Source of the DNA: Betaproteobacteria bacterium
Lineage (GTDB): Bacteria; Bacillota; UBA5301; DYFA01
Direction of reading: 5' to 3'
DNA: 64,000 nucleotides
Assembly: GCA_050260635.1 (NCBI GenBank)
Contig: JBLNCL010000030.1
Location: 72,590 to 136,589 of the forward strand
Below, piece by piece: positions 1-64,000 of this stretch. The notes beneath the pieces were generated by a model. It was given only the letters and a program-made list of their open reading frames with translations. It ran no database searches and was not told where the DNA came from. A program made the translations under genes and the position numbers. Positions within the stretch are counted from its first letter, which is position 1; each line of letters opens with the position of its first letter.

Positions 1-652
1 GGGGGGCGTCCGGCGGCATCAGGCGGTGGTAGGCCTCGGCCACCTTCACGGTGTCCCCGACAATCAGGAAGACGGCGTGGGGGACGGTTCCGCTCGGCTC
101 CTTGCCCAACAGCTTCGCCGCCAGAATGTTGCTCGCCCCGTCGCACCCGCCGATCACCGCCGCCCGCTCCATCACGGGGGCGACCGCCGGGTGAAGATGG
201 CGGGAGCCGAAGCAGATCATCGGCCTTGACCCGGCGGCCGCCCGGCACTCCGCCGCCGCCGTCGCCCAGCCGGAGGAGGAAGCCAGCAACCCGAGAATGA
301 TCGTCTCGGCCGTGGCAAAGGCGGCGTAGGGCCCCCTGATCCGCATGACCACCTCTTTCGGTTCGAACCGGGCCCCCTCAGGCAGCGCCTCCACCTCGAT
401 CGGAAGGTCCTGGAGGAAACTGACCGCCTCCTCCACCCCGCATAGGACCCCACTGGCCCGGGGAAAGATCTCCGCCGTGACCGGCGTTTGGTCCAGCCCC
501 AGAGAGCGCAGGATCTCCAGCGTGCGGATGAAGTAAACGTCGGTGGTCTCGCCGGCTAAGATCTCGGCGTGTTCGGCCGAAAAGAGTCGCCGCCCCTCCG
601 GGATCCGCAGGGATCGGACCTCCTCCAGCTTGTCCAGATGCTTTTCCGACAT
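1..652 (-). CDS. Nicotinate/quinolinate phosphoribosyltransferase-family protein (partial, runs off window start)
   Basis: Minus-strand translation from the ATG at ~652 gives MSEKHLDKLEEVRSLRIPEGRRLFSAEHAEILAGETTDVYFIRTLEIL...CFGSRHLHP...GGCDGAS...GTVPHA, typical of type II PRTase/NAPRTase-like proteins. An AAGGAGG RBS lies 6 nt upstream. It is not in the ORF track because it is truncated by the window edge. Confidence 0.5.
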   Translation of the reverse strand, partial: MSEKHLDKLEEVRSLRIPEGRRLFSAEHAEILAGETTDVYFIRTLEILRSLGLDQTPVTAEIFPRASGVLCGVEEAVSFLQDLPIEVEALPEGARFEPKEVVMRIRGPYAAFATAETIILGLLASSSGWATAAAECRAAAGSRPMICFGSRHLHPAVAPVMERAAVIGGCDGASNILAAKLLGKEPSGTVPHAVFLIVGDTVKVAEAYHRLMPPDAP

Positions 653-688
653 GGCGATCCTCCTTAGTGTGGCCCGCCGGCCTTTCTC

Positions 689-1267
689 CTAGGTCGTCGG
701 GAAGATCGGGTAAAGCCGCTCGTACCATTTCCAGGTGGCGAGCACCCGGCGGACGTATGCCCGGGTCTCCGGGAACGGGATTTGGTCAATCTCGTCGGGG
801 CGCCCGCTCCATGCCCCGGCGCCGAGCCATCCCCGAACCCTCCCCCACCCGCTGTTGTAAGCGGCGAGGGCCAGGATGACGTCGCCGTGGAAGTCGTCCA
901 GGAGCACCCGGAAGTACCAGGCACCGTAGTCGATGTTCACGCGGGGTTTCACCAACTCGGCCGGATCCGGGCGAGGCACGCCCCGCTGAGAGGCGATCCA
1001 GTTCGCCGTCTCCGGCATTAACTGCATCAGCCCGAGGGCCCCCTTAGGCGACCGGGCGTACGGGTTGAAGGCGCTCTCGACGCGCACCAAACCCGCCAGA
1101 AGGTGCGGGTCGAGACGGTAGGTGCGGGCAGCCTCCGCAATCAGCGAGGCGTGGCGGATCGGGAAGAAGAGCCGCAGGACCGGACGGCTGGTCGCCGCCG
1201 TCAGCAGCAGCACAGCCGCCACCAGGCTGGCAAACCAGGCTCCCCTTCTCCCAATTCGCCGCCTCAT
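689..1267 (-). CDS. Lytic transglycosylase (SLT domain) with N-terminal membrane anchor
   Basis: [25 protein letters not shown]...AYNSGWGRV motif block typical of SLT/family-1 lytic transglycosylases; N-terminal hydrophobic segment. Confidence 0.8.
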
Positions 1268-1659
1268 CGCTCCACCCCGTGGAGCCTCTCCTGCAGCAAG
1301 CCATGGATGATCAGCTCCGCCGTGGCCAGGTTGGTGGCGAGGGGCACGTTGTGGACGTCACAAACCCGCAGCAAGGCCGAGATATCCGGCTCGTGAGGTT
1401 GGGCGGTGAGCGGATCCCGCAGGAAGATGACCGCGTCGATCTCCCCGTCCGCCACCCGGGCGCCGATCTGCTGGTCCCCTCCGAAAGGGCCCGACTGCAT
1501 CCGGGCCACGGCCAGTCCCACCCGCTCGGCGACGAGCTTTCCCGTAGTCCCTGTGGCCAACAGGGTACACCCGGCCAAGAGGTCCCGGTGGGTCCGGGCG
1601 AACTCGATCAGTTCGTCCTTCTTCTGGTCATGGGCAATTAGGGCTATGCGCTTCTTCAC
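1264..1659 (-). CDS. mgsA: Methylglyoxal synthase
   Basis: [22 protein letters not shown]...[11 protein letters not shown]...[11 protein letters not shown]...[18 protein letters not shown] is the canonical MgsA signature; 131 aa. Confidence 0.9.
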
Positions 1660-2245
1660 GGCGAATCTCCTCCCACAAGTGCTCCACCTGGCGCTGCGTC
1701 TCTTCCCACCGCCCGGAGTTGTCGATCACGTAGTCGGCCCGGCCCACCTTCTCCCGAAGCGGCAGTTGGGCCGCGAGGCGCTGGCGAGCCTCGTTGAGGG
1801 TCAGGCCGTCCCGGGCCATGACCCGGCGCTGCCGGACCTCCTCCGGGGCGTCCACCACCACCACTTTGTCCACTTCGCCCTCGAACCCAGCCTCGAAGAG
1901 GAGCGGCACCTCCAGCACGACCACCGGCGCCCCGGCCCGTTCAAGGGACTCCGCCCGCTCCCGCAGAAGCCGTTTCACCTCGGGATGGACGATCCCCTCC
2001 AGGCGACGGCGAGCGGGCTCGTCGGCAAAGACCAGCCGGCCCAGCTTACGCCGGTCCAGCGACCCATCCGGACTCAGGAACTCGGGCCCGAAGGCCTCCA
2101 CCACCGCCCTCCAGCCAGGTGTCCCCGGCGCCACCACCTCCCGGGCCAGTTGGTCGGCGTCGACCACCGCCGCCCCCAACTCCTGAAGGGCCTGCGCCAC
2201 CCGGCTTTTCCCGCTTCCCAGCCCGCCCGTCAATCCCAGGCGCAT
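1628..2245 (-). CDS. coaE: Dephospho-CoA kinase
   Basis: N-terminal P-loop [14 protein letters not shown]; ~200 aa; position downstream of ytaF/mutM/polA as in Bacillus. Confidence 0.9.
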
Positions 2246-2287
2246 CGACCAACCTCCGCTTCTGCGCCTCCCGTCCTCCGACCTCCG

Positions 2288-2935
2288 TCACGGCCTGAGG
2301 CGCCACACCGCCAGGGCCATCAAGATCAGGCCGGGGCTCACCGAGAGCCAGGATCGGCCCCGCTCACCGGCCAGCCGCCGGCCGAGCCAGGTGCCGAACC
2401 ACAGCAGGGCGACATTGATCGGCGCCACGGCCGCCGCCACCTCCCAGGCGGAGAACCCGGCCAGCCCAGCCCCGAAACCCACCGCCCCGCTGTCGAGCGC
2501 CAGCGCCAGCCCGAGGATTACCGCCTCTGCCGGCGAGATAGACCCCGAGCGATCCAGGTCAGCCCGGTCCGGCTGGCGGGCCACCTCCACCACCAGTCCC
2601 AGGGTGCGCAGGTGAACCGACCAAAGCAGCCGGTGCGGCGGTTCCTCGTCAGTCTCCCGCCAGGCGTTCCCAATGCTCACCAGCCCCAGGGCAAACAAGA
2701 GCGCCGCGCCCAGCTCCCGGCTGAAGACAAGCCCGAGCCCCCGGCCAAGGAGGTGGCCGGCGAGCTGGCCAGCCCCGGTGGAGGCGAAGGCCGTCAACCC
2801 GGCCACCAGCCCGATCACCCCGAGGTCCCGCCAGTCCAGCCGGGTGCGGCGCAGCCCGTAGCCCATCCCGGCCCCCAGTCCGTCCAGACTCACCGCCAGC
2901 GCCAAACCGAACAACCCCACCAAACCTTGGGACAC
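2288..2935 (-). CDS. ytaF: Sporulation membrane protein YtaF-like (MntP-like fold)
   Basis: Polytopic membrane protein of ~215 aa located between mutM and coaE, the conserved Firmicutes position of ytaF. Confidence 0.65.
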   Translation of the reverse strand: MSQGLVGLFGLALAVSLDGLGAGMGYGLRRTRLDWRDLGVIGLVAGLTAFASTGAGQLAGHLLGRGLGLVFSRELGAALLFALGLVSIGNAWRETDEEPPHRLLWSVHLRTLGLVVEVARQPDRADLDRSGSISPAEAVILGLALALDSGAVGFGAGLAGFSAWEVAAAVAPINVALLWFGTWLGRRLAGERGRSWLSVSPGLILMALAVWRLRP

Positions 2936-2975
2936 GTCATCCGCTCCCCCGCCTGGTCATTCAGGTGGAGGCATG

Positions 2976-3830
2976 CTATTCGTGCCGCTTGGACCGAGTG
3001 CCAGTCTCCTTCTGACACCGGGGGCAGTAGAATGTCCCTCGTCCGGCGATCACCGTCCGCTGGATCGGCGTGGCGCAGCGCAGGCAAGGCCGGCCGGTTC
3101 GCCGGTAGACCCTGAGCCGCTCCTGGAAGGCGCCAGCCCGCCCATCCCCGTCGACGTAATCCCGGACGCTCGTTCCCCGATAGGCGATTCCCTCAGTGAT
3201 CACCTCACGGATGGCGTCGTGGAGGCGCCTGACCTCTGCCTTGGAGAGGCTCCCCGCCGGCCTTCCGGGAAAGATCCCGGCCCGGTGGAGCGCCTCATCT
3301 GCGTAGATGTTCCCCAGGCCGGCGATCTTGGCCTGGTCGAGCAGTCTCCCTTTAACCGGCCCCCTCCCCTTGTCCAGCACCGACGCCAGATAGGCCGGCG
3401 TGAACTCCACCGACAGCGGCTCGACCCCCAGCCTTCGGAGGGACTGAACCCGCTCCCACTCCGCCGCGCCAACCAGGTGAAGGACCCCGAACTTGCGCAC
3501 GTCCATGAAGTGGAGGGCCTTCCCGCGGTCCAGGTGGAAAAGAACCGTGGTATACGGGCTGACTTCGTCTCCTTCGTTCCGGTAGAGCAGGCGGCCGGTC
3601 ATCCTCAGGTGGACCACCAGGTGGCGGTCACCCGCCAGACGGATGATCAGGTGTTTCCCCCGCCGCTCCACATCCTCCACCCGGCGCCCCCGAATGGCCT
3701 CGGCAAAGGCCTCGGGGCTGGGATAGCGCACCGCCCGGGGCCAGAAGATCTCCACCCCCGTGATGGTATGGCCGACCAGCTTGGGCAGAAGGCTGCGGCG
3801 CACGGTTTCGACTTCCGGCAGTTCAGGCAC
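2976..3830 (-). CDS. mutM: Formamidopyrimidine-DNA glycosylase
   Basis: N-terminal MPELPEVETVRR (catalytic P2/E3); C-terminal zinc finger CPRCQ; 284 aa. Confidence 0.92.
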   Translation of the reverse strand: MPELPEVETVRRSLLPKLVGHTITGVEIFWPRAVRYPSPEAFAEAIRGRRVEDVERRGKHLIIRLAGDRHLVVHLRMTGRLLYRNEGDEVSPYTTVLFHLDRGKALHFMDVRKFGVLHLVGAAEWERVQSLRRLGVEPLSVEFTPAYLASVLDKGRGPVKGRLLDQAKIAGLGNIYADEALHRAGIFPGRPAGSLSKAEVRRLHDAIREVITEGIAYRGTSVRDYVDGDGRAGAFQERLRVYRRTGRPCLRCATPIQRTVIAGRGTFYCPRCQKETGTRSKRHE

Positions 3831-6654
3831 GCAGCACCTTTTCCCCTTCCCGCCAGTTTCGCCCAGCCTCTACCTCCACCAGGAGCGGCACGCTCAAGGG
3901 GAGCGCCTGTTCCATCGCTTCGCGGACCAGCGCCGCCACCGCCGGCAACTCCTCTTTCGGCCCCTCGAAAACCAGTTCGTCGTGGACCTGGAGGACCATC
4001 CTGGTCTTCAGCCCGCGGGCCGCCAACTCCCGCTCGCAGGCAATCATGGCCAGCTTGATGATGTCCGCCGCTGTGCCCTGGATGGGCGTGTTCATTGCCG
4101 TCCGCTCGGCAAAGCTGCGGAGGGCGTAGTTCCGGCTGTGGAGGTCGGGGAGGAAGCGCCGGCGCCCCAGGATGGTGGTGACAAACCCGCTCTGCCGGGC
4201 CTTCGCCACCACCTCGTCGAGATACGACTTGACCCGGGCGTAACGGGCAAAGTAGGCGTTGATGAACTCCTGCGCCTGCTCCCGGCTGATCTTCGTCCCC
4301 CGGGCCAGACCAAAACTCGAGATCCCGTAGATGATCCCGAAGTTGATCGCCTTGGCCCCGGAGCGCATCTCCGGCGTGACCTCCTCCGGCTTGATCCCGA
4401 ACATCTCGGCGGCGGTCCGCGTGTGGATGTCCTCGCCGGAGCGAAACGCCTCTCCCAGAACGGGGTCGCCGGAGAGGTGGGCCATCACCCGGAGTTCGAT
4501 CTGCGAGTAGTCGGCGGAGATGAGAAGGTGTCCCTCCTCCCCAGCCACGAAGGCCTCCCGAACCCTCCCCCCCTCCTCGGTCCGGACGGGGACGTTCTGC
4601 AGGTTGGGGTTAGTCGAGGAGAGGCGCCCCGTGGCGGTAACCGCTTGGTTGAAAGTAGTATGGACCCGCCCGGTGCGGGGGTTGATCAGGGCCGGGAGGG
4701 TGTCCACGTAGGTCGTCTTCAGCTTCACCAACTGCCGATGGTCGAGGAGATGCCGGGCGATGGGGTGGTCGAGGGCGAGCTCTTCCAAGACCTCGGCACT
4801 GGTCGAAAAACCGGTCTTGGTCCGTTTGCCAGCGGGTAGATGGAGCTTCTCGAAGAGGATCGCCGCCAACTGCCGAGGCGAGTTGAGGTTGAACTCCTCC
4901 CCCGCCTCCCGGTAGATGTCGGCCGTCAAAGCCTCAATCCGCCGATCCAGGTCGCGGGAGAGTTCCTCAAGACGGCTGGTGTCCACCGCCACGCCCCGCC
5001 GCTCCATCGCCGCCAGCACGGGCACCAAGGCCATCTCCACCTCCTCGAAGAGCCCGGTCAGGCCCGCCTCGCCCAGCCCGGCGGCGAGTTTGGGCCGGAG
5101 CGCCAACCAGGTCGAAGCCTGGTGGACTGCATACTCCGCCAAGGCCTGGCACTGGGCGGCGGTGCGTTCCCCTTTCGCCACCTTCGGCCGCTCCGGCAGA
5201 GCGAGCCCCAGGTGATTGAAGGCCACCTCTTCCGGGGAGTGGTTGCCCCTGGTCGGGTCCAGGAGGTAAGAGGCCAGCATCACGTCGAAGTCGGTGGGGC
5301 GCACAGCGTACAGGGGAGCGGCGTCCACCAAGGCGCCCTTCTTCCTCGCCCCGTCCGGGCGCTCCTCTCCGGCCGTCCCGAGCGCCAGAGAGATGGCCTT
5401 CAAGTCGTGGCCAACCCGGCGGGGACGCTCGCCGGCAAAAAGCGGCGCTAACCGCCGCACAGCCTCCCGGCGAACCAGGACACCCGGTCGGGGCTCGCCC
5501 TCGCCCAACCGCAAGAACCAGCCACGCTGCGATGAGACCAAGGCTAACCCCTGGAGAACCCTCTCCCAAGGGGCAGGACTTTCGATCACCGCTGCCAAGC
5601 CAAATTCATCCTGCTCCGCCAGTTCCTGGACGACCGCTTCCAGGTCCTCCAGCCGGTCGACCGAGGTCCATGCGGGTCCTGAAGAGGCAGCAGCCGGACG
5701 GGACAACTCGGCGGCGCTGAAGAGCGACCCCTGCCCCTGGCTGGGTGGTTGCACCGCGTCCCCGCCGGGCAGCTTCTTCAAGAGGTTGCGGAAGCCCAAG
5801 GCGGTGAAGAGCTCCCGGAGGCGCTCCAGATCGGGTTGGGGCGGGCCAAGCTCCGCCGGGTCCAGCGACAGCGGTGCGTCGCAGTCGATGGTGGCGAGTT
5901 TGCGGGACAGCCGCGCCTGATCGGCGTATGTCTGGAGCAGGTTCCCCGTTCGCCCGCCGATCTCGTCGGCGTGCGCCAGCACCTCCTCTACGCTCCCGTA
6001 CTGCTGGATCAAACGGAGGGCGCCCTTCTCCCCGATTCCCGGAACGCCCGGAATGTTGTCGGAGGCGTCACCCATCAGCCCCTTGAGATCGACGAACTGA
6101 GCCGGGGTGAGGCCGTACCGCTCCTCCACCCGGCGGGCATCGTAGAGCTCGGTCTCGGTGATCCCCTTTCGGGTCAGCATGACCAGGACGGACGGGGAGA
6201 CAAGCTGCAGGGCGTCCCGGTCGCCGGTCACGATGAGGGTCGTAAGCCCCGCCTCCGTCGCCCGGCGGGCCAGGGTGCCGATGAGGTCGTCGGCTTCGTA
6301 CCCCTCGCTGGCCACCACCGGGATACCAAAGGCGGCCAGCACCTCTTCACAGAGTGGACCCTGCGGCCGAAGGTCGTCAGGCATCGGCTTCCGGGTGGCC
6401 TTGTACTGATCGAAGGTTTGGTGGCGAAAGGTGGGAGCGGGCCGGTCGAAAGCCACCACCACCCGTTCCGGCCGTTCTTCCTCCAGCAGGCGGAGGACCA
6501 TCATCGTGAAGCCGTAGACTGCGTTAGTGACGACGCCTTGCGGCGAGGTCAGGTGAGGCAAAGCGTAGTAGGCCCGGTGGAGGAGAGAACTCCCATCCAG
6601 TACCGCAATCCCCGGCGGGGAGCGCCGTTCATCCTGGTTCGGCTGGCTGGCCAC
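3823..6654 (-). CDS. polA: DNA polymerase I. The likely start is the GTG at ~6654 after a GGAAAGGGAGG RBS; the track ORF extends to 6774.
   Basis: 5'-3' exonuclease N-terminus (AVLDGSSLLHRAYYAL); polymerase motifs A/B/C (DYSQIELR, KxxxFGxxYG, VHDE). The coding region to the GTG is ~2.8 kb (~940 aa; 983 aa by the track). Confidence 0.95.
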   Translation of the reverse strand: MASQPNQDERRSPPGIAVLDGSSLLHRAYYALPHLTSPQGVVTNAVYGFTMMVLRLLEEERPERVVVAFDRPAPTFRHQTFDQYKATRKPMPDDLRPQGPLCEEVLAAFGIPVVASEGYEADDLIGTLARRATEAGLTTLIVTGDRDALQLVSPSVLVMLTRKGITETELYDARRVEERYGLTPAQFVDLKGLMGDASDNIPGVPGIGEKGALRLIQQYGSVEEVLAHADEIGGRTGNLLQTYADQARLSRKLATIDCDAPLSLDPAELGPPQPDLERLRELFTALGFRNLLKKLPGGDAVQPPSQGQGSLFSAAELSRPAAASSGPAWTSVDRLEDLEAVVQELAEQDEFGLAAVIESPAPWERVLQGLALVSSQRGWFLRLGEGEPRPGVLVRREAVRRLAPLFAGERPRRVGHDLKAISLALGTAGEERPDGARKKGALVDAAPLYAVRPTDFDVMLASYLLDPTRGNHSPEEVAFNHLGLALPERPKVAKGERTAAQCQALAEYAVHQASTWLALRPKLAAGLGEAGLTGLFEEVEMALVPVLAAMERRGVAVDTSRLEELSRDLDRRIEALTADIYREAGEEFNLNSPRQLAAILFEKLHLPAGKRTKTGFSTSAEVLEELALDHPIARHLLDHRQLVKLKTTYVDTLPALINPRTGRVHTTFNQAVTATGRLSSTNPNLQNVPVRTEEGGRVREAFVAGEEGHLLISADYSQIELRVMAHLSGDPVLGEAFRSGEDIHTRTAAEMFGIKPEEVTPEMRSGAKAINFGIIYGISSFGLARGTKISREQAQEFINAYFARYARVKSYLDEVVAKARQSGFVTTILGRRRFLPDLHSRNYALRSFAERTAMNTPIQGTAADIIKLAMIACERELAARGLKTRMVLQVHDELVFEGPKEELPAVAALVREAMEQALPLSVPLLVEVEAGRNWREGEKVLRA

Positions 6655-6826
6655 CGCCTCGCCTCCCTTTCCTGAGGTACCCTGTATTATTTCACCCCGC
6701 CCGCTAAAAACCTCCTCCCAGCCCGCTCCTTCCCGCCCTCGCCTGCACTTGCTTGAAGGGAGCCTGGCGGGCACGGTGAATAGCAGAGATATGCAATCTT
6801 ATGTAAACCCGAAAGGATGTGTGGAC

Positions 6827-8020
6827 ATGCGCAAGGTCGCCCTTGCCTTTCTCGCCGCCTTGGTAGTGCTCCTTCTGGTCGGAGCTCTCGGGGCACCGGC
6901 GGTCCAGGCGGCGACGCTTTCAGACCTGACGGGCTCCTGGGCGAAGGCTGACATCCAACAACTGATCGACCGGGGGGTGGTCAACGGCTACCCTGACGGC
7001 ACCTTCCGCCCGAACCGGAGCATCACCCGAGCTGAGTTCGCGAAGCTTTTGAGCAAGGCCTTTCGCATCGACCCGGTTGATGGCGAGCCACCCTTCGCCG
7101 ACCTGAAGGGCCACTGGGCCCGCCGCTACATCACCGCCCTGGTGAACGCCAAGATCATCGAGGGTTACGAGGACGGCACCTTCCGCCCCAACCGGAACGT
7201 CAGCCGGGCCGAGGTCATGGCCATGGTCGCCCGGGCCCTGAAGGTGCTCGACAAGAGCGACCAGCTTCCTGCGGACTGGCCGCCTTCCTACGCCGACGTG
7301 ACGGCGAGCCACTGGGCTTTTCTCGCGGTCGAGCTGGGAACCCGATTGGGGCTGGTGCCGCAGTATATCAAGACCAAGTTCGAGCCGGAGACCAAGGCGA
7401 CCAGGGCTGACACTGCCCACGCCGTGCGGGTGGCGATGGACCTGGTCCCGGTGAAGGGGCAAGTGGCCGCGGTGGATCCAGTGAATAACTCCTTCACCGT
7501 CAAGCCCGAACTGGGCGAGCAGCGGATCTTTACCCTGCCCTTCGATGCCCTGCTCTTCCGGAACGGGACCCTCTCCGATCTGCAAAACTTCACGGCAGGC
7601 GATCAGGTGCTGGTGCTGACCGGGCAGGACGGGCAGCCGCGGCTCATCAAGGCGGTGGGCCTGGTGAGCAAAGCTGACCTCGCCAACCGGGTATCCGGCC
7701 TGACCAAGGGAGTCCTGACCCCGGACCAGATAGCAGCTCTGATGAGCGGTGACCGGGAGGCCGTGAGCGGCTCGATGAAGGCCTCCCTATACAATCAGCT
7801 CATCGGCTACGGCCTTTCTCCGGACGAGGTGGACGCCCTCCTCAACAAGGACTGGCAGGGCCTTTCGAGCCTCTCCCAGGAACGCGCCTCGGCTGTCCTA
7901 GCCCAACGCCTGAACCTGCCGGCGGAGGTCGTACAGGCCCTCCTCGCCAGAGACTGGAACCAGCTCCAACAAGCCCTGCAGATCGAGTTGACCTCGCAAC
8001 TGCTCGCCCGGCTCTTCTAG
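6827..8020 (+). CDS. S-layer homology (SLH) domain protein with signal peptide
   Basis: Signal peptide MRKVALAFLAALVVLLLVGALGAPAVQA, then three SLH repeats (FxDLxxHWAxxxIxxLVxxGIIxGYxDGTFRPNxxITRAE). I placed the start at the ATG at ~6827 (RBS AAAGGA); the track ORF begins at 6749. Confidence 0.8.
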   Translation: MRKVALAFLAALVVLLLVGALGAPAVQAATLSDLTGSWAKADIQQLIDRGVVNGYPDGTFRPNRSITRAEFAKLLSKAFRIDPVDGEPPFADLKGHWARRYITALVNAKIIEGYEDGTFRPNRNVSRAEVMAMVARALKVLDKSDQLPADWPPSYADVTASHWAFLAVELGTRLGLVPQYIKTKFEPETKATRADTAHAVRVAMDLVPVKGQVAAVDPVNNSFTVKPELGEQRIFTLPFDALLFRNGTLSDLQNFTAGDQVLVLTGQDGQPRLIKAVGLVSKADLANRVSGLTKGVLTPDQIAALMSGDREAVSGSMKASLYNQLIGYGLSPDEVDALLNKDWQGLSSLSQERASAVLAQRLNLPAEVVQALLARDWNQLQQALQIELTSQLLARLF

Positions 8021-9261
8021 CGGGCATCTTCAAACCATACGCCCTCGGGCGTCACGGTGACGTCCATGGCGAAGAGGCTTGCCGCCGCTTCCGGCCTCAG
8101 GCAAGCCTCTTCGCCTTGCCACAGAACGGGGAGCGCCCGGCCGCCCTCACCCACCGCGACTGAAAGACACCGGTCCAGGGCTACCGTCCGCCCCAAGGCC
8201 TCCGCCAGGGGCGCCACCGGAACCAGGACGTCCTCCCCCGCACAAAAGGCGCGGGCCACCGGTACCCCGTTCCAGAAAATCAACGGTGCGGTGAGGTATA
8301 TGGTCGCCGCCGCCGGGACGGCCCTTATGCGGTACCCTTTCCGCCTGGCCAGGTCGGCCACCGCAACCCAGCTCACCCCGTCGTGCTCCCGGACTGCCCC
8401 CTCCCAAGTCAGCAGGGGCTGACCCACAAGTTCGGCCGCCTCGCTGAGCGGGAGCCAGAGCCGTCCCTCCTCCCAGCGGACGCTTCGGGCGGGTCTGCCG
8501 GAAATCACCACCCTGGGCACCACCGGTAGCGGCTGGAGTATTCCGGTGGCCTGGCGTACCAACTGCTCCAGGCGTTCCCCGTCCAATTCTGCCGTGATCC
8601 CGGCCTCCGTGATCTTCTGTCGGGCCTGCTCGACGGTGGCCGGCCCTCGCCCATAGATGTCCGGATAGACGGCCAACCCGAAAGAGAAGAGAACCGACGC
8701 CTCTCCCTCCGCCGGCCCGGCGCCCCCCTCGTCGTTTGGCCAAGGCTCGACCTCTACGGTTTGGTACGTGAGTTCGACCGGAGTACCCACTTCGACCAAG
8801 GCGAACAGCTCCTCCACGTCCTCATTGCGCATCCGGATGCATCCCCCGGAAACCGCCTGGCCGATCGAGTCGGGGGCATTGGTCCCGTGGATGCCGAGAT
8901 TCGGTGCGTTCAGGCCGAGCCAGCGGGTTCCCACCGGATTCTGGGGTCCGGGCGGAACGGGAGGCCTGCGCCTGGGATACCAGGTCGGGTTGACCACCTT
9001 GACAGTAATGCGGTACCTGCCCAACGGCGAAGGAGTCTGTGGGCGGCCGACGGCCACCGGATAGCGGCGGACCAGTACCTCCCCCAGGCGGAGAGAAAGG
9101 GTCCGGGAAGGGATATTGACCACGATCCGATAAGTGGCGCCATGGTCGGCCGCGGCGCAGTCCGGCGAGAGTAGGGGGAGTAGAAGCGAAACCAGCAGGA
9201 TGCAAAGGAAGAGGGCCCCCACGATTCCGGCGGGTGGCCCCTCATGCGGGACACTCTGCAA
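8017..9261 (-). CDS. L,D-transpeptidase (YkuD domain) with C-terminal extension
   Basis: YkuD catalytic block LGIHGTNAPDSIGQAVSGGCIRMRNEDVEELF (His/Cys); N-terminal signal/anchor. The 3' end overlaps the convergent SLH gene by 4 nt. Confidence 0.75.
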   Translation of the reverse strand: MQSVPHEGPPAGIVGALFLCILLVSLLLPLLSPDCAAADHGATYRIVVNIPSRTLSLRLGEVLVRRYPVAVGRPQTPSPLGRYRITVKVVNPTWYPRRRPPVPPGPQNPVGTRWLGLNAPNLGIHGTNAPDSIGQAVSGGCIRMRNEDVEELFALVEVGTPVELTYQTVEVEPWPNDEGGAGPAEGEASVLFSFGLAVYPDIYGRGPATVEQARQKITEAGITAELDGERLEQLVRQATGILQPLPVVPRVVISGRPARSVRWEEGRLWLPLSEAAELVGQPLLTWEGAVREHDGVSWVAVADLARRKGYRIRAVPAAATIYLTAPLIFWNGVPVARAFCAGEDVLVPVAPLAEALGRTVALDRCLSVAVGEGGRALPVLWQGEEACLRPEAAASLFAMDVTVTPEGVWFEDAR

Positions 9262-9315
9262 CAGCGCCTCACCCTTAGCCCTTGATGGACCGTCCTCGGT
9301 CCTTCTTTGGCTACT

Positions 9316-11097
9316 CTATGCGGGTGAGGGAGCGGTTATACCATCTGTTTCACGGGTTTGAGCTTTATCTTCCCCAGCCCCGGCTGCCCGAGTCTCCGCT
9401 TCGCCCCGGGTGGTGTCGGTCGGCCGAGTCTGGTTCAGAATGGCGACGAAGGCCTGAACGACGTGAGGATCGTACTTGCGCCCGGCGCCGTCCCAAAGCT
9501 CGGCCTGAGCGGTGGCGCAGTCCCGGGCCGGGCGATAGGGGCGGTCCGAGGTCATGGCGTGATAGGTATCAGCGACCGCGATGATGCGGGCGTAAAGTCC
9601 GATCGCTTCGTCGCGCAGACGGTCAGGATAGCCGGAGCCGTCCAGCCGCTCATGGTGTTGGCGAATAGCCTGGGTGATGACGGGGGCAAAGCCCGCCTCC
9701 GCGGCAACTTCCGCCCCAATCACAGGATGAAGCTTAATGGCGGCCCACTCCCCTTCGCTCAGGGCGCCAGGTTTCTTGAGGATGACGTCGGGCACGCCAG
9801 CCTTGCCGATGTCGTGCAAGAGGGCGGCGCACTCCAGTTCACCCAGTTGTTGTTCGCTAAGGCCCAATTCCTTGCCGATGGCAACGGCAAACTCCGCCAC
9901 CTGCCGCGTGTGCTGGGAGGTGTACCCGTCCTTGAGCCCCAACATGAGGTTGAGCACTCCTGGAAAGGCTTCGAGATAAGCCATCAGTCGGTTCACTGAC
10001 CGGGTAAGGTCCAACAGGTCGTCGCCTGCCGCAACCTGCGTGTACATGACCCGGCTCTCCTTGGTCAGGCGGAACAGGCGCTCGATCGGAAGCAGGAGGC
10101 GATCGACGAAGAGCAGCATCAAAAGGAGTGTGGCTAAGGCCGTGGCCACAAAGATGAGCAGCCAGCCACGGAGGAACAGGTTGAAGGGGCGCAGCAGGAC
10201 GTTCGGCGGGACGTAGGAGACCACCGTCCAGCCGGTTGACGGCACTCGGGTGTAGGTGATCAACCACTTGGACCCTGACTTGACGTCCGGCGGATAACCA
10301 AAAAAGGAACCCTCCTCGCCACCTCTGACCGCGGCGCGCACCTGAGCCGGGGTTGACTGATCCTCAACCGCCAAGGAATCCCGGAGGAGCTGCGTTTTTC
10401 CAGTCTGAGAGTCTATCATGATCCGGCCTCGCCGGTCGAAGACCAGCACCCGTCCGGATCCTGGCCGGTAGCCTAGCATCACATGGCGGGCCGCCGCCGA
10501 CAGCTTGAGGTCGATCACCGCCACCCCGACCAGTTCCCCAGTGGCGGATAGGACTGGACGGCTGAGGGTGATGGCCATCTGCCCCGTACGCAGGTCGGGA
10601 TAGGGATCGCTGACGCTGCGAGCCTCCTTGGCATGGAGCGAGATGAGCCACGGACGCTGCCGGACGTCAACAGAAGCAGGCGGCCGCCGTCCGGTACCCG
10701 TGATGGAAGTGCCGTCGGCCTTCCATAAGAACACGTCCAGCAGGTCGTTGTCACTCTCCAAGAGGATGCGCAGCTCCTCTTGGAAGCGGGCGTTCTGAAG
10801 TTGGTACGCCACGGCCGCCTGCCCCACTTGGGCGAGCAGTCCAGTCTTCTTCTGAAGCCAGGCATCGAGCTGCCGGGCAATGGCGCGGCAGGCGTTAAGG
10901 GCATGTTCCTGGCCGTCCGCGGCAACCGCACGTCTGACCAGGACTAGGGTAGCGCTGGAAAGCGTCAAAAAGATCAAGGTGGTCGCCAGTAAGGCTGCGA
11001 GTCGCCAACGAGTTCCCCATTTTCCCTGAACTGCCACCGTATCCCCGCCCGTTGCTACGTTGCTGTCTGAAGCTCTACGCAGTAATAAGTTGGGCAA
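9316..11097 (-). CDS. Sensor HD-GYP phosphodiesterase (TM, periplasmic Cache-like sensor, HAMP, HD-GYP)
   Basis: C-terminal [10 protein letters not shown]...[19 protein letters not shown] signature; N-terminal TM segment followed by a ~250 aa extracytoplasmic region and a second TM. Confidence 0.75.
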
Positions 11098-11114
11098 GTG
11101 ATTCGATATTCCTG

Positions 11115-12278
11115 CTAGACCGCCCGAAAGCTCACTTCTCCGTCACACCAGACCGCCACTGGACGGCTCCGCACCTCCAGCGGATGGCCGGACCAGACCA
11201 CCAGGTCGGCATCCTTCCCCGGCTCGAGGCTCCCCAAACGATCGGCTACGCCCATGATCTCAGCCGCCGAAAGGGTAATGGCGCGGAGCGCCGCTTCCTC
11301 CGGCAGCCCCTCCCGCACAGCGAGGCCGGCGCAGAGAGGCAGGTACTGAACCGGCACCACCGGATGGTCGGTCATCAAGGCGAACCTTACCCCTGCCTCA
11401 TACAAAAGGCGCGGCGTCTCCAGGCTGCGGTCGCGCAGCTCGTACTTGGATCGGGAGGCCAAGAGCGGTCCCACGACCACCGGGATCCCCCGCGCCGCCA
11501 GTTCGGAGGCGATCTTGTGTCCCTCGGTGGCGTGTTCGATCACCAGATCGATCCCGAATTCTTCGGCCACCCGGATGGCGGTCATGATATCGTCTGCCCG
11601 ATGGGCATGGGCCCGAAGGGGATACCGCCGCTCCAACACCCCCGCCACAGCCTCCAGGCCCAGATCACGGTCGGGTGGTGGTCCGCTGGCTTCGCCTCCC
11701 CCCGGACGGCGCTTCTCGGCGTAAGTGCGGGCCTCCAACAGCGCCTTCCGAAGCAGGCCAGCGGTTCCCATACGGGTCTGCGGACTCTTCTTTTGCTCGT
11801 GGTAGACGCGCTTCGGGTTCTCCCCAAAGGCGGCCTTGAGCCCGGCGGGCTGCCGGAGGACCATCCGATCGATCACCGTGCCCCGGGTCTTGATGGCCAC
11901 CATTTGACCGCCGAGAACATTGGCGCTGCCCGGCGCCACGGTGCAGGCGGTCACTCCGCCGGCCAGGGCGTCTGCCAGGCCAATCTCCTCCGGGTTGATC
12001 CCGTCCAGGGCCCGCAGGTGGGGAGTGAGCGGCTCACTCTTCTCGTTGTAATCCGCCCCCTCGAACCCGATGCCCTCCTCACTGATCCCCAGGTGGGTAT
12101 GGGCGTCGATGATCCCAGGTGTGACGATCCTTCCCTGGGCGTCGAAGACCTCAGTTCCATCGGGCAGGGGAACCCGCTCCCCGACTGCCACTAACTTGCC
12201 ACGGTCAAAAAGAACTGTCCCCCCCTTGATCCTCCCCCGGGTGACAGTCCAGAGGTTGCCGTTCACGATCGCCTGCAT
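11115..12278 (-). CDS. Metal-dependent amidohydrolase (Amidohydro_1 family). The start is the ATG at ~12278 after a GAAGGAGGAAGGG RBS.
   Basis: [10 protein letters not shown] metal-binding HxH motif near the N-terminus; conserved His/Asp downstream (HATEGH, DHPV). The track ORF begins further upstream at 12398. Confidence 0.75.
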
Positions 12279-12306
12279 GTCCCTTCCTCCTTCGTCAGGC
12301 AGTCCC

Positions 12307-14028
12307 TCACTCAGCGCCGGCTGCGGTCCGGGCGGGCGCCTCCAGGAACGAAGCCGCGAAGGCATCCACCACCCACGGGTCGAACTGCGTACCCGCACAA
12401 CGTCTGAGCTCAGCGAGGGCCTCAGACACAGCTTTGGCCCGCTGGTACGGCCGTTCGGTGGTCATGGCGTCGAAGGCGTCGGCTACCGACAGAATGCGGG
12501 CCAACCATGGAATCTCGGCGCACCTGAGGCGATCGGGATACCCGGTCCCGTCATACCGCTCGTGATGGTGAAGGACTATTGGCACTACGTCACGGAGAGA
12601 GCGAACCGGCTTGATGATCTCTGCGCCCCAAACCGGGTGCTGCTCGATGATCTTGCGCTCTTCCGGCGTGAGCTTGGTCTCCTTGTTGAGGATATCCCGG
12701 GCAATCTCGATCTTTCCGATATCGTGGAGGAACGCGGCGATTCGCAACAGCTTCACCTGCTCCTCCTCCAAACTAAGCTGGCGGGCGATGATTAGGCAGT
12801 AATTGACTACCCGTTCCGAGTGGCCGTAGGTGTAGCGGTCCTTGGCGTTGATCACGGTTAGCAGCGTCTTGACCGTGTTGATGAGGCTTAGTTCTGAGGA
12901 GTCGAGTTGGGCCTTTAGGTCATCGAAGACCGAGTGGTAGACCTCCACTCTCGCTTCGGAGTATTTCGCCGCGTAAAGCGCTTCGTCCGCCCGTTTGATC
13001 AAAGCATCCTTGTCCGTGGCAGAGTTCGGATAGACGGCCACGCCGGCTGAGAGTGAGACACCGGTCTTCCTGCCCTGGGCATCATGGTGGACATATCGGT
13101 TCACCGCCTCTTGGACCCGCCGGGCAACCGCCTGGGCCGCCTCGAGGTCGGTGTTCGGCAAAATGAGGGCAAATTCGTCGCCCCCGTAGCGAGCTCCCGT
13201 GTCGCCGGACCGGATGACCGCCCGAATGGCGTCGCCGATGGCCGTCAGGAGCCTGTCCCCCTCCGGGTGACCAAAAGCATCGTTGTAGTTCTTGAAGTAG
13301 TCGATGTCGAGCATGACCAGCGCCACCTGCGACCCGCGGACGCGGGCAGACTCGATCTCTTTGGCGAGCTGGGTGTGAAACTGGCGATGGTTGGCAAGAT
13401 GAGTCAGACCGTCCGTAAGGGCAAGGTCCGCCAGGATCCGTTTATGCTCTTCCTCCGCCCGCTCGTTCTCGAAGATGCGGGTCACGATCATGACCGTGAG
13501 AAAATCAGCGATGTGAGTGCCCAGCTCAGGCAACCATCCCACCAACTCCGCCCCTTCCAGCCATGGGCTCAGGACAGCATCGGTGGTCAGTGCGACGATG
13601 GCAATGATGGCTGCTTTCCACAGTGTCAGACGGTAGGAAAGCCCCCGACTCAGGACGCCGGCCACCAGACCCACAAGCAAGGGAACGACCACGCCCCCCC
13701 CTGGCCAGCTCCTCTCCAAGGCCAGTCGCCAAACCAGGAAAAAGACCCCCTGTCCGACCCCAACCGCCGGCCCTCCGTACATGCCTCCGACTACCGGTGC
13801 AATGTATCGGACATTCCGACTGATGAGCGAAAAGGGCGGGGTCAAGAGTTCCCCCGCCGTCGAGATGAGGCTCATGGACAAGCTGATGAGCAGCGACGTC
13901 AGCGGGCTTCGGTCTCCCATCAGCCAGCGCCGGACAAAGGCCAACTGGCTGAGCAGGTAGCTAACGGCTATGACCACGCAACACGCCAACGCCAAGGCGT
14001 TAAGGGCCGACCATAGATCGGCGTTCAC
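12307..14028 (-). CDS. Membrane-anchored bifunctional diguanylate cyclase / HD-GYP protein (N-terminal multi-TM sensor, GGDEF, HD-GYP)
   Basis: GGDEF active site RYGGDEFALIL; HD-GYP block HDIGKIEI...HHHERYDGTGYPDRL; N-terminal ~200 aa polytopic region. Confidence 0.8.
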   Translation of the reverse strand: MNADLWSALNALALACCVVIAVSYLLSQLAFVRRWLMGDRSPLTSLLISLSMSLISTAGELLTPPFSLISRNVRYIAPVVGGMYGGPAVGVGQGVFFLVWRLALERSWPGGGVVVPLLVGLVAGVLSRGLSYRLTLWKAAIIAIVALTTDAVLSPWLEGAELVGWLPELGTHIADFLTVMIVTRIFENERAEEEHKRILADLALTDGLTHLANHRQFHTQLAKEIESARVRGSQVALVMLDIDYFKNYNDAFGHPEGDRLLTAIGDAIRAVIRSGDTGARYGGDEFALILPNTDLEAAQAVARRVQEAVNRYVHHDAQGRKTGVSLSAGVAVYPNSATDKDALIKRADEALYAAKYSEARVEVYHSVFDDLKAQLDSSELSLINTVKTLLTVINAKDRYTYGHSERVVNYCLIIARQLSLEEEQVKLLRIAAFLHDIGKIEIARDILNKETKLTPEERKIIEQHPVWGAEIIKPVRSLRDVVPIVLHHHERYDGTGYPDRLRCAEIPWLARILSVADAFDAMTTERPYQRAKAVSEALAELRRCAGTQFDPWVVDAFAASFLEAPARTAAGAE

Positions 14029-14127
14029 TCGCCGCCCACCTCACTAGGCCGCTCAATTGCGCAGCCAAGCTATTCATTTGGTAGAATTCGGCGAAATCTG
14101 CCAGCTTCCTGCCCTGACCGTGGCCAG

Positions 14128-14328
14128 TCAACGGCGGCCGAGGCGGCCACCTCGGCGGTACTTATGCGAGTTGGCCCAGTAAGCGTCCTTGGCATCGAGG
14201 AAGCGTTCGGTGCTCTCCTTGACCGGGTCGACCTTCTTCTCCTTGCGCGTCGCCCCCTCCTCACCCGCTGGCGAGCCGTCCGAGCTCTCGCCGAGGATCT
14301 CCTGGACTAGCTTACGGTAGGCGTTCAT
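14128..14328 (-). CDS. Small hypothetical protein (~66 aa; start uncertain)
   Basis: ORF between the GGDEF gene and tRNA-Leu. The longer track ORF (to 14544) would overlap the tRNA, so I took the internal ATG at ~14328. No recognisable family. Confidence 0.25.
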   Translation of the reverse strand: MNAYRKLVQEILGESSDGSPAGEEGATRKEKKVDPVKESTERFLDAKDAYWANSHKYRRGGRLGRR

Positions 14329-14514
14329 GGCCCGCTTCAGGCTGGGATAGGAGCCAACGAGCTTGCCCAGGTGGAGGAGATGGTACCGGTTGTCAGCGGG
14401 GACGGCGGGTGTCCCCTGTTCGAGCGAAACCCCGGCGCGCTGGTTGTACTGGCGGTACAAAGCAATCCCTCCCCGCAAGACAAAAAAGCTCGCCCCGGTT
14501 GGGGCGATGAAGCT

Positions 14515-14602
14515 TGGTGCCGAAGGAGGGAATCGAACCCTCACGGGGGGTTACCCCACTCGATTTTGAGTCGAGCGCGTCTGCCAGTTCCACCACTTCG
14601 GC
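14515..14602 (-). tRNA. tRNA-Leu (anticodon CAA), 88 nt with long variable arm and encoded CCA
   Basis: Minus-strand sequence GCCGAAGTGGTGGAACTGGCAGACGCGCTCGACTCAAAATCGAGTGGGGTAACCCCCCGTGAGGGTTCGATTCCCTCCTTCGGCACCA folds as a cloverleaf: 7-bp acceptor stem, CTCAAAA anticodon loop, GGTTCGATTCC T-arm. Confidence 0.9.
14547..14602. repeat. Direct repeat copy 1 (56 nt, 5' half of tRNA-Leu), attL-type junction of the island
   Basis: Exact 56/56 nt identity with 29443-29498. Sequences diverge immediately outside both copies. Confidence 0.85.
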
Positions 14603-14703
14603 TTGAAGAACGACTTTGCACCCTTAGCGTCTCTTCAGACACGCTCGATTCGGAACTCTCGGATCACTCCTGATGCCCTTCATCGAGCGCGTTCGCACCT
14701 ATA

Positions 14704-14732
14704 ATAATACGCTACACGTATTCCAGTGTCAA
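14704..14732 (-). promoter_or_regulatory. Consensus sigma-A-like promoter (TTGACA-17-TATTAT) inside the island, oriented toward the reconstituted tRNA-Leu
   Basis: Minus-strand reading TTGACActggaatacgtgtagcgTATTAT. The -10 lies ~95 nt upstream of the tRNA 5' end. Confidence 0.4.
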
Positions 14733-15072
14733 CCGGCCACGTGCTGCCCTCTGCTGCCGCAGAGGGGTGGCATTCTGCGAATGCCTGGTTCGAGTTCCCC
14801 TCCGGCCTGTGCGTACCCGCAAATGCACCACCCGTGATGCTTCCTGTGGATTGGCCTAAGAGGCCCTCTGGCACGCCTAGGAGCCTGTGCGTCCATTCCT
14901 CGGTCGTAACCGGCACCGGAGGCTCATCAAGACACTTGAATCCTGTGGCGGCATGGCCTGGTGAGGTTACCCCGCCCGTCTCGGGTGGCGCGGCTCATGC
15001 GGGAAGCCTAGTAGTACAGCCTAGGTGCACAGACTTGGCTCGCAAGCCCCACTAAAGTTCTTCATACGCCCA

Positions 15073-15555
15073 TCACTTACCGAGTACTAATGGGGAGAAA
15101 AGGTAGGCGTCATCAGTCTTAGCCAGCAGCTTCTTGGCGTTGTCCTTCGCATCTGCAATAGCCGAGGCAATTACCTGCGGGGCTTCCTCCAGCATCTGTG
15201 GTCCCGCAAGGCCGCTTATGACCATGTCCCATGTTTGCCGAACGGTATCGAAGTCATTGAGAATCTTGTCCATGTCGGGCTTGAATGGTTCCTCGGGATA
15301 CTTGTCCAGGTACTTGTGGTAAGCGACGTAGAGGTTCTGATAGCTCGTATTGTAGTCCTGATACGTCATCCCACCAGCCTCGCACTTGTAAGCGAAGTCA
15401 ATCGCCTGGTTCGCTAGTGCCTCAATCTCTGCCTTCGGTGGTAGGGTTGCATAGCTTACTTGCGCTAGTGTGAGAGCCAAAGCGAACCCCAGACCAATCG
15501 CCACACTCCTTCTCTTCATGCGGCCTACCATCTTCATGCTTTCCCTCCCGAACAA
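15073..15555 (-). CDS. Secreted/lipoprotein-like hypothetical protein (island cargo)
   Basis: N-terminal signal peptide MKRRSVAIGLGFALALTLAQVSYA; no recognisable catalytic motifs; AT-rich codon usage unlike the host. Confidence 0.45.
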   Translation of the reverse strand: MFGRESMKMVGRMKRRSVAIGLGFALALTLAQVSYATLPPKAEIEALANQAIDFAYKCEAGGMTYQDYNTSYQNLYVAYHKYLDKYPEEPFKPDMDKILNDFDTVRQTWDMVISGLAGPQMLEEAPQVIASAIADAKDNAKKLLAKTDDAYLFSPLVLGK

Positions 15556-16077
15556 TCGGTCGTCTTATAGCAGTGCACATTGTCCCCAAGACGGGACTTG
15601 TCGTCGCTACGTGTCGATTTAATGGGAAATCTTCTCATTCATGGTCTATGATTCCTTCCGGCAAGTATCAGGCGAGAAGCCTAGGCGCACAGATATGCTC
15701 TACATCTACCATCCCAAGCACGTTCTTTTCTTCGTCCCCACACTGAGCTTCGACAACTCCAGTGCAAGGAAGATGGGCTCTGAGTGGCTCATTCTTCGCG
15801 TTGCGTCCCCCCAAACCCGGCTCAATTTTGGGTTGGCGAAAGCCCGCACCCTCGCCGCCGAGCAGATCGCCGTCCGCAGCATCCTCGCTTGTGTCGCTCA
15901 GTGCGGAGCAGCATAGGGGAGACGACCCAGGAATCATAAGCTAGCTTGCCGTCAGTTTCCTCGACAGCAAGCTAGCTTGAGCAGTCCGCAGGCCCCCCGA
16001 CAAGCAGAGCTTGCTGGGGGCCTAGCTACCTGCATGAAGATGGTAGATGTTGATAGTAGGAAACAACCACCCGTCTT

Positions 16078-16198
16078 GCGGACCGTCGGACGGTTCGGAC
16101 CGTTGATTTCAGCAGTCTACTCTTCTTCTCTTATCTCATTCTCAATTACCAAGAATAAAGGAGCAAAGTGACGGTCAGAACGGTCGGGACGGTCCGTG
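16078..16198. repeat. Iteron-like inverted arrays of three GGACCGT / ACGGTC repeats flanking a 65-nt AT-rich spacer
   Basis: GCGGACCGTCGGACGGTTCGGACCGTT ... (AT-rich) ... GACGGTCAGAACGGTCGGGACGGTCCG. Located immediately 3' of the P-loop NTPase gene. Confidence 0.5.
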
Positions 16199-16222
16199 GA
16201 AAAAACCTAACCAACGCGACTT

Positions 16223-17704
16223 TCATGCATCGAGCATATTCTCCCCGTGGGGTCTCTCCAGTTCATAAAGCCGGTACAGTGTCGCACCGTTCTGGCTTCT
16301 TCCTGCCTCTTCATATTCGATGCCAAGGTCCCTAAGACAAGGCAGTATTCGTTTCATTTCACACGACAGCTTCTTCTCGCTGTTGAGCCAATCTTCACCC
16401 CTGATATCATCGTCTGAGACTTTCAGCCTCAGAGCAGCCAACATTTGTTTGGTCGTGCCTTTCCAACTGCCATGATGCTCCTTGAGAAGTTGACGTGCAA
16501 GTGGTATTAGCGATTCTCCTCGTACAGTGTCTTCCAGAGTCCGCGACCGCACGTACGTCCAAGCCTTGAGGAAGTCGCCTTTGAAGAACCCTACCGCTTC
16601 TTCAACACAGGACCCCCACACTTCAAAGTCTGCCATCCTTGACTCAACGTCCGCACTATTCGCCTCTGCCTCAAACCTCTTTAGGCCCTGTGCAATAGCA
16701 CTACATAAAAACCCCAAAATGCGCGGTGTGGTTTCTGCGAAGGCAGCTTCTATTGCCGTCGCTGTACGCCTCTTTTCGATTCGGCTCAAGGGTATTGTAA
16801 TGGTCCGGCTCCGAAGGTCTCTCGCCGTAACAACATTCTTGACGGAGGTGATTATTACTGGCCGTGCAATGTGATAAGCGCGCATGATGTCAGTCGTGTA
16901 TAGCTCTCGTATCTGCATTCCAATGCCAGTCGAGACCTTGCATAGACTGTTTGATAGCCACTGATCTATCTTGGAGACATTATCGAAAGCTAATACCCAC
17001 GAACCATTCGCAATCTGAACCAACTGCTCTTCGTTTCGAGGTAGGGTTTTCAGAGGGTCCATAACCGGATCAATAAGCGATACGAGCATCTTCGCCAATG
17101 TACTCTTTCCGGTGCCAGGTCCGCCAATGAGGTTCAAAATTGGATAGCCGCACTTCCACGGCGTCAACCACCAAGTAATCAAGGCGGCAAGTACGATGAA
17201 GTCGGATATCTCCATGCCATCGATAAACTGCCATAAATCCTCTACAACTCCCCCCTCAACCGGTTGCGGAAGCGGTAACAAATGCGGCGGTCGGTTGAAC
17301 AAAACCGGGTGGTCTTTCACAACCTGCCAGCCATCCCGGGTAATCTTGACTGCTTCCCAATTCTCATTGCACAGGTCGATGTAAATGCAGCCCTCCCCCG
17401 GAGCGGTTCGAACATATGTTTTTGCATCAGGTGCCGTGCAATCCGCTTCAGCAACCAGAGCTTTGATCGCTTCACTGAGCGCGTAGGAATTGACTATTTC
17501 ACCCGTCTGAGTGCGATATAAGTGCCTAAGACGATTGGACAATCTGTCTGAATTGAGCGGCCACTGCTCGAAATGGTCGTCCACTTTGATTCTCCCAAAA
17601 GTCTGGCCCCCTGCCTTGAAATACTCAATCTGTGATCCTGCGAACTCAACGAGACGCTGTATTTGTTTATAGTTTGACGATTTTTTTCGATCATTCCTTG
17701 CCAT
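16223..17704 (-). CDS. P-loop NTPase, putative mobile-element replication/primase-helicase-like protein (SF3-helicase-like Walker A)
   Basis: Central Walker A GGPGTGKSTLAKML preceded by a ~200 aa N-terminal domain. Walker B-like hhhhDN follows (VLAFDNV). 493 aa. This domain arrangement is seen in phage/ICE D5/P4-type replication ATPases. The family assignment is tentative. Confidence 0.4.
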   Translation of the reverse strand: MARNDRKKSSNYKQIQRLVEFAGSQIEYFKAGGQTFGRIKVDDHFEQWPLNSDRLSNRLRHLYRTQTGEIVNSYALSEAIKALVAEADCTAPDAKTYVRTAPGEGCIYIDLCNENWEAVKITRDGWQVVKDHPVLFNRPPHLLPLPQPVEGGVVEDLWQFIDGMEISDFIVLAALITWWLTPWKCGYPILNLIGGPGTGKSTLAKMLVSLIDPVMDPLKTLPRNEEQLVQIANGSWVLAFDNVSKIDQWLSNSLCKVSTGIGMQIRELYTTDIMRAYHIARPVIITSVKNVVTARDLRSRTITIPLSRIEKRRTATAIEAAFAETTPRILGFLCSAIAQGLKRFEAEANSADVESRMADFEVWGSCVEEAVGFFKGDFLKAWTYVRSRTLEDTVRGESLIPLARQLLKEHHGSWKGTTKQMLAALRLKVSDDDIRGEDWLNSEKKLSCEMKRILPCLRDLGIEYEEAGRSQNGATLYRLYELERPHGENMLDA

Positions 17705-18542
17705 CAGTATGTTTCGACCTCCAATGCCATAAGATGGATACGCCGAGTTGCTTTTCCTTCGTTCTCCGCTTACACATCAGAATGGTTATCCTACAGCAGT
17801 CATCAAGATCATAAGCCCCCCTTCAAGACAAACCAAGAGCCCATGCCAAGGACGGCATTGGGCTCGATAGAGAAAGCCCATGCCATTCTTGGAACACGGG
17901 CTTGCATCGATCTATCAGCGAGTGGTATAGTGATCTTGGTAGTTAGCCACTCGCTCGGCGATGAAGCCCGGGCAGCCGAACCTCTCCTGCGCCAACAGGA
18001 GGGGTTCATCCGTTATAGGAAGATTGTACCGCTCGGGGCAGACCACGTCCAATCGAGTACCAGTCATTGGTAGGTCGTTTCCCCTCAATTCTATCAGGCA
18101 ACCCGTCCATTCTTTTTGCTGCGCGCCTGATTTCACCGGATTCCTAGCGCTTACGGAAGCCGAAAAGCCGCTCCCAGAGCCAGTTTTTTGCGATAACTAA
18201 AGTTATTCGTCCAAGGAATAGGCCACTAGCAGCGACTGGGCATCAGTATCCAGCAATAACTAATTACGAGTGCGTGGCCGAGGCTATCTTTCGTGCTCCT
18301 GGGGAGATAATAGGGCATCTACTTTCCCCTTGCCGGGCGATCTAGCGCCCTGTGGAACCTAGAGGGCTCCTAAAATGCAGGAACTATGGGTGATCAGATG
18401 CCGTAGCTCTACCTAGCTCCACAACACACGCTCTGTCATTCCTGCTCACCTCGTACGGATATTCGAAACAGTCCACTCCATAAGCTGCGCCTGGAATTCT
18501 GCCACTTGGGAGATCGTCAACTGATGCCTCCGAGCTGATACT

Positions 18543-19094
18543 CTACAAGAAAAACTCCTCCATCGTTTTGTCCATCATGTCCTGAGTAATGCCGATGTAG
18601 CGGAGCGTAACCGAAGGGGCAGAGTGGTTGAACAGCTTCTGCAGTAGGGCAATGTCCTTGTTCTTCTGATAGTGGTGATACCCAAAGGTCTTACGGAGGG
18701 TATGCGTCCCGATTTCCTCCAACGCCACCTTGGTCGCTGCATCGTTGAGAATCCGATAAGCCTGCACTCTTGTTATGGGGTTCCCTCCCTTGCGACTCTG
18801 GAACAGGTATTCGTCCTCGTCCATCCCCCTGATGAACTTCTCTAACTCCCCCCGTAACTGGTCGTTGATCAAGAACCGCTTCGTCTTGCCGGTCTTCTGC
18901 TCAGTCAAGGTGATATGAGTTTTGTCTTTCACGTCCTTGACCCGAAGGTTGAGAATGTCGCTAATCCGCAGTCCCGTGTTGATTCCAACCACAAACAGCA
19001 GGTAATCTCTGTACCCCCGCTTCAAGAGTTCAACCTTCATAGCCTCGATTTTGGCCTTGTCTCGAATGGGCTGAACCTCTCTCATCCCTACCAC
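18543..19094 (-). CDS. Small tyrosine recombinase / phage-integrase-family protein (183 aa)
   Basis: C-terminal catalytic region ...HTLRKTFGYHHYQ...SVTLRYIG with conserved R, H-x-x-R and the Tyr nucleophile; short one-domain-plus-catalytic architecture. Confidence 0.65.
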   Translation of the reverse strand: MVGMREVQPIRDKAKIEAMKVELLKRGYRDYLLFVVGINTGLRISDILNLRVKDVKDKTHITLTEQKTGKTKRFLINDQLRGELEKFIRGMDEDEYLFQSRKGGNPITRVQAYRILNDAATKVALEEIGTHTLRKTFGYHHYQKNKDIALLQKLFNHSAPSVTLRYIGITQDMMDKTMEEFFL

Positions 19095-19384
19095 CCCTTC
19101 CCCATTTGGCCCGTCCCACCATCCAATGTATTACATACAGATTGCTTGGTCAATACGTTATGATTCATCTATTCCGCGCCATTCCTCTTCTTGTCTGTTT
19201 AGAATGGCGGGGGAGTGGCTCTACATCGGCCTTTCGGGGGAAAGCAGCCTAAGTAACTTAATTCCCATTGTGTTACACCCGTTCTTGGCGGCGAGCGAAG
19301 AAGGAAAATTCTTCTGTGAATAGAACTTGCTGGTCGTGGGGTCGGATAGATCTGGCACCTTCGGTCCGAAAGGGATGCTAGCAA

Positions 19385-19873
19385 ATGACCGAACTTACCG
19401 CAGAAGAACGCAATCGCATTTATGAAGAAGAGAAGGTTAGACGAGAAGCCCAGAGGCAGCTTCAAGCGGAAGAGGCTGATCAAAAGTCTCGTGATCGGAG
19501 CATGGGTTGCATTACGGTAATCGGCCTATTGATCGGCTTCTTCATACTGGTGTCCGTGCTCGGATCATCGGATTCCAAGCCTGATCCATATGCGAATCGA
19601 GACCGCGAGGCCATCGCGTACGTACAAGGGCACATAAACCCAGGTGGGGAAACCGTATTGGCCAAGATGCAGGCGACCGTAGCCCTGGCCATGGTCGCAG
19701 GGACGTTCGTCCAGGTGGAAGGATGGAGCGCTTACCAAGAATCAGGGTCGATGTATCACGTTAGCTTCTCCTTCAAAGCCGCTGATGTAGAGAACAAAGC
19801 AGAGTGGGAGGTTGACGTAGCAAACGGTCAAGTTGAACCCAAGAACCAACTCGGCTACACTTTCATGAACTGA
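19385..19873 (+). CDS. Hypothetical membrane protein (island cargo)
   Basis: N-terminal coiled/charged segment, then one TM (CITVIGLLIGFFILVSVLG) and an extracytoplasmic domain; no known motifs. Confidence 0.4.
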   Translation: MTELTAEERNRIYEEEKVRREAQRQLQAEEADQKSRDRSMGCITVIGLLIGFFILVSVLGSSDSKPDPYANRDREAIAYVQGHINPGGETVLAKMQATVALAMVAGTFVQVEGWSAYQESGSMYHVSFSFKAADVENKAEWEVDVANGQVEPKNQLGYTFMN

Positions 19874-20258
19874 CGGTAACGAGCGCCGACATTGTCGTCG
19901 CAGCCCAGGAGACCAAGTTGTCCAACGGTGCCCCAAAACTTTGTCTTAGCTCCACAACATCGTTCAGTTTGGAGATTATACATCTTCGGCATTCCGGAGT
20001 AGCAACATGCCGGCCTCCCCGATTGACTTCCAAAACTCTTCCTTGAGAGGAATGTCCCCAACGATCACCCCTGGGGACACTGACCACGGCCAAGACAACT
20101 TGACCGAATTGGGAGGGGGTGTTCTACGCAAACATTCCCTTGTGTAATCGCCAGCCGAAGTTTGAGCCACCGGTGTTGCGGCGCAGGCTCTCCCGGAACC
20201 GGTAGGACTCGCCGGTGTGCTCGATGATGTGGCAGCGGTGCGTCACCCGGTCGAGAAA

Positions 20259-20430
20259 GGCCAGGCCGTCGTCCCGCTGAAAAAGTCCTCGCACAATCTC
20301 GTCGTCTACGGTAACATGGAACTGGGCCATCGTTTCACTCCTCCCTGGTGTTGGCTGCAACTTCACCATTTTGGAGGAGTGGTGGCCCTTTCCTTCTGGG
20401 CCTGTCCCTTTTTACACCACTATACGGACG
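20259..20430. mobile_element. Truncated IS256-family left end (solo ~170-bp fragment including terminal IR and first ~35 codons of transposase)
   Basis: Near-identical (a few mismatches) to 28039-28221, including the transposase N-terminus MAQFHVTVDDEIVRGLFQRDDGLA. Similarity stops abruptly on both sides. Confidence 0.75.
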
Positions 20431-20591
20431 CTACTGGGTTCGGCCTGAGATCACGCACAGATTCGCCGACTCGGCTACTCTGATGGGCCGTGGTTTCCCC
20501 GAGAAGGAATAAGATGGCAGTCACCAGAAAGTAACAGGAGGCGTGAAACCGAATCAGTTCCGTCTCAAACTTGGGGGGTACACGGCTACCT

Positions 20592-21953
20592 ATGCGGTTC
20601 ATCGATCTCTTCGCCGGTCTGGGTGGGTTCCACCTTGGCCTTGCTCAGTTGGGCCACGAATGCGTGTTCGCCTGCGAAATCGACTCCGAACTCCGAGACC
20701 TATACAACCTCAATTTCGGGATTAGGCCAGCAGGTGACATTAGACGAATAACGCCCGACGCGATACCTCCACACGACATTCTCTGCGCCGGCTTCCCGTG
20801 CCAGCCGTTCTCCAAGGCTGGAGACCAGTCTGGCTTCGAGGACCCGAAATCGGGAGACCTGTTCTACCATATTCTCAAGGTCTTGGAGTACCACGAACCG
20901 GACTATCTTCTGCTGGAGAATGTGCCAAATTTCGAGCGACATGATAACGGCAGGACATGGGAACTAGCGAAGGCTCATTTGCGCGAACGTGGCTATGAGG
21001 TGGACTCTCGCAAACTGTCTCCCCACCGGTTTGGCATTCCGCAGATTCGTGAGAGGGTCTTCATAGTGGGCAGTAGGAACGGGCTTGACGGGTTTGTCTG
21101 GCCACGCGAAACAACCCGAGAAAGGGACGTCTCCCTCCAGACGGTACTGGATAAGAACCCCTCGGATGCCAGGCGCCTTTCCAGCCAAGTCCTAAAATGC
21201 ATTGAAGTGTGGCAGAGGTTTCTAGACCTCTTCCCCCTGGATGCCAAGCTTCCATCGTTCCCAGTTTGGTCTGCAGAGTTTGGAGCTAATTACCCGTTTG
21301 AAGACACGACACCTTACACGCTCGGGGCTGCCGGATTAAGGGGTTACAGAGGGTCTCATGGCCGAGTACTTGGCGGAACCGATGAAGACGTCTTTTCCAT
21401 GTTGCCATCGTATGCCAAGACGAATGATGAGCGATTCCCAGATTGGAAAGTTCGATTCATTCGGCAAAACCGGGAGTTCTACGGCCAGTATCGAGAACTC
21501 ATCGACCAATGGCTTCCGGAGATTCTCCCATTCCCTGCCAGCTTTCAAAAGCTTGAGTGGAACTGTCAAGGTGAAGACCGAGACCTGAGAAAGTATGTAC
21601 TCCAGTTCAGAGCATCCGGTGTGCGCGTGAAAAGACCCACTACAGCGCCATCCCTGGTGGCCATGACGGCCACTCAGGTTCCGATTATTACATGGGAGGG
21701 GCGATACATGACCCCCCGGGAGTGCGCTCGCCTTCAGTCGATGGAGGGTCTTAAACTACCGTCTAGCCCGACCAATGCCTACCGCGCCCTAGGTAACGCA
21801 GTGAACGTCAAGGTCGTCAAGCTGGTAGCCTCTGCGCTCTTTGAGAGAGCAAACGGTGACTCTGGGACCGCCAGCCGACAAGGAGGACTCTTCGGTGTAC
21901 ACCTAGACAACTCCACCGAAGCCGTAATGGCCGGGAACAGGCGCGCCTCTTGA
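20592..21953 (+). CDS. dcm: DNA (cytosine-5)-methyltransferase
   Basis: Motif I FAGLGGF, motif IV FPCQPFS, motif VI ENV (LLLENVPNF), motif VIII QIRERVF, motif X GNAVNVKVV. The ATG (MRFIDLF) is 21 nt into the track ORF. Confidence 0.9.
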   Translation: MRFIDLFAGLGGFHLGLAQLGHECVFACEIDSELRDLYNLNFGIRPAGDIRRITPDAIPPHDILCAGFPCQPFSKAGDQSGFEDPKSGDLFYHILKVLEYHEPDYLLLENVPNFERHDNGRTWELAKAHLRERGYEVDSRKLSPHRFGIPQIRERVFIVGSRNGLDGFVWPRETTRERDVSLQTVLDKNPSDARRLSSQVLKCIEVWQRFLDLFPLDAKLPSFPVWSAEFGANYPFEDTTPYTLGAAGLRGYRGSHGRVLGGTDEDVFSMLPSYAKTNDERFPDWKVRFIRQNREFYGQYRELIDQWLPEILPFPASFQKLEWNCQGEDRDLRKYVLQFRASGVRVKRPTTAPSLVAMTATQVPIITWEGRYMTPRECARLQSMEGLKLPSSPTNAYRALGNAVNVKVVKLVASALFERANGDSGTASRQGGLFGVHLDNSTEAVMAGNRRAS

Positions 21954-22002
21954 CAAGGAGGAGAGGACCACGGCTCTCAGCAAGATAAGCATTCGCCCAG
22001 GT

Positions 22003-23505
22003 GTGAGCATGCTTTCTGTGCTCAGCCACTTGAATTACAAGCCATGGTACGCTTTGGCAGAGTTCGTAGATAACTCTCTCCAGAGCTATCTCGACTACCA
22101 TGAGGAACTCGCCGCGGTGGAAGGCCCAGGTTTCACCCTCAGGGTGTCGATAGAAATCGACCAAACCGATGAAGGACGAATCATCATTAGGGACAACGCT
22201 GCGGGTATCCACGAAAAAGACTATCCTAGGGCTTTTCGGCCTGCACAGCTACCCCCAGAACGGAGTGGTCTGTCCGAATTTGGAATGGGAATGAAGAGCG
22301 CGGCCTGTTGGTTCTCCGACAGGTGGAGTGTTCGCACGTCGGCTTTGGGAGAACCAGTAGAGCGCGAGGTCGCGTTCGACATTGACCGAATCGTGGCTGA
22401 TGAGTTGGAAGAGTTGTCCGTCCGGGAAAGCCCAGCAAACGCAAACACTCACTTTACCGAAATCATCTTGCGAGACCTCCACCGCCCGTTGCACACCAAG
22501 ACCCTCAGCAAGATTAAGGAGCATCTGGCAAGCATCTATAGGATCTTCTTGAGACGAGGCGTTCTCGAACTTGTCTTCAACGGGGAACGACTTACCTATT
22601 CGGACCCACCGGTTCTGCACGCACCCTATTTCCGGGACGAAGGTGGGGAACCCATTGTCTGGCGTAAAACAATAGAGTGGGACTTCGGAGATGGAATGGA
22701 GGTACACGGTTTCGCGGCCCTCAGAGAGACTGCTAGTACAACCCATGCGGGTTTCGCCCTGTTTCGCCGCGGACGACTGATTCAGGGCAGCGCCGATGAA
22801 GCGTATCGTCCCGAGTACATTTTTGAGAAGCCCAACAGTTTCGTCTATCAACGACTGTTCGGAGAACTACATCTAGAGGGGTTCGAGGTAAGCCATACCA
22901 AGGATGGCTTCGTGTGGAAGGAACACGAGGGTCTATTCTTGGAGTTACTCAAAGAGTACCTTAACCAGGAACCACTGCCATTGTTGAGCCAAGCCAAGGG
23001 ATACCGAGTTCGGCCCAGGAAGCGAGACATGCAGGAAGGGGCGGAACAGGCGGTTCGTCAGACGGCACTGGTAGTTGAGACCCATGTACCACAAGTGCTT
23101 GCCCCTCAATTGGAATCCCAACCCGACAGCCAGCCGCCGCCCCCGGCTTTACCCGAAGTCGGCGACACAATTGGTCGTGAAATCGTAGTGGATCTGAACG
23201 GCGTTCAGTGGAGAATTCAATTGGAGTTGACTACCGACCCAGCTGTGAGCGATTGGCTTACGGTGAGTTACTGGAACCAGAGGGCCGAAACGCGTACCGG
23301 AAGTATTGGTGTGCGGGTCTGTTTGGCTCATCCCTTCATGGACAGGTTTAGCGGCGTGGACTCGGAACAGATTGAACCCATTCTCCGAATAGCTGTTGCT
23401 ATCGCACTTGGGGAAGCCGCTGCCAGAGCCAGTGGGGTTCGATACGCAGGAACTATTCGCCGAAACATCAACGACCTTCTCCGAAATGCGCTTTCGAAGC
23501 CATAG
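22003..23505 (+). CDS. GHKL-superfamily ATPase (MORC/MutL-like, HATPase_c_3-type) associated with restriction systems
   Basis: Bergerat-fold motifs: N-box EFVDNSLQS, G1 IRDNAAGI, G2 SEFGMGMKSA. 500 aa. Lies between dcm and the Z1 gene with 49- and 39-nt gaps. Confidence 0.7.
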   Translation: MSMLSVLSHLNYKPWYALAEFVDNSLQSYLDYHEELAAVEGPGFTLRVSIEIDQTDEGRIIIRDNAAGIHEKDYPRAFRPAQLPPERSGLSEFGMGMKSAACWFSDRWSVRTSALGEPVEREVAFDIDRIVADELEELSVRESPANANTHFTEIILRDLHRPLHTKTLSKIKEHLASIYRIFLRRGVLELVFNGERLTYSDPPVLHAPYFRDEGGEPIVWRKTIEWDFGDGMEVHGFAALRETASTTHAGFALFRRGRLIQGSADEAYRPEYIFEKPNSFVYQRLFGELHLEGFEVSHTKDGFVWKEHEGLFLELLKEYLNQEPLPLLSQAKGYRVRPRKRDMQEGAEQAVRQTALVVETHVPQVLAPQLESQPDSQPPPPALPEVGDTIGREIVVDLNGVQWRIQLELTTDPAVSDWLTVSYWNQRAETRTGSIGVRVCLAHPFMDRFSGVDSEQIEPILRIAVAIALGEAAARASGVRYAGTIRRNINDLLRNALSKP

Positions 23506-23544
23506 CCGGCATCTGCTTGTAGGGACATCCGAGGAGGGATTCAC

Positions 23545-25776
23545 ATGGCCATGGACGCTGGACATCTTCCGACCGGCGCATGCCAGGAGACCGAGATTGT
23601 CGAAGTGTTGCCGCAGGCGCTTGCGACTGTCGGGGGCAGTTGGATTCCCATCGTAGGACCGGAGACGGCCGCGCTGTTGAGGTCAGTTCCCGCAGAGAGC
23701 CGGGATACTGTCTTGCGGGAAGCAGTTGCTGTTCTGGCTAGGTGCATTTCGCCACGTGAAGAAAGCGGACGCGAGACGGGCCTCGTCGTTGGCTATGTAC
23801 AAAGTGGCAAGACCATGTCCTTCACCACGGTCTCTGCACTGGCTCGGGACAACGGTTATCAAATGGTGATAGTGATCACCGGTACGTCAATCAACTTGTT
23901 TCGGCAATCCAACGACCGACTTCAATCCGATCTGCATCTTGTCCGCAGGGGTAGCGGGTGGAGGTCATTTCGGAGTGACCGACTCAACGATAGTGCCCGC
24001 CAAAGTATCCAAAGCGCTCTGGCCAGGTGGCGGGACGACACCGTGCGCCCGGACGAGCGCCAGACTGTGTTCATCACAGTTATGAAGCAGCGAACCCACT
24101 TGGATAGGCTCATCCGACTACTTCGCGCCCTCGACCTGCGGAATGTCCCTGCTCTCATCATTGACGATGAGGCCGACCAAGCCAGCCTCAACAATCTTGT
24201 TCGTAAGGGGGACCAAAGCGCTACCTACAGGAGACTAGTCGCGCTGAGAGACCTCTTTCCCCTTCACACGTATCTGCAGTACACGGCGACTCCGCAAGCC
24301 CCACTGTTGATTAACATCATCGACGCCCTGTCACCGGGTTTCGCTCAGGTGTTGACTCCGGGACCAGCCTACACCGGCGGTATTACGTTCTTTGAGCAGA
24401 ACCTTCAACTGGTTCGAGTAATACCGGAACAGGACGTTCCTACAGATGAGTTATCGCTTCTCGAACCGCCCGAGACCTTGCTCCAGGCCATGCGCACCTT
24501 CTTCTTGGGGGTGGCTGCAGACATCGTTGCCCCTGAGCAACACAATCGTTCCATGATGGTCCATCCATCTAAGGCGACCACCCAGCATCAAGACTATTGT
24601 CACTGGGTGAATTCCATCAAGGCCGAATGGCAGCGTACGTTAGAGTTGCCGGCCGACGACCCCGACCGTAATGACCTGGTCCAAGACTTCCAGGCTGCAT
24701 ACGATGACCTTGCCAAGACAGTGGGCTACGGACTGGCGCCATTCGACGAACTGATGGCCGTTCTTCACCGTGCGATACGGGAGACCGTTGTCACCGAAGT
24801 CAACGCCCGGCAAACCATAACCCCTGAAATCGACTGGGAACGGGACAATTATCACATTTTGGTTGGGGGGCAAGCGCTTGACCGCGGGTATACAGTGGAG
24901 GGACTGACCGTGACCTATATGCCCCGAGGAAGGGGGGTTGGGAATGCAGACACAATTCAACAAAGAGCTCGCTGGTTCGGATACAAGGCTGAGTACTTGG
25001 GTTACTGCCGGGTTTATCTAGCACCGGAGACATTGGAAGCATACAGAGGCTACGTACAGCACGAGGAGGATATCCGGCGGAGGCTTCGCGAGCACACGGG
25101 TTCACTCCGCGAATGGAGACGGGCGTTCTTCCTGTCGCCCAACTTGAGCCCGACCAGGAATAGCGTCCTTAATCTGGACTACATGCGCGGCAACTTCACG
25201 AACCGATGGTTCGAAGTGCGCTCTCCTCACGTCTCTGATGAAGCTATCCAAGAGAACAGGACGTTGGTGCAAGCCTTTCGCAACCGCCACCAGTTCGTTC
25301 CTGACGAAGGTGACTTGCGACGCCTGCCGACGCATCATCACATTGTGGCCACAAATATACCCCTCGGTGAGGTGCTGCAGCAACTACTGATTCCTTTCCG
25401 AGTGACCCATCCAAACGATTCAAACCGCATGTTGGGGTTTCTCTTGCAGGTCCAACGGTACCATGAGTTCAATCCGCGAGCTACCTGCACTGTCTATATT
25501 ATGTCACCCAACGTTCCCCGGGAGCGGGGCGTGGACGAAAATGGCGAGATCGCGCAACTGTTCCAGGGACCACATCCAGACAAAAATGGCGAAATCTATC
25601 CCGGAGACCGTGGAGTAAGAGCTCCAGAGGGCTTGACGGTCCAAATCCATCTACTCCAGACTGTCCATGACCGCGGCAATCAGGCTTTGGCCCACGACGT
25701 TCCCGTTCTTGCCGCGTGGGTCCCGGAAGAAATGTCGGCCGATTGGGTTACCCAGAACCAGGGCGGGGCGAGATAG
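23545..25776 (+). CDS. Z1-domain protein (SF2-helicase-like ATPase found next to C5-methyltransferases)
   Basis: Walker A GYVQSGKT and DEAD-like Walker B LIIDDEADQ in the N-terminal half; 743 aa. Gene context dcm + GHKL ATPase + Z1 is the characteristic association described for the Z1 family. Confidence 0.65.
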   Translation: MAMDAGHLPTGACQETEIVEVLPQALATVGGSWIPIVGPETAALLRSVPAESRDTVLREAVAVLARCISPREESGRETGLVVGYVQSGKTMSFTTVSALARDNGYQMVIVITGTSINLFRQSNDRLQSDLHLVRRGSGWRSFRSDRLNDSARQSIQSALARWRDDTVRPDERQTVFITVMKQRTHLDRLIRLLRALDLRNVPALIIDDEADQASLNNLVRKGDQSATYRRLVALRDLFPLHTYLQYTATPQAPLLINIIDALSPGFAQVLTPGPAYTGGITFFEQNLQLVRVIPEQDVPTDELSLLEPPETLLQAMRTFFLGVAADIVAPEQHNRSMMVHPSKATTQHQDYCHWVNSIKAEWQRTLELPADDPDRNDLVQDFQAAYDDLAKTVGYGLAPFDELMAVLHRAIRETVVTEVNARQTITPEIDWERDNYHILVGGQALDRGYTVEGLTVTYMPRGRGVGNADTIQQRARWFGYKAEYLGYCRVYLAPETLEAYRGYVQHEEDIRRRLREHTGSLREWRRAFFLSPNLSPTRNSVLNLDYMRGNFTNRWFEVRSPHVSDEAIQENRTLVQAFRNRHQFVPDEGDLRRLPTHHHIVATNIPLGEVLQQLLIPFRVTHPNDSNRMLGFLLQVQRYHEFNPRATCTVYIMSPNVPRERGVDENGEIAQLFQGPHPDKNGEIYPGDRGVRAPEGLTVQIHLLQTVHDRGNQALAHDVPVLAAWVPEEMSADWVTQNQGGAR

Positions 25777-25778
25777 CG

Positions 25779-26798
25779 ATGCCAGATCTTGTTCCCATCT
25801 TTGATGCACTACAGGTGCCGTTGGGAACTGGCCCTGTACAGTACTCAGCTCAACCCATTCCTGGCGTAAGGCGCCACAGGGTAGCTAAGGATAAAAGCGG
25901 GTTCCCCGCGCTGCTTCTGAGCGTGACAAGCTCCACCCCGAGTCCCGTTCCGAATCCAGTCATCTTGAAGCACCTGGTCGTACAACATGATGTGCAGTGC
26001 AGGATATCGTTTAGAGATGGCCACTCGACGGAAGAGACTTTCACTGTGGTTCGCTGCGCTGGTTCGGACAGGGTCTTGCACGTCTATTTTCTGAATGTAA
26101 TGGCTTCGATACTGACTCTTCTCGGGGACAGTCCCTCTCGTTCAGATGTAACGGCCGCGGTGAACAGGCTAGTTGAGTTGTTTCAAGCATTAACCGAGGA
26201 GCCCAGGAAGTCCTTGCAGGGTCTTTGGGCTGAGTTGTTCTTGGTGGCAAATGGTTCGGACCCAACTACGCTGATCCAGGCCTGGCATGTAAACCCTGCT
26301 GACCGCTACGATTTCGCCTTGGGTGACCAAAGAATTGAGGTCAAGAGCGCAAGCAGACGTCTCCGACAGCACCACTTTTCGTTGGAGCAGCTTTCGCCGC
26401 CCCCGGGGTCGCGGGTCGTCGTAGCGTCGGTGTTCACAGAGCCAATGGGAGGAGGGGTGTCAGTTATGGACCTTCTCACCCAGATACACAGAAGAATAGC
26501 AGGGAATGCGAACGCGGCACTAGCGGTTGACAGAATTGTCGGAGCGACTCTTGGAAATGGTCTAGAGAGGGGCAATGAGGAGAAATTCGACTTCGAACTC
26601 GCTGAAAGCTCATTGCAGTTCTTTGACGTTCGAAGTATTCCGCGGATTGACTTGGTGGACGTTCCCCCTGGCGTCAGTGAAGTTCGGTTCAAGGCAGACC
26701 TCTCCAACGTCGCTCCGGTCAACGAAGCAGCGCTACACGCCATGGGGACATTATTCCAGGCTTCGTGCCCCCACGTTGCAACCCGAGGCACCCCATAG
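25779..26798 (+). CDS. Putative PD-(D/E)XK-family restriction endonuclease component
   Basis: Candidate catalytic core DRYDFALGDQRIEVKS (D ... E-x-K). Starts 2 nt after the Z1 stop, indicating translational coupling; 339 aa. Confidence 0.45.
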   Translation: MPDLVPIFDALQVPLGTGPVQYSAQPIPGVRRHRVAKDKSGFPALLLSVTSSTPSPVPNPVILKHLVVQHDVQCRISFRDGHSTEETFTVVRCAGSDRVLHVYFLNVMASILTLLGDSPSRSDVTAAVNRLVELFQALTEEPRKSLQGLWAELFLVANGSDPTTLIQAWHVNPADRYDFALGDQRIEVKSASRRLRQHHFSLEQLSPPPGSRVVVASVFTEPMGGGVSVMDLLTQIHRRIAGNANAALAVDRIVGATLGNGLERGNEEKFDFELAESSLQFFDVRSIPRIDLVDVPPGVSEVRFKADLSNVAPVNEAALHAMGTLFQASCPHVATRGTP

Positions 26799-26899
26799 CA
26801 CTCTGGGGTCAGAGGCCGTCGGCTTGGACGCAGATGGCTGCTGGGCCTCCCATGTTTGGTTCGCAGGACGGCAACTCCTTGAGAGAAGGGGGCACAGCA

Positions 26900-28221
26900 C
26901 ATTCAATGGTCAAGTCCAGAATGTGGTGTAAAAGGCTCCTCCAGGGGTGTTCGGGTCAGCTAGGCGGCAGCTTCCCCCTTCTGGCACTGGTCTGAGGTTG
27001 TGGCGTTCTCCTGCACTCGCTTCCACTCCCAGTAGGCGTCCATGTTCAGGTACCGGCGCTCGGTCGTCCAGGCCTCGTGCTGTTCGAGCAGGACCGCCCC
27101 CAGAAGCCGCAGCGCTGACTCCTCGTTCGGAAAGATTCGGATCACCCGCTCCCTCCGGCGGATCTCCTCGTTCAGACGCTCCAGCCCGTTAGTCGTCCGC
27201 AGCCGCTTGCGATAAGGCTCGGGCAGCATCATCACCGCCATGGCATCCTCAAACCCGCTCTCCAGCCGTTCCATCGCCCGGGGAGCTCGCTCTTGGAAGT
27301 CTGCTAGGACATCCGCTAAAAGTTTTCGGGCAGTCTTCAGGTCTGGCGCATCGAACACCAGCCGGAGTCTCCGGTGCAGTTCGCCCTGGAGCGCCTTGGG
27401 ACAGACCTCCAAGACGTTCCGGAGCAAATGCGTCTGGCACCTCTGCCACGTCGCCCCCTGGAAGCGCACCTCGATCGCCTTCACCAGCCCCCGGTGATCG
27501 TCTGAGACCACAAGCTCCACGTCTTTCAGCCCACGCCGTTTGAGCCAGGCGAAGAACTCCGACCAGCTGTCAAAGGACTCGCTGTCTCCCAACATCAGCC
27601 CAATCACTTCACGATACCCGTCCTGATTGATCGCCATGGCCACCAGAGCGCTCATAGAGCGGACTGCTCCGCCTTTACGCACCTTGAGCACCAGCCCATC
27701 GACGATCAGGAACGGATACCGGCTCTCGCCCAGACTCCGTTCATTCCACTCCCCGACGACCTCGTCGAGCCTCCGGCAGAGTTCAGACACGGTCGACTTG
27801 GAGAACTCCGTCCCGCACAACTTCTCCGTGATCTTCCAGACCTTGCGGGTGGAGACGCCGTTGATCACCATCTCCATCATCGCCACCAGCAACGCCTGCT
27901 CACTGCGCTGGTAACGAGTTCGTGCTCTCGGTGCCCATTCCGATAACCCTGCCGCTCTGGCGTGCGCTCGTAAGGCACAGCCTTGAGTTGCTCGGCTACC
28001 TGCGCTTCAAGCACCTGATTCAGAACGCACTCTGCGAGTTTGGCCAGACCGTCGTCCCGCTGAAAAAGTCCTCGCACAATTTCGTCGTCTACAGTAACAT
28101 GGAAGTGGGCCATCGTTTCACTCCTCCCTGGTGTTGGCTGCAACTTCACCATTTTGGAGGAGTGGTGGCCCTTTCCTTCTGGGCCTGTCCCTTTTTACAC
28201 CACTATACGGACGCTACTAAT
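26900..28221. mobile_element. IS256-family insertion sequence (~1.3 kb) with imperfect terminal inverted repeats
   Basis: IRL (revcomp of ...TTTTTACACCACTATACGGACGCTACT at 28195-28221) matches IRR GGTCAAGTCCAGAATGTGGTGTAAAAGG at ~26905-26932. The internal transposase has IS256/mutator-type motifs. Confidence 0.8.
26960..28152 (-). pseudogene. IS256-family (mutator-type) transposase, disrupted by frameshift and an apparent ~80-nt internal deletion
   Basis: N-terminal ORF (27877-28152) ends ...PYERTPERQGYRNGHRE. C-terminal ORF (26960-27892), in another frame, resumes ...YQRSEQALLVAMMEMVINGVSTRKV. The segment normally lying between these motifs (about 30 aa) is missing. Confidence 0.7.
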
Positions 28222-28259
28222 GCAAACTCCTCTCCCGACACTAGAGCTACGACCCTTGG

Positions 28260-29252
28260 CTAGTGATTCTCCAGCTCAAGCGGGTGAGAAACTAGCTCAG
28301 GTTGTCGTGGTTTCAGCTTTCTTACCCGACTATGATTCGGCAGGATAGTGCTGAGGGGCGACACTTGGTCATGCTGCTGGCGAAGATCGCCCTGAGTCAT
28401 AGCGACATAACGCTTGGTCATGGATAAGTCTGAATGACCCATGATGCGCTGAAGGGCTAGCGCGTTGCCGCCGTTCCGAAGGTATTGAAGGGCAAAAGCG
28501 TGGCGCAAATCATAAGGGCGTATCTTCACGCCAAGCCGTTTACTGTAAAGTTCCATCCTGTCGTTCCAGGAGTCCTTGTCCATTGGAGTGCCCTCAGCCG
28601 TACAGATAACCGGAACATGGTCATTCCACTTAGGATGACGAGCCTTGATAAGGTCCTGAATGACGGAGACAGTGACGGCAGAGAGGGGAAGGGTCCGTGC
28701 CACACCAGTCTTTGCCACTTCGGGTCGAATATGAACCTCTAGTGCTGCAAAGTCGAAGTCACCCTTCAGTAGTGAGCACGCCTCTTTAGGGCGTATCCCC
28801 GTATCAAGGGTAAGGATGAGCATAGCGTAGTCACGCAGCCCAGCGAAAGTCTTGCGGTCGGGCATTGCCAAAAGAGTCCGCAGAAGTTCAGGTTCCAGAC
28901 TTACTACTCGTCCAGGGTCTTTGCGAGTCTTAAGGTCAACCAGAGGGTTGCTTGTGTAAACGCCTTCGGCAATGCACCAATCGAAGAACTGTTTCAGGTA
29001 GGCTCGTCTCATGTTATAGGTCGCTGGTCTGATGGGTTCCCCCATGTAGGCAAAGACGGCGGGGCTGGGATCAGTCGCCCGGTAAGCCCCGGGGTAGCGA
29101 CGGAAGAAGATGCTGATGGCGTCCCTCTGGCCGCGAAGGGTTGTCGGCCTGAGGCCTTGAGCCTTCTTGTAAAGGAGATACTTTTCGACCGCTTCCTGCC
29201 ACGTGGCTGGGATGGACTGCTGTCTCTGCGCCTTCCTCACCCTGACTGACAC
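28260..29252 (-). CDS. int: Tyrosine-type site-specific integrase (phage integrase family); GTG start
   Basis: C-terminal catalytic domain with R...HxxR...Y (YDLRHAFALQYL...HSDLSMTKRYV). N-terminal SAM-like core-binding domain. Adjacent to the distal att repeat. Confidence 0.85.
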   Translation of the reverse strand: MSVRVRKAQRQQSIPATWQEAVEKYLLYKKAQGLRPTTLRGQRDAISIFFRRYPGAYRATDPSPAVFAYMGEPIRPATYNMRRAYLKQFFDWCIAEGVYTSNPLVDLKTRKDPGRVVSLEPELLRTLLAMPDRKTFAGLRDYAMLILTLDTGIRPKEACSLLKGDFDFAALEVHIRPEVAKTGVARTLPLSAVTVSVIQDLIKARHPKWNDHVPVICTAEGTPMDKDSWNDRMELYSKRLGVKIRPYDLRHAFALQYLRNGGNALALQRIMGHSDLSMTKRYVAMTQGDLRQQHDQVSPLSTILPNHSRVRKLKPRQPELVSHPLELENH

Positions 29253-29258
29253 AACACA

Positions 29259-29305
29259 AAGCCTCCTTAGTCTCTTAAGAGAAGCTAAGGAGGCTAATCG
29301 AGCGT
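29259..29305. promoter_or_regulatory. Long perfect palindrome overlapping the integrase Shine-Dalgarno (AGCCTCCTTAG-TCTCTTAAGAGA-AG-CTAAGGAGGCT)
   Basis: 11-bp outer stem and 6-bp inner palindrome directly upstream of the int GTG. The outer arm contains the GGAGG RBS. Confidence 0.5.
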
Positions 29306-29442
29306 GTCCCGTGAGGTCGAATTTGGGCCAGTCAACTCCACTCTACATGGCACGTTGTCGAATGGGGTTTGGCTCTTCCCGTCCCTCATCGAAACCTCCG
29401 AAGTTGGCTCTGGAACCCGTTTGCGCCGTTCCCTTCACACGT

Positions 29443-29498
29443 GGGGTTACCCCACTCGATTTTGAGTCGAGCGCGTCTGCCAGTTCCACCACTTCGGC
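29443..29498. repeat. Direct repeat copy 2 (56 nt; orphan 5' fragment of tRNA-Leu), attR-type junction
   Basis: Identical to 14547-14602; lacks the tRNA 3' portion. Confidence 0.85.
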
Positions 29499-29527
29499 AC
29501 AAAGGGCAAGACTTGTTGTCAAGTGCT

Positions 29528-29556
29528 ATTCTAGCACACTCGCCCCAGCCTGCCAA
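29528..29556 (-). promoter_or_regulatory. Putative ancestral tRNA-Leu promoter (TTGGCA-17-TAGAAT), now orphaned upstream of the tRNA fragment
   Basis: Minus-strand TTGGCAggctggggcgagtgtgcTAGAAT. The -10 lies 29 nt upstream of the first nucleotide of the tRNA 5' fragment. Confidence 0.4.
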
Positions 29557-29572
29557 CCCCTACCCTTCAGGC

Positions 29573-30604
29573 CTAGGTTCCACCATTCTCGAAGTTCTTC
29601 CGAATGGTCCGCAGGCGTTCCCGGATCGGGAGGTCGTAAGGGCAGCGCTGTTCGCAAAGACCGCACTCTCGACACTCACCGGGTTTATGGTCAAGCTGGG
29701 CATAACGCTGGGCGGCCCACTCCGGCATTTGGTAGCGGCTGCGGTAGCCTTCGAGGATGAACACCATGGGAATGTCGATTCCGGCGGGGCAAGGCTGGCA
29801 GTAGTCGCACCGATGGCAAAACTCCTTCCCCAGACTCTCGGCGGTGCGCGCCAAAGCCTCCTCTTCTTCTGGCCCCAAAGACCGTAGGGGGTCGACCGCT
29901 GAGAGATTGTCCCATACCTGCTCGGGTGAGTCCGCCCCTGGGATAATCACGCTGACCGCCGGCTGATTGGCCAAGAACCGCAAGGCCGGCCCAGCCACCT
30001 CCGCCAAAGCTCCGCCCGCCAACGGCTTCATGGCAATTACGCCGACGTCTGCCCGTTCCGCTGCTGCGAGCAGGTCCGTCACCCCACCGTGGTCGAGGTA
30101 AGAGTAGGGCACCTGGATGGTGTCGAAGATATCCAGTTCCAACGCTTTGAGCAACAGGTCCGGACGATGACTGGTGATCCCGAGGAAACGAACCGCGCCC
30201 TCTTGCTTGGCCCGCAACAGCGCTTCCAGGGCCCCGCCCGGGCCGATCAGTTGCTCGTACCAAGCTGGCTTGACGTTATGCAACTGATACAGGTCGATAT
30301 AGTCCGTTCCCAGTTGACGCAGACTCTCCGCCAGGTCCGCCCGGGCCGCTTCAGCCGTCCTGGCGAGGGTCTTGGTGGCCAAGACCACGCCTTCGCGAAC
30401 CGGCCGGAGTGCGGCCCCGAACTTGGCCTCGCTATCCGTGTAGTTCCGGGCCGTATCGAAGAAGGTCACGCCTGCCTCGAGCGCTGCGGCCACCACCCGT
30501 TCCGCTTCGGCCGGGGAAACCCGTTGAATCGGAATGCCGCCCAGGCCAAGCAACGAAACCGTCAAGCCAGTCCGTCCCAAACGCCGTCGGTTCACGGTAA
30601 CCAC
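29573..30604 (-). CDS. Aldo/keto reductase with C-terminal 4Fe-4S ferredoxin-type domain
   Basis: AKR N-terminus (GLGGIPIQR..., catalytic DTARNY). C-terminal Cys clusters CHRCDYCQPCP and CRECGLCEQRCP. Confidence 0.8.
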   Translation of the reverse strand: MVTVNRRRLGRTGLTVSLLGLGGIPIQRVSPAEAERVVAAALEAGVTFFDTARNYTDSEAKFGAALRPVREGVVLATKTLARTAEAARADLAESLRQLGTDYIDLYQLHNVKPAWYEQLIGPGGALEALLRAKQEGAVRFLGITSHRPDLLLKALELDIFDTIQVPYSYLDHGGVTDLLAAAERADVGVIAMKPLAGGALAEVAGPALRFLANQPAVSVIIPGADSPEQVWDNLSAVDPLRSLGPEEEEALARTAESLGKEFCHRCDYCQPCPAGIDIPMVFILEGYRSRYQMPEWAAQRYAQLDHKPGECRECGLCEQRCPYDLPIRERLRTIRKNFENGGT

Positions 30605-31950
30605 CCCTCTGACCTGAGCTCCCCCAGGGCCCGGAAGAAGGCCTCGGCAGTGAAGGCCAGGTCTTCCTCAGTGTGGGCAGTCGAGAGAAGGCCACCGCTG
30701 GAGAAGAGGTGAACTCCCTCGACCAGCATCGCCCGGTGGAGCGGCATCAGGTACTTGGCGGACGGAGCTTGAGCCAGGCGAGCCGGCGTCAGGCCACAGG
30801 TGGGGTCGTCTCCCCCGCGCTCCGGGCAGTCGAGCCCCAGGACAAGATGGAACATGGAGCCCTCCCCATAGAAACAGCCCGCCAGGCCAAGCGCATCGAG
30901 AACCCCGTTGAAGAGGCGAATGGCCCGGCGCCCCAGCTCATTCACCCGGCCAGTCGGCTGGCCGGTCGCTACCCGCTTAAGGCAGGCCACCCCGGCCGCA
31001 GCGGAGAGCGGGTTGGCGTTGAAGGTCCCCGGATGGGAGATCTTCCGAAACCGGTCCCACTGTGGATCGTCGTGGTAGGCGAGCAGTTCCATGATCTCTG
31101 CCCGCCCGGCAACGCAGCCACCGGGCAATCCGCCTGCCAGGACCTTGGCGAAGGCCATGAGGTCGGCCCGGAAACCGTAGTACTCCTGTGCCCCGCCGGG
31201 CGCCAAGCGGAAACCGGTGACGACCTCGTCGGCGATGAGTAATACCCCGTGGCGGTCGCAGAGCTTCCTGAGTTCTCCGTGGAAGCCGCGGGGCAGAGGT
31301 TGGGTTCCCCAAGAGGCCCCATTCGGCTCGAAAATCACGCCGGCCAAGTCGGTATCCTCCCGCATGATCCGCTCCACCACCGACAGATCAGCGGGCGCCA
31401 GCCGGACGGTGCCAAGCGTTTCCGCGGGAATCCCCGTGGCCACCGGAACGTCGTAGGGCGGAGCGACGCCGACCGTGGCATAGTCGTGCCAGCCATGGAA
31501 GTGCCCCTCAAACTTGAGGATGCGTCTCCTGCCGGTAAAGGCCCGGGCCAGCCGCATGGCCATGAGCGTGGCCTCGGTCCCCGAGGAGGTGAAGCGGACC
31601 CGTTCGGCGCCGGGAAAGAGGCGCTGGACCAGGCGCCCCCACTCGACCTCAGCTGGGTGGGAGGCGGCATAATGGGTCCCTTTCTCCACCTGTTCCTGGA
31701 CGGCCTTGACGGTCTCTGGGTCGGCGTGGCCAAAGAGGAGCGCCCCGTGGCCCATCCCGTAGTCGAGGAGCTGGTGCCCCTCGATGGTCCACTTGTGGGC
31801 TCCCCTGGCCTCCACCACATACGGCGGAAATGGCGGGAGGTACCGCCCGTCGTGGGTGACTCCGTTCGGGAAGACCCCCCGCCCTTCCTCATACAACCTC
31901 GCCGAGACCGCGAACTTCTCCCGGTACCGCTCGTCTACGCTCCGCTCCAC
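30592..31950 (-). CDS. Class-III (PLP-dependent) aminotransferase, glutamate-1-semialdehyde aminomutase-like
   Basis: SGTEATLMAMRLARAFTGR...IADEVVTGFR...AFAKVLAGGLP (PLP-Lys region); 452 aa. Confidence 0.75.
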   Translation of the reverse strand: MERSVDERYREKFAVSARLYEEGRGVFPNGVTHDGRYLPPFPPYVVEARGAHKWTIEGHQLLDYGMGHGALLFGHADPETVKAVQEQVEKGTHYAASHPAEVEWGRLVQRLFPGAERVRFTSSGTEATLMAMRLARAFTGRRRILKFEGHFHGWHDYATVGVAPPYDVPVATGIPAETLGTVRLAPADLSVVERIMREDTDLAGVIFEPNGASWGTQPLPRGFHGELRKLCDRHGVLLIADEVVTGFRLAPGGAQEYYGFRADLMAFAKVLAGGLPGGCVAGRAEIMELLAYHDDPQWDRFRKISHPGTFNANPLSAAAGVACLKRVATGQPTGRVNELGRRAIRLFNGVLDALGLAGCFYGEGSMFHLVLGLDCPERGGDDPTCGLTPARLAQAPSAKYLMPLHRAMLVEGVHLFSSGGLLSTAHTEEDLAFTAEAFFRALGELRSEGWLP

Positions 31951-31997
31951 TCCGTTCTCCTCCCCAAACCTTTCTGCCCTGGTCTCCGACTCAGCTT

Positions 31998-33113
31998 CTA
32001 GAGCAGTTCGTTCCAGGGCACGTACTCCAGGTTATGCGCCTCAGCGACCGCCCTGTAGACAACCTTGCCCTTCAGCACGTTAAGCCCCTTAGCCAAGGCC
32101 GGGTTCTGCAGCACCGCCGCCCGGTAGCCTTTGTTAGCGATCTCCAAGGCATAGGGAATGGTAGCGTTGGTAAGGGCGTAGGTCGAAGTCCGAGCCACCG
32201 CGCCGGGGATGTTCGCCACCGCGTAATGGATTACCCCATGCTTGACGTAGACTGGATCGGCGTGGGTCGTGGCGCGGTCGATCGTCTCGATGCAGCCGCC
32301 CTGGTCAATGGCAACGTCCACAACGACGGAACCCGGCTTCATCGTCTTGACCATCTCCTCGGTTACGAGGCGCGGCGCCTTGGCACCCGGGATCAGGACC
32401 CCACCCACCAGAAGGTCGGCGTACTTGACCGCCCGTTCGACGTTGTAGGCGTTGGACATCACCGTGATGACGTTGCCGTGCAGGATCTCGTCGAGATAGC
32501 GGAGGCGGTTGAGGCTACGGTCGAGGATGGTCACGTGCGCCCCCATCCCGATCGCCACTTTGGCGGCGTTGTACCCGACGGTGCCGCCGCCGAGGATGAC
32601 GACCTCCGCCGGCGGAACCCCCGGAACACCGCCGAGCAGAACCCCCCGCCCACCGTGGGGCTTCTCCAAGAACTGAGCCCCGATTTGAATCGACATCCGG
32701 CCGGCGACCTCGCTCATCGGGGTGAGCAGCGGCAGCGCCCCGTTGTCGAGCTGTACGGTTTCGTAGGCAATGGCGACCACTCTCTTGCGCATGAGTGCCT
32801 CGGTCTGGGGCAGGTCGGGAGCGAGATGGAGATAGGTGAAGAGGATCTGCTCCTCCTTGAAGAGGTCGTATTCTGGCGGAAGAGGCTCTTTGACCTTCAT
32901 GATCATGTCCGCGGCCTCAAAGACATCGGCCGCCGTTGGCAGGACCCTGGCGCCGGAGGCGGCAAAGTCCTGGTCGGTGATCCCGCTGCCCACTCCGGCC
33001 CCCGCCTCCACCACCACCGTATGACCCGATTTCACCAGCTCATCGACACCGGCCGGAGTAATCGCCACCCGGTTCTCGTTGGCCTTGATCTCCTTGGGCA
33101 CTCCGATAATCAT
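31998..33113 (-). CDS. ald: Alanine dehydrogenase (start at MIIGVPKEI, ~371 aa)
   Basis: [23 protein letters not shown]...; NAD-binding [10 protein letters not shown]; C-terminal ...[25 protein letters not shown] before the ATG at ~33113. Confidence 0.9.
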
Positions 33114-33142
33114 TCCTCTGCCCCTCCCCACAAGATTTGGAC

Positions 33143-34570
33143 TTACTCGACCACGTGCACCTTGAGCAGGTTGGTCGATCCGGGAACGCCGGGACGCAGC
33201 CCGGCGGTAATGGCCAACACGTCTCCGGACCCAGCCCAACCCAGTCGCTGGGCAGCCCCCACCACCTCCGCCAGCATCGCGTCGATATCCGGAGTCTGAG
33301 CCACCCGGACCGGCCGAACCCCCCAAACCAGCGTCAACTGGCGGGCCACCGCCGGATCGGGGGTCGCCGCCAAAATCGGCGCCTTTGGGCGGTACCTGGC
33401 CACCAGGCGCGCCGTCGCCCCCGACTGGGTGGAGGTGATAATTGCCGCCGCGCCGAGGTCCTGGGCCGTCTGGCAGGTGGCATGGCTGATCGCGTCAGAG
33501 ATCGAAGCCACCCTGGCCTGCCGCTGCTGAAGCAGATCGGCGTAGGGCAAGACCTCCTCCGTGCGCTGGGCGATTCTGGCCATCATCTTGACCGACTCGA
33601 CCGGGTACTGCCCACTGGCCGTCTCCCCGGACAGCATCACGGCGTCGGTCCCGTCCAGGATGGCGTTGGCCACATCCGTAACCTCCGCCCGGGTCGGCCG
33701 GGGGTTGCCGATCATCGAATTGAGCATCTGGGTCGCCGTGATCACCGGCTTCCCGGCAGCGTTGCACTTGCGGATGATCGTCTTCTGCGCCACCGGAACG
33801 TCCTCTGGCGGAATGCTCACCCCGAGGTCACCCCGGGCCACCATCACCGCGTCCGCTGCCTCGATGATGGCGTCGATGTTCGCCAGGGCCTCCGGGTTCT
33901 CCACTTTGGCGATGATCCCGGGCCTGCCGCCCAAAGCGGCCAGACGGCGCCGGACGTCCGCCACGTGCTCCGCCCGGCGAACGAAGGAGACGGCCACGTA
34001 GTCCGCCCCGTTCTCCACCGCCCAGGCCAGATCGGCCGCATCCTTGTCGGTGATCGCCGGCAGATCCACGCTCACCTCGGGAAGGCTGACCCCCTTCCGT
34101 GAGAAGAGCAGCCCGCCGTTGACCACTTCGCAGTGGACGTCGGGCCCGTCCACGGCCACGACCCGCAGTTCAAGTTGAGCATCGTCGAGGTAAACCTTCA
34201 TTCCCGGGCGAAGCTGCCGGGCCAGCGGCGGATAGACGACCGGAATGCACTCGGCCGTCCCGGCGACCGGTTCGGCCGTCAAAACAACCATCTCTCCAGC
34301 ACTCAGCGTGACTGGCTCTTCCTTCATGAGGCCGGTGCGGATCTTCGGTCCCTGAATATCCACAATCACGCCCATCGGCCGGTTCGCCTGCGCCTCCCAC
34401 TGGCGCACGGCCGTCAGGCGGCGGAGGTGGTCGTCGTAGGTCCCGTGGGAGAAATTGAGGCGGACCAGGTCCAACCCGGACTCGAGCAACGAGGTGAGTA
34501 CGCCCGGCCCGTCGGTCGCTGGCCCCAAGGTACCGACGATCTTGGTCCGTCGATGTGCGGAGAGAGTCAT
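33143..34570 (-). CDS. pyk: Pyruvate kinase (~475 aa; start at [18 protein letters not shown])
   Basis: [23 protein letters not shown] signatures; downstream of pfkA as in Bacillus. Confidence 0.9.
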
Positions 34571-34604
34571 GTTCCTTCCCCCTTCGCCCTTCGCCACCTG
34601 GGCG

Positions 34605-35603
34605 CTACGCCAGCGAGAGGATGTTGGCCAACTGGTACAGACTCCGGTCAAACGCTTTATGGGAGGCGAAGACCTCTTCGAAGGGCACGTCTACGACCCG
34701 ATTGCCCTGGAACCCGGTCATCATGTTGCACGCCCCGGAAGCCAAAAGCTGCACCGCCCGAGCCCCCATGAGGCTCGCCAGCATCCGGTCAAGGACCGTC
34801 GGTGCGCCTCCCCTCTGGATGTGCCCGAGGACCGTGATCCGGGTGTCGAAGCCGGTCTTCTGCTCGATGTAGCGTCCTACCCGGAACCCCGCCGATACCT
34901 CGAAGTTTCTCCCCGGCCTCGGATCGCCTCCAAATCCTTCGGCCACCACGATAATCGAATGGGCCTTTCCCTTCTTGTACCCGACCTCAATCCTCCGGCA
35001 CAGCTCGTCAAGATCCACGGGCACTTCCGGAACCAGAATGGACTCGGCTCCGCCGGCCACTCCGGCGTGAAGGGCGATGTGGCCGGTGTTCCGCCCCATC
35101 ACCTCGACTACGTACACCCGTTCATGGGAGGTTGCGGTATCCCGGATCTTGTTGATGGCGTCGACCACCGTGTTGACTGCCGTGTCGAAGCCCAAGGAGT
35201 AGTCGGTGCACGGAATGTCGTTGTCGATCGTCCCCGGAATGCCGATCACCCCGACACCGTGTTCCGCCAGGATCTTCGCCCCGCGGAAGGAGCCATCTCC
35301 GCCGATGACGATCAGTCCTTCCAGTCCCCGTTGCCGGATCAGCTCCAGCGCCCGCTGCTGGCCCGCCTCCGTCTTGAACTCCTCCGAGCGGGCGGTCCGC
35401 AGAATCGTCCCCCCTCGCTGGATGATATCGGCCACCGAACGGGAGTTGAGCTCTACCAAGTCGTCCTTGATCAGGCCGGTGAAACCGTGACGCACTCCGT
35501 ATACCTGCAGGCCGCTGTAGAGCGAGGTCCGCACGATCGAGCGGATAGCGGCGTTCATTCCCGGAGCGTCGCCCCCCGAGGTGAGCACTCCAATCCTTTT
35601 CAT
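34605..35603 (-). CDS. pfkA: ATP-dependent 6-phosphofructokinase
   Basis: MKRIGVLTSGGDAPGMNAAIR...GGDGS...MGR motifs; 332 aa. Confidence 0.92.
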   Translation of the reverse strand: MKRIGVLTSGGDAPGMNAAIRSIVRTSLYSGLQVYGVRHGFTGLIKDDLVELNSRSVADIIQRGGTILRTARSEEFKTEAGQQRALELIRQRGLEGLIVIGGDGSFRGAKILAEHGVGVIGIPGTIDNDIPCTDYSLGFDTAVNTVVDAINKIRDTATSHERVYVVEVMGRNTGHIALHAGVAGGAESILVPEVPVDLDELCRRIEVGYKKGKAHSIIVVAEGFGGDPRPGRNFEVSAGFRVGRYIEQKTGFDTRITVLGHIQRGGAPTVLDRMLASLMGARAVQLLASGACNMMTGFQGNRVVDVPFEEVFASHKAFDRSLYQLANILSLA

Positions 35604-35623
35604 GCCAGTCCATCTCTCCTGCC

Positions 35624-36592
35624 TTATGCGCCGTCAGGCCTGACCACGTGGCCAAGCCTGCGGTAGTGGGCGTATCGCTGCGCCTTGAGTTGGTCCGAAG
35701 AAAGCTGTTCTAGCTCGGCCAGCGAGCGGACCAGAACCTCCTTCACCCGGCGGGCCGCCTCATCGTAGTCCCGATGGGCCCCGCCAATCGGCTCGGGAAT
35801 GATTCCGTGGATCACCCCCAGTCGCAAGAGATCGGAAGCCGTCAGCTTCAAGGCCTCTGCCGCCTGGGACTTCAGTTCTGCATCATGCCAGAGGATAGCC
35901 GCGCACCCCTCGGGTGAAATGACCGAGTACACCGCGTTTTCCAGCATGTAAACCCGGTCCCCCACCCCAATCGCCAGCGCCCCGCCGCTGCCCCCCTCGC
36001 CGATGACCACGCAGACGATAGGGACTTCGAGTCGGGCCATCTCGAACAGGTTGCGGGCAATCGCCTCGGCCTGGCCCCGCTCCTCCGCTTCAAGCCCGGG
36101 AAAGGCCCCGGCCGTGTCGACGAAGGTCACCACCGGGCGCCTGAACTTCTCCGCCTGCTTCATCAGGCGCAGGGCCTTCCGGTACCCCTCCGGGTACGGC
36201 CACCCGAAGGAACGGGCGATGTTCTCTTTCGTGTCCTTCCCCTTCTGCTCCCCGATCACCGTCACCGGCCGCCCGTCAAGCAGGGCGAGACCGCCGACGA
36301 TCGCCTTGTCGTCGCGATAGCCCCGGTCGCCGTGGAGCTCGAGGAAATCATCGAAGATGCGGTCGATATAGTCCAAGGACAATGGGCGCCGGGGATGGCG
36401 GGCAAGCAGCACCCGCTGCCAAGCGGTGAGGTTGGCGTAAATCTGCTCCCGCAGCGACTCTGCCTTCTGCTCGAGCGAGCGGATCTCGGCGGAGAAATCG
36501 ATGTCCTTCTCATTGGTGAACTGGCGCAGCTCGGCGATCCGTTTCTCCAGTTCGTAGAGTGGCTTTTCAAAATCAAGTGAGCCGTTGGTCAC
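35624..36592 (-). CDS. accA: Acetyl-CoA carboxylase carboxyltransferase alpha subunit (GTG start overlapping accD stop as GTGA)
   Basis: [17 protein letters not shown]...[11 protein letters not shown]...[10 protein letters not shown] typical AccA; ~322 aa from the GTG at ~36592. Confidence 0.9.
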
Positions 36593-37467
36593 TCGGACAC
36601 CTCCCGGGCCACCCCGTGCAGCGTCAAGAGTTGTGACAGCGTCCGCTTCAGTTCCCGGCGGTCCACGATCAGATCTACGAATCCGTGCTCGAGCATGAAC
36701 TCGGAGCGATGCGCTCCGGGAGGCATCTTCTCCCGCACCGTCTGGGCGATGACCCTTGGCCCTGCGAAGGCGACAACCGCCCCCGGCTCGGCAATAATCA
36801 CATCCCCGAGAGAGGCGAAGCTGGCCATCACTCCGGCCGTACACGGATTGGCCAGCACAGCGAAATAGGGCACCCGCGCCTCAGCGAGCCGACCCAGCGC
36901 CGCCGCCGTCTTCGCCATCTGCATCAGCGAGAGGATGCCCTCCTGCATCCTAGCCCCGCCCGAGGTGGCGACGATGATCAGCGGACGCCGGAGTTCCGCC
37001 GCCCGTTCGATCGCCAGCGTCACCTTCTCGCCGACCACGCTCCCCATCGAGCCGCCGATAAAGCCGAAGTCCATGGCCGCCAGGAGGACGGGGTGGCCGT
37101 CCAGTCGCGCCTCCCCGGTGATGACACCCTCCCGCAACCCCGTCTTCTCCTGCGCCGCGGCGAGCTTCTCGGGGTAATTGGGAAAATCGATCGGGTTTCC
37201 ACTCGTCAACTCGGCCGCAAACTCGGCGAAGGACTCCGGATCAGCCAACTGCTCAATCCGCTCCCGGGCGGATACCTTGTAGTGGTAGCCGCAGTTGGGG
37301 CAAACCCGCATGTTCCGCTCGATTTCTTTCTTGTAGAGGAGGGATTCGCAGTTCTCGCACTTAAGCCAGAGCCCGTCGGGAATGTCCCGCGGCTTGTCAG
37401 CCGGCCGCGGCGGCTTTACCGTGACGTAGCGCGGCTTGGCGCGGAACAAATCTGAAAAGCTCGGCAC
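36589..37467 (-). CDS. accD: Acetyl-CoA carboxylase carboxyltransferase beta subunit
   Basis: N-terminal zinc ribbon [26 protein letters not shown]; carboxyltransferase domain. Confidence 0.9.
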
Positions 37468-37504
37468 CAGGTCTTACCCCTCTTCCTCACACGCCCATGC
37501 CCAA

Positions 37505-37705
37505 CTAATGCTTACTGGGAGCGTTCAATACGGCAAGCGCCTCCTCCGCTTCGGCCTGCGGGACGAGCAATTCGTAGTAGATGCGCGCCCGGGGTCGGCC
37601 CTCCTCCGCGGCGCGGACCACGACCAGCAGCCCTTCCTTCTCAAGGCGGGCTTTGGTCGCCTCGGCTGCCTGGCGGGTTGGCGCAATGTGGACCACCGTC
37701 AACAT
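37505..37705 (-). CDS. Small hypothetical protein (~66 aa)
   Basis: ATG at ~37705 with GGGGAGGG RBS; sequence MLTVVHIAPTRQAAEATKARLEKEGLL...; no firm family. Confidence 0.3.
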   Translation of the reverse strand: MLTVVHIAPTRQAAEATKARLEKEGLLVVVRAAEEGRPRARIYYELLVPQAEAEEALAVLNAPSKH

Positions 37706-37970
37706 GGCAGGAGCCCTCCCCAAGACGCTTTGGGCCTTCGCCAGTAGTTTACACGGCGGCCAATACGAAGATTCCCTTCGACCTTCGCCGGCCGTTTCCC
37801 TGCTCCTTCCTAACCTGGCCAATTGTATACTCTGGTCTTCCCCAGCAGCAAAAGAGCGCCTGGTGGCGTTCCGTCATCAGTGCGCTCCGCATATGAAACA
37901 GAGGCCGCTCAAGGCTCACTGAGACGACCTCTTTCTGTCTGCAAACCGAAGTCTGCGTTGGGCGGCTGTA

Positions 37971-38459
37971 TCAGGTCAATCCCTTGGCCTTAGGCGCCCC
38001 GTCGACCACGGCATGGCAACCGAGGCAGTTGGTGTCGAACTCCTTCTTGTAGGTTGCCCCTGCCAGGTGCGGCTTATGGATAACCGCCGCCAATGAGCCC
38101 ACTCCGGCCCCTCCCTTGTGGCAGGTGGTACACCACTTCGGGTAGCTGGCGTTCGCAGGAGGCTGCGGATGGCCCTTGATCTTCTTCAGCTCGGCGGGAA
38201 TGCTGTAGTCCTTGTCCGGAGCCACCTTCTTATGGCACCCGGTGCATCCCTCAGACCCGGCTGGATCCTTCTGGGTTCCCGCCCGGGATTCCTCCGCCGG
38301 GGCTGGAGTGGTGCCGGCCGGCCGGAGGCGCGCCACCTGATCCTGGGCTTTCTTGAGATCCCGGCGGAGCATCCGGCTGCCCGTCTGGCCCGTATAGGCG
38401 AGGTAACCAGTGACGGCGAGGAGCACGACCAAGATACCGATGAGCCAGTTCTTGTACAA
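37971..38459 (-). CDS. Membrane-anchored triheme c-type cytochrome
   Basis: N-terminal TM (WLIGILVVLLAVTGYLAY) and three CxxCH haem-binding motifs (CTGCH, CTTCH, CLGCH). Confidence 0.6.
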   Translation of the reverse strand: MYKNWLIGILVVLLAVTGYLAYTGQTGSRMLRRDLKKAQDQVARLRPAGTTPAPAEESRAGTQKDPAGSEGCTGCHKKVAPDKDYSIPAELKKIKGHPQPPANASYPKWCTTCHKGGAGVGSLAAVIHKPHLAGATYKKEFDTNCLGCHAVVDGAPKAKGLT

Positions 38460-38571
38460 CCCCTACCCTCCCTTCGCTACCAGTCTCCCCTTGCCACAGG
38501 CGTTTATGCGCAGCGAAGGAAGGTGTCCCGAATCGGAACTGACCCAAGCGGTTGCCGGGCGGCCGCTACCT

Positions 38572-38838
38572 CTAAGGTCCCACCGGGATTTGTCCGTGCT
38601 TGCAGTAGACCACCGCCCGCCCCCGGAGCTTGACCGCCGCCGTCAACTCAGTGAACTGGAGGAGCATGACCTCCCCTTTGTCCAGCTTTTCGGTATGATG
38701 GAAACGGGTCTCCCGGCCGCGGGTGAGCCCCATGATGGTAACCCCATCCTCCAGCGCCCGGACCGCGATGTAGTCGCCGAGCACCTCTTCGGCTAGCGGG
38801 ACGGCCGGGACTGGGACGCCCCCGTCAACGGGTTTCAT
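38572..38838 (-). CDS. Small hypothetical protein (88 aa)
   Basis: ORF with plausible spacing in the operon; no recognisable motif. Confidence 0.3.
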   Translation of the reverse strand: MKPVDGGVPVPAVPLAEEVLGDYIAVRALEDGVTIMGLTRGRETRFHHTEKLDKGEVMLLQFTELTAAVKLRGRAVVYCKHGQIPVGP

Positions 38839-38845
38839 GTTCCCA

Positions 38846-39427
38846 CTACGCCTCCTTTTCCTTGCGGAACATGTCTTCTCCGACCGTCAGGTTATGGCCG
38901 TTCAGCGAGCGTTCCTCGCCCTGGTGGGCAATGCGGGCACCGGCGGCCGCGGCAATCGCCGCCACCAGGTCGTCCAGGAAGGTGTTGACCGTCCCCGCCA
39001 GCGGCCGGTTGATGCGCTCCAGGATGCCCGCCTTGGTCTTATCAAGGTAGCCGAAGGAGGTCAGGCCGACTGAACCGTAGACATTGACGATCGAGAGGGC
39101 GAGGATCTCGTCGATGCCAAAGAGCGGCTCATCCTCCCGGATGATGGAGAGGAGCGGCTCGGGCAGTTCACGTCGTTCGGCCAGCACATCCAGAGTGAGA
39201 CCGGTCAGCACAGCATGTTGAACTTCTCGCTTATCCAAGACCCGATCCACCGCTTCCAAGCACTCCTCCAGCGTCAGATCGGGCTTGTAAGGGCTCTGCA
39301 ACTCCAGGACGATTTCAGCAATCGGCCCGAGGAGAACCCCCCGGGCAGCCAGAGCCTTGATCACCGTCTCCTTGAGAGAATGAGCCGGTTCCGGCTGAGG
39401 GCAGCTCTTCTTCCTCGCAAGCGTCAT
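38846..39427 (-). CDS. YutG/PgpA-like (phosphatidylglycerophosphatase A family) protein
   Basis: Resembles Bacillus YutG: ...ELQSPYKPDLTLEECLEAVDRVLDKREVQHAVLTGLTLD...GIDEILALSIVNVYGSVGLTSFGYLDKTKAGIL...TFLDDLVAAIAAAAGARIAH. Recalled from memory, not searched. Confidence 0.5.
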   Translation of the reverse strand: MTLARKKSCPQPEPAHSLKETVIKALAARGVLLGPIAEIVLELQSPYKPDLTLEECLEAVDRVLDKREVQHAVLTGLTLDVLAERRELPEPLLSIIREDEPLFGIDEILALSIVNVYGSVGLTSFGYLDKTKAGILERINRPLAGTVNTFLDDLVAAIAAAAGARIAHQGEERSLNGHNLTVGEDMFRKEKEA

Positions 39428-39482
39428 AAAGTCACCATCCTTTCGTGGTTCGCTATCCCAGCCAAGCGCAACGGAGTACAGC

Positions 39483-42400
39483 CTATGCGCCGTCTCGGGC
39501 CAGTGCGCTGGTCAAGGGAGCATCAGGCGCTGCGAAGTATTTCGGCGCCACCAGGAGCAGCGCCTTCCCCCGTTGTGTCTCCATCACAAGGTACACGGGA
39601 GCCTCCCCCTGGTGGCCGAGGAGCCGGTTTCGAACCTCCTTCAGTTCCTCTTCCCGTCGAATCGGCAGGACCACCGCCGCAGGGGAGAGCGGCCCCAGCC
39701 AATCAGCCAGGATCTTCGCCCCCTCCTCCTGGGCCTCGTACCTCCCTCTGACCAAAACCAGCGCTCCCTCGCCCAGAAGTCCTTTGGCTTCCGCCAAGAG
39801 CCGCGGGAAAACCACCACTTCAGCCCGGCCGTCCATCCCCTCCAACTGGAAGGTGGCCATCCGCTCCTGCCGCTTGGTGAGCAGACTGCGCAGGCCGGTG
39901 ATCAATCCCCCGACCACCACCTCCGTCTGGTCCGGAAGTTCTCGGAGTTCTCGCAGCGGACAGGTCCCCAGCCGGTCCAAGACGGGCGCCACCTCCGCCG
40001 CTGGGTGGCCGGAGAGATAGAGCCCCAACACCTCATACTCCATTTGCAGGATCTCACGGGCGGTCAGTTCGGGTTCGGATCCGTCGGGTCCGGGGATAAC
40101 GGGTGGGAGGTCCGCCTCGACCGCAAAGAGGACGCCCTGCCCCCGCGCCTTTTGCGCCTGGCGCCGCTGGGCCGCCTCCAGCTCCCGCTCGAAGGTGGAC
40201 AGCAGCCGGCTCCTGCTCCAGCCGAAAGAGTCGAAGGCCCCTGCCTTGATCAGGCTCTCCACCACTTTGCGGGTCAGGTCCCGCGCCGTCACCCGCTCGA
40301 AGAGGTCAACCGGGCTCTTATAAGGGCCCTTTCTCTCCCGCTCGGCGATAATCGCCTCCGTAACCCCCGGACCGACGTTCTTCACCGCCGCCAGGCCGAA
40401 ACGGATCTGTCCGTTGGGTGTCACCGTGAAGGTGGTCTGACTCCCGTTGACGTCCGGAGGGAGAACGGCCAGCCCTAAGCGACGAGACTCGGCGATATAC
40501 TCTGCCACCTTGTCTGTGTCACCGTAAACGCTGGTCAACAGAGCGGCCATGTACTCAGCTGGGTAGTGCCGCTTGAGATAGGCCGTCCGGTAGGAAACCA
40601 GGGCGTAGGCGGCCGCATGAGACTTGTTGAAGCCGTAATTGGCGAAGTACTCCATCAGCGCATAGATCTCTTCCGCCACGGCGGGTTGCGCCCCTCGGGC
40701 AACCGCTCCGGACGCGAAACGTTCCTTCAACTTCTCCAGCTCGGAGGCCTTCTTCTTAGCCATCGCCCGGCGGAGCAGGTCCGCTTCGCCGAGACTGAAC
40801 CCGGCCAGTTCGGCGGCGATGCGCATCACCTGCTCCTGGTAGATCATGATACCGTAGGTCTCCCGGAGGATCGGCTCAAGGCGAGGGTCCGGGTAGGTGA
40901 CTGCGACCTCGCCGTGCTTTCGCCGGGCGAACTCGCTCCGCAGGTTGATCGGACCCGGCCGCCCGATGGCCAGGATGGCCACCAGGTCGGCGAAAGAGGA
41001 GGGTCGGATCTCCCTGAGGAGGCCCTTAAAGAGGCGGGACTCAAGCTGGAAGACGCCTTCCGTCTCCCCCTCCTGGATCATCTGGTACGTCTCGGGATCG
41101 TCCAAGGGAAGGGCCTCCAGGTCGATTCGCTCGCCCCGCCGTTGGGCAATGAACTTGACCGCCTGATCGAGGACGGTGAGCGTCCTAAGCCCCAGGAAGT
41201 CCATTTTGAGCAAACCCAGAGCGGCCAGGGACTCCATGTCCACCTGGGTGGTGACGATCCCTTCTCCGAGGCGCTGGACCGGCACCCGTTCGAGCAACGG
41301 CACGTCGGAGATGACGATCCCGGCGGCATGGGTTGAGGCGTGGCGGGGCAGCCCCTCCGCCTGACGGGCCAGCTCCAGGAGGCGCCGGGTCCGTTCGTCC
41401 CGTTCATACGCCTGGCGCAGCTCCGGAACCTGCTCCAGGGCCTTGGCGAGGGTCATCCCGAGCTCGTTCGGGACGAGCTTCGCCAGTCTGTCCACCTCGG
41501 CCAGGGGCCAGCCAAGCACCCGCCCCACGTCCCGGATGGCCGCCTTGGCCGCCAAAGTCCCAAAGGTTACAATCTGGGCCACCCGGTCCTCTCCGTAGGT
41601 TCGCACCACGTAATCGATGACTTCGCCGCGCCGTTCGAAGCAGAAGTCCACGTCGATATCGGGCAGGGTCACCCGCTCGGGGTTGAGAAACCGCTCGAAG
41701 AGAAGGCCGTGCTCCAGAGGATCGATAGCGGTGATCCCGAGGAGGTAGGCGACCAGGCTTCCCGCCGCTGAGCCGCGCCCTGGCCCCACCGGAATCCCCC
41801 GCTCCCTGGCAAAGCGGATGAAGTCCCACACGATGAGGAAGTAGCCGGCGTATCCCATTCGGATGATGGTCTCGAGCTCGGTCCTAAGCCGCTCCTCCAC
41901 CTGCGGGGCGGGAGTTGGTCCATACCGCTCCGCCAAGCCCCGCTGGCAGAGCTCAGCCAGGTAATCCTCGGGTCTGGCCCCCCCAGGAACCGGGAAGGCA
42001 GGCAGATAGGTCCGGCCCAACGCCAAGTCAAACTGGATTCGTTCCGCGATAGCCACCGCGTTGTCGAGCGCCTCCGGGACATGGGCGAAGAGCCGGTCCA
42101 TCTCCTCCGGGGTGCGGAAATAGAGCTGGTCGGTGGCGAAGCGGAGGCGGTCGACATCAGCCAATTGCTTGCCCGTTTGAATACAGAGAACCACGTCTTG
42201 CAGCTCGGCGTCCTGCCGGTGGAGATAGTGAACGTCGTTTGTCGCCACCAAGGGCAATCCAAGGCGGCGCCCCAGGTCGATCAGGGCGGCGTTGACAGCC
42301 GCCTGGGCGGGCAGGCCGTTCTCCTGCAGTTCAAGGTAGAAGCGGTCGGGGCCAAAGATATCAGCATATTCCCGGGCTGCCGTCTCCGCCGCCTCTATCT

Positions 42401-42851
42401 CTCCGGCCGCCAGGAACCGGGGAATCTCGCCGGCGAGGCAAGCTGAGAGAGCAATCAGCCCCTCGTGATGGAGGCGGAGCAGCTCCTTGTCAACCCGGGG
42501 CTTGTAGTAAAACCCCTCGAGTGAGGCCAGCGAAACAAGCCGGAGCAGGTTCCGGTAGCCCGTTTCCGACTCAGCCAGAAGGACCAAGTGGTAGGGGTTC
42601 TCGTCCACCCGCGGGGTCCGGTCGGTCCGCCGGCGGGGCGCCACGTAGACCTCGCAACCAATGATCGGCTTGATCCCTGCCTTGCGGCAGGCCTCGACGA
42701 ACTCGACCAGCCCGTACAGGACGCCGTGGTCGGTCATAGCCAGGGCGGGGCACCCTACCATGGCCGCCCGCTCCGCCAGCTCGGGGATGCGGCAGCACCC
42801 GTCGAGGAGGCTGTACTGCGTGTGGGTGTGTAAGTGGACGAATCTGCGCAC
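39483..42851 (-). CDS. dnaE: DNA polymerase III alpha subunit
   Basis: N-terminal PHP domain (FVHLHTHTQYSLLDG), polymerase core and OB domain; 1122 aa. Confidence 0.95.
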   Translation of the reverse strand: MRRFVHLHTHTQYSLLDGCCRIPELAERAAMVGCPALAMTDHGVLYGLVEFVEACRKAGIKPIIGCEVYVAPRRRTDRTPRVDENPYHLVLLAESETGYRNLLRLVSLASLEGFYYKPRVDKELLRLHHEGLIALSACLAGEIPRFLAAGEIEAAETAAREYADIFGPDRFYLELQENGLPAQAAVNAALIDLGRRLGLPLVATNDVHYLHRQDAELQDVVLCIQTGKQLADVDRLRFATDQLYFRTPEEMDRLFAHVPEALDNAVAIAERIQFDLALGRTYLPAFPVPGGARPEDYLAELCQRGLAERYGPTPAPQVEERLRTELETIIRMGYAGYFLIVWDFIRFARERGIPVGPGRGSAAGSLVAYLLGITAIDPLEHGLLFERFLNPERVTLPDIDVDFCFERRGEVIDYVVRTYGEDRVAQIVTFGTLAAKAAIRDVGRVLGWPLAEVDRLAKLVPNELGMTLAKALEQVPELRQAYERDERTRRLLELARQAEGLPRHASTHAAGIVISDVPLLERVPVQRLGEGIVTTQVDMESLAALGLLKMDFLGLRTLTVLDQAVKFIAQRRGERIDLEALPLDDPETYQMIQEGETEGVFQLESRLFKGLLREIRPSSFADLVAILAIGRPGPINLRSEFARRKHGEVAVTYPDPRLEPILRETYGIMIYQEQVMRIAAELAGFSLGEADLLRRAMAKKKASELEKLKERFASGAVARGAQPAVAEEIYALMEYFANYGFNKSHAAAYALVSYRTAYLKRHYPAEYMAALLTSVYGDTDKVAEYIAESRRLGLAVLPPDVNGSQTTFTVTPNGQIRFGLAAVKNVGPGVTEAIIAERERKGPYKSPVDLFERVTARDLTRKVVESLIKAGAFDSFGWSRSRLLSTFERELEAAQRRQAQKARGQGVLFAVEADLPPVIPGPDGSEPELTAREILQMEYEVLGLYLSGHPAAEVAPVLDRLGTCPLRELRELPDQTEVVVGGLITGLRSLLTKRQERMATFQLEGMDGRAEVVVFPRLLAEAKGLLGEGALVLVRGRYEAQEEGAKILADWLGPLSPAAVVLPIRREEELKEVRNRLLGHQGEAPVYLVMETQRGKALLLVAPKYFAAPDAPLTSALARDGA

Positions 42852-43209
42852 GCCTCCCGCCCCTTTCCCGGTCCGGTTCCCTGCGCAGCAGGGAACGTAT
42901 TATTTCGACGGACGGCGGTGCGATTCCTCGTCCCCCTCCTTCGGAAGAGGGCCGGGACCCATGGCCGGGGTGTTCACCCAGTTGACGGACCACCACCCCA
43001 CCTGCGGGTCACCCACCCCCACCCCATACTCGTCCTGACAGAGAAACTCGTTGGCCGCCACGCGTTGGACGGCCCCCTCGCTCAACTGCGTCTCCACCGG
43101 ACACTTGCCATGTTTCTCTCTGGCCGGCCGCTCCTTTTGGTCGGACACGACAACCCCCTCCTGCGGATAGCATCGCGGGAAGGAGGGGGAGAGCATACGA
43201 CGCACCCTA

Positions 43210-43689
43210 TCACTGCTTAAGCAGGACGATCAGTTCGATTTCCCCGACTTCCGCCGCTTGCCGTCGCACCTTGAGCGGCACGACAAGGCAGGGAAGCCCA
43301 CCGCTCGAGACCGCCACCTCCCGGCCGCAAAACAGAGATGGCACCGAGACGTTCGCCGATAAGCCGAGCTCGCTGGCGTAAGATACGGCATTGCCGCAGA
43401 GCATGTTGGTCAATTCGGCAATGCCGGAGCAGGCAACCTCGTCGAGTTCGCTGATTTCCCAAGGAATCATGGCCCGGGCCACACCCAGGGCAGTCTTCCT
43501 CTGCATCCCGACGATGATCTGTCCTTCCAGATCGCCAGTCAGGCCGATGACCACGTTCACCTCGCTCCCGGCCATCGGCGAATGCTGCAGACGAAGATTG
43601 CCCCGCTCCACCTCGAAACCGAAGGATTGGAAGACCGTGACCGCTGCCCGCAAGAAAGGATTGACCCATTCAGCTTTCACTGCTACCAC
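43210..43689 (-). CDS. cheX: CheX/CheC-family chemotaxis phosphatase-like protein
   Basis: ~159 aa with the CheX-like fold signature (...EVxxxIGLTGDLEGxIIL..., ...ELxNMLxGN...); assignment by motif resemblance. Confidence 0.55.
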   Translation of the reverse strand: MVAVKAEWVNPFLRAAVTVFQSFGFEVERGNLRLQHSPMAGSEVNVVIGLTGDLEGQIIVGMQRKTALGVARAMIPWEISELDEVACSGIAELTNMLCGNAVSYASELGLSANVSVPSLFCGREVAVSSGGLPCLVVPLKVRRQAAEVGEIELIVLLKQ

Positions 43690-43707
43690 CTTTGCTGCAT
43701 CTGCTGG

Positions 43708-44994
43708 TTATTCCTGGCTGGGCCACTCGCCCTCCTCGTGGATCCTGGTCAGACGAGCCCCTAAGCCGGTCAGCTTCTTGTCGATTCGTTCATAACCGCG
43801 TTCGATGTGTTCGATGCCAACCATCACCGTGCTCCCTTCGGCCCCGAGGGCCGCACACAGCAGGGCGGCCCCCGCCCGCAGGTCGGTGACCTCGACCGGC
43901 GCCCCGGTCAGCCGTTCAACCCCCCGGACGATGGCCGTGTCGCGGTCCACCCTGATGTCGGCCCCCATCCGCCGGAGTTCATCCACGTAGCGGAAACGAT
44001 CGAAGATCGTCTCCCGGATGATGCTGGTCCCCTCGGCGGTGGCCATCAGAGAGACGAAGGGCTGCTGCAGGTCAGTCGGGAATCCCGGATAGGGGGCGGT
44101 TTCGGTATCCACCGCCTTCGGGCGGCGGTCACAGGTCACGTGAAACCGGCTGGCGTCCTCCTCGATCGTCACCCCGGCCTCCTGCAGGTTGAGGACTACC
44201 GACCGGAGATGCTCCGGAACCACGTCCTCCACGACCACGTCACCTCTGGTGCAGGCTGCGGCGATCATCAGCGTGCCCGCCTCAACCCGGTCGGGGATGA
44301 TGGAATACTCGGTTCCGCAGAGCCTCTTCACCCCGTCGATCTTGATCACGTCGGTCCCGGCGCCCTTGATCCGAGCACCCATGCCGTTGAGAAAAATGGC
44401 GAGATCGACGACCTCGGGCTCTTTGGCGGCGTTCTCCAAAACCGTCTGGCCTTCGGCGAGCGAAGCGGCCAGCATCAAGTTGACCGTCGTCCCGACGCTC
44501 GACCGGTTGATGTAAACCTTGGCGCCGACCAGGCGGGTCGCCTCGGCCTTCATCAGCCCGTGGCTGATACTCACGTCCGCTCCCAGCGCCTGAAATCCCT
44601 TGAGGTGGAAGTCCACCGGGCGCGAGCCAAGGGAACACCCGCCTGGAAGAGGCACCTCCGCCTTGCCGACGCGAGCGAGCAAGAGCCCGGCGACGTAAAA
44701 CGAGGCCCGCATGCGCCGGACCAGTTCGTAAGGAGCCTGGTAGGACCGGAGACGGGTGGTCTTCAGCCGGAGGCTGTTCGGTCCTGCCCATTCAGCCTGT
44801 ACACCCAACTCGGTGAGAATGTCGATCATGGTCCGGATATCGGTCTCGTCCGGCACGTTGTGAAGGAGACACTCCCCGTCCGCCAGCGCGGCGGCAACCA
44901 AAATGCCAAGGGCCGAGTTCTTGCTGCCGCTCACCCGCACCGCTCCGACCAAGCGGGAGCCGCCCTCGACAATGAACTTCTCCAACCGGGTCAC
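43708..44994 (-). CDS. murA: UDP-N-acetylglucosamine 1-carboxyvinyltransferase
   Basis: MTRLEKFIVEGG..L.G.V.VSGSKNSALGIL; active-site Cys region; 428 aa. Confidence 0.9.
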   Translation of the reverse strand: MTRLEKFIVEGGSRLVGAVRVSGSKNSALGILVAAALADGECLLHNVPDETDIRTMIDILTELGVQAEWAGPNSLRLKTTRLRSYQAPYELVRRMRASFYVAGLLLARVGKAEVPLPGGCSLGSRPVDFHLKGFQALGADVSISHGLMKAEATRLVGAKVYINRSSVGTTVNLMLAASLAEGQTVLENAAKEPEVVDLAIFLNGMGARIKGAGTDVIKIDGVKRLCGTEYSIIPDRVEAGTLMIAAACTRGDVVVEDVVPEHLRSVVLNLQEAGVTIEEDASRFHVTCDRRPKAVDTETAPYPGFPTDLQQPFVSLMATAEGTSIIRETIFDRFRYVDELRRMGADIRVDRDTAIVRGVERLTGAPVEVTDLRAGAALLCAALGAEGSTVMVGIEHIERGYERIDKKLTGLGARLTRIHEEGEWPSQE

Positions 44995-45258
44995 CTACCT
45001 GCCGAGATAATTGTGAAGCAGCGCTTCCAGCAATTCGTCGCGCTCCACGCGCCTGATGAGGGAGCGAGCATCACGGTGGTTGGTGATGTAGGCAGGATCC
45101 CCGGACATGAGATACCCCACGAGTTGATCGATCGGGTTGTACCCCTTCTCTTCCAGTGCCTTATAGACCTGTTCGAGAACCTGGCGAAGGTCCAGTTTCT
45201 CCCCTTCGACGGCCCGAAAGAGCACTGTCCGGTCCAGTTGCTCCGTCATCATCCTCAC
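44995..45258 (-). CDS. UPF0297 family protein (IreB/YrzL-like)
   Basis: ...[45 protein letters not shown] matches the conserved core of UPF0297/IreB proteins; 87 aa. Confidence 0.7.
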
Positions 45259-45286
45259 CTCGCTCTCTACGGTCGCCTTGCGCTAA

Positions 45287-47107
45287 TTAGCCGGAGGCGG
45301 CCGCGTTTCCTGCCGCGGCTTTGGGCTTATTCATCCCCGCTTCGCAAGAGGCGAAGCTGCTGCCCAGCCGGGTCAGAGCAGCTCCGGAAACCAACAGGAC
45401 GGACAAGACCACCATTCCGGCCAATGCGCCCGGCCAGGCGGCCGCCAGCGTCGCCTCTGCCCATCGCCCCGAGCTGGCGGGCAAAATCCGCCAGGCCTGT
45501 AGGAAGAGCGCTGCTCCGTGGGCCAGCAAATCCCCCAGGAGCAGCCCAAGCCCTGCCAGCCTGGCGCTTTCTGCCTTTCGCCGGGCCATCCCCCCGCCCA
45601 GGAGCATGGTGAGGGCTGACGGCAGCGGAAGGAGCGCCCCTAGGGTCACCGGCCAGACTGGGCGGGCGAGGAGGGCCGACAAGGTGCCCAGGCCGACGCC
45701 GGAGACGAAAAAGCCCACCGGAAGCCCTCCCGAACCAGCCGCCAGAGCGATCCGTCCCACCACTCCCGTCCCCGGCTGCGGCAGCCAGCCTGGCCCGCCC
45801 GCCAGGGTCGCCGCCGCCATGGCGGCTCCGCCCAACCCCGCCAAACAAGAGACCAGCTTTACCGGGTAAAGCCCCCACTCCACCTCCAGTAGAAGGTTGA
45901 CCCGCCGGCATTGCAGGTAGTCAGCGGCAAACAGAGCGGCCGCCGACCCCAGGGCCCCCGCCGTCAAGAGTGGCGCCGGCGGCCCACTGGCAATGAGCGC
46001 CGGGGCCGCCACAGCCAATGCCGGGAAGCCAAGCGACGCCAACGGAAGGCTTCCGAGTTCGGCGGCGACTGCCATTCCCAGCGCTGCTACCAACGCCCCA
46101 GCCCCCAGAAGAAGCATCAACCGAATTCCCGGGGCCGCTCCGACCTCGTTCAGCCGCCAGAGTGCGAGTGCTCCAAGCAGCATGGCCACAGAAGCCGAAA
46201 GGGCCCTGCGCCACCAAGCCGGCCAGCCGCCAATCAACGAGCGGCCTGCGCGCCAGGCTCGCCAGGCCGCCGAGAGCTTTCGCCCCAAGAAGAGGACCGC
46301 CGCCACTGCCCCCGTTCCCAAGGCAATCAGGGGAGCGTAGCTCGCCTGAAGTTCCAGCCCGGTGGCTTGGCTGGCCGCCCGGAGCGCTGGGGCGACCACT
46401 TTGGCGGTTTCGAACTCCAATATCCCAGGGAGGAGGAGCGCCCCCACCGCCAAGCTTCCGGCCGCCAGCGTCGTCGCCTTCTGCCATCCGGCGAGCATTC
46501 CGAGCCCCAGCAAGCCCGGTGCCACCGCCAAACCGAGCAGGCCGGCCCACCCGCCGCCGTGGCGCGTCGCCACCACGACGCCCGGCCACCACCCGGCTGC
46601 CACCCCGACCCGGGTTACAGCCGCTAAGACTCCCCCCGCCAGCAAAATTGACCATCGGCGCCCACCAGACGCCAGCCCGATGACTTGTGCCAGGGCTGCG
46701 GCATCAGGGAAGGTGAAGTCGGGTTTGGCGGCCAAACGTTCCACTGCCGCCCCGAGCGATACACCACTCAGAGCGGCCAGGGTCAGGCGCCAGCCGGTGG
46801 CAGGCAGCCACGCCGGACCCGACCAAGCCTCGAGCAGCGGCGAAAACCAAACCATCACCAGAGCCGCCGCCGCCCCCCCTGAAGCCGCGGCCTGGAGTAG
46901 GGACCCCAGGATGCAACCGGGTCTGCCGGCTATCCAATACAAGACTCCCCAACAAATCAAGAGCACTGCTACGCTGCCGGCCAACGGCCCGGCCAACTGG
47001 CCGGCCAGAGTTCCGGTTGCCCCGATGATCCAGGCGAGACAGGTTCCGGTCGCCAACCAAGTCCCGTAAAGCCACCACGGAAAGGTCATTGGCACCACCG
47101 CCCGCAT
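45287..47107 (-). CDS. Large polytopic integral membrane protein (uncharacterised; Ala/Gly/Leu-rich, >12 predicted TM segments)
   Basis: 606-aa ORF composed almost entirely of hydrophobic helices; family not assignable from sequence alone. Confidence 0.5.
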   Translation of the reverse strand: MRAVVPMTFPWWLYGTWLATGTCLAWIIGATGTLAGQLAGPLAGSVAVLLICWGVLYWIAGRPGCILGSLLQAAASGGAAAALVMVWFSPLLEAWSGPAWLPATGWRLTLAALSGVSLGAAVERLAAKPDFTFPDAAALAQVIGLASGGRRWSILLAGGVLAAVTRVGVAAGWWPGVVVATRHGGGWAGLLGLAVAPGLLGLGMLAGWQKATTLAAGSLAVGALLLPGILEFETAKVVAPALRAASQATGLELQASYAPLIALGTGAVAAVLFLGRKLSAAWRAWRAGRSLIGGWPAWWRRALSASVAMLLGALALWRLNEVGAAPGIRLMLLLGAGALVAALGMAVAAELGSLPLASLGFPALAVAAPALIASGPPAPLLTAGALGSAAALFAADYLQCRRVNLLLEVEWGLYPVKLVSCLAGLGGAAMAAATLAGGPGWLPQPGTGVVGRIALAAGSGGLPVGFFVSGVGLGTLSALLARPVWPVTLGALLPLPSALTMLLGGGMARRKAESARLAGLGLLLGDLLAHGAALFLQAWRILPASSGRWAEATLAAAWPGALAGMVVLSVLLVSGAALTRLGSSFASCEAGMNKPKAAAGNAAASG

Positions 47108-47311
47108 TCTTGTCCCTGCTCCCGCAACACGCTAGACTAATCTATGTCCGGGCTCCGGTTGCCATTCCTGAGCGAAAGGCCTGCTTTATTGAACCACCGA
47201 GGAGGGGCGCGATAGTGAGCGAGGCTGTCCCGAAGGGCGTTCGGGGCAGCCTTCTTCTGTGCGCTGCGACGAGCGACCGCTGAGCCCGTGACCTGGTGCA
47301 AGGCGCCATGG

Positions 47312-47703
47312 CTAGATGCGGAAGCCGTTGTGAACCTCGTAGACCCAGTTGGCCCCGTGATTGTTGTCCCATTGATCTCCGTTGGTGAAGCAGAAGTTGA
47401 TCGCCGTGTCGGTGTCCACCGTTACGTGGGCACCCCAGCTCCCGTCGGGCAACGGTTCCATGGGGATGTTCTGGACGTTGGTCCAATTCCCGTATCCGTA
47501 ACCGAGATGCATCGCAATCGGCTTGCCCTGGTTTGCCAGATCGCCCCGGTACTTGACCGTGATCGTCTCCCCCGCTGTCACCGGCACCGGATCTACCTCG
47601 ATCTTCTGGGTTCCGCCCAATTCCGGTTCGCCAAACTCGGTCCGGGCCTCCTCAGCCGCCGCTTTCGCGTCTTGTTTCCTGCGCCGCAGGAACTCCAAGA
47701 CCA
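47312..47703 (-). CDS. Small cytoplasmic carbohydrate-binding-module-like protein (CBM25/26-like starch/glucan-binding signature)
   Basis: ...GKPIAMHLGYGYGNWTNVQNIPMEPLPDGSWGAHVTVDTDTAINFCFTNGDQWDNNHGANWVYEV resembles CBM25/26 (W..V.M...G.W.......F.F.NG..WDNN.G.N). Start taken at the second ATG after an AGGAGGG RBS. Confidence 0.4.
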
Positions 47704-47930
47704 TGCCCATCCCTCCTTTCCCGGCATGACCTATCGCAAGATAGTCTCCCTCCGGGCGCCCCGTGCGATTAGGAGCAGTTTTCGCCCCGCCTGCCACGCC
47801 CTGCCTATACCAAGTCTAGGATGAACGGCCAGAATGTGGTACAGTATTTAGTTACAGACCATGCCCACACTCGCAAGACGAATTGGGTTCTGCGAAGGGT
47901 GACATAGATTCTAAGAATGTGGAGGTAACC

Positions 47931-50900
47931 GTGACCGATCTCATCCGCTCGCCTCAAGTGGAAGACCTCTTTCAGGTCGCCCGCGATCTGGCCGCCCGGC
48001 AGCAGGTGCGCAAAGCCCGCGGCTTCACCTTCCCGCTCCAACGGCAACTCCGGCAGGACGTCCGCCGCCTGAGCGCCGCCGCGCAGGCCTTCCAGGCGGC
48101 GGCCCAGGCGGGAGAGCAGATTCCGCCCGCGGCGGAGTGGCTAGTGGACAACGCCTACATGGTGGCTGAGCAGGCCCAGTTCACCCTGCGCCACTTCCCT
48201 GCGGGCTATTACCGGCGTCTCCCGGTGGTCTCCCAAGGCCCCGGGCAGGGCCTTCCTCGCATCCACTCGATCGTGCTGAACCTGCTCGGCCAGACGGGCG
48301 GGCGATGCAATCCCGAGGTGCTCGTTGGCTACCTTCGGGCCTACCAGGAAATCCGGCCGCTTACCACGGGCGAACTGTGGGCCGTCCCGCTCTTCTTGCG
48401 CGTCGCGATCGTCAACAAGCTTGGTCAAGTCTTCGAAGAGGTCTCCCGCTACGACGAGGAGCGGCGGCGGGCTGACACCTGGCTGGCGCGCATCTCCGCT
48501 TACCTGGCGGAAGGGGGCGAGGTGGCCCGAGACGCCATAGCTGGCGCCGAGCAACACGTCAATCTGCATAACCCGGCGGTCCTGATTCATGTGGCGCGCC
48601 GCCTCCGGGAATACGAATCAACCCCCACCCTCGCCCTTCGCTGGCTCGAGACCTGGGCCGTAGCCCATGACCTGTCCCTCCCCCGCCTGATCGAGGATGA
48701 CCACTCCCGGCAGGCTCGTTACCGGGTGACAGTTGAACATCTCTTCACCAGCCTGCGGGAGGTTGCTCACCTGGGCTGGGAGGAACACTTCGAGGACTTG
48801 AGCCTGGTGGAGCAGATCCTGCGCCGCGATCCGGCCAAGGTCTATCCCGAGATGGACTTCGAAAGCCGGGACCAGCTCCGCCACCTGGTCGAGACTCTGG
48901 CGCGGAAGTGGGACAAGTCGGAAATCGCCGTGGCCGAACAAGCCTTGGCTTTGGCGCAGAGCCAGGCCATGACCAACGGGCCCAACCCGGACCTCCTGAC
49001 GGTCGAACAGCGCCAAGCCGAGCATGTCGGCTATTATCTCCTGCCCCCCGGGCGGGCCAAGCTCTGCCGCGCCCTCGGCGGGAAACTGCGCCCGTGGTGT
49101 GAGCCGCGCGACTTCCTCACCAGCCATCCCAACCTGGTCTACTTCAGCGCCCTGGCTGTTCTGATCGGGTTCTTCCTGTACGCGGCAGTGCGGGCGCTCG
49201 CTTTGCTCCGAGTCTTCTCCCCCCGCCAGTTGGCCATCCTGGGGATAGTGCTTCTGGTTCCGGCCGGAGAGTGGGCCACGCGGACCTGGCACTGGGTGCT
49301 GATGAAGCTGGTCCCCCCTCGCCGCCTGCTGAAGCTTGAGTTCCGTCACGGGGTCCCGCCGGAGCACCGGACAATGGTCGTCGTCCCGGCGCTCCTCGCC
49401 AGCGTCGGCGAAGCGGAGGAACTCGTCCGCCGCTTGGAAGTACACCGTCTGGCCAATCCGGGCGAGAACCTCCACTTCGCCCTGCTCACCGACCTGCCCG
49501 ACGCTTCCCAGGAAGAGCTGCCGGGCGACGCCGACATCATGGAGGCGGCCAGAGAGCGAATCGAGGAGTTGAACGCCCGTTACCCGGCCGCCAAGGGTAC
49601 CTCCTTCTACCTCCTACACCGGCGGCGCCAGTGGAACCCCGCTGAAGGGGTCTGGATGGGGTGGGAGCGCAAGCGGGGCAAACTCATCGAGTTCAACGCC
49701 CTGCTCTGCGGTGACCAAACCACCAGCTTCAGCCTGATCGTCGGCGATACCTCCATTTTCCGGACGGTTCGCTACGTCATCACCCTGGACGCCGATACCC
49801 AATTGCCCCGGGATTCGGCCGTCAAGCTGATCGGGGCCATGGCCCATCCCCTCAACGCGCCCATCCTCTCTCCCGATCGACGGCGGGTCATACGCGGCCA
49901 CGGACTCTTGCAGCCCCGCATCTCCGTCAGCCACGCCAGCACCCAGCGGTCCTGGTTCGCTCTGCTCTGCGGGGGTAAGACAGGCTTTGACATCTACACC
50001 TGCGCCGTCTCCGACCCGTATCAGGAACTGTTTCAGTTCGGCATCTACACCGGCAAGGGCATTTACGACGTGCGCATCTTTGACCAGCTCCTGCGGGATC
50101 GGATTCCCGACAACACAATCTTAAGCCACGATCTCCTCGAAGGAGGATTCCTCCGCGCCGGCCTGGTGACCGATGTCGAACTCCTCGACGATTACCCGGC
50201 GAGCTTTCTCAGCAGCCTCTCCCGCTCCCACCGCTGGGCCCGGGGCGACCTTCAGCTCCTGCCCTGGCTGGCCCCCAGCGTCCCCAACCGGGCCGGGATC
50301 AAACTGCCGGCCTCTCTGCCCGCCATCACCCGTTGGCAGATGATCGACAACTGGCGCCGCATCCTGCTCAGCCCTGCTCTCTTTGGTCTGATCTTGCTGG
50401 GGTTGGTGGTGCTGCCCGGCCGCCGAATCATCCTGGACTGGCCGCTCCTCGTGGTAGCCGGTCTCTACCTCCTCCGTCAGGGGTTCAACTGGGTGGCCGG
50501 CGTCCAGCAGGGGCTATCCCCGGTCCGTCTGCTGGCGCCCTCCCTTCTGGCCGCCCTTTTCCTTCCCTACCAGGCGCTGACGATGCTCGACGCCCTGGTG
50601 CGCACCCCCTACCGGATGTTCGTCTCCCGCCGCCGCTTGCTCGAGTGGGTGACCTCGGCCCACGCCGGCCGGCGGGCGCCCAAGACGCTCCGGGGAATCT
50701 GGCGGCAGATGGCCGCCGGTCAACTCCTGGTCCTGGCCGGATCCCTGGCGGCGACCCTGGCCGCTCCCGCCAACTGGCCTTTGCTCTGGTCCCTGGCCGC
50801 CGCCTGGCTGACCGCCCCCGTCTGGGTCTTCCTACTGAACCAGCCCGTCCGGCCGCCAAAACCCCGGCTCACCCAGGAACAGACCCGCTACCTGCGGGAA

Positions 50901-53900
50901 GTCGCCCGTCGGACCTGGCACTTCTTTACCACAGTAGTCGGGCCGGAGGATAACTGGCTGCCCCCTGACAACCTCCAGCTGGACCCGCCCAATGGCGTGG
51001 CCCATCGAACCTCGCCGACCAACATCGGGCTCCTCTTGGCCTCGACGGTGGCTGCCCGGGACTTCGGCTACCTGACCACGTCCGAGCTTCTCGAACGGCT
51101 CGAGCACACGCTGGATACCCTGGAGAAGCTCCCCCGCTGGAACGGCCACTTCTACAACTGGTACGACACGCTTTCCCTGGAGCCTTTGGAGCCCCGCTAC
51201 GTCTCGACCGTGGACAGCGGAAATCTGGTGGCCTACCTGATCGCCGTCAAGGAGTCGGTCCGGGAGTGGTTGGAGCGGCCGGTGGCGGACGGTCAGTCCG
51301 TGCGCGGGCTTTTGGACACGTGGCATTGGGAGTTCGCCCGCGCCAACGGGGGCAGGCGCAAGGACCCGCCGGCTCCCCTCCGGGAGTTCGCCGAACGCCA
51401 TCTGAAGGAGCTGGAAGCAGGAACGCCCGGGTCCTTGACCCGCTGGTACTACACCCTGACCATGCTCGAAGAGAAGCCTGCTCAACTCCCGGTCTTCTCC
51501 GCCAGCGTCCAGGCGGCACGGCGGGAGCTGGAAGGGCTCTTCCCCTGGCTTGACCTCCTGGCGGCCCTCAACCATCGGAGTGACTTGGAGCCCGGTTCGC
51601 CCGTCCAGATCACCCTGTCCCTTGGCCGTCTCCTGGAGCGGCTGGACTCCCTTAGAACCCCGCAGGAAGCCGTGACCTGCGCCGAGGAACTGGTGGAATT
51701 GGTAGGCTGGCAGGCCGGCGCCCAATCGGACGAGGCGGAGGCGCTCGAGGCCGAGCTGCGCCGGCAGCTGCGCCAGTCGCGGGAGGCGGTGCTGGCCCGG
51801 CAAGAGCGGGGAGCAAAGCTCCTTGCCCGGTTGGAGGCGCTCGTCCAAGAGCACGACTTCCGGCCCCTGTACGACCCCAAACGGCGCCTGTTCGCCATCG
51901 GGTACAACCTCTCCGCCGGCCGGCTGGACCCATCCTACTACGATCTCATGGCCTCCGAGGCACGGCAGGCCAGCTTCGTGGCGATCGCTCTGGGGCAGGT
52001 CCCGACCCGTCACTGGTCTCAACTGGCCCGGACCTTGACCTTGGTCCGCTGGACGCCGACGCTGGTCTCCTGGAGCGGGACGATGTTCGAGTATTTCCTC
52101 CCCCTGCTCCTGCTCCCCAATTACCCGAATACCCTTTGGGACCAGACTTATCGCATGGTCGTCCGCCGGCAGATCACCTACGCCCGCGGGCGGGGGCTCC
52201 CCTGGGGCATCTCCGAGTCGGGCTTCTATGCCCATGACTTCCAACTCAGCTACCAGTATCAGGCCTTCGGAGTGCCGGGCCTCGGGCTCAAACCGGGGCT
52301 CGGCGCCGATCAGGTCATCACCCCCTACGCCACCTTTCTGGGCGCCATGCTGGAGCCGGTGAAGGCGGTGCGGAACCTGCGCCACCTAGAGGAGTTGGGG
52401 GGGCTGGGCGAGTACGGCTTCTATGAAGCCCTGGACTTCACCCCCACCCGGGTGCCGCAGGGGGCCAGATGCGCAGTAGTGAAGAGCCACATGGCCCACC
52501 ACCAGGGTATGACACTCCTCTCCCTGGCCAACGTCCTCTTGGGGCCGCGGCTGCAGCGGCGATTCATGTCCGACCCCCGGATGGAGGCCACCGAGCCGCT
52601 GCTGCGGGAACGGACGCCCGCCCGGGCGCTGATCCTCTCGCAGGGGCCACCCCCGGTGCCGCAGCGCTCCACCCTGCTCAGCGAGCATGCCGACCTCCGC
52701 TACTTCGCCGGGGCCGACAGCGTCCTCCCCGAAGCCCGGATCCTCTCCAACGGCCGGTACTTCGTCATGCTGAGCAACAGCGGGGGCGGGTTCAGCCAGT
52801 GGGGCGACCTCGCCGTGACCCGCTGGCGGGAAGACCCGATCCGGGACGCTTCGGGAACCTTCCTCTACCTCCGGGACCTTTCGCACAACGAACTCTGGTC
52901 GCCGACCCACCACCCCTGTCGGCGCAACGCCGAGGACTGCTCGATGCGTTCCTTCCTGGAAAAGGTGGTCTACGAGCGGACCGTCGGCGACCTTCACACC
53001 CAAATGGAGGTCTGCGTCTCGCCGGAAGTCGACGCCGAGGTGCGCAAGGTGACGCTGACCAACCGGGGCGAGGAGGTCCACGTCCTGGAGGCCACGAGCT
53101 ACCTCGAGCCGGTCCTCTCGCCGCTGGCCGACGACGAAGCCCACCCAGCCTTCAACCGCCTCTTCATCGAAACCGAGGCGGTCCCTGAAGCCCCAGCGCT
53201 CCTCGCCCACCGGCGCCCGCGCCGCCCGGAGGCGCCCCAGCCCTGGGTGGTCCACGCCATCATGGTGGAGGGGCCAACGGTGGGGCCGCTGGAGTACGAG
53301 ACGGACCGCGCCCGGTTTATGGGGCGGGGAAGGGCGACCGGCCTTCCCCAGGCCATCGAGACCAACCAGCGCCTCTCGGGCACCACGGGAACGGTGCTCG
53401 ATCCGATCCTCTGCCTCCGCCGGCGCTTCGAGGTCCCCCCCGGCAAAGCCGTCCGGCTGTGGCTCGTGACGGGGGCCGCCGACTCGCGGGAAGAGGCCTT
53501 GCGGATCGTCCGCCACTTCCAGCAGCCGTTCCAATTGGCCCGCGCCTTCGAGCTGGCCTGGATCCGGAGCCGGATCGAGCTTCGCCACCTGAACCTGACG
53601 CCCCGCCAGGCCAACCTCTTCCAGTGGATGGCCTCGCAGCTCTTCTACTTCAACCACTACCGGCATCCCCGCGCCACGGCCTTGCTGCAGAACACCAAAG
53701 GCCAGTCAGGGCTTTGGTCTTACGGCATCTCCGGCGACCTGCCAATCGTCCTGGTTCGGCTGGCCCGCCTGGAAGGACTTCATCTGGTGGCGACGCTTCT
53801 GCGTGCCCACGAATACTGGCGCCTCAAGGGCCTCCGGGTGGACCTGGTGATCTTAAACGACTCGGAGGCCAGCTATGGGCAACCACTGCAGGAGGAACTC

Positions 53901-56609
53901 CGCCGTCTGCTGGAGAGAAGCGCCGACCGGGACCTGCTAGACCGACCGGGCGGGGTCTTTCTCCGCTCGGGCCTGCTCATGCCTAAGGCGGATCAGATCC
54001 TGCTCGAATCCGTGGCCCGCATCTACCTGCGAGCCGAGGCGGGCGACATCATCTCCCAGTTGCAGGTCCAACCCGAGATTCTGGCGCAAACCGCCTTCGC
54101 CCCCGAGCTGGAGCTCCCTGCCTCCAACCGGCCCGCGCCGCGCTGTCCCAGCCGGCGAGGCGAACCAGTGACCGCCGAGGCCCCGGCCAACCTCTGCTTC
54201 TTCAACGGATGGGGCGGCTTCACCCCGTCCGGGCGGGCCTATGTCATCCACCTCGACGACTCGGAACTCCCGCCGGCCCCCTGGATCAACGTCCTGGCCA
54301 ACCCCGGCTTCGGCTGCCTGGTTTCGGAGGCCGGCGGCGGCTACACCTGGTCGGAGAACAGCCGGGAGTACAAGCTTACGCCCTGGACGAACGACCCAGT
54401 TCTCGACCCGCCAGGGGAGATCTGCTACCTCCGGGACGAGGAGGACGGTTCCGTTTGGTCTCTGACGCCCATGCCAATCCGGGAGGAGGGACCCTACGAG
54501 GTCCGCCACGGCCAGGGCTACACCATGTTCGTCCACCAAAGCCACGGCCTGACGCAGACGGGCCTCCTCTTCGTCCCGCGCCGCGACCCGCTCAAGGTTC
54601 TCCGCCTCTCCCTGCGCAACGAGGAGGACCGGCCACGCCAGGTCTCGGTCACCTATTACGCCGAGTGGGTGCTGGGGGTGTCGCGCCAGCAGACGGCGCC
54701 CTTCCTCGTCACGGAATGGGACTCCGCCACCGGCACCCTGCTCGCCCGCAACGCCTTCCAGGACTGCTTTGCCGGGCGCCACGCCTTCCTCCACCTGTCC
54801 TCCGACGACCCGGGCGCCAGCCTGAGTTTCACCGGCGACCGGGCCGAATTCGTCGGGCGGAACCGGAGCGTGGCCGACCCCGCCGGGCTTGAACGCCCAG
54901 CCCTCTCCGGCCACGTCGGCGCCCTTTACGACCCCTGCGGGGCAGTGCAGATCAAGGTGAGCGTTCCGCCGCGCGCTGAGCGCACCGTCCTCGTGCTCCT
55001 GGGAGCCGCCCCGTCCCCGTGCGAGGTCCAGCGGCTGGTCAAGGAATATCGCCCAGTGGAGCGGGTGGAGAGAGCCTTCCAGGAGGTCCGCACCGCCTGG
55101 GATGAGCTGCTCAGCCAGGTGCAGGTCTCGACCCCCGACCCGTCCTTCGACCTGCTCGTCAATCGCTGGCTGCTCTATCAGACGATCAGTTGCCGGCTGT
55201 GGACCCGCTCTGCCTACTACCAGTCCGGCGGGGCGTACGGCTTCCGGGACCAGCTTCAGGACGCCCTGGCCCTCCTCCATGCGGCGCCGGAACTGGCCCG
55301 GCAGCAGATTCTCCGTCACGCCGCCCACCAGTTCAAGGAGGGCGACGTCCAGCACTGGTGGCATGAGGAGACCCGCTGCGGCGTCCGGACCAGAATCTCC
55401 GACGACTACCTCTGGTTACCCTACGCTGCCTGCCGCTACGTCACCCACACCGGCGACGAAACCCTCTGGGACGAGCTCGTCCCCTTCCTCGACGGAGAAC
55501 CCCTGGCCGACGGAGTGGAGGAGCGCTACGGGCCGACCATCCAGTCCGACGAGGAAGGTTCGGTCTACGAGCACTGCCTCCGAGCCGTCGACCGGGCCCT
55601 CCGCCTGCTCGGCCCCCACGGCCTGCCGCTGATCGGCACCGGCGACTGGAACGACGGCCTCAACCGGGTCGGCCGGGAAGGACGGGGGGAGAGCGTCTGG
55701 CTGGCCTGGTTCCTCTACACCGTGCTCCGGGCCTTCGCCCCGGTCTGCGCCGCCCGCGGGGAAACCGATCGGGCCGCCGCCTACGAGCAGGCCGCCGCCC
55801 GCCTCGCTGAGGCCGTGGAGCAGCACGCTTGGGACGGCCAGTGGTACCGGCGGGCCTACAACGACCTGGGGCAGCCGCTGGGGTCGCTCCAGAACGACGA
55901 GTGCCAGATCGACTGCATCGCCCAGGCCTGGGCTGCGATCTCCGAGGGGGCCTCCCGCCAGCGGGCCCGGACGGCCATGGATTCGCTCTACCACCGGCTG
56001 GTGGACCGGGAGGAGGGGCTCATCCTCCTGCTTACCCCGCCCTTCGCCGCAACCGAGCCGAGTCCAGGCTACATCCAGGCCTATCCCCGCGGCGTCCGGG
56101 AGAACGGCGGGCAGTACACGCACGGCGCCGTCTGGGCGGTCATCGCCTGGGCCAAGCTGGGCGAAGGAAACCGGGCCTACGAGCTCTTCCGCCTGCTGAA
56201 CCCGATCAACCACGCCCGGACCAACAGCGAGGCCCTGCGCTATCGCGTCGAGCCCTACGTCATGACCGCCGACGTCTACTCCGTCCCGCCCCACGCCGGC
56301 CGGGGCGGGTGGAGCTGGTACACCGGGGCCGCCGGCTGGATGTACCAGGCCGCCCTTGAGTGGATCCTAGGCCTTCAGCGGCGCGGTTCCCGGCTCTACC
56401 TCCGGCCCTGCATTCCGGAAAACTGGCGGAAGTTCGCCGTGAGCTATCGCTATGGCCATACCCGCTACGAGATTCTGGTCGATAACCCCGGCGGCCGCCA
56501 GACCGGCGCCTCCGCCCTGATCCTCGACGGGGCGCCCCTCGATCCCGCCGACCCGTCCATCCCCCTCGTGGACGACGGGCAGGTCCACCGCGCGGTGTTG
56601 ACCTTGTGA
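47931..56609 (+). CDS. Cyclic beta-1,2-glucan synthase (Cgs/NdvB/ChvB-type; GT84 + GH94 domains), ~2890 aa
   Basis: N-terminal cytoplasmic region plus TM helices, then the GT84 glycosyltransferase core (...YTGKGIYDVRIFD...SHDLLEGGFLRAGLVTDVELLDDYPASFLSSLSRSHRWARGDLQ...), a long alpha-helical linker and a C-terminal GH94 cellobiose-phosphorylase-like domain. Start taken at the GTG at ~47931 after a GGAGGT RBS; the track ORF begins at 47883. Confidence 0.8.
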   Translation: MTDLIRSPQVEDLFQVARDLAARQQVRKARGFTFPLQRQLRQDVRRLSAAAQAFQAAAQAGEQIPPAAEWLVDNAYMVAEQAQFTLRHFPAGYYRRLPVVSQGPGQGLPRIHSIVLNLLGQTGGRCNPEVLVGYLRAYQEIRPLTTGELWAVPLFLRVAIVNKLGQVFEEVSRYDEERRRADTWLARISAYLAEGGEVARDAIAGAEQHVNLHNPAVLIHVARRLREYESTPTLALRWLETWAVAHDLSLPRLIEDDHSRQARYRVTVEHLFTSLREVAHLGWEEHFEDLSLVEQILRRDPAKVYPEMDFESRDQLRHLVETLARKWDKSEIAVAEQALALAQSQAMTNGPNPDLLTVEQRQAEHVGYYLLPPGRAKLCRALGGKLRPWCEPRDFLTSHPNLVYFSALAVLIGFFLYAAVRALALLRVFSPRQLAILGIVLLVPAGEWATRTWHWVLMKLVPPRRLLKLEFRHGVPPEHRTMVVVPALLASVGEAEELVRRLEVHRLANPGENLHFALLTDLPDASQEELPGDADIMEAARERIEELNARYPAAKGTSFYLLHRRRQWNPAEGVWMGWERKRGKLIEFNALLCGDQTTSFSLIVGDTSIFRTVRYVITLDADTQLPRDSAVKLIGAMAHPLNAPILSPDRRRVIRGHGLLQPRISVSHASTQRSWFALLCGGKTGFDIYTCAVSDPYQELFQFGIYTGKGIYDVRIFDQLLRDRIPDNTILSHDLLEGGFLRAGLVTDVELLDDYPASFLSSLSRSHRWARGDLQLLPWLAPSVPNRAGIKLPASLPAITRWQMIDNWRRILLSPALFGLILLGLVVLPGRRIILDWPLLVVAGLYLLRQGFNWVAGVQQGLSPVRLLAPSLLAALFLPYQALTMLDALVRTPYRMFVSRRRLLEWVTSAHAGRRAPKTLRGIWRQMAAGQLLVLAGSLAATLAAPANWPLLWSLAAAWLTAPVWVFLLNQPVRPPKPRLTQEQTRYLREVARRTWHFFTTVVGPEDNWLPPDNLQLDPPNGVAHRTSPTNIGLLLASTVAARDFGYLTTSELLERLEHTLDTLEKLPRWNGHFYNWYDTLSLEPLEPRYVSTVDSGNLVAYLIAVKESVREWLERPVADGQSVRGLLDTWHWEFARANGGRRKDPPAPLREFAERHLKELEAGTPGSLTRWYYTLTMLEEKPAQLPVFSASVQAARRELEGLFPWLDLLAALNHRSDLEPGSPVQITLSLGRLLERLDSLRTPQEAVTCAEELVELVGWQAGAQSDEAEALEAELRRQLRQSREAVLARQERGAKLLARLEALVQEHDFRPLYDPKRRLFAIGYNLSAGRLDPSYYDLMASEARQASFVAIALGQVPTRHWSQLARTLTLVRWTPTLVSWSGTMFEYFLPLLLLPNYPNTLWDQTYRMVVRRQITYARGRGLPWGISESGFYAHDFQLSYQYQAFGVPGLGLKPGLGADQVITPYATFLGAMLEPVKAVRNLRHLEELGGLGEYGFYEALDFTPTRVPQGARCAVVKSHMAHHQGMTLLSLANVLLGPRLQRRFMSDPRMEATEPLLRERTPARALILSQGPPPVPQRSTLLSEHADLRYFAGADSVLPEARILSNGRYFVMLSNSGGGFSQWGDLAVTRWREDPIRDASGTFLYLRDLSHNELWSPTHHPCRRNAEDCSMRSFLEKVVYERTVGDLHTQMEVCVSPEVDAEVRKVTLTNRGEEVHVLEATSYLEPVLSPLADDEAHPAFNRLFIETEAVPEAPALLAHRRPRRPEAPQPWVVHAIMVEGPTVGPLEYETDRARFMGRGRATGLPQAIETNQRLSGTTGTVLDPILCLRRRFEVPPGKAVRLWLVTGAADSREEALRIVRHFQQPFQLARAFELAWIRSRIELRHLNLTPRQANLFQWMASQLFYFNHYRHPRATALLQNTKGQSGLWSYGISGDLPIVLVRLARLEGLHLVATLLRAHEYWRLKGLRVDLVILNDSEASYGQPLQEELRRLLERSADRDLLDRPGGVFLRSGLLMPKADQILLESVARIYLRAEAGDIISQLQVQPEILAQTAFAPELELPASNRPAPRCPSRRGEPVTAEAPANLCFFNGWGGFTPSGRAYVIHLDDSELPPAPWINVLANPGFGCLVSEAGGGYTWSENSREYKLTPWTNDPVLDPPGEICYLRDEEDGSVWSLTPMPIREEGPYEVRHGQGYTMFVHQSHGLTQTGLLFVPRRDPLKVLRLSLRNEEDRPRQVSVTYYAEWVLGVSRQQTAPFLVTEWDSATGTLLARNAFQDCFAGRHAFLHLSSDDPGASLSFTGDRAEFVGRNRSVADPAGLERPALSGHVGALYDPCGAVQIKVSVPPRAERTVLVLLGAAPSPCEVQRLVKEYRPVERVERAFQEVRTAWDELLSQVQVSTPDPSFDLLVNRWLLYQTISCRLWTRSAYYQSGGAYGFRDQLQDALALLHAAPELARQQILRHAAHQFKEGDVQHWWHEETRCGVRTRISDDYLWLPYAACRYVTHTGDETLWDELVPFLDGEPLADGVEERYGPTIQSDEEGSVYEHCLRAVDRALRLLGPHGLPLIGTGDWNDGLNRVGREGRGESVWLAWFLYTVLRAFAPVCAARGETDRAAAYEQAAARLAEAVEQHAWDGQWYRRAYNDLGQPLGSLQNDECQIDCIAQAWAAISEGASRQRARTAMDSLYHRLVDREEGLILLLTPPFAATEPSPGYIQAYPRGVRENGGQYTHGAVWAVIAWAKLGEGNRAYELFRLLNPINHARTNSEALRYRVEPYVMTADVYSVPPHAGRGGWSWYTGAAGWMYQAALEWILGLQRRGSRLYLRPCIPENWRKFAVSYRYGHTRYEILVDNPGGRQTGASALILDGAPLDPADPSIPLVDDGQVHRAVLTL

Positions 56610-56626
56610 CAGGGATATGCTATACT
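56598..56626 (+). promoter_or_regulatory. Sigma-A-type promoter for tRNA-Glu (TTGACC-17-TATACT)
   Basis: TTGACCttgtgacagggatatgcTATACT ends 13 nt before the tRNA 5' end. The -35 region overlaps the glucan synthase stop codon. Confidence 0.55.
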
Positions 56627-56639
56627 CTCTCTTGCTTGT

Positions 56640-56715
<76 letters not shown>

Positions 56716-56725
56716 ACGAGATTAC

Positions 56726-56762
56726 GCAGCGGGTTTGGCTTGGAAGGCCAAACCCGCTTTTG
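56726..56762. terminator. Rho-independent terminator hairpin (bidirectional candidate) between tRNA-Glu and hsdR
   Basis: GCGGGTTTGGC-ttggaa-GGCCAAACCCGC followed by TTTTG on the plus strand; A-run on the other side. Confidence 0.6.
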
Positions 56763-56783
56763 TAAACCCCCGAACAGGTGTTG

Positions 56784-59700
56784 TCACCAAGCTGACTCGG
56801 CGCATTCCCAGCCGAAAAGCTCCGCCTGCTCCAAAACCGTTTGCGTAGCCTTCTCCTGCTTGTCGGGCGGATAGCCGTGCCGTCGGAGGATCCGTTTCAC
56901 GAGCACCCGGAGATTGGCGCGGACGTTCTCGCGCACCGTCCAGTCCGTGGTCACGTTGGTGCGCACGGCGGCCACAAGCTCGCGGGCAATGGCGCGCAGC
57001 GTCTCGTCGCCGAGAATCTTGACCGCGCTGTCGTTGGTCTCCAGTGCGTCATAGAACGCCAGTTCCTCCCCTGTAAGACCGAGCCGTTCACCCCGCCGGT
57101 CCGCCTCACGCATTTCCCGGGCGAGGTCGATAAGCGCTTCGAGCACCTGGGCGGCCTCGATGGTGCGGTTCTGGTAGCGTCGAATCGCCTGCTCCAACAG
57201 CTCGGCAAAGGAACGCGCCTGAACGAGGTTCTTCGTCCGGCGGCTGCGGATCTCCCCGGACAGCAGCTTGCGCAACAGCTCCACCGCCAAGTTCTTCTGC
57301 GGCATCCCGCGCACCTCAGCCAGGAACTCTTCAGAAAGAATGGAGAGGTCCGGTTTCTTCAGGCCCGCCGCGGCAAAGATGTCCACCACGCCCTCGGGAG
57401 CGACGGCGCGGGAGACGATCTGCCGTATGGCGTGATCCAGCTCCTCCTCACTCTTCTCTTCGCCCGGGGCGCGCTTGACCAGAGCTGCGCGCACTGCCTG
57501 GAAAAAGGCCACGTCGTCGCGGATGGCCAGCGCTTTCTCGTGTGGCACGGCCAAGGCGAAGGCCTGGGACAGGTCGCGCACGGCTTCCAGAAACCGGTCC
57601 CTGCCGCGTTCGCGTTCTTGAGCCAAGATGTGTTCCTGTGCCGACGGGAGAAGCGAAAGCCGCTCCCCGGGTGAACCCGTAACCCACTTTGACCAATCAA
57701 AGCCGTGGAAGAGGTCGCAGCAGATCTCGTACTTCTCCAGCATCACTGCCACGGCCTCTTCTTGGTCGATGGCGGTTCGGCCGCGGCCGCCGCTCTCGGT
57801 GTAGGTGGCCAGCGCCGCCTTGAGCTCATGGGCCAAGCCCAGATAGTCCACCACAAGCCCGCCCGGTTTGTCACGGAAGACTCTGTTCACGCGAGCGATG
57901 GCCTGCATGAGCCCGTGGCCGCGCATCGGCTTGTCCAGGTAGAGCGTGTGCAGGCTCGGACAATCGAAACCCGTGAGCCACATGTCACGGACGATGACCA
58001 TGCGGAAGGGGTCATTGGGATCGCGGAAGCGATTGGCCAGGAACTCGCGCCGCTCTTTGTTGCGGGCGTGCTGCGCCACGCGCGGGCCTTCAGCGGTGCT
58101 GCCCGTGATCACCACTTTGAGTACCCCTTGGTCGTCCTCCGGGTGGTACCAGTCCGGCCGGAGCCGCACGATCTCGTCGTGCAGATCCATGCAAATGCGC
58201 CGGCTCATGCAGACCACCATGGCCTTGCCGTCCAACGTCTCGAGCCGGCGCTCGAAGTGCTCTACGATGTCCCGGGCCAAGAGTTTCAAACGCTTTTCGG
58301 CGCCTACGATGGCCTCCAGTTGCGCCCACTTCGACTTGAGCCTCTCTTTGCGCTCGACCTCCTCGCCTTCGGTCACCTCTTCGAAGTCGGGGTCGATGCG
58401 CGGCCGCTCAGATTCGTCCAGCGCCAGCTTCGCCAAGCGGCTCTCATAGTAGATCGGGACGGTCGCGCAATCGTCCACCGCGCGCTGGATGTCGTAGATC
58501 GAGATGTAGTCCCCGAAGACCGCTCGCGTGTTGGCGTCGGTCGTTTCGATGGGCGTGCCGGTAAAACCGATGAAGGAGGCGTTGGGCAGGGCGTCACGCA
58601 GGTGTCGGGCGAAGCCGTCGATGAAGTCGTACTGGCTGCGGTGGGCCTCGTCGGCAATCACGACGATGTTGCGGCGCAGAGAAAGAGTCGGATGGCGATC
58701 GCCCTTGTCCTCGGGCAAGAACTTCTGGATGGTGGTGAAGACCACCCCACCCGCCTCCACCGAGAGCTTCCGGCGCAGGTCGGCCCGGCTTTCGGCCTGT
58801 GCCGGTGGCTGGCGCAGAAGGTCCTGGCAGCGGGAGAACGTGCCGAACAGCTGATCGTCGAGATCGTTCCGGTCGGTGAGAACCACGACCGTCGGGTTGC
58901 CTAGCGCCGGCTCGCGGATGATCCGGCCCGCATAGAAGACCATAGTCAAGCTCTTGCCCGAACCCTGGGTATGCCAGACCACGCCGATGCGGCGGTCCCC
59001 CGGTTGACCACCATGCTGCTTTCCGGCCTCGTAGCGCCCCCGCTCCTCGGCAGCCAACTCGGCGGCTCCCAGCGCTGCCGCCCGCAACGTCTCGGCCACC
59101 GCCACCCGCACCGCGTGGAACTGGTGGTAGCCGGCCATCTTCTTGACCAGCCACCCGCCTCCCAAGTCCTCGAAGACGATGAAGTAGCGGAGAAGGTCGA
59201 GGAAGCGACGCTTCTCGCAGACACCCTTCAACAGCACCTCGAGCTGGGTTACGCCGATGTCTTCGACCTGTTCACCGGAGATGGTGCGCCAGGGCTTGAA
59301 CCATTCCCGCCCGGCCGTGAGCGTGCCCACCCGGGCTTCCATCCCATCTGAGATTACAAGGAGTTCGTTGAAAGCGAAGAGACTCGGCAGCTCGGCCCGG
59401 TAGGTCTCAAGCTGCCCAAGGGCTGACCAGATCGTGGCTTTCTCCTCGGCCGCGTTCTTGAACTCGATGAGGACCAGCGGCAGGCCGTTCACGAACAGCA
59501 CGACATCCAGGCGACGCAAGTGCTTGTTCTCTCTGACCCAGAACTGGTTGACTGCCAGCCAGTCGTTGTTCTCTGGTTCGTCAAAGTCGACCACCCTCGC
59601 CTGCGCCCCGGCAAGGGATCCGTCCGGCCGGCGGTATTCCACAGTGACCCCGTCCACGAGCATGCGGTGGAAAGCCCGGTTACGGGCCTCCAGGCTTGCT

Positions 59701-59939
59701 CCTTCAGGGTCGGTGACACGGCGGAAGGCCTCGGCCAGCGCCTCTGCGGGCAGGTCCGGGTTCAGCCGGGCGAGGGCATCGCGCAGGCGGCGCTCCAATA
59801 CCACCTGGCCATAGTCCCGCCGCTCGGCACCCGGTGCATCCGGCGCAATGTCCGGGCCGTGCTTGACCGCCCAGCCGAGGGATTCAAGCCAGTCCAGGGC
59901 AGCAGACTCCACCGTAGATTCGCTCAGCGACCTTGACAT
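56784..59939 (-). CDS. hsdR: Type I restriction enzyme R subunit (HsdR)
   Basis: N-terminal nuclease region, SF2 motor motifs ([10 protein letters not shown] Walker A, DEAH-like [10 protein letters not shown], helicase C) and C-terminal helical domain; 1051 aa. Confidence 0.9.
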
Positions 59940-60131
59940 TTGCGCACTCTCCTGATATCCTCATAGTCGTAGGCTGGTCACTGCGTAGCGGGGGCTGGCC
60001 TCTTCTATTTCGGTAGGACCACGAGCCCGAATCCCTCGATTTCGCCAGCCTTGCTCCGCCGGAACTTTCGCTCCACGATCCGCCAGTCTGCCGTAAATGG
60101 GACGACTTCAGCAGAGTTGGGGCGCATGGCT

Positions 60132-61052
60132 CTATTTTGGTCTTGTTGAGTTCGCCTGCACGCTTCCCTTTTGCGGAGCTTTATCCAACTCGTGTTGCGG
60201 TTCGTACATCCAAAAGTTTATGGGGTTTCTGGGATCGGGAGTCCAGAGCCCACGCTTTTCTATCAGACTCACGCCGAGTCTGAGAGTCTTGCATAATCCA
60301 TCGAACTTGCAGAGAACTTCGAAGCGTTCGAGAGAGCTGCGAGATGGGCTAACCTCGTTCTGCTCGCCTTCGAACAAGCTCTGTTGATTCGCCCTTTGCC
60401 CCAGCCATTTTTGATACTCGACAAAACTGTCTCGCGAGAAAACGGCGAGCCCAGCGAACAGGTCAGCCAACTGCGCTAGCGGATGTTCGTGTGACAAGAC
60501 GGGCCGGACTTCCTCCAGCGCGAACTCTTGCCGCAGCCTGCGTCGAAATCCCCCTTCAGTGAACAGTGAATGCTCAGTCTCAAGCTCCACACTAGCGCTG
60601 CTCAGGCAATCCTGCACCGTGTCCCAATTCATGGCCGTCTGTTCATCTGGATGCAATCGCCATCTTGAGCCGTCCGGCCAGCGAACGCGAAGCACATTAC
60701 GGAACAGGTGATAGTGCATCCGTTGAAGGTTTGCTATGTCGTCTCTCTTACGAATCTTGTGACGGCTATCTTCGATGTCCCAAATCAGTACGTCCACGCG
60801 AATCTGCTTGGCGCATGCCTTGTCAACGGCAAACTTGCACATCTTTTCTGCCGCAAACCGTTCCTTGGCACCTCGCAGTTCCTTCCACTTAAACTCGCTC
60901 AATCCAGACTCCTGGAGGATGCTTCGAAGGTTGGCTTCGAGCTCATCGATAAAATCAACAGGTGCGGTGACAAGCCCAAGGCTCCGAAAGCGCCCAACGT
61001 TCCAATTCGACTCGTCGCTAAACCCAACATGAGTCACTCCACCGTCGCTCAT
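60132..61052 (-). CDS. DUF3800-like protein embedded in type I R-M operon (ATG overlaps hsdS stop as ATGA)
   Basis: N-terminal ...HVGFSDESNW... (the 'DES' motif characteristic of DUF3800). Start at MSDGGVTHV after a GGAGGAACGGGGG RBS. Lower GC than hsdR. Confidence 0.45.
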   Translation of the reverse strand: MSDGGVTHVGFSDESNWNVGRFRSLGLVTAPVDFIDELEANLRSILQESGLSEFKWKELRGAKERFAAEKMCKFAVDKACAKQIRVDVLIWDIEDSRHKIRKRDDIANLQRMHYHLFRNVLRVRWPDGSRWRLHPDEQTAMNWDTVQDCLSSASVELETEHSLFTEGGFRRRLRQEFALEEVRPVLSHEHPLAQLADLFAGLAVFSRDSFVEYQKWLGQRANQQSLFEGEQNEVSPSRSSLERFEVLCKFDGLCKTLRLGVSLIEKRGLWTPDPRNPINFWMYEPQHELDKAPQKGSVQANSTRPK

Positions 61053-62407
61053 AGCCCCCGTTCCTCCAAAAACTTCTCCGCATCTTTCACCCTTGTCTCG
61101 CCAGAGACGAGCTTGGGCAGCAGCGTATCGCGGGAGGCAGCAAGGGTACGGGATTCGGTCCGTAGAGCTAGCAGTTGCTTGACAAGCGGCGAGATTAGGC
61201 AGTCCGCTGCGGTCAGTGCAGGCGCGCCCGGAACCACGACCTTTGCATCTGTTAGGTGATGGCGTTGGATGTGGCCCATAGTAGTTGCTTTGTCCGCAGC
61301 GATGCTCCGGAATCCTAGCAAATGCTCGTGGATCCAAAAGTAGTAGAACCACTTTGGATAGTTTCGCGACGTCACCTTGAATAAGTGTTGATTCAGAGCG
61401 CCTGTTCCTCCCGCCCACAGAACACATTCGAGGGAACCTGACCAGGAGAAAAGCACATCTCCATCGGTCACAACATAGTCCACCGGCACCTCCGTGTTGC
61501 ACCGATCAGCCCCCTCGGTATCTCCTTTCCGAAGCTGGGCAATCTTAATGATTGGCAAAGTCGGACCGTTTCCAGGGGGGTATTTCTGAAGAGCCAGCCC
61601 ATTCAGAAAATCGGCGACCTCGTTCAGCGATTTCACCTCCCACCCTTCCGGAATCTCCCCCAGCTCCGACTCAACTAGGCGGTCTGGGAACAGGTCGTAA
61701 AGATCGGATGGCAGGCCCACCAAGCACTCACCGCGGCGCCAGCGACCCTCCATCTTGGCGCGCACGGGTTCGTAGTCGACGAACCACGACTTGAACAGCG
61801 CCCGCGCCATAGCCTCCAACGTCTCGTTCATTCGGCGATTCAGTTCGATCTTGGCATCCAGCGTCCCGAGGATGTGAGCGATGGCCCGCTGCTCAGGCAA
61901 CGAAGGAACCGGAAATGCGATTCTGGTTACAAAGTCCCATTTCGCACGTGGCATCTTCGTACCTTCGGAGCCGCGGGTGGCCGCTTCGATGAACTCAGGT
62001 GATGCCATCAGATAGTGAAGGTAACCTGCATCCACAGACTCTTTCGGTCGTACAACCCAGATGTCTGTTGAACATACGCCGTCAAAGGGTGCGCGTATAA
62101 CCTTGCGGAAGTACGGCCTCAGCTTTCCGAAAAGAATGTCCCCACGGCGGAACCGCAACTTTACGCTGGAAACGTCTTCAGACTGGCCGCAGCCAACAAG
62201 TGATAGAGTGCCTTCACCGATGTGCTCAAGGCCGATATACGGAGCGCCAGCCACCGAGCCAGGCAGCACGGTATCGTATACCAGCTCGGCACATTCTCCG
62301 AACGTTCTAGATACCCAGTCACCGGCCATACTGAAGTTCCTCCAATGGCTTGCAAGACATTTCATCCAACCGCATGGCGCTCGACCGTTGGAGCATCGCG
62401 ACTGCAT
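61049..62407 (-). CDS. hsdS: Type I restriction-modification specificity subunit (HsdS), two target-recognition domains
   Basis: Duplicated TRD architecture with conserved spacer repeats (...LPEQRAIAHILGTLDAKIELNRRMNETLEAMARALFKSWF... and ...LVKQLLALRTESRTLAASRDTLLPKLVSGE). Confidence 0.8.
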   Translation of the reverse strand: MQSRCSNGRAPCGWMKCLASHWRNFSMAGDWVSRTFGECAELVYDTVLPGSVAGAPYIGLEHIGEGTLSLVGCGQSEDVSSVKLRFRRGDILFGKLRPYFRKVIRAPFDGVCSTDIWVVRPKESVDAGYLHYLMASPEFIEAATRGSEGTKMPRAKWDFVTRIAFPVPSLPEQRAIAHILGTLDAKIELNRRMNETLEAMARALFKSWFVDYEPVRAKMEGRWRRGECLVGLPSDLYDLFPDRLVESELGEIPEGWEVKSLNEVADFLNGLALQKYPPGNGPTLPIIKIAQLRKGDTEGADRCNTEVPVDYVVTDGDVLFSWSGSLECVLWAGGTGALNQHLFKVTSRNYPKWFYYFWIHEHLLGFRSIAADKATTMGHIQRHHLTDAKVVVPGAPALTAADCLISPLVKQLLALRTESRTLAASRDTLLPKLVSGETRVKDAEKFLEERGL

Positions 62408-62442
62408 TACGCGCGGTAATACAATAACAGCGAGCGGTTATC

Positions 62443-64000
62443 TTATCCGCTCCGCGCATACCAGGCTCCTTTCTTGGTTCCGTGCCGGACGAGCTTGCCT
62501 TCCTGGGTCAGCCGCGTGAGCAGCCGGTAGGCTTGATCCGGAGAGAAGCAGCACAACTCCGCCGCCTCCCGGCGGGTGATGCGCCCGTGCTTCTCCACGT
62601 ACTGCAGCACCATCTGCTCCTGTTGCAGCGGCTCGAAGCCGCGCTGGCGCACGTAGGCAGCCTTGTCGCCAAGTCGCCGGTACGTTGCGGCGGAGAGGTG
62701 CCAAGCGCGGCCTTTCTTCTCCCCCCGGGCTTCCACTAGCCCCGCTTCCACCAAGCGGTTGAGCACCGCACGGGCTTCGTCGGCCGGTTTCTGGATTAGC
62801 CGGGCGGCCTCGTCGGTGGTGATTGCGCGTTCCTGCCAGAGGGCGTTGAGCACGAGCAACTCGTCCAACCGCAAGTTTCGCCCGGCCTGCGCCTCTTCTG
62901 CCACCAGGCGCACGAAGTCCAAGTTGGCCTGGCCGCCGGGAAGCACCAGAACGACCCCCGTCGCGTCGCTCCGCGCGTAGGAAGGGGCAGGGCGGCCGTT
63001 GCGCAACTGCTCGTAGAAGATGGTGTCGATCCCGCGGGCGGTGCGCTCGACGATGCCAGCGCGCTTGAAGGCGTCGGCAAGCAACGGGTTGCGCGGCCGC
63101 GGCGCGGTGACCAGTAGGTTGTCCAGGCGCACTCCTTCAGGAAAGCCGCCTGGATTGGAAATCTCGAGGCGGTTGTCGTGCCACTGGATGTGGACCGCCC
63201 CGAGTCGGGTGTAGTCCCGATGGATCAAGGCGTTAGCCACGCCCTCGCGGAAGGCGGCCGGTGGGTAGTCAGGCACGCCGATGCGCAGCATGCCTACAAG
63301 CATCTCGTGCTCCCGGTTACGGGCCCGGAAACGAGCCTCGATCTCCTCCATCACGCGCAAGAGAGGCCAGCGGAAGAAGTCGTTGACCTCCACCGCCTGG
63401 CCACGCAAGACCTGGAAGGCAACTTCGTGCGCCGGCAGGAGCCAGCGCAGCGCCTCCTCCCTGCCGAAGAGCAGGAGCCCGAGCACCCGCACGGCTGTCA
63501 CGTGGCCGTTGGCCTCGACGGCACCCAGGGCCTTGGCTAGCTCAAGGTCGGACAGATCCAGCAGAGTCTCGTCACTACGCCCGCGCCGTTCGCGGATGCT
63601 GCGGCGCAACCGCTCGAATTCGCGCGGGTCAAGGTCTTCCCAGCGCGCTTCCGGGACGACCAAGGTGGAATAGTCGAGGGCGCCGCGATCGGCCTGGTGG
63701 GCCTGCATTTCATGAAAATGCATGGGCACGCACGCCGGCCGTCCGTCGCCGCCAACGATGCGGCGCAGGTAGCGCCCGTCGGCTGTCCCGACCGGGGTGC
63801 GGCTGGGCGGCACTTCGATGGCCAGCACCTGCTTGCCCTCGATCGGAACGAGGTACACGCACACAGTCAGCGATGGGCGCGTGCGGCTGGAAATCATGGC
63901 CGTCAGCCGGGCCGGGTCGGTGTGCCCGCCTTCGTGGCGGGGGCGCACCCCCGTTATGCGGCCGCCGTCCTCGACGCCGATCAACAGCCAAGCCGGCTCA
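62443..64000 (-). CDS. Schlafen/AlbA_2 + HATPase_c_4-type putative DNA-binding regulator ('RecG-like' R-M associated protein), N-terminus beyond window
   Basis: IGVEDGGRITGV (AlbA_2/Schlafen core) at the N-terminal end, central GHKL-like segment (ANALIHRDY), C-terminal winged-helix regions. The reading frame continues to the window edge. Confidence 0.55.
   Translation of the reverse strand, partial: EPAWLLIGVEDGGRITGVRPRHEGGHTDPARLTAMISSRTRPSLTVCVYLVPIEGKQVLAIEVPPSRTPVGTADGRYLRRIVGGDGRPACVPMHFHEMQAHQADRGALDYSTLVVPEARWEDLDPREFERLRRSIRERRGRSDETLLDLSDLELAKALGAVEANGHVTAVRVLGLLLFGREEALRWLLPAHEVAFQVLRGQAVEVNDFFRWPLLRVMEEIEARFRARNREHEMLVGMLRIGVPDYPPAAFREGVANALIHRDYTRLGAVHIQWHDNRLEISNPGGFPEGVRLDNLLVTAPRPRNPLLADAFKRAGIVERTARGIDTIFYEQLRNGRPAPSYARSDATGVVLVLPGGQANLDFVRLVAEEAQAGRNLRLDELLVLNALWQERAITTDEAARLIQKPADEARAVLNRLVEAGLVEARGEKKGRAWHLSAATYRRLGDKAAYVRQRGFEPLQQEQMVLQYVEKHGRITRREAAELCCFSPDQAYRLLTRLTQEGKLVRHGTKKGAWYARSG

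Follow-up and report, generated by a model that had tools for sequence, protein, structure and literature searches.

A probable integrative island in a tRNA-Leu(CAA) gene with a displaced tRNA 5' fragment next to its integrase gene

The window, which is the whole stretch of 64,000 nt analyzed here, very probably carries a 14.84-kb integrative island (14603–29442) that used its own tyrosine integrase to insert into a tRNA-Leu(CAA) gene and supplied the 5' part of this gene, together with a promoter, via its attP. The intact tRNA-Leu(CAA) was detected on the minus strand at 14515–14602 by ARAGORN and by Rfam (53.9 bits versus a gathering score of 29), and its 5' end, at 14602, adjoins the junction distal to the integrase gene (int). 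A terminator-like hairpin and a T-run are located just 3' of this gene, on the host side (14490–14507, minus strand). Positions 1–56 of the tRNA (14547–14602, minus strand) are present again, exactly and in the same orientation, at 29443–29498; searches allowing up to three mismatches found only these two copies in the window, and none in 100 dinucleotide shuffles. The order on the tRNA strand is native-type promoter, 5' fragment (1–56), integrase, cargo, island promoter, intact tRNA and terminator, and it follows from this order that attP must carry the 5' portion of the tRNA. The initial annotation had described an exact 56-nt duplication of tRNA positions 1–56, a displaced fragment corresponding to the tRNA 5' half and an attP bearing the 5' portion, and the first point was confirmed by the positions, orientation and shuffle control, the other two being supported by the gene order and repeat geometry.

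The outer edge of the repeat coincides exactly with tRNA position 1. The statement in the initial annotation that identity halts at both edges is therefore correct for this edge, but not for the inner one, because the repeat can be lengthened to 61 nt if one mismatch is allowed (14542–14602 versus 29438–29498), so identity has not fully ended at position 56. The displaced fragment at the int-proximal junction (29438–29498, minus strand) is thus exact over positions 1–56 and has one mismatch over 57–61; positions 57–63, which match at five of seven sites, are the sole extension. Rfam did not call the displaced copy as a tRNA, even at E ≤ 0.1, and no credible gene or Rfam family was found over 29443–29498, in agreement with the initial view that the second copy is not part of another functional gene. 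With the whole tRNA as a BLAST query, no further tRNA-Leu fragments were identified in the window, which rules out a tandem array or a nested second island. A decayed tRNA 3' part beyond position 56 was also considered and was dropped after local alignment against shuffles and the island background (p about 0.05–0.1). Strings resembling a T-arm and an acceptor were seen after position 56 of the fragment, with non-significant scores.

The integrase (330 aa, NCBI MGE5554253.1; PF00589, E 1.7e-28) is encoded at 28260–29252 on the minus strand, co-oriented with the tRNA, and 190 nt separate its start codon from the displaced fragment, the distance originally reported. In an alignment of 24 sequences of its clade, R154, K181, R250, H273 and Y282 are invariant, consistent with the catalytic residues of PF00589, and the first histidine of the HxxR motif is replaced with a tyrosine (Y247) that is invariant clade-wide. 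A Xer identity was rejected on the basis of the NCBIfam cut-offs (99.6 versus 335 bits), with both the Xer and integron models far below cut-off. The integrase and the flanking aldo/keto reductase (AKR) gene have consecutive NCBI protein accessions.

Lower-GC DNA fills the 14.8 kb between the repeat copies, and in addition to the tyrosine integrase it contains IS debris and a Dcm-linked restriction cassette. The region 14603–29442 would accordingly be annotated as acquired DNA with a methylase-linked restriction cassette, and its combination of lower GC content, defence genes and IS elements is typical of islands. The four-gene defence cassette (20571–26798, plus strand) encodes a C5 cytosine methyltransferase (20571–21953), a GHKL ATPase (22003–23505), a Z1/helicase protein (23545–25776) and a DUF4420 PD-(D/E)XK protein (25716–26798). 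Its scores are below the curated MZA cut-offs (MzaC: 96.6 versus 1500 bits; MzaD: 36.6 versus 420 bits), and the cassette is MZA-like only, not an MZA anti-phage system. An IS256-family insertion sequence (26914–28212, minus strand), with terminal inverted repeats at 26914–26933 and 28193–28212, contains a split transposase (26960–27892 and 27877–28152), and a solo 184-nt IS256-family end (20252–20435, plus strand; 96% identical to 28035–28218) overlaps an IstB fragment (20124–20369). Two further proteins are encoded on the minus strand: a 493-aa cargo protein with weak P-loop NTPase signals (16223–17704) and a small tyrosine recombinase of 183 aa (18543–19094). The interpretation of the latter as a truncated second integrase was rejected, since the protein has the full length of small Bacillus phage recombinases (58% identity to the PK2 and phi105 homologs). 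Phage structural, lysis or replication genes gave no informative PHROG or Pfam match in the cargo, which does not therefore qualify as a prophage, and no match was found between the island DNA and plasmids. The island may be immobilized, because it carries IS insertions and no recognizable excisionase. No replication gene was recognizable within it either.

Calculated over 1-kb intervals, the GC content is 0.50–0.62 across 15–29 kb and 0.61–0.72 in the flanks; the compositional drop reported initially (45–55% versus about 68%) is therefore real but smaller. The leftmost 400 nt or so of the island (14603–15000) have a GC content of 0.56–0.64, close to the host value, which speaks against the island reading. 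On the int-proximal side, the host flank includes the AKR gene (29573–30604, minus strand), which encodes a protein with a 4Fe-4S domain and lies within a run of conserved core genes; on the tRNA side, a GGDEF/HD-GYP gene is located at 12307–14028. A cross-phylum transfer, prompted by the 'Betaproteobacteria' label of the assembly, was rejected because the flanks resemble those of Bacillota. No empty site or attP junction was found in the collections searched, which contain no close relative of the host, the homologs of the AKR flank being at most 53% identical besides the window's own protein. The 56-mer had no match in the JGI metagenomes, and the exact AKR protein was found only on Logan contigs, which stop inside the repeat.

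Our census of the integrase clade comprised 83 genomic loci, 80 from a reference-genome scan together with L001, L003 and L005. The window integrase is 50–62% identical to the members of this clade. An intact co-oriented tRNA was present no more than 320 nt upstream of int in 50 of the 83 loci (median gap, 178 nt) and was a tRNA-Leu in 33 of the 50; the clade is thus tRNA-targeting, mostly of tRNA-Leu. The fragment and the tRNA of the window are co-oriented with int, as in these 50 canonical loci, and are not therefore of the reversed type. The int start is also separated from tRNA position 1 by a similar distance (246 nt in the window; 229–241 nt in L001, L003 and L005). The spacing and orientation are therefore like those of canonical members, but the anticodon loop has the restoring homology on its opposite side. 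The canonical repeats mostly start at positions 23–31 and reach the 3' end of the tRNA (L014, L020, L024, L026, L027, L029, L032, L057 and L068), and the 5'-type repeats end at positions 47–57 (L030, L056, L086, L094 and L099). A layout like that of the window was found at a few other loci: L086, in which both ends are visible, and the Paenibacillus elements L030, L094 and L099, for which the evidence is int-proximal only, their far ends not having been recovered (that of L030 is outside its fetched locus). L030 and L099 have a common replacement sequence. In L056, a tRNA-Arg is reversed and its intact copy adjoins int.

The crossover position is not visible within the locus, because the two copies are identical over positions 1–56. 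However, the canonical starts (23–31) and the 5'-type ends (47–57) bracket the anticodon stem-loop, and we infer from this comparison that the crossover lies in this stem-loop, at the same site as in canonical relatives, the difference being the side on which homology restores the gene. The initial annotation placed it in or downstream of the anticodon/variable region; the clade comparison favours the anticodon part of this proposal over the variable arm. Strand exchange would occur in the anticodon loop, between the two arms of the symmetric stem CTCGA/TCGAG. In most relatives, the part of the tRNA carried on the int-proximal arm of attP would start at the anticodon arm and continue to the 3' terminus. 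In the window element, by contrast, the int-distal arm would carry the promoter, a leader of about 95 nt and tRNA positions 1 to about 56–63. Integration would then fuse the promoter and 5' part of the element to the 3' part and terminator of the host, generating the sole intact tRNA copy, probably element DNA from position 1 to the crossover and host DNA from the crossover to position 88. The host promoter and 5' part would have been moved 14.9 kb and would now be aimed into int through a hairpin sequestering its ribosome-binding site (RBS).

Promoter-like sites are located at both ends. At the int-distal end, a sigma-70-type promoter borne by the island (TTGACA-17-TATTAT, 11/12 consensus; 14704–14732, minus strand) lies 101 nt upstream of the intact tRNA; it is predicted to be active and would drive the reconstituted gene. 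At the other end, the fragment is preceded, at a distance of 29 nt, by a native-type tRNA promoter (TTGGCA-17-(TG)TAGAAT; 29528–29556, minus strand), which can be aligned in its -10 region with the promoter of the Pelotomaculum tRNA-Leu(CAA). A 16-bp hairpin (29260–29295, minus strand; -25.7 kcal/mol, z -3.6) precedes int, as it does clade-wide. Its 3' arm includes AAGGAGG, the Shine-Dalgarno sequence of int, after which come UUUGUGUU and the start codon. This hairpin is a putative attenuator or translation block. Core-like motifs recur in both arms. The motif CAGACACGCTCGATT (14636–14650, plus strand), inverted relative to the tRNA, mimics tRNA positions 20–33 and is a candidate accessory integrase-binding site. 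A direct near-copy of the core half-site lies close to it (14682–14693, minus strand; AACGCGCTCGAT versus GACGCGCTCGAC at tRNA positions 22–33), and the P' arm contains GACACGCTCGATT (29296–29308, minus strand), direct relative to the tRNA. The calculated chance expectation for the 13-mer common to the CAGACACGCTCGATT motif and the P' arm is about 0.002.

We also considered whether the 5'-only repeat might be secondary, attP having once held a whole tRNA-Leu, as in L018 and L010, and the int-proximal copy having later lost its 3' part through decay or a small rearrangement. The repeats of some clade members begin at position 1, 8, 11 or 12, L010 and L018 each have two copies that are called as tRNAs, the island is decayed, and the conserved spacing between position 1 and int implies that about 32 nt fill the slot of the 3' part. 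However, the sequence beyond position 56 does not resemble the tRNA 3' part significantly (p about 0.05–0.1), although positions 1–56 are perfect, and the breakpoints of L030, L094 and L099 fall within the narrow zone 47–57. This narrow zone, together with the replacement sequence common to L030 and L099, argues for a heritable attP design, and we consider such a secondary loss to be unlikely. An assembly artefact appears to be quite improbable. The integrated state was read from a metagenome-assembled contig, and a free circle, or an element integrated elsewhere, might have been misthreaded through the 56 nt common to attP and an uninterrupted host tRNA-Leu. The source being such a contig is compatible with this possibility, as is the observation that all the Logan k=31 contigs (SRR24035586 and SRR24035587) end inside the repeat, indicating that the assembly graph branches there. 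However, such breaks are expected from any repeat of at least 31 nt, and a 56-nt repeat is shorter than an ordinary read and would normally be resolved by read paths. Even if misthreading had occurred, attP would still consist of a promoter and tRNA positions 1–56, and the 5'-type conclusion would hold. Finally, a chance or non-mobile duplication, with the second copy belonging to another gene or a regulatory RNA and the low-GC block unrelated, has nothing in its favour except the missing empty-site comparison and is extremely improbable, given the absence of matches in shuffles, a repeat bounded exactly by the tRNA 5' end, a fragment without a gene or Rfam family and an integrase of a tRNA-Leu-targeting clade at the clade-typical distance.

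Returning to an attP that supplies the 5' part, a broader scenario can be put forward, albeit tentatively and with some doubt. A single tRNA-Leu-targeting clade may have kept the anticodon-loop crossover and the int-attP layout, while the restoring block changed arms on more than one occasion, from an int-proximal position, where it supplied the 3' part, to an int-distal one, where it supplies the 5' part and promoter, with separate origins for the window and for Paenibacillus L030, L094 and L099 (the integrase clade tree has no support values). One promoter of the element would express the host tRNA-Leu(CAA) in the integrated state and int after excision, the native promoter being redirected into int behind the RBS-sequestering hairpin. 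If this side switch did take place, it would provide a concrete route for the evolution of integration-site sidedness, and the host would depend on the promoter of the element for a tRNA. Canonical, reversed and 5'-type layouts all occur within one clade, where they can be compared directly, and this clade therefore offers a useful natural series for changes in target sidedness without a change in crossover and for the control of int by tRNA promoters.

The element resembles the canonical members of its clade in protein sequence, tRNA-Leu target, tRNA orientation and spacing relative to int, pre-int hairpin and, probably, crossover site. However, in those members attP spans the tRNA from positions 23–31 or so to its 3' terminus, and int lies beside the intact gene, whereas the window element has positions 1–56 and a promoter in its attP, with 14.9 kb between int and the intact tRNA. 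Anticodon-loop integrases reportedly correspond to the 'A' sublocation of Williams (2002), in which the identity block is said to abut the anticodon stem-loop, with crossover in the 7-nt loop. Work by Zhao and Williams in 2002 is said to provide a precedent for integration on the 5' side, and its title suggests a tRNA in the opposite orientation to the element. In that type, as here, the element must supply the tRNA 5' part and promoter, but the tRNA of the window, unlike that in a reversed arrangement (cf. L056), is canonical relative to int and the homology is on the int-distal arm.

Integration on the 5' side is thus already documented, and the locus is a further case of a rare minority mode rather than a new kind of system, given this precedent and the 159 of 3919 Islander islands with a 5' fragment. 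The latter count, taken from the text of PMC4383910 (Hudson, Lau and Williams 2015), is consistent with the initial statement that a 3' fragment is the usual outcome of tRNA integration, and makes the locus a precisely bounded example of a minority mode (about 4%). The same text explicitly allows fragments of either type, provided that a 5' fragment is upstream and a 3' fragment downstream of the tDNA. Like the 5'-fragment islands described there, the window element is bounded on one side by a full-length tDNA and on the other by a terminal 5' fragment that lies upstream in the same orientation. It encodes a non-Xer, non-integron tyrosine integrase between the repeats, its identity block stops at the gene end, and its length (14.84 kb) falls within 2–200 kb. 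Here, int adjoins the displaced fragment and not the intact gene; the text of PMC4383910 does not state the side of int in the 159 islands. In the tRNA-dependent lysogeny of actinobacteriophages (Guerrero-Bustamante and Hatfull 2024, PMC10865867), a host tRNA gene is likewise targeted and a transcription unit of the element must provide the tRNA function, but the core is about 10 bp and, instead of rebuilding the tRNA, these phages carry a complete tRNA gene separately, whereas the 56-nt identity of the window element rebuilds the host gene at the junction, which sets it apart from that class. In integrated ICEKp1 (Liu et al. 2026, PMC13023037), the host tRNA promoter reads into int through attenuating 5'-UTR stem-loops and, once the element is excised, a promoter from its other end takes over int. 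The window has a comparable predicted series of native tRNA promoter, hairpin, int and far-end promoter. However, ICEKp1 belongs to the canonical 3'-type elements and comes from Proteobacteria, whereas in the window the far-end promoter would also express the rebuilt tRNA.

ARAGORN predicted two tRNAs in the window, one of which is an intact tRNA-Leu(CAA) (14515–14602, minus strand; Rfam score 53.9 bits). Its 5' end lies at 14602 on the minus strand, so the 56 nt at 14547–14602 correspond to tRNA positions 1–56. The exact second copy reported in the initial annotation was recovered in the same orientation (29443–29498), and neither the rest of the window nor shuffled sequence contained a match to the 56-mer with up to three mismatches. 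The report that identity stops just outside both copies held at tRNA position 1, where the stop is sharp, but at the other edge the match reaches 61 nt with one mismatch. The sequence beyond position 56 was tested as a decayed 3' part of the tRNA, and the match was not significant. Even with a permissive threshold, the distal copy was not recognised as a tRNA by Rfam, and it is not covered by any credible gene; the flanking integrase and aldo/keto reductase (AKR) proteins have consecutive NCBI accessions. A sensitive BLAST search of the window with the whole tRNA as the query identified no further tRNA-Leu fragments, and we therefore consider the 14.84-kb element at 14603–29442 to be a single island rather than a tandem array. 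The island does have a lower GC content than its surroundings, but the contrast is smaller than initially described (0.50–0.62 inside versus 0.61–0.72 outside), and its leftmost 400 nt are close to the host in GC. We conclude that the observation of an island whose att repeat is the 5' part of the tRNA is real, and that its interpretation is correct.

Read on the strand of the tRNA, the right flank consists of host core DNA with the AKR gene, which carries a 4Fe-4S domain (29573–30604, minus strand), and an aminotransferase gene; in a sister contig, these genes are preceded by those for alanine dehydrogenase, pyk, pfkA, accA, and accD. A promoter-like site (TTGGCA-17-TGnTAGAAT), with a −10 region that aligns with the Pelotomaculum tRNA-Leu(CAA) promoter, is located 29 nt ahead of the 5' fragment of tRNA-Leu. 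The fragment is followed by a 190-nt spacer, the distance given initially, ending in a strong hairpin with the Shine-Dalgarno sequence as its 3' arm, and then by the gene (int) for a 330-aa tyrosine integrase. The cargo includes a complete IS256-family element with a frameshifted transposase (26914–28212) and a solo 184-nt end of such an element (20252–20435; 96% direct repeat of 28035–28218). These two copies flank, in direct orientation, a methylase/Z1/DUF4420 cassette, an arrangement reminiscent of the remains of a composite transposon, or of a substrate for recombinational deletion. The cassette encodes a C5-methyltransferase, a GHKL ATPase, a Z1 protein, and a PD-(D/E)XK protein, and is MZA-like, with matches below the cut-offs. 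There is also an IstB fragment and a small tyrosine recombinase of 183 aa (18543–19094, minus strand) with little beyond the catalytic domain, which is not truncated relative to its homologs in Bacillus phages PK2 and phi105 (58% identity) and in many Streptococcus and Clostridium phages. Several other cargo proteins yielded no informative matches. A near-consensus promoter (TTGACA-17-TATTAT) is found 101 nt ahead of the intact tRNA, which is followed by a terminator. The island may no longer be mobile, given the IS insertions and the lack of a recognisable excisionase within it.

The source record is labelled 'MAG: Betaproteobacteria bacterium', but this label is probably wrong. A TRAP (PF02081) gene and an accD-accA-pfkA-pyk-ald gene run are present in the flanking DNA, the flanking AKR has its best homologs in Desulfotomaculaceae and Peptococcaceae (~53% identity), the best integrase homologs are likewise from Firmicutes, and DnaE scored above the cut-off of the NCBIfam model NF005298. 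These sequence affinities make it more likely that the host belongs to a high-GC lineage of Bacillota that lacks close relatives in the collections, in which case a Firmicute-type integrase requires no cross-phylum transfer. Elsewhere in the window, a tRNA-Glu(CTC) (56640–56715) is directly followed by a type I restriction hsdR gene (56784–59939), with a lower-GC patch (0.54–0.57) beyond it at 60–62 kb. A second tRNA-associated island may occupy the interval 56640–62400; no repeat of a tRNA-Glu fragment was found within the window. An ORF of 2908 aa (47883–56609, plus strand) had no match in NCBIfam; it overlaps four ORFs of 292–517 aa on the minus strand and may be a high-GC artefact or a real giant gene.

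The relatives of the integrase (identity of 62% or less) are found mainly in Firmicutes and Synergistota that are thermophilic or anaerobic. We classified 83 loci, 80 from a reference-genome scan together with L001, L003, and L005, according to the sequence upstream of int. An intact co-oriented tRNA was present within 320 nt in 50 loci (33 tRNA-Leu; median gap 178 nt) and an intact reversed tRNA in nine. Six loci (one of them weak) had a co-oriented 3' fragment, the usual state of downstream members in tandem arrays; a co-oriented 5' fragment was found in two or three (L030 and L086, with L078 weak), and a near-full-length, degenerate co-oriented copy and a reversed 3' fragment in one locus each. 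Nothing was recognisable in 10 loci, and three had no available upstream sequence. In the canonical layout, the intact tRNA is next to int and the repeat covers the 3' part of the gene; where the far end was visible, it usually started at positions 23–31, just 5' of the anticodon stem (L014, L020, L024, L026, L027, L029, L032, L057, and L068), and ran through the 3' end. The start was at positions 11–12 in L010, L013, and L021 and at position 1 in L018; the repeat of these four loci spans almost the whole tRNA up to its 3' end, and both copies are still called tRNAs in L010 and L018. The L005 repeat is diverged (87% identical); it begins at position 8, crosses the spacer, and reaches into a remnant of the int start. 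This second diverged tRNA with P' arm (int-proximal end) and int start, 10 kb downstream (9767–10010 and 19743–19985), looks like a tandem remnant. In spacing (246 nt from tRNA position 1 to the int start, versus 229–241 nt) and in the way the tRNA sequence is oriented with respect to int, the window resembles the canonical members, but it differs from them in that the broken copy is the int-proximal one.

Other members share this 5'-type layout. In L030, from a Paenibacillaceae MAG, a promoter is followed by positions 1–47 of tRNA-Leu(TAA), unrelated sequence, and then int, and two viral contigs carry positions 1–49 (L094, 148 nt from int) and 1–57 (L099, 151 nt from int). The sequences flanking the fragment on either side are shared by L030 and L099, which therefore represent one element family in two genomes. 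Both ends are visible in L086: its tRNA-Arg 5' fragment is degenerate and is followed by int, ~3 kb of cargo, and an intact tRNA-Arg with TTGACT-17-TAGGCT ahead of it. L056 is a reversed 5'-type, with tRNA-Arg(CCT) antiparallel to int and the intact copy adjoining int (9697–9803; 16651–16727); its exact 77-nt repeat comprises positions 1–47 and ~30 nt 5' of the tRNA. A reversed intact tRNA is next to int in eight further loci. In a neighbour-joining tree, built without support values, the window grouped with canonical tRNA-Leu members and L030 was placed among the canonical Paenibacillus Leu(TAA) members. These different groupings suggest that the 5'-type layout arose at least twice.

Canonical repeats in the clade mostly start at or before position 31 and 5'-type repeats end at or after position 47, so, provided that all members of the clade share a single sublocation, the crossover would fall in the anticodon stem-loop, between the two limits. 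In this tRNA, the anticodon stem (28–32 and 40–44; loop 33–39) is a perfect palindrome, CTCGA/TCGAG, and the crossover is not visible in the window because the two copies are identical across this region. The enzyme and crossover site would thus be ordinary, the change residing in which of the attP arms bears the homology for rebuilding the gene; a block ending exactly at tRNA position 1, with an upstream promoter, is what such an attP would need. The P' arm contains a 13-nt motif, GACACGCTCGATT (29296–29308), which recurs inverted in the P arm at the int-distal end (14638–14650, within a site at 14636–14650), with a near-copy at 14682–14693. All three resemble tRNA positions 20–33, on the 5' side of the anticodon arm, and the calculated number of chance 13-mer matches between the two arms is ~0.002. 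They are possible accessory sites for the integrase, in which no arm-binding domain is recognisable, and they support the assignment of 14603–14700 to the element despite its host-like GC. In L001, the segment between the tRNA and int contains a comparable pair of inverted core-like sequences. Neither an empty site nor attP was found in the collections searched, which contain no close relative of the host. The contig was assembled from metagenomic data, and k=31 assemblies made from the same samples break off within the repeat. There is a small residual possibility that the assembler misthreaded a free element; misthreading would leave the attP structure proposed for the island unchanged.

In the integrated state, the tRNA promoter would read toward int. 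The hairpin ahead of int (29260–29295, minus strand; −25.7 kcal/mol, z −3.6) is predicted to pair the Shine-Dalgarno sequence in full; a U-rich tract and then the start codon come after it. Predicted folds of the 70 nt upstream of int in L001–L089 had at least four of the six Shine-Dalgarno bases paired in 65 of 78 loci (median z −2.3), and the hairpin recurs across the clade though the stem sequences differ. The hairpin has the appearance of a terminator and translation block in one, which would insulate int from the upstream tRNA promoter. After excision, the far-end promoter would drive int and would also express the rebuilt tRNA. This predicted control of int resembles that of ICEKp1, for which attenuating 5'-UTR stem-loops and promoter switching have been shown experimentally (PMC13023037).

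In the texts consulted, we found no discussion of a canonical target orientation relative to int combined with an intact gene at the int-distal junction, and we claim no novelty for it. Integration on the 5' side has been described as 'considerably less frequent' than that on the 3' side, in a passage citing Zhao and Williams 2002 and several archaeal cases. In Islander, a 5' fragment located upstream of the tDNA is an accepted configuration; 159 islands there have 5' fragments, versus 3760 with 3' fragments (PMC4383910). Since 5'-side integration has been both described and counted, this island is a further instance of a known minority class of tRNA integration.

Follow-up and report, generated by a model that had tools for sequence, protein, structure and literature searches.

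Organization of the locus

The window, by which we mean the whole 64,000-nt stretch of DNA analyzed here, contains a very large open reading frame on the forward strand and a small one on the reverse strand. The two genes diverge from a 226-bp spacer, and both lie where the first-pass annotation had placed them (Table 1). The longest form of the large frame, cgs, extends from the first TTG at 47883 to 56609 and would encode 2908 residues. The likely start is the GTG at 47931, which has GGAGG ahead of it and yields a protein of 2892 residues, in line with the earlier estimate of ~2900; this start and the length of the spacer agree with how the genes were called on a Logan contig of identical sequence (L004), and all Cgs residue numbers given below count from it. 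The small gene starts with the ATG at 47704 (MVLEF...), six nucleotides downstream of a GGAGGG ribosome-binding site. This start is used by all homologues, which do not use a GTG-extended form of the frame with 161 residues.

Table 1 Features of the cgs locus, in coordinates of the window.
Feature	Position	Strand	Basis
Small CBM53/CBM25-type protein, 130 aa, predicted cytoplasmic	47312..47704	-	Pfam, PDB alignment, AF2/Foldseek
Conserved ~100-nt block preceding the small gene	47705..47806	-	Alignments, including L007
Candidate TG-extended -10 of cgs (TGGTACAGT)	47837..47845	+	Read from the sequence; ~85 nt upstream of the start
cgs, likely full-length Cgs, 2892 aa	47931..56609	+	Collinear match to 8RF0, GGAGG ribosome-binding site
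Membrane/GT84 region	49128..50837	+	HMMER alignment to 8RF0, hydropathy
GH189 cyclization (transglycosylase) domain, ~aa 979-1564	50865..52622	+	phmmer match to 8WY1, PF10091
C-terminal GH94 phosphorylase module, ~aa 2094-2889	54210..56597	+	Pfam, phosphorylase alignments
Sigma70-type tRNA-Glu promoter, TTGACC-17 nt-TATACT, TG-extended	56598..56626	+	Read from the sequence
tRNA-Glu(CUC)	56640..56715	+	ARAGORN and Rfam; begins 30 bp past the cgs stop codon
Putative intrinsic terminator, a hairpin with 11-bp stem and 7-nt loop, plus T-run	56729..56763	+	Read from the sequence

The codon usage of cgs is host-like, with an RSCU correlation of r=0.95 to nine core genes and a GC3 of 0.86; in the same comparison, genes of islands give r=0.1-0.7, two low-GC islands being present in the window. 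The surrounding gene content is of the Bacillota type and includes pyk-accA-accD-pgpA-dnaE, ireB-murA and an SLH protein. The earlier description of a gene that resembles its host in GC content and codon usage and sits in a Firmicutes-syntenic chromosome therefore holds on both counts.

Predicted cyclic β-1,2-glucan synthase

By sequence, the large protein is a full-length synthase of the Cgs/ChvB/NdvB type with an intact GT84 core, as had been proposed. The identification follows from a match to the Agrobacterium tumefaciens enzyme along its full length, from the conservation of residues with defined roles, from about six predicted transmembrane segments, and from the GH94 and PF10091 domains. 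Pfam detects the GH94 supersandwich (2.3e-159, in two stretches) and the GH94 catalytic domain (7.6e-130), with the models PF06165 and PF17167 matched far above their cutoffs, together with the 'Glycoamylase' family PF10091 (7.6e-18). Pfam, which holds no GT84 model, gave no GT84-type match on the large protein, and NCBIfam gave a weak match to MdoH only. Such profile hits would also be expected of a degradative or phosphorolytic GH94 protein fused to an inactive glycosyltransferase half, the case for which a domain check had been suggested.

The comparison with solved structures, however, speaks clearly for a synthase. A phmmer search of the PDB returns A. tumefaciens Cgs (8RF0 and 8RF9) with E=0 and 1968 bits, and the alignment places residues 11-1138 and 1307-2870 of the query on residues 15-1131 and 1248-2807 of the 8RF0 chain. 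Taken by itself, the stretch of the first 1138 residues scores 657 bits against A. tumefaciens Cgs, so that the GT84 half is present. GT84 is a modified GT2, and its catalytic core, at about residues 470-800, contains D521, D620-A-D622, Y689, D734 (within SHDLLEG) and R768-W769. In the HMMER alignment, D521, D620/D622, Y689, D734 and R768 correspond to D527, D624/D626, Y694, D739 and R773 of the A. tumefaciens enzyme, in which D527 and D624 bind UDP, D624 and D626 form a pair, D739 is the catalytic base, R773 is part of the RW motif, and the glucan primer is covalently bound to Y694 (PMC10901819). The GT84 residues and the primer tyrosine are invariant in an alignment of 24 Cgs sequences, consisting of the window protein and 23 homologues from other phyla. 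A crude Kyte-Doolittle hydropathy prediction gives about six transmembrane segments, with TM1-2 at residues 400-443 and TM3-6 within residues 808-969 (808-836, 872-890, 927-945 and 951-969). Since the N-terminal half aligns with A. tumefaciens Cgs and D521, the DxD, D734 and RW motifs, the primer tyrosine and the membrane helices are all intact, a GH94 fusion lacking the GT84 core is excluded at the level of sequence, and we regard the idea of a dead transferase half as scarcely credible.

The overall layout comprises an N-terminal domain, a GT84 domain with six transmembrane segments, a GH189 cyclase and a GH94 phosphorylase. The first-pass annotation had correctly named GT84 and GH94 and had missed the cyclase between them. 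This central domain matches the cyclase of Thermoanaerobacter italicus (TiCGS, 8WY1) with phmmer E-values of 1.8e-151 in the PDB search and 4.2e-154 in a separate alignment. E1343 (acid/base), E1387, E1429 (nucleophile) and H1523-H1524 align with TiCGS E1356, E1400, E1442 and H1536/H1537, the offsets having been checked by the residue spacing in 8WY1; the nucleophile, acid/base, pKa-modulating glutamate and His-His pair of TiCGS are defined in PMC10834661. The C-terminal module matches cellobiose and chitobiose phosphorylases at 1e-78 to 1e-103, and its residues D2440 (GFRDQ) and D2575 (GDWND) align with D2393 and D2528 of the A. tumefaciens enzyme, which were mutated in an inactive-phosphorylase construct (PMC10901819).

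The conserved residues and the homology to the enzymes of A. tumefaciens and T. italicus suggest a reaction sequence. Cgs would glucosylate its own Tyr689, and the GT84 site would extend a β-1,2 chain from UDP-glucose. The GH94 domain would set the chain length by phosphorolysis, and transglycosylation by GH189, with E1429 as the nucleophile and E1343 as the acid/base, would free the chain in cyclic form. The defining product of Cgs enzymes is a cyclic β-1,2-glucan with a DP of about 17-25.

The small CBM53/CBM25-type protein

The divergent gene had been read as coding for a protein of the CBM25/26 type. It does encode a starch-binding-type module: the Pfam CBM53 model PF16760 matches with E 2.5e-8 and 34.5 bits, above the gathering score of 27.6, and the CBM25 model PF03423 matches with 6.5e-4 and 20.4 bits, below the gathering score of 27.3, while Pfam gives no CBM26 match. 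The maximum Kyte-Doolittle hydropathy over 19 residues is 0.33, which indicates the absence of a signal peptide or transmembrane segment and bears out the earlier annotation on this point. An amphipathic, charged N-terminal segment is followed by a β-sandwich that carries H66, W74 and W112-D-N-N.

The PDB entry 2C3V, a CBM25, matches the small protein with E 0.0065 and places its H26, W34 and W74-D-N-N on H66, W74 and W112-D-N-N, which are invariant or nearly so across 60 family members. Boraston et al. reportedly described in 2006 that these residues of BhCBM25 form the α-glucan platform. In the AF2 model the β-sandwich core has a pLDDT of 75-91, and the top Foldseek result for this model is again 2C3V, with a probability of 1.0, a weak E-value of 5.7e-3 and a target-normalized TM score of 0.56.

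Family members and α-glucan gene clusters

An exhaustive profile search recovers 714 cluster representatives of the family at E<=1e-3, and every named member belongs to the Bacillota. Among the best 149 of the 714, 86 are stand-alone proteins of 93-240 residues; 83 of these 86 are without a TM-like N-terminus, and many share a short amphipathic N-terminal motif. Ten larger relatives were scanned and contain CBM53/CBM25 repeats, mostly fused to a GH13 α-amylase or a GH15 glucoamylase; in the nearest multidomain relatives, which are GH13 α-amylases and GH15 glucoamylases, the repeats are of the CBM53, CBM25 and CBM20 types. A limited literature search found no published characterization of bacterial stand-alone CBM53 proteins.

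We examined the gene neighborhoods of nine distant members of the family, all sampled from long contigs. In six of the nine (Thermincola potens, Desulfurispora thermophila, Zhaonella, Metallumcola, Natroniella and Bacillota LX-D), the small gene lies within a glycogen-type cluster, beside a glycogen-synthase-like gene of the Glyco_transf_5/GT4 (Glycos_transf_1) type and with a GH57 branching enzyme containing DUF4912 nearby in every case. In T. potens, D. thermophila, Zhaonella and Metallumcola, it is located directly upstream of the synthase-like gene and has a sugar-1-phosphate nucleotidyltransferase-phosphohexomutase fusion beside it as well. In Bacillota LX-D it precedes the synthase-like gene by 2 nt, and no nucleotidyltransferase fusion was called. 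The Metallumcola cluster also holds a GH15 gene and that of Natroniella a Glucodextran_C gene. The best NCBIfam model for the synthase-like neighbors is glgA_Coryne (1e-47 to 1e-53, under the curated cutoff), and the GH57 proteins match models of 1,4-α-glucan branching proteins at ~1e-98, likewise under cutoff. Glycogen-type genes are not adjacent to the small gene in the other three sampled genomes (a Limnochordales MAG, L099 and Halanaerocella) or in the clade of the window.

A membrane GT2 resembling processive synthases is encoded immediately upstream of the small gene in Zhaonella and LX-D (L096 and L101), so that the family may have some link to membrane glucan synthases. We considered this GT2 as a relative of GT84 and rejected it, as the similarity is at the level of motifs only (BLASTP E 0.006), with weak resemblance to PgaC/CelA and no PDB match.

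The CBM53/CBM25 fold, the amylase and glucoamylase relatives and the glycogen-type clusters together indicate that the small protein most likely binds an α-glucan, predicted to be glycogen, in the cytoplasm. It may also act in trans as a binding module for the synthase. The practical lead from this locus is the small CBM53 family itself, which is common in anaerobic Bacillota, carries no signal sequence and repeatedly heads glycogen-type clusters.

Promoters and intergenic elements

The candidate -10 of cgs would be a promoter element of the TG-extended kind. The block is conserved as TGGTATACT, of the TGGTAnACT type, in the cgs-bearing loci L001 and L006. A consensus scanner detected no canonical sigma70 promoter with two hexamers and no intrinsic terminator between 47050 and 48000.

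Within the conserved block ahead of the small gene lie CCTAAT (47768-47773) and a SigF-type -10-like element, AGGGAGACTA (47742-47751), the end of which is 37 nt away from the start codon. The Bacillus subtilis SigF consensus, as Wang et al. 2006 are quoted in bioRxiv 10.1101/2023.12.01.569620, consists of a -35 GYATA and a -10 GGnnAnAHTR. A SigF-type -10 is present in 11 of 15 family genes if at least six of the seven specified positions have to match and the end of the match has to lie 20-50 nt upstream of the start. Shuffled sequences gave 3.4 +/- 1.6 matches, and 0 of 2000 shuffles reached 11; among upstream regions of control ORFs from the same loci, the proportion with a match was 24%. 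This pooled positional -10 test, which is post hoc and includes some mutually related genes, is the only one that reached significance for the set. Gene by gene, combined -35/-10 matches to SigF/SigG are significant only for L094 (12/12) and L010 (11/12). Desulfurispora has a perfect GCATA-15-GGCCAGAATA, and in the window clade the -35 match to the SigF consensus is poor.

As a hypothesis only, genes of the small-protein family might be expressed in the forespore. The named carriers belong to groups of Bacillota that we take to be mostly endospore-forming. If a SigF/SigG promoter does operate here, α-glucan storage would be tied to the forespore in anaerobic spore-formers. A broader proposal is that the family serves as a trans-acting glycogen-binding module for a GT5-like synthase devoid of a CBM of its own, perhaps under a SigF/SigG promoter, and that the gene has split off from its cluster in the clade of the window. 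We put this forward tentatively and would give it less than even odds; if true, the family would correspond, in split-gene form, to the CBM53 repeats that are fused within plant starch synthase III.

Other elements were considered for the same ~100-nt block. A riboswitch or leader RNA was rejected, as no Rfam family matched at gathering or at E<=10 save for a chance isrK hit (E 8.6). A structured RNA was likewise rejected, RNAalifold on five sequences giving an unfavorable covariation term of +2.44 and a single compensatory pair. With no Rfam match and poor covariation, the promoter reading is favored over a leader RNA. A Sigma54 promoter (TGGCAG...TGCT) was dismissed by inspection, its GG-GC spacing being ~7 nt too long.

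At the other end of cgs, the promoter of tRNA-Glu(CUC) overlaps the last cgs codons and the stop, with the -35 TTGACC lying inside these codons. The equivalent promoter at L007 reads TTTACA-17-TATACT, and the TG-extended form of the tRNA-Glu promoter is present at loci with and without cgs. Downstream of cgs, the first putative terminator is the hairpin after the tRNA gene.

Origin of the gene pair

The divergent pair is kept in four related cgs-bearing lineages (L001, L002/L003, L004/L005 and L006), and the Cgs proteins of L001, L002 and L006 are only 70-81% identical. Since the adjacency persists at this degree of divergence, selection for linkage within the pair-bearing clade is possible. 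A homologue of the small gene is found at seven GTDB species loci, and cgs accompanies it at one of them (L006); at the other six it is flanked by tRNA-Glu and/or murA-dnaE, the latter at L007, L009 and L011, all without cgs at that place.

The first-pass annotation had suggested that the small protein is a partner of the synthase, serving as primer carrier, chain-length sensor or regulator. A dedicated partner, co-regulated through the shared intergenic region, would account for the divergent arrangement over 226 bp and for its retention in the four lineages. CBM folds can change specificity, and the membrane GT2 beside the family gene in L096 and L101 would also be compatible with such a role. 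Several observations nevertheless oppose it. Cgs possesses its own primer tyrosine (Y689) and its own domain for length control (GH94). No CBM53-like ORF accompanies cgs at any of 80 diverse metagenomic cgs loci searched with narrow and broad family profiles (0/80), the upstream sequence covering at least 1 kb in 71 of the loci and at least 5 kb in 40; the known carriers, included as positive controls, were all recovered. At this site, cgs appears to be younger than the small gene and the block ahead of it, the candidate promoters seem to differ in type, with cgs having a TG-extended -10 and the small gene a SigF-like one, and the small-protein family is linked to enzymes of α-glucan metabolism. 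We therefore consider a dedicated partnership very improbable, and the suggestion is not upheld.

The order small gene - cgs - tRNA-Glu(CUC) is shared by the window, L001 and L006. At L007, L010 and L011, 150-240 bp separate the small gene from tRNA-Glu(CUC), which lies upstream of it with the relative orientation unchanged and nothing in the interval, and cgs is absent upstream of the small gene at all outgroup loci that reach this far (L007, L008, L010 and L011). The closest outgroup is L007, with a MurA identity of 85% compared with 89% for the cgs-bearing L001 and L006; it has no cgs, and conservation of the ~100-nt sequence ahead of the small gene extends to it. tRNA-Glu(CUC) thus probably marks the ancestral neighbor of the small gene. 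Because sister lineages without cgs have the small gene directly beside this tRNA gene, cgs was probably inserted between the two. In such an event, a segment of ~8.8 kb with its own promoter would have entered between the upstream region of the small gene and the promoter of tRNA-Glu(CUC), and its insertion in one narrow subclade would have created the adjacency of cgs and the small gene.

The reverse history, in which cgs is ancestral beside the small gene, the pair is old and the synthase has been deleted independently elsewhere, finds some support in the fully host-like codon usage (RSCU r=0.95) and in the boundaries, where we found neither flanking direct or inverted repeats of at least 8 nt nor a mobility gene at the cgs junctions. 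Host-like codon usage and the lack of flanking repeats equally suggest that an insertion would be old. The ancestral scenario would have to explain the absence of cgs from L007, L008, L010 and L011, including the closest outgroup, and the proximity of tRNA-Glu to the small gene in three of them. One insertion of ~8.8 kb is simpler than the several precise deletions that loss would demand, and we judge loss to be unlikely, the choice between gain and loss being one of parsimony over a handful of MAG contigs with inconsistent taxonomic labels. The records of related MAGs are variously labelled Betaproteobacteria, Chitinophagales, Aneurinibacillus and Firmicutes, and our reading of the lineage draws on synteny and gene content only.

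Taken as a whole, our explanation is that Cgs would be a true synthase, that the small protein would be a separate α-glucan binder, and that the two genes came to be adjacent through insertion of cgs; we assign it a probability of about 0.8. The pair, although conserved among four related lineages, would then stem from an insertion rather than constitute a functional module.

Comparison with known systems

The nearest counterparts of the small protein are the CBM53 modules of starch synthase III, α-amylases and glucoamylases and the CBM25 of the Bacillus halodurans amylase (2C3V/2C3W). With the latter it shares the β-sandwich fold and the aligned His, Trp and Trp-Asp-Asn-Asn residues. In contrast to the CBM53 modules, which are domains of larger proteins, the window protein is free-standing with 130 residues. 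The B. halodurans CBM25 forms part of a secreted amylase, whereas the window protein is predicted to be cytoplasmic and has a charged, amphipathic N-terminal extension.

The Cgs family has been studied mainly in proteobacterial pathogens and symbionts. Homologues of the GT84 region with 33-46% identity are found in Cyanobacteria, Planctomycetota, Acidobacteria, Chloroflexi, Verrucomicrobia, Actinobacteria and Proteobacteria, those listed in a large protein collection all having at most 1720 residues and many being labelled 'partial', and more than 590 metagenomic loci match Cgs. The first-pass annotation had singled out the presence of Cgs in a Gram-positive-type genome. Novelty on this score would be overstated: the Bacillota already include a known case in T. 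italicus, whose enzyme has had its cyclase domain characterized and the structure of this domain solved (PMC10834661; PDB 8WY1). To this family the window contributes a well-preserved predicted Cgs from an uncultured Bacillota clade of high GC content, and it supports the view that synthesis of cyclic β-1,2-glucan is widespread outside host-associated Gram-negative bacteria.

The window protein belongs to the same length class as the enzymes of A. tumefaciens (8RF0, 8RF9) and Brucella abortus (2892 versus ~2830 residues) and has the same domain order. Every catalytic residue and the primer tyrosine of A. tumefaciens Cgs are kept, and the identity in the N-terminal half is ~35-40%. The A. tumefaciens enzyme comes from an alphaproteobacterium, whereas the host of the window is of a Bacillota lineage, and, unlike in the A. 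tumefaciens and B. abortus systems, there is no chvA/cgt-type ABC exporter within the 64-kb window. TiCGS likewise comes from a Bacillota host (Clostridia). It is known from the isolated cyclase domain, which is the part that its likeness to the window protein covers, and for this middle domain it is the closest solved relative, with 517.6 bits compared with 426.9 for the Agrobacterium enzyme.

Glycogen-type clusters and a SigF/SigG-type -10-like motif

Of the nine Bacillota genomes sampled, six have the stand-alone CBM53 gene inside a glycogen-type cluster (contigs L093, L094, L096, L097, L098 and L101, with the small CBM53 gene at position 8001 in each). Encoded there are a glycogen-synthase-like enzyme of GT5/GT4 type and a GH57-family branching enzyme with DUF4912, and in five of the six the CBM53 gene is directly upstream of the synthase gene. 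A nucleotidyltransferase-phosphohexomutase fusion occurs in four clusters and GH15 or glucodextranase-type genes in two.

A -10-like motif of SigF/SigG type (B. subtilis consensus GGnnAnAHTR) is found 20-50 nt 5' of the start codon in 11/15 stand-alone CBM53 genes, against about 3.4 expected from shuffled sequences, in a post hoc comparison that includes some related genes; the rate in control ORFs is 24%. In the window it lies within 47705-47806, and further sites occur at L094:7900-8000 and in other loci of the family. The Desulfurispora gene has a perfect GCATA-15-GGCCAGAATA. The frequency of the motif suggests that the stand-alone CBM53 family may be expressed in the forespore.

At the 5' end of the small CBM53 gene in the window, a possible hairpin would hold the ribosome-binding site in its loop, with the start codon falling in the 3' arm. 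Five related loci keep this hairpin, and no supporting covariation was seen across them.

Flanking genes and tRNA-linked islands

The 606-aa membrane protein gene is kept just 3' of the small CBM53 gene in four related loci (L001, L002, L006, L007), with ireB(reoM)-murA coming next; its product has no Pfam or NCBIfam match. [quoted passage not shown] The first terminator hairpin downstream of cgs comes only after the tRNA; judging from this arrangement, cgs transcripts therefore probably run through the tRNA gene.

A type I restriction-modification region (56784-64000) begins directly past tRNA-Glu. It is the second tRNA-gene island of the window, after one of low GC (50-56%) at 14515-29300 adjoining tRNA-Leu(CAA). 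The latter encodes a Dcm-type C5 methylase, a HATPase_c_3 protein, a Z1-domain protein and DUF4420 (PD-(D/E)XK-like), together with a Mutator-family transposase and a tyrosine integrase; it probably represents an element for restriction or defence that has become integrated. Near polA, two neighbouring cyclic-di-GMP-type signalling genes (9316-14028, minus strand), encoding dCache-HD-GYP and 5TM-GGDEF-HD-GYP proteins, are separated by an amidohydrolase gene.

Features of the window and of related loci
Feature	Location	Strand	Remarks
Polytopic membrane protein	45287-47107	-	606 aa; Ala/Gly/Leu-rich; at least 12 hydrophobic segments
Possible hairpin	47696-47735	-	GGUCAUGCC ... GGCAUGGUC
SigF/SigG-type -10-like motif	47742-47751	-	AGGGAGACTA
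tRNA-Glu(CUC) promoter	56598-56626		sigma70-type; TTGACC-17-TATACT, TG-extended
Terminator hairpin	56729-56763		3' of tRNA-Glu(CUC)
hsdR	56784-59939		restriction-modification region
DUF3800 ORF	60132-61502		low GC; inserted among restriction-modification genes
hsdS-like ORF	61049-62407		restriction-modification region
Schlafen/AlbA_2-HATPase_c_4 protein	62443-63984		restriction-modification region
Second CBM53 paralogue	L009:2664-3035	-	divergent; directly adjoins first small CBM53 gene
Second CBM53 paralogue	L011:812-1297	-	divergent; directly adjoins first small CBM53 gene
Membrane GT2 (Glyco_trans_2_3)	L096:6417-7841 (Zhaonella); L101:6460-7890 (Bacillota LX-D)		474-476 aa; immediately upstream of small CBM53 gene

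Paralogues and an adjoining glycosyltransferase

Two genomes (L009, L011) carry a second CBM53 paralogue. In Zhaonella and Bacillota LX-D the small gene is preceded by a membrane GT2, which shows a weak likeness to PgaC/CelA and, compared with the GT84 domain of Cgs, similarity at the level of motifs only (BLASTP E 0.006).
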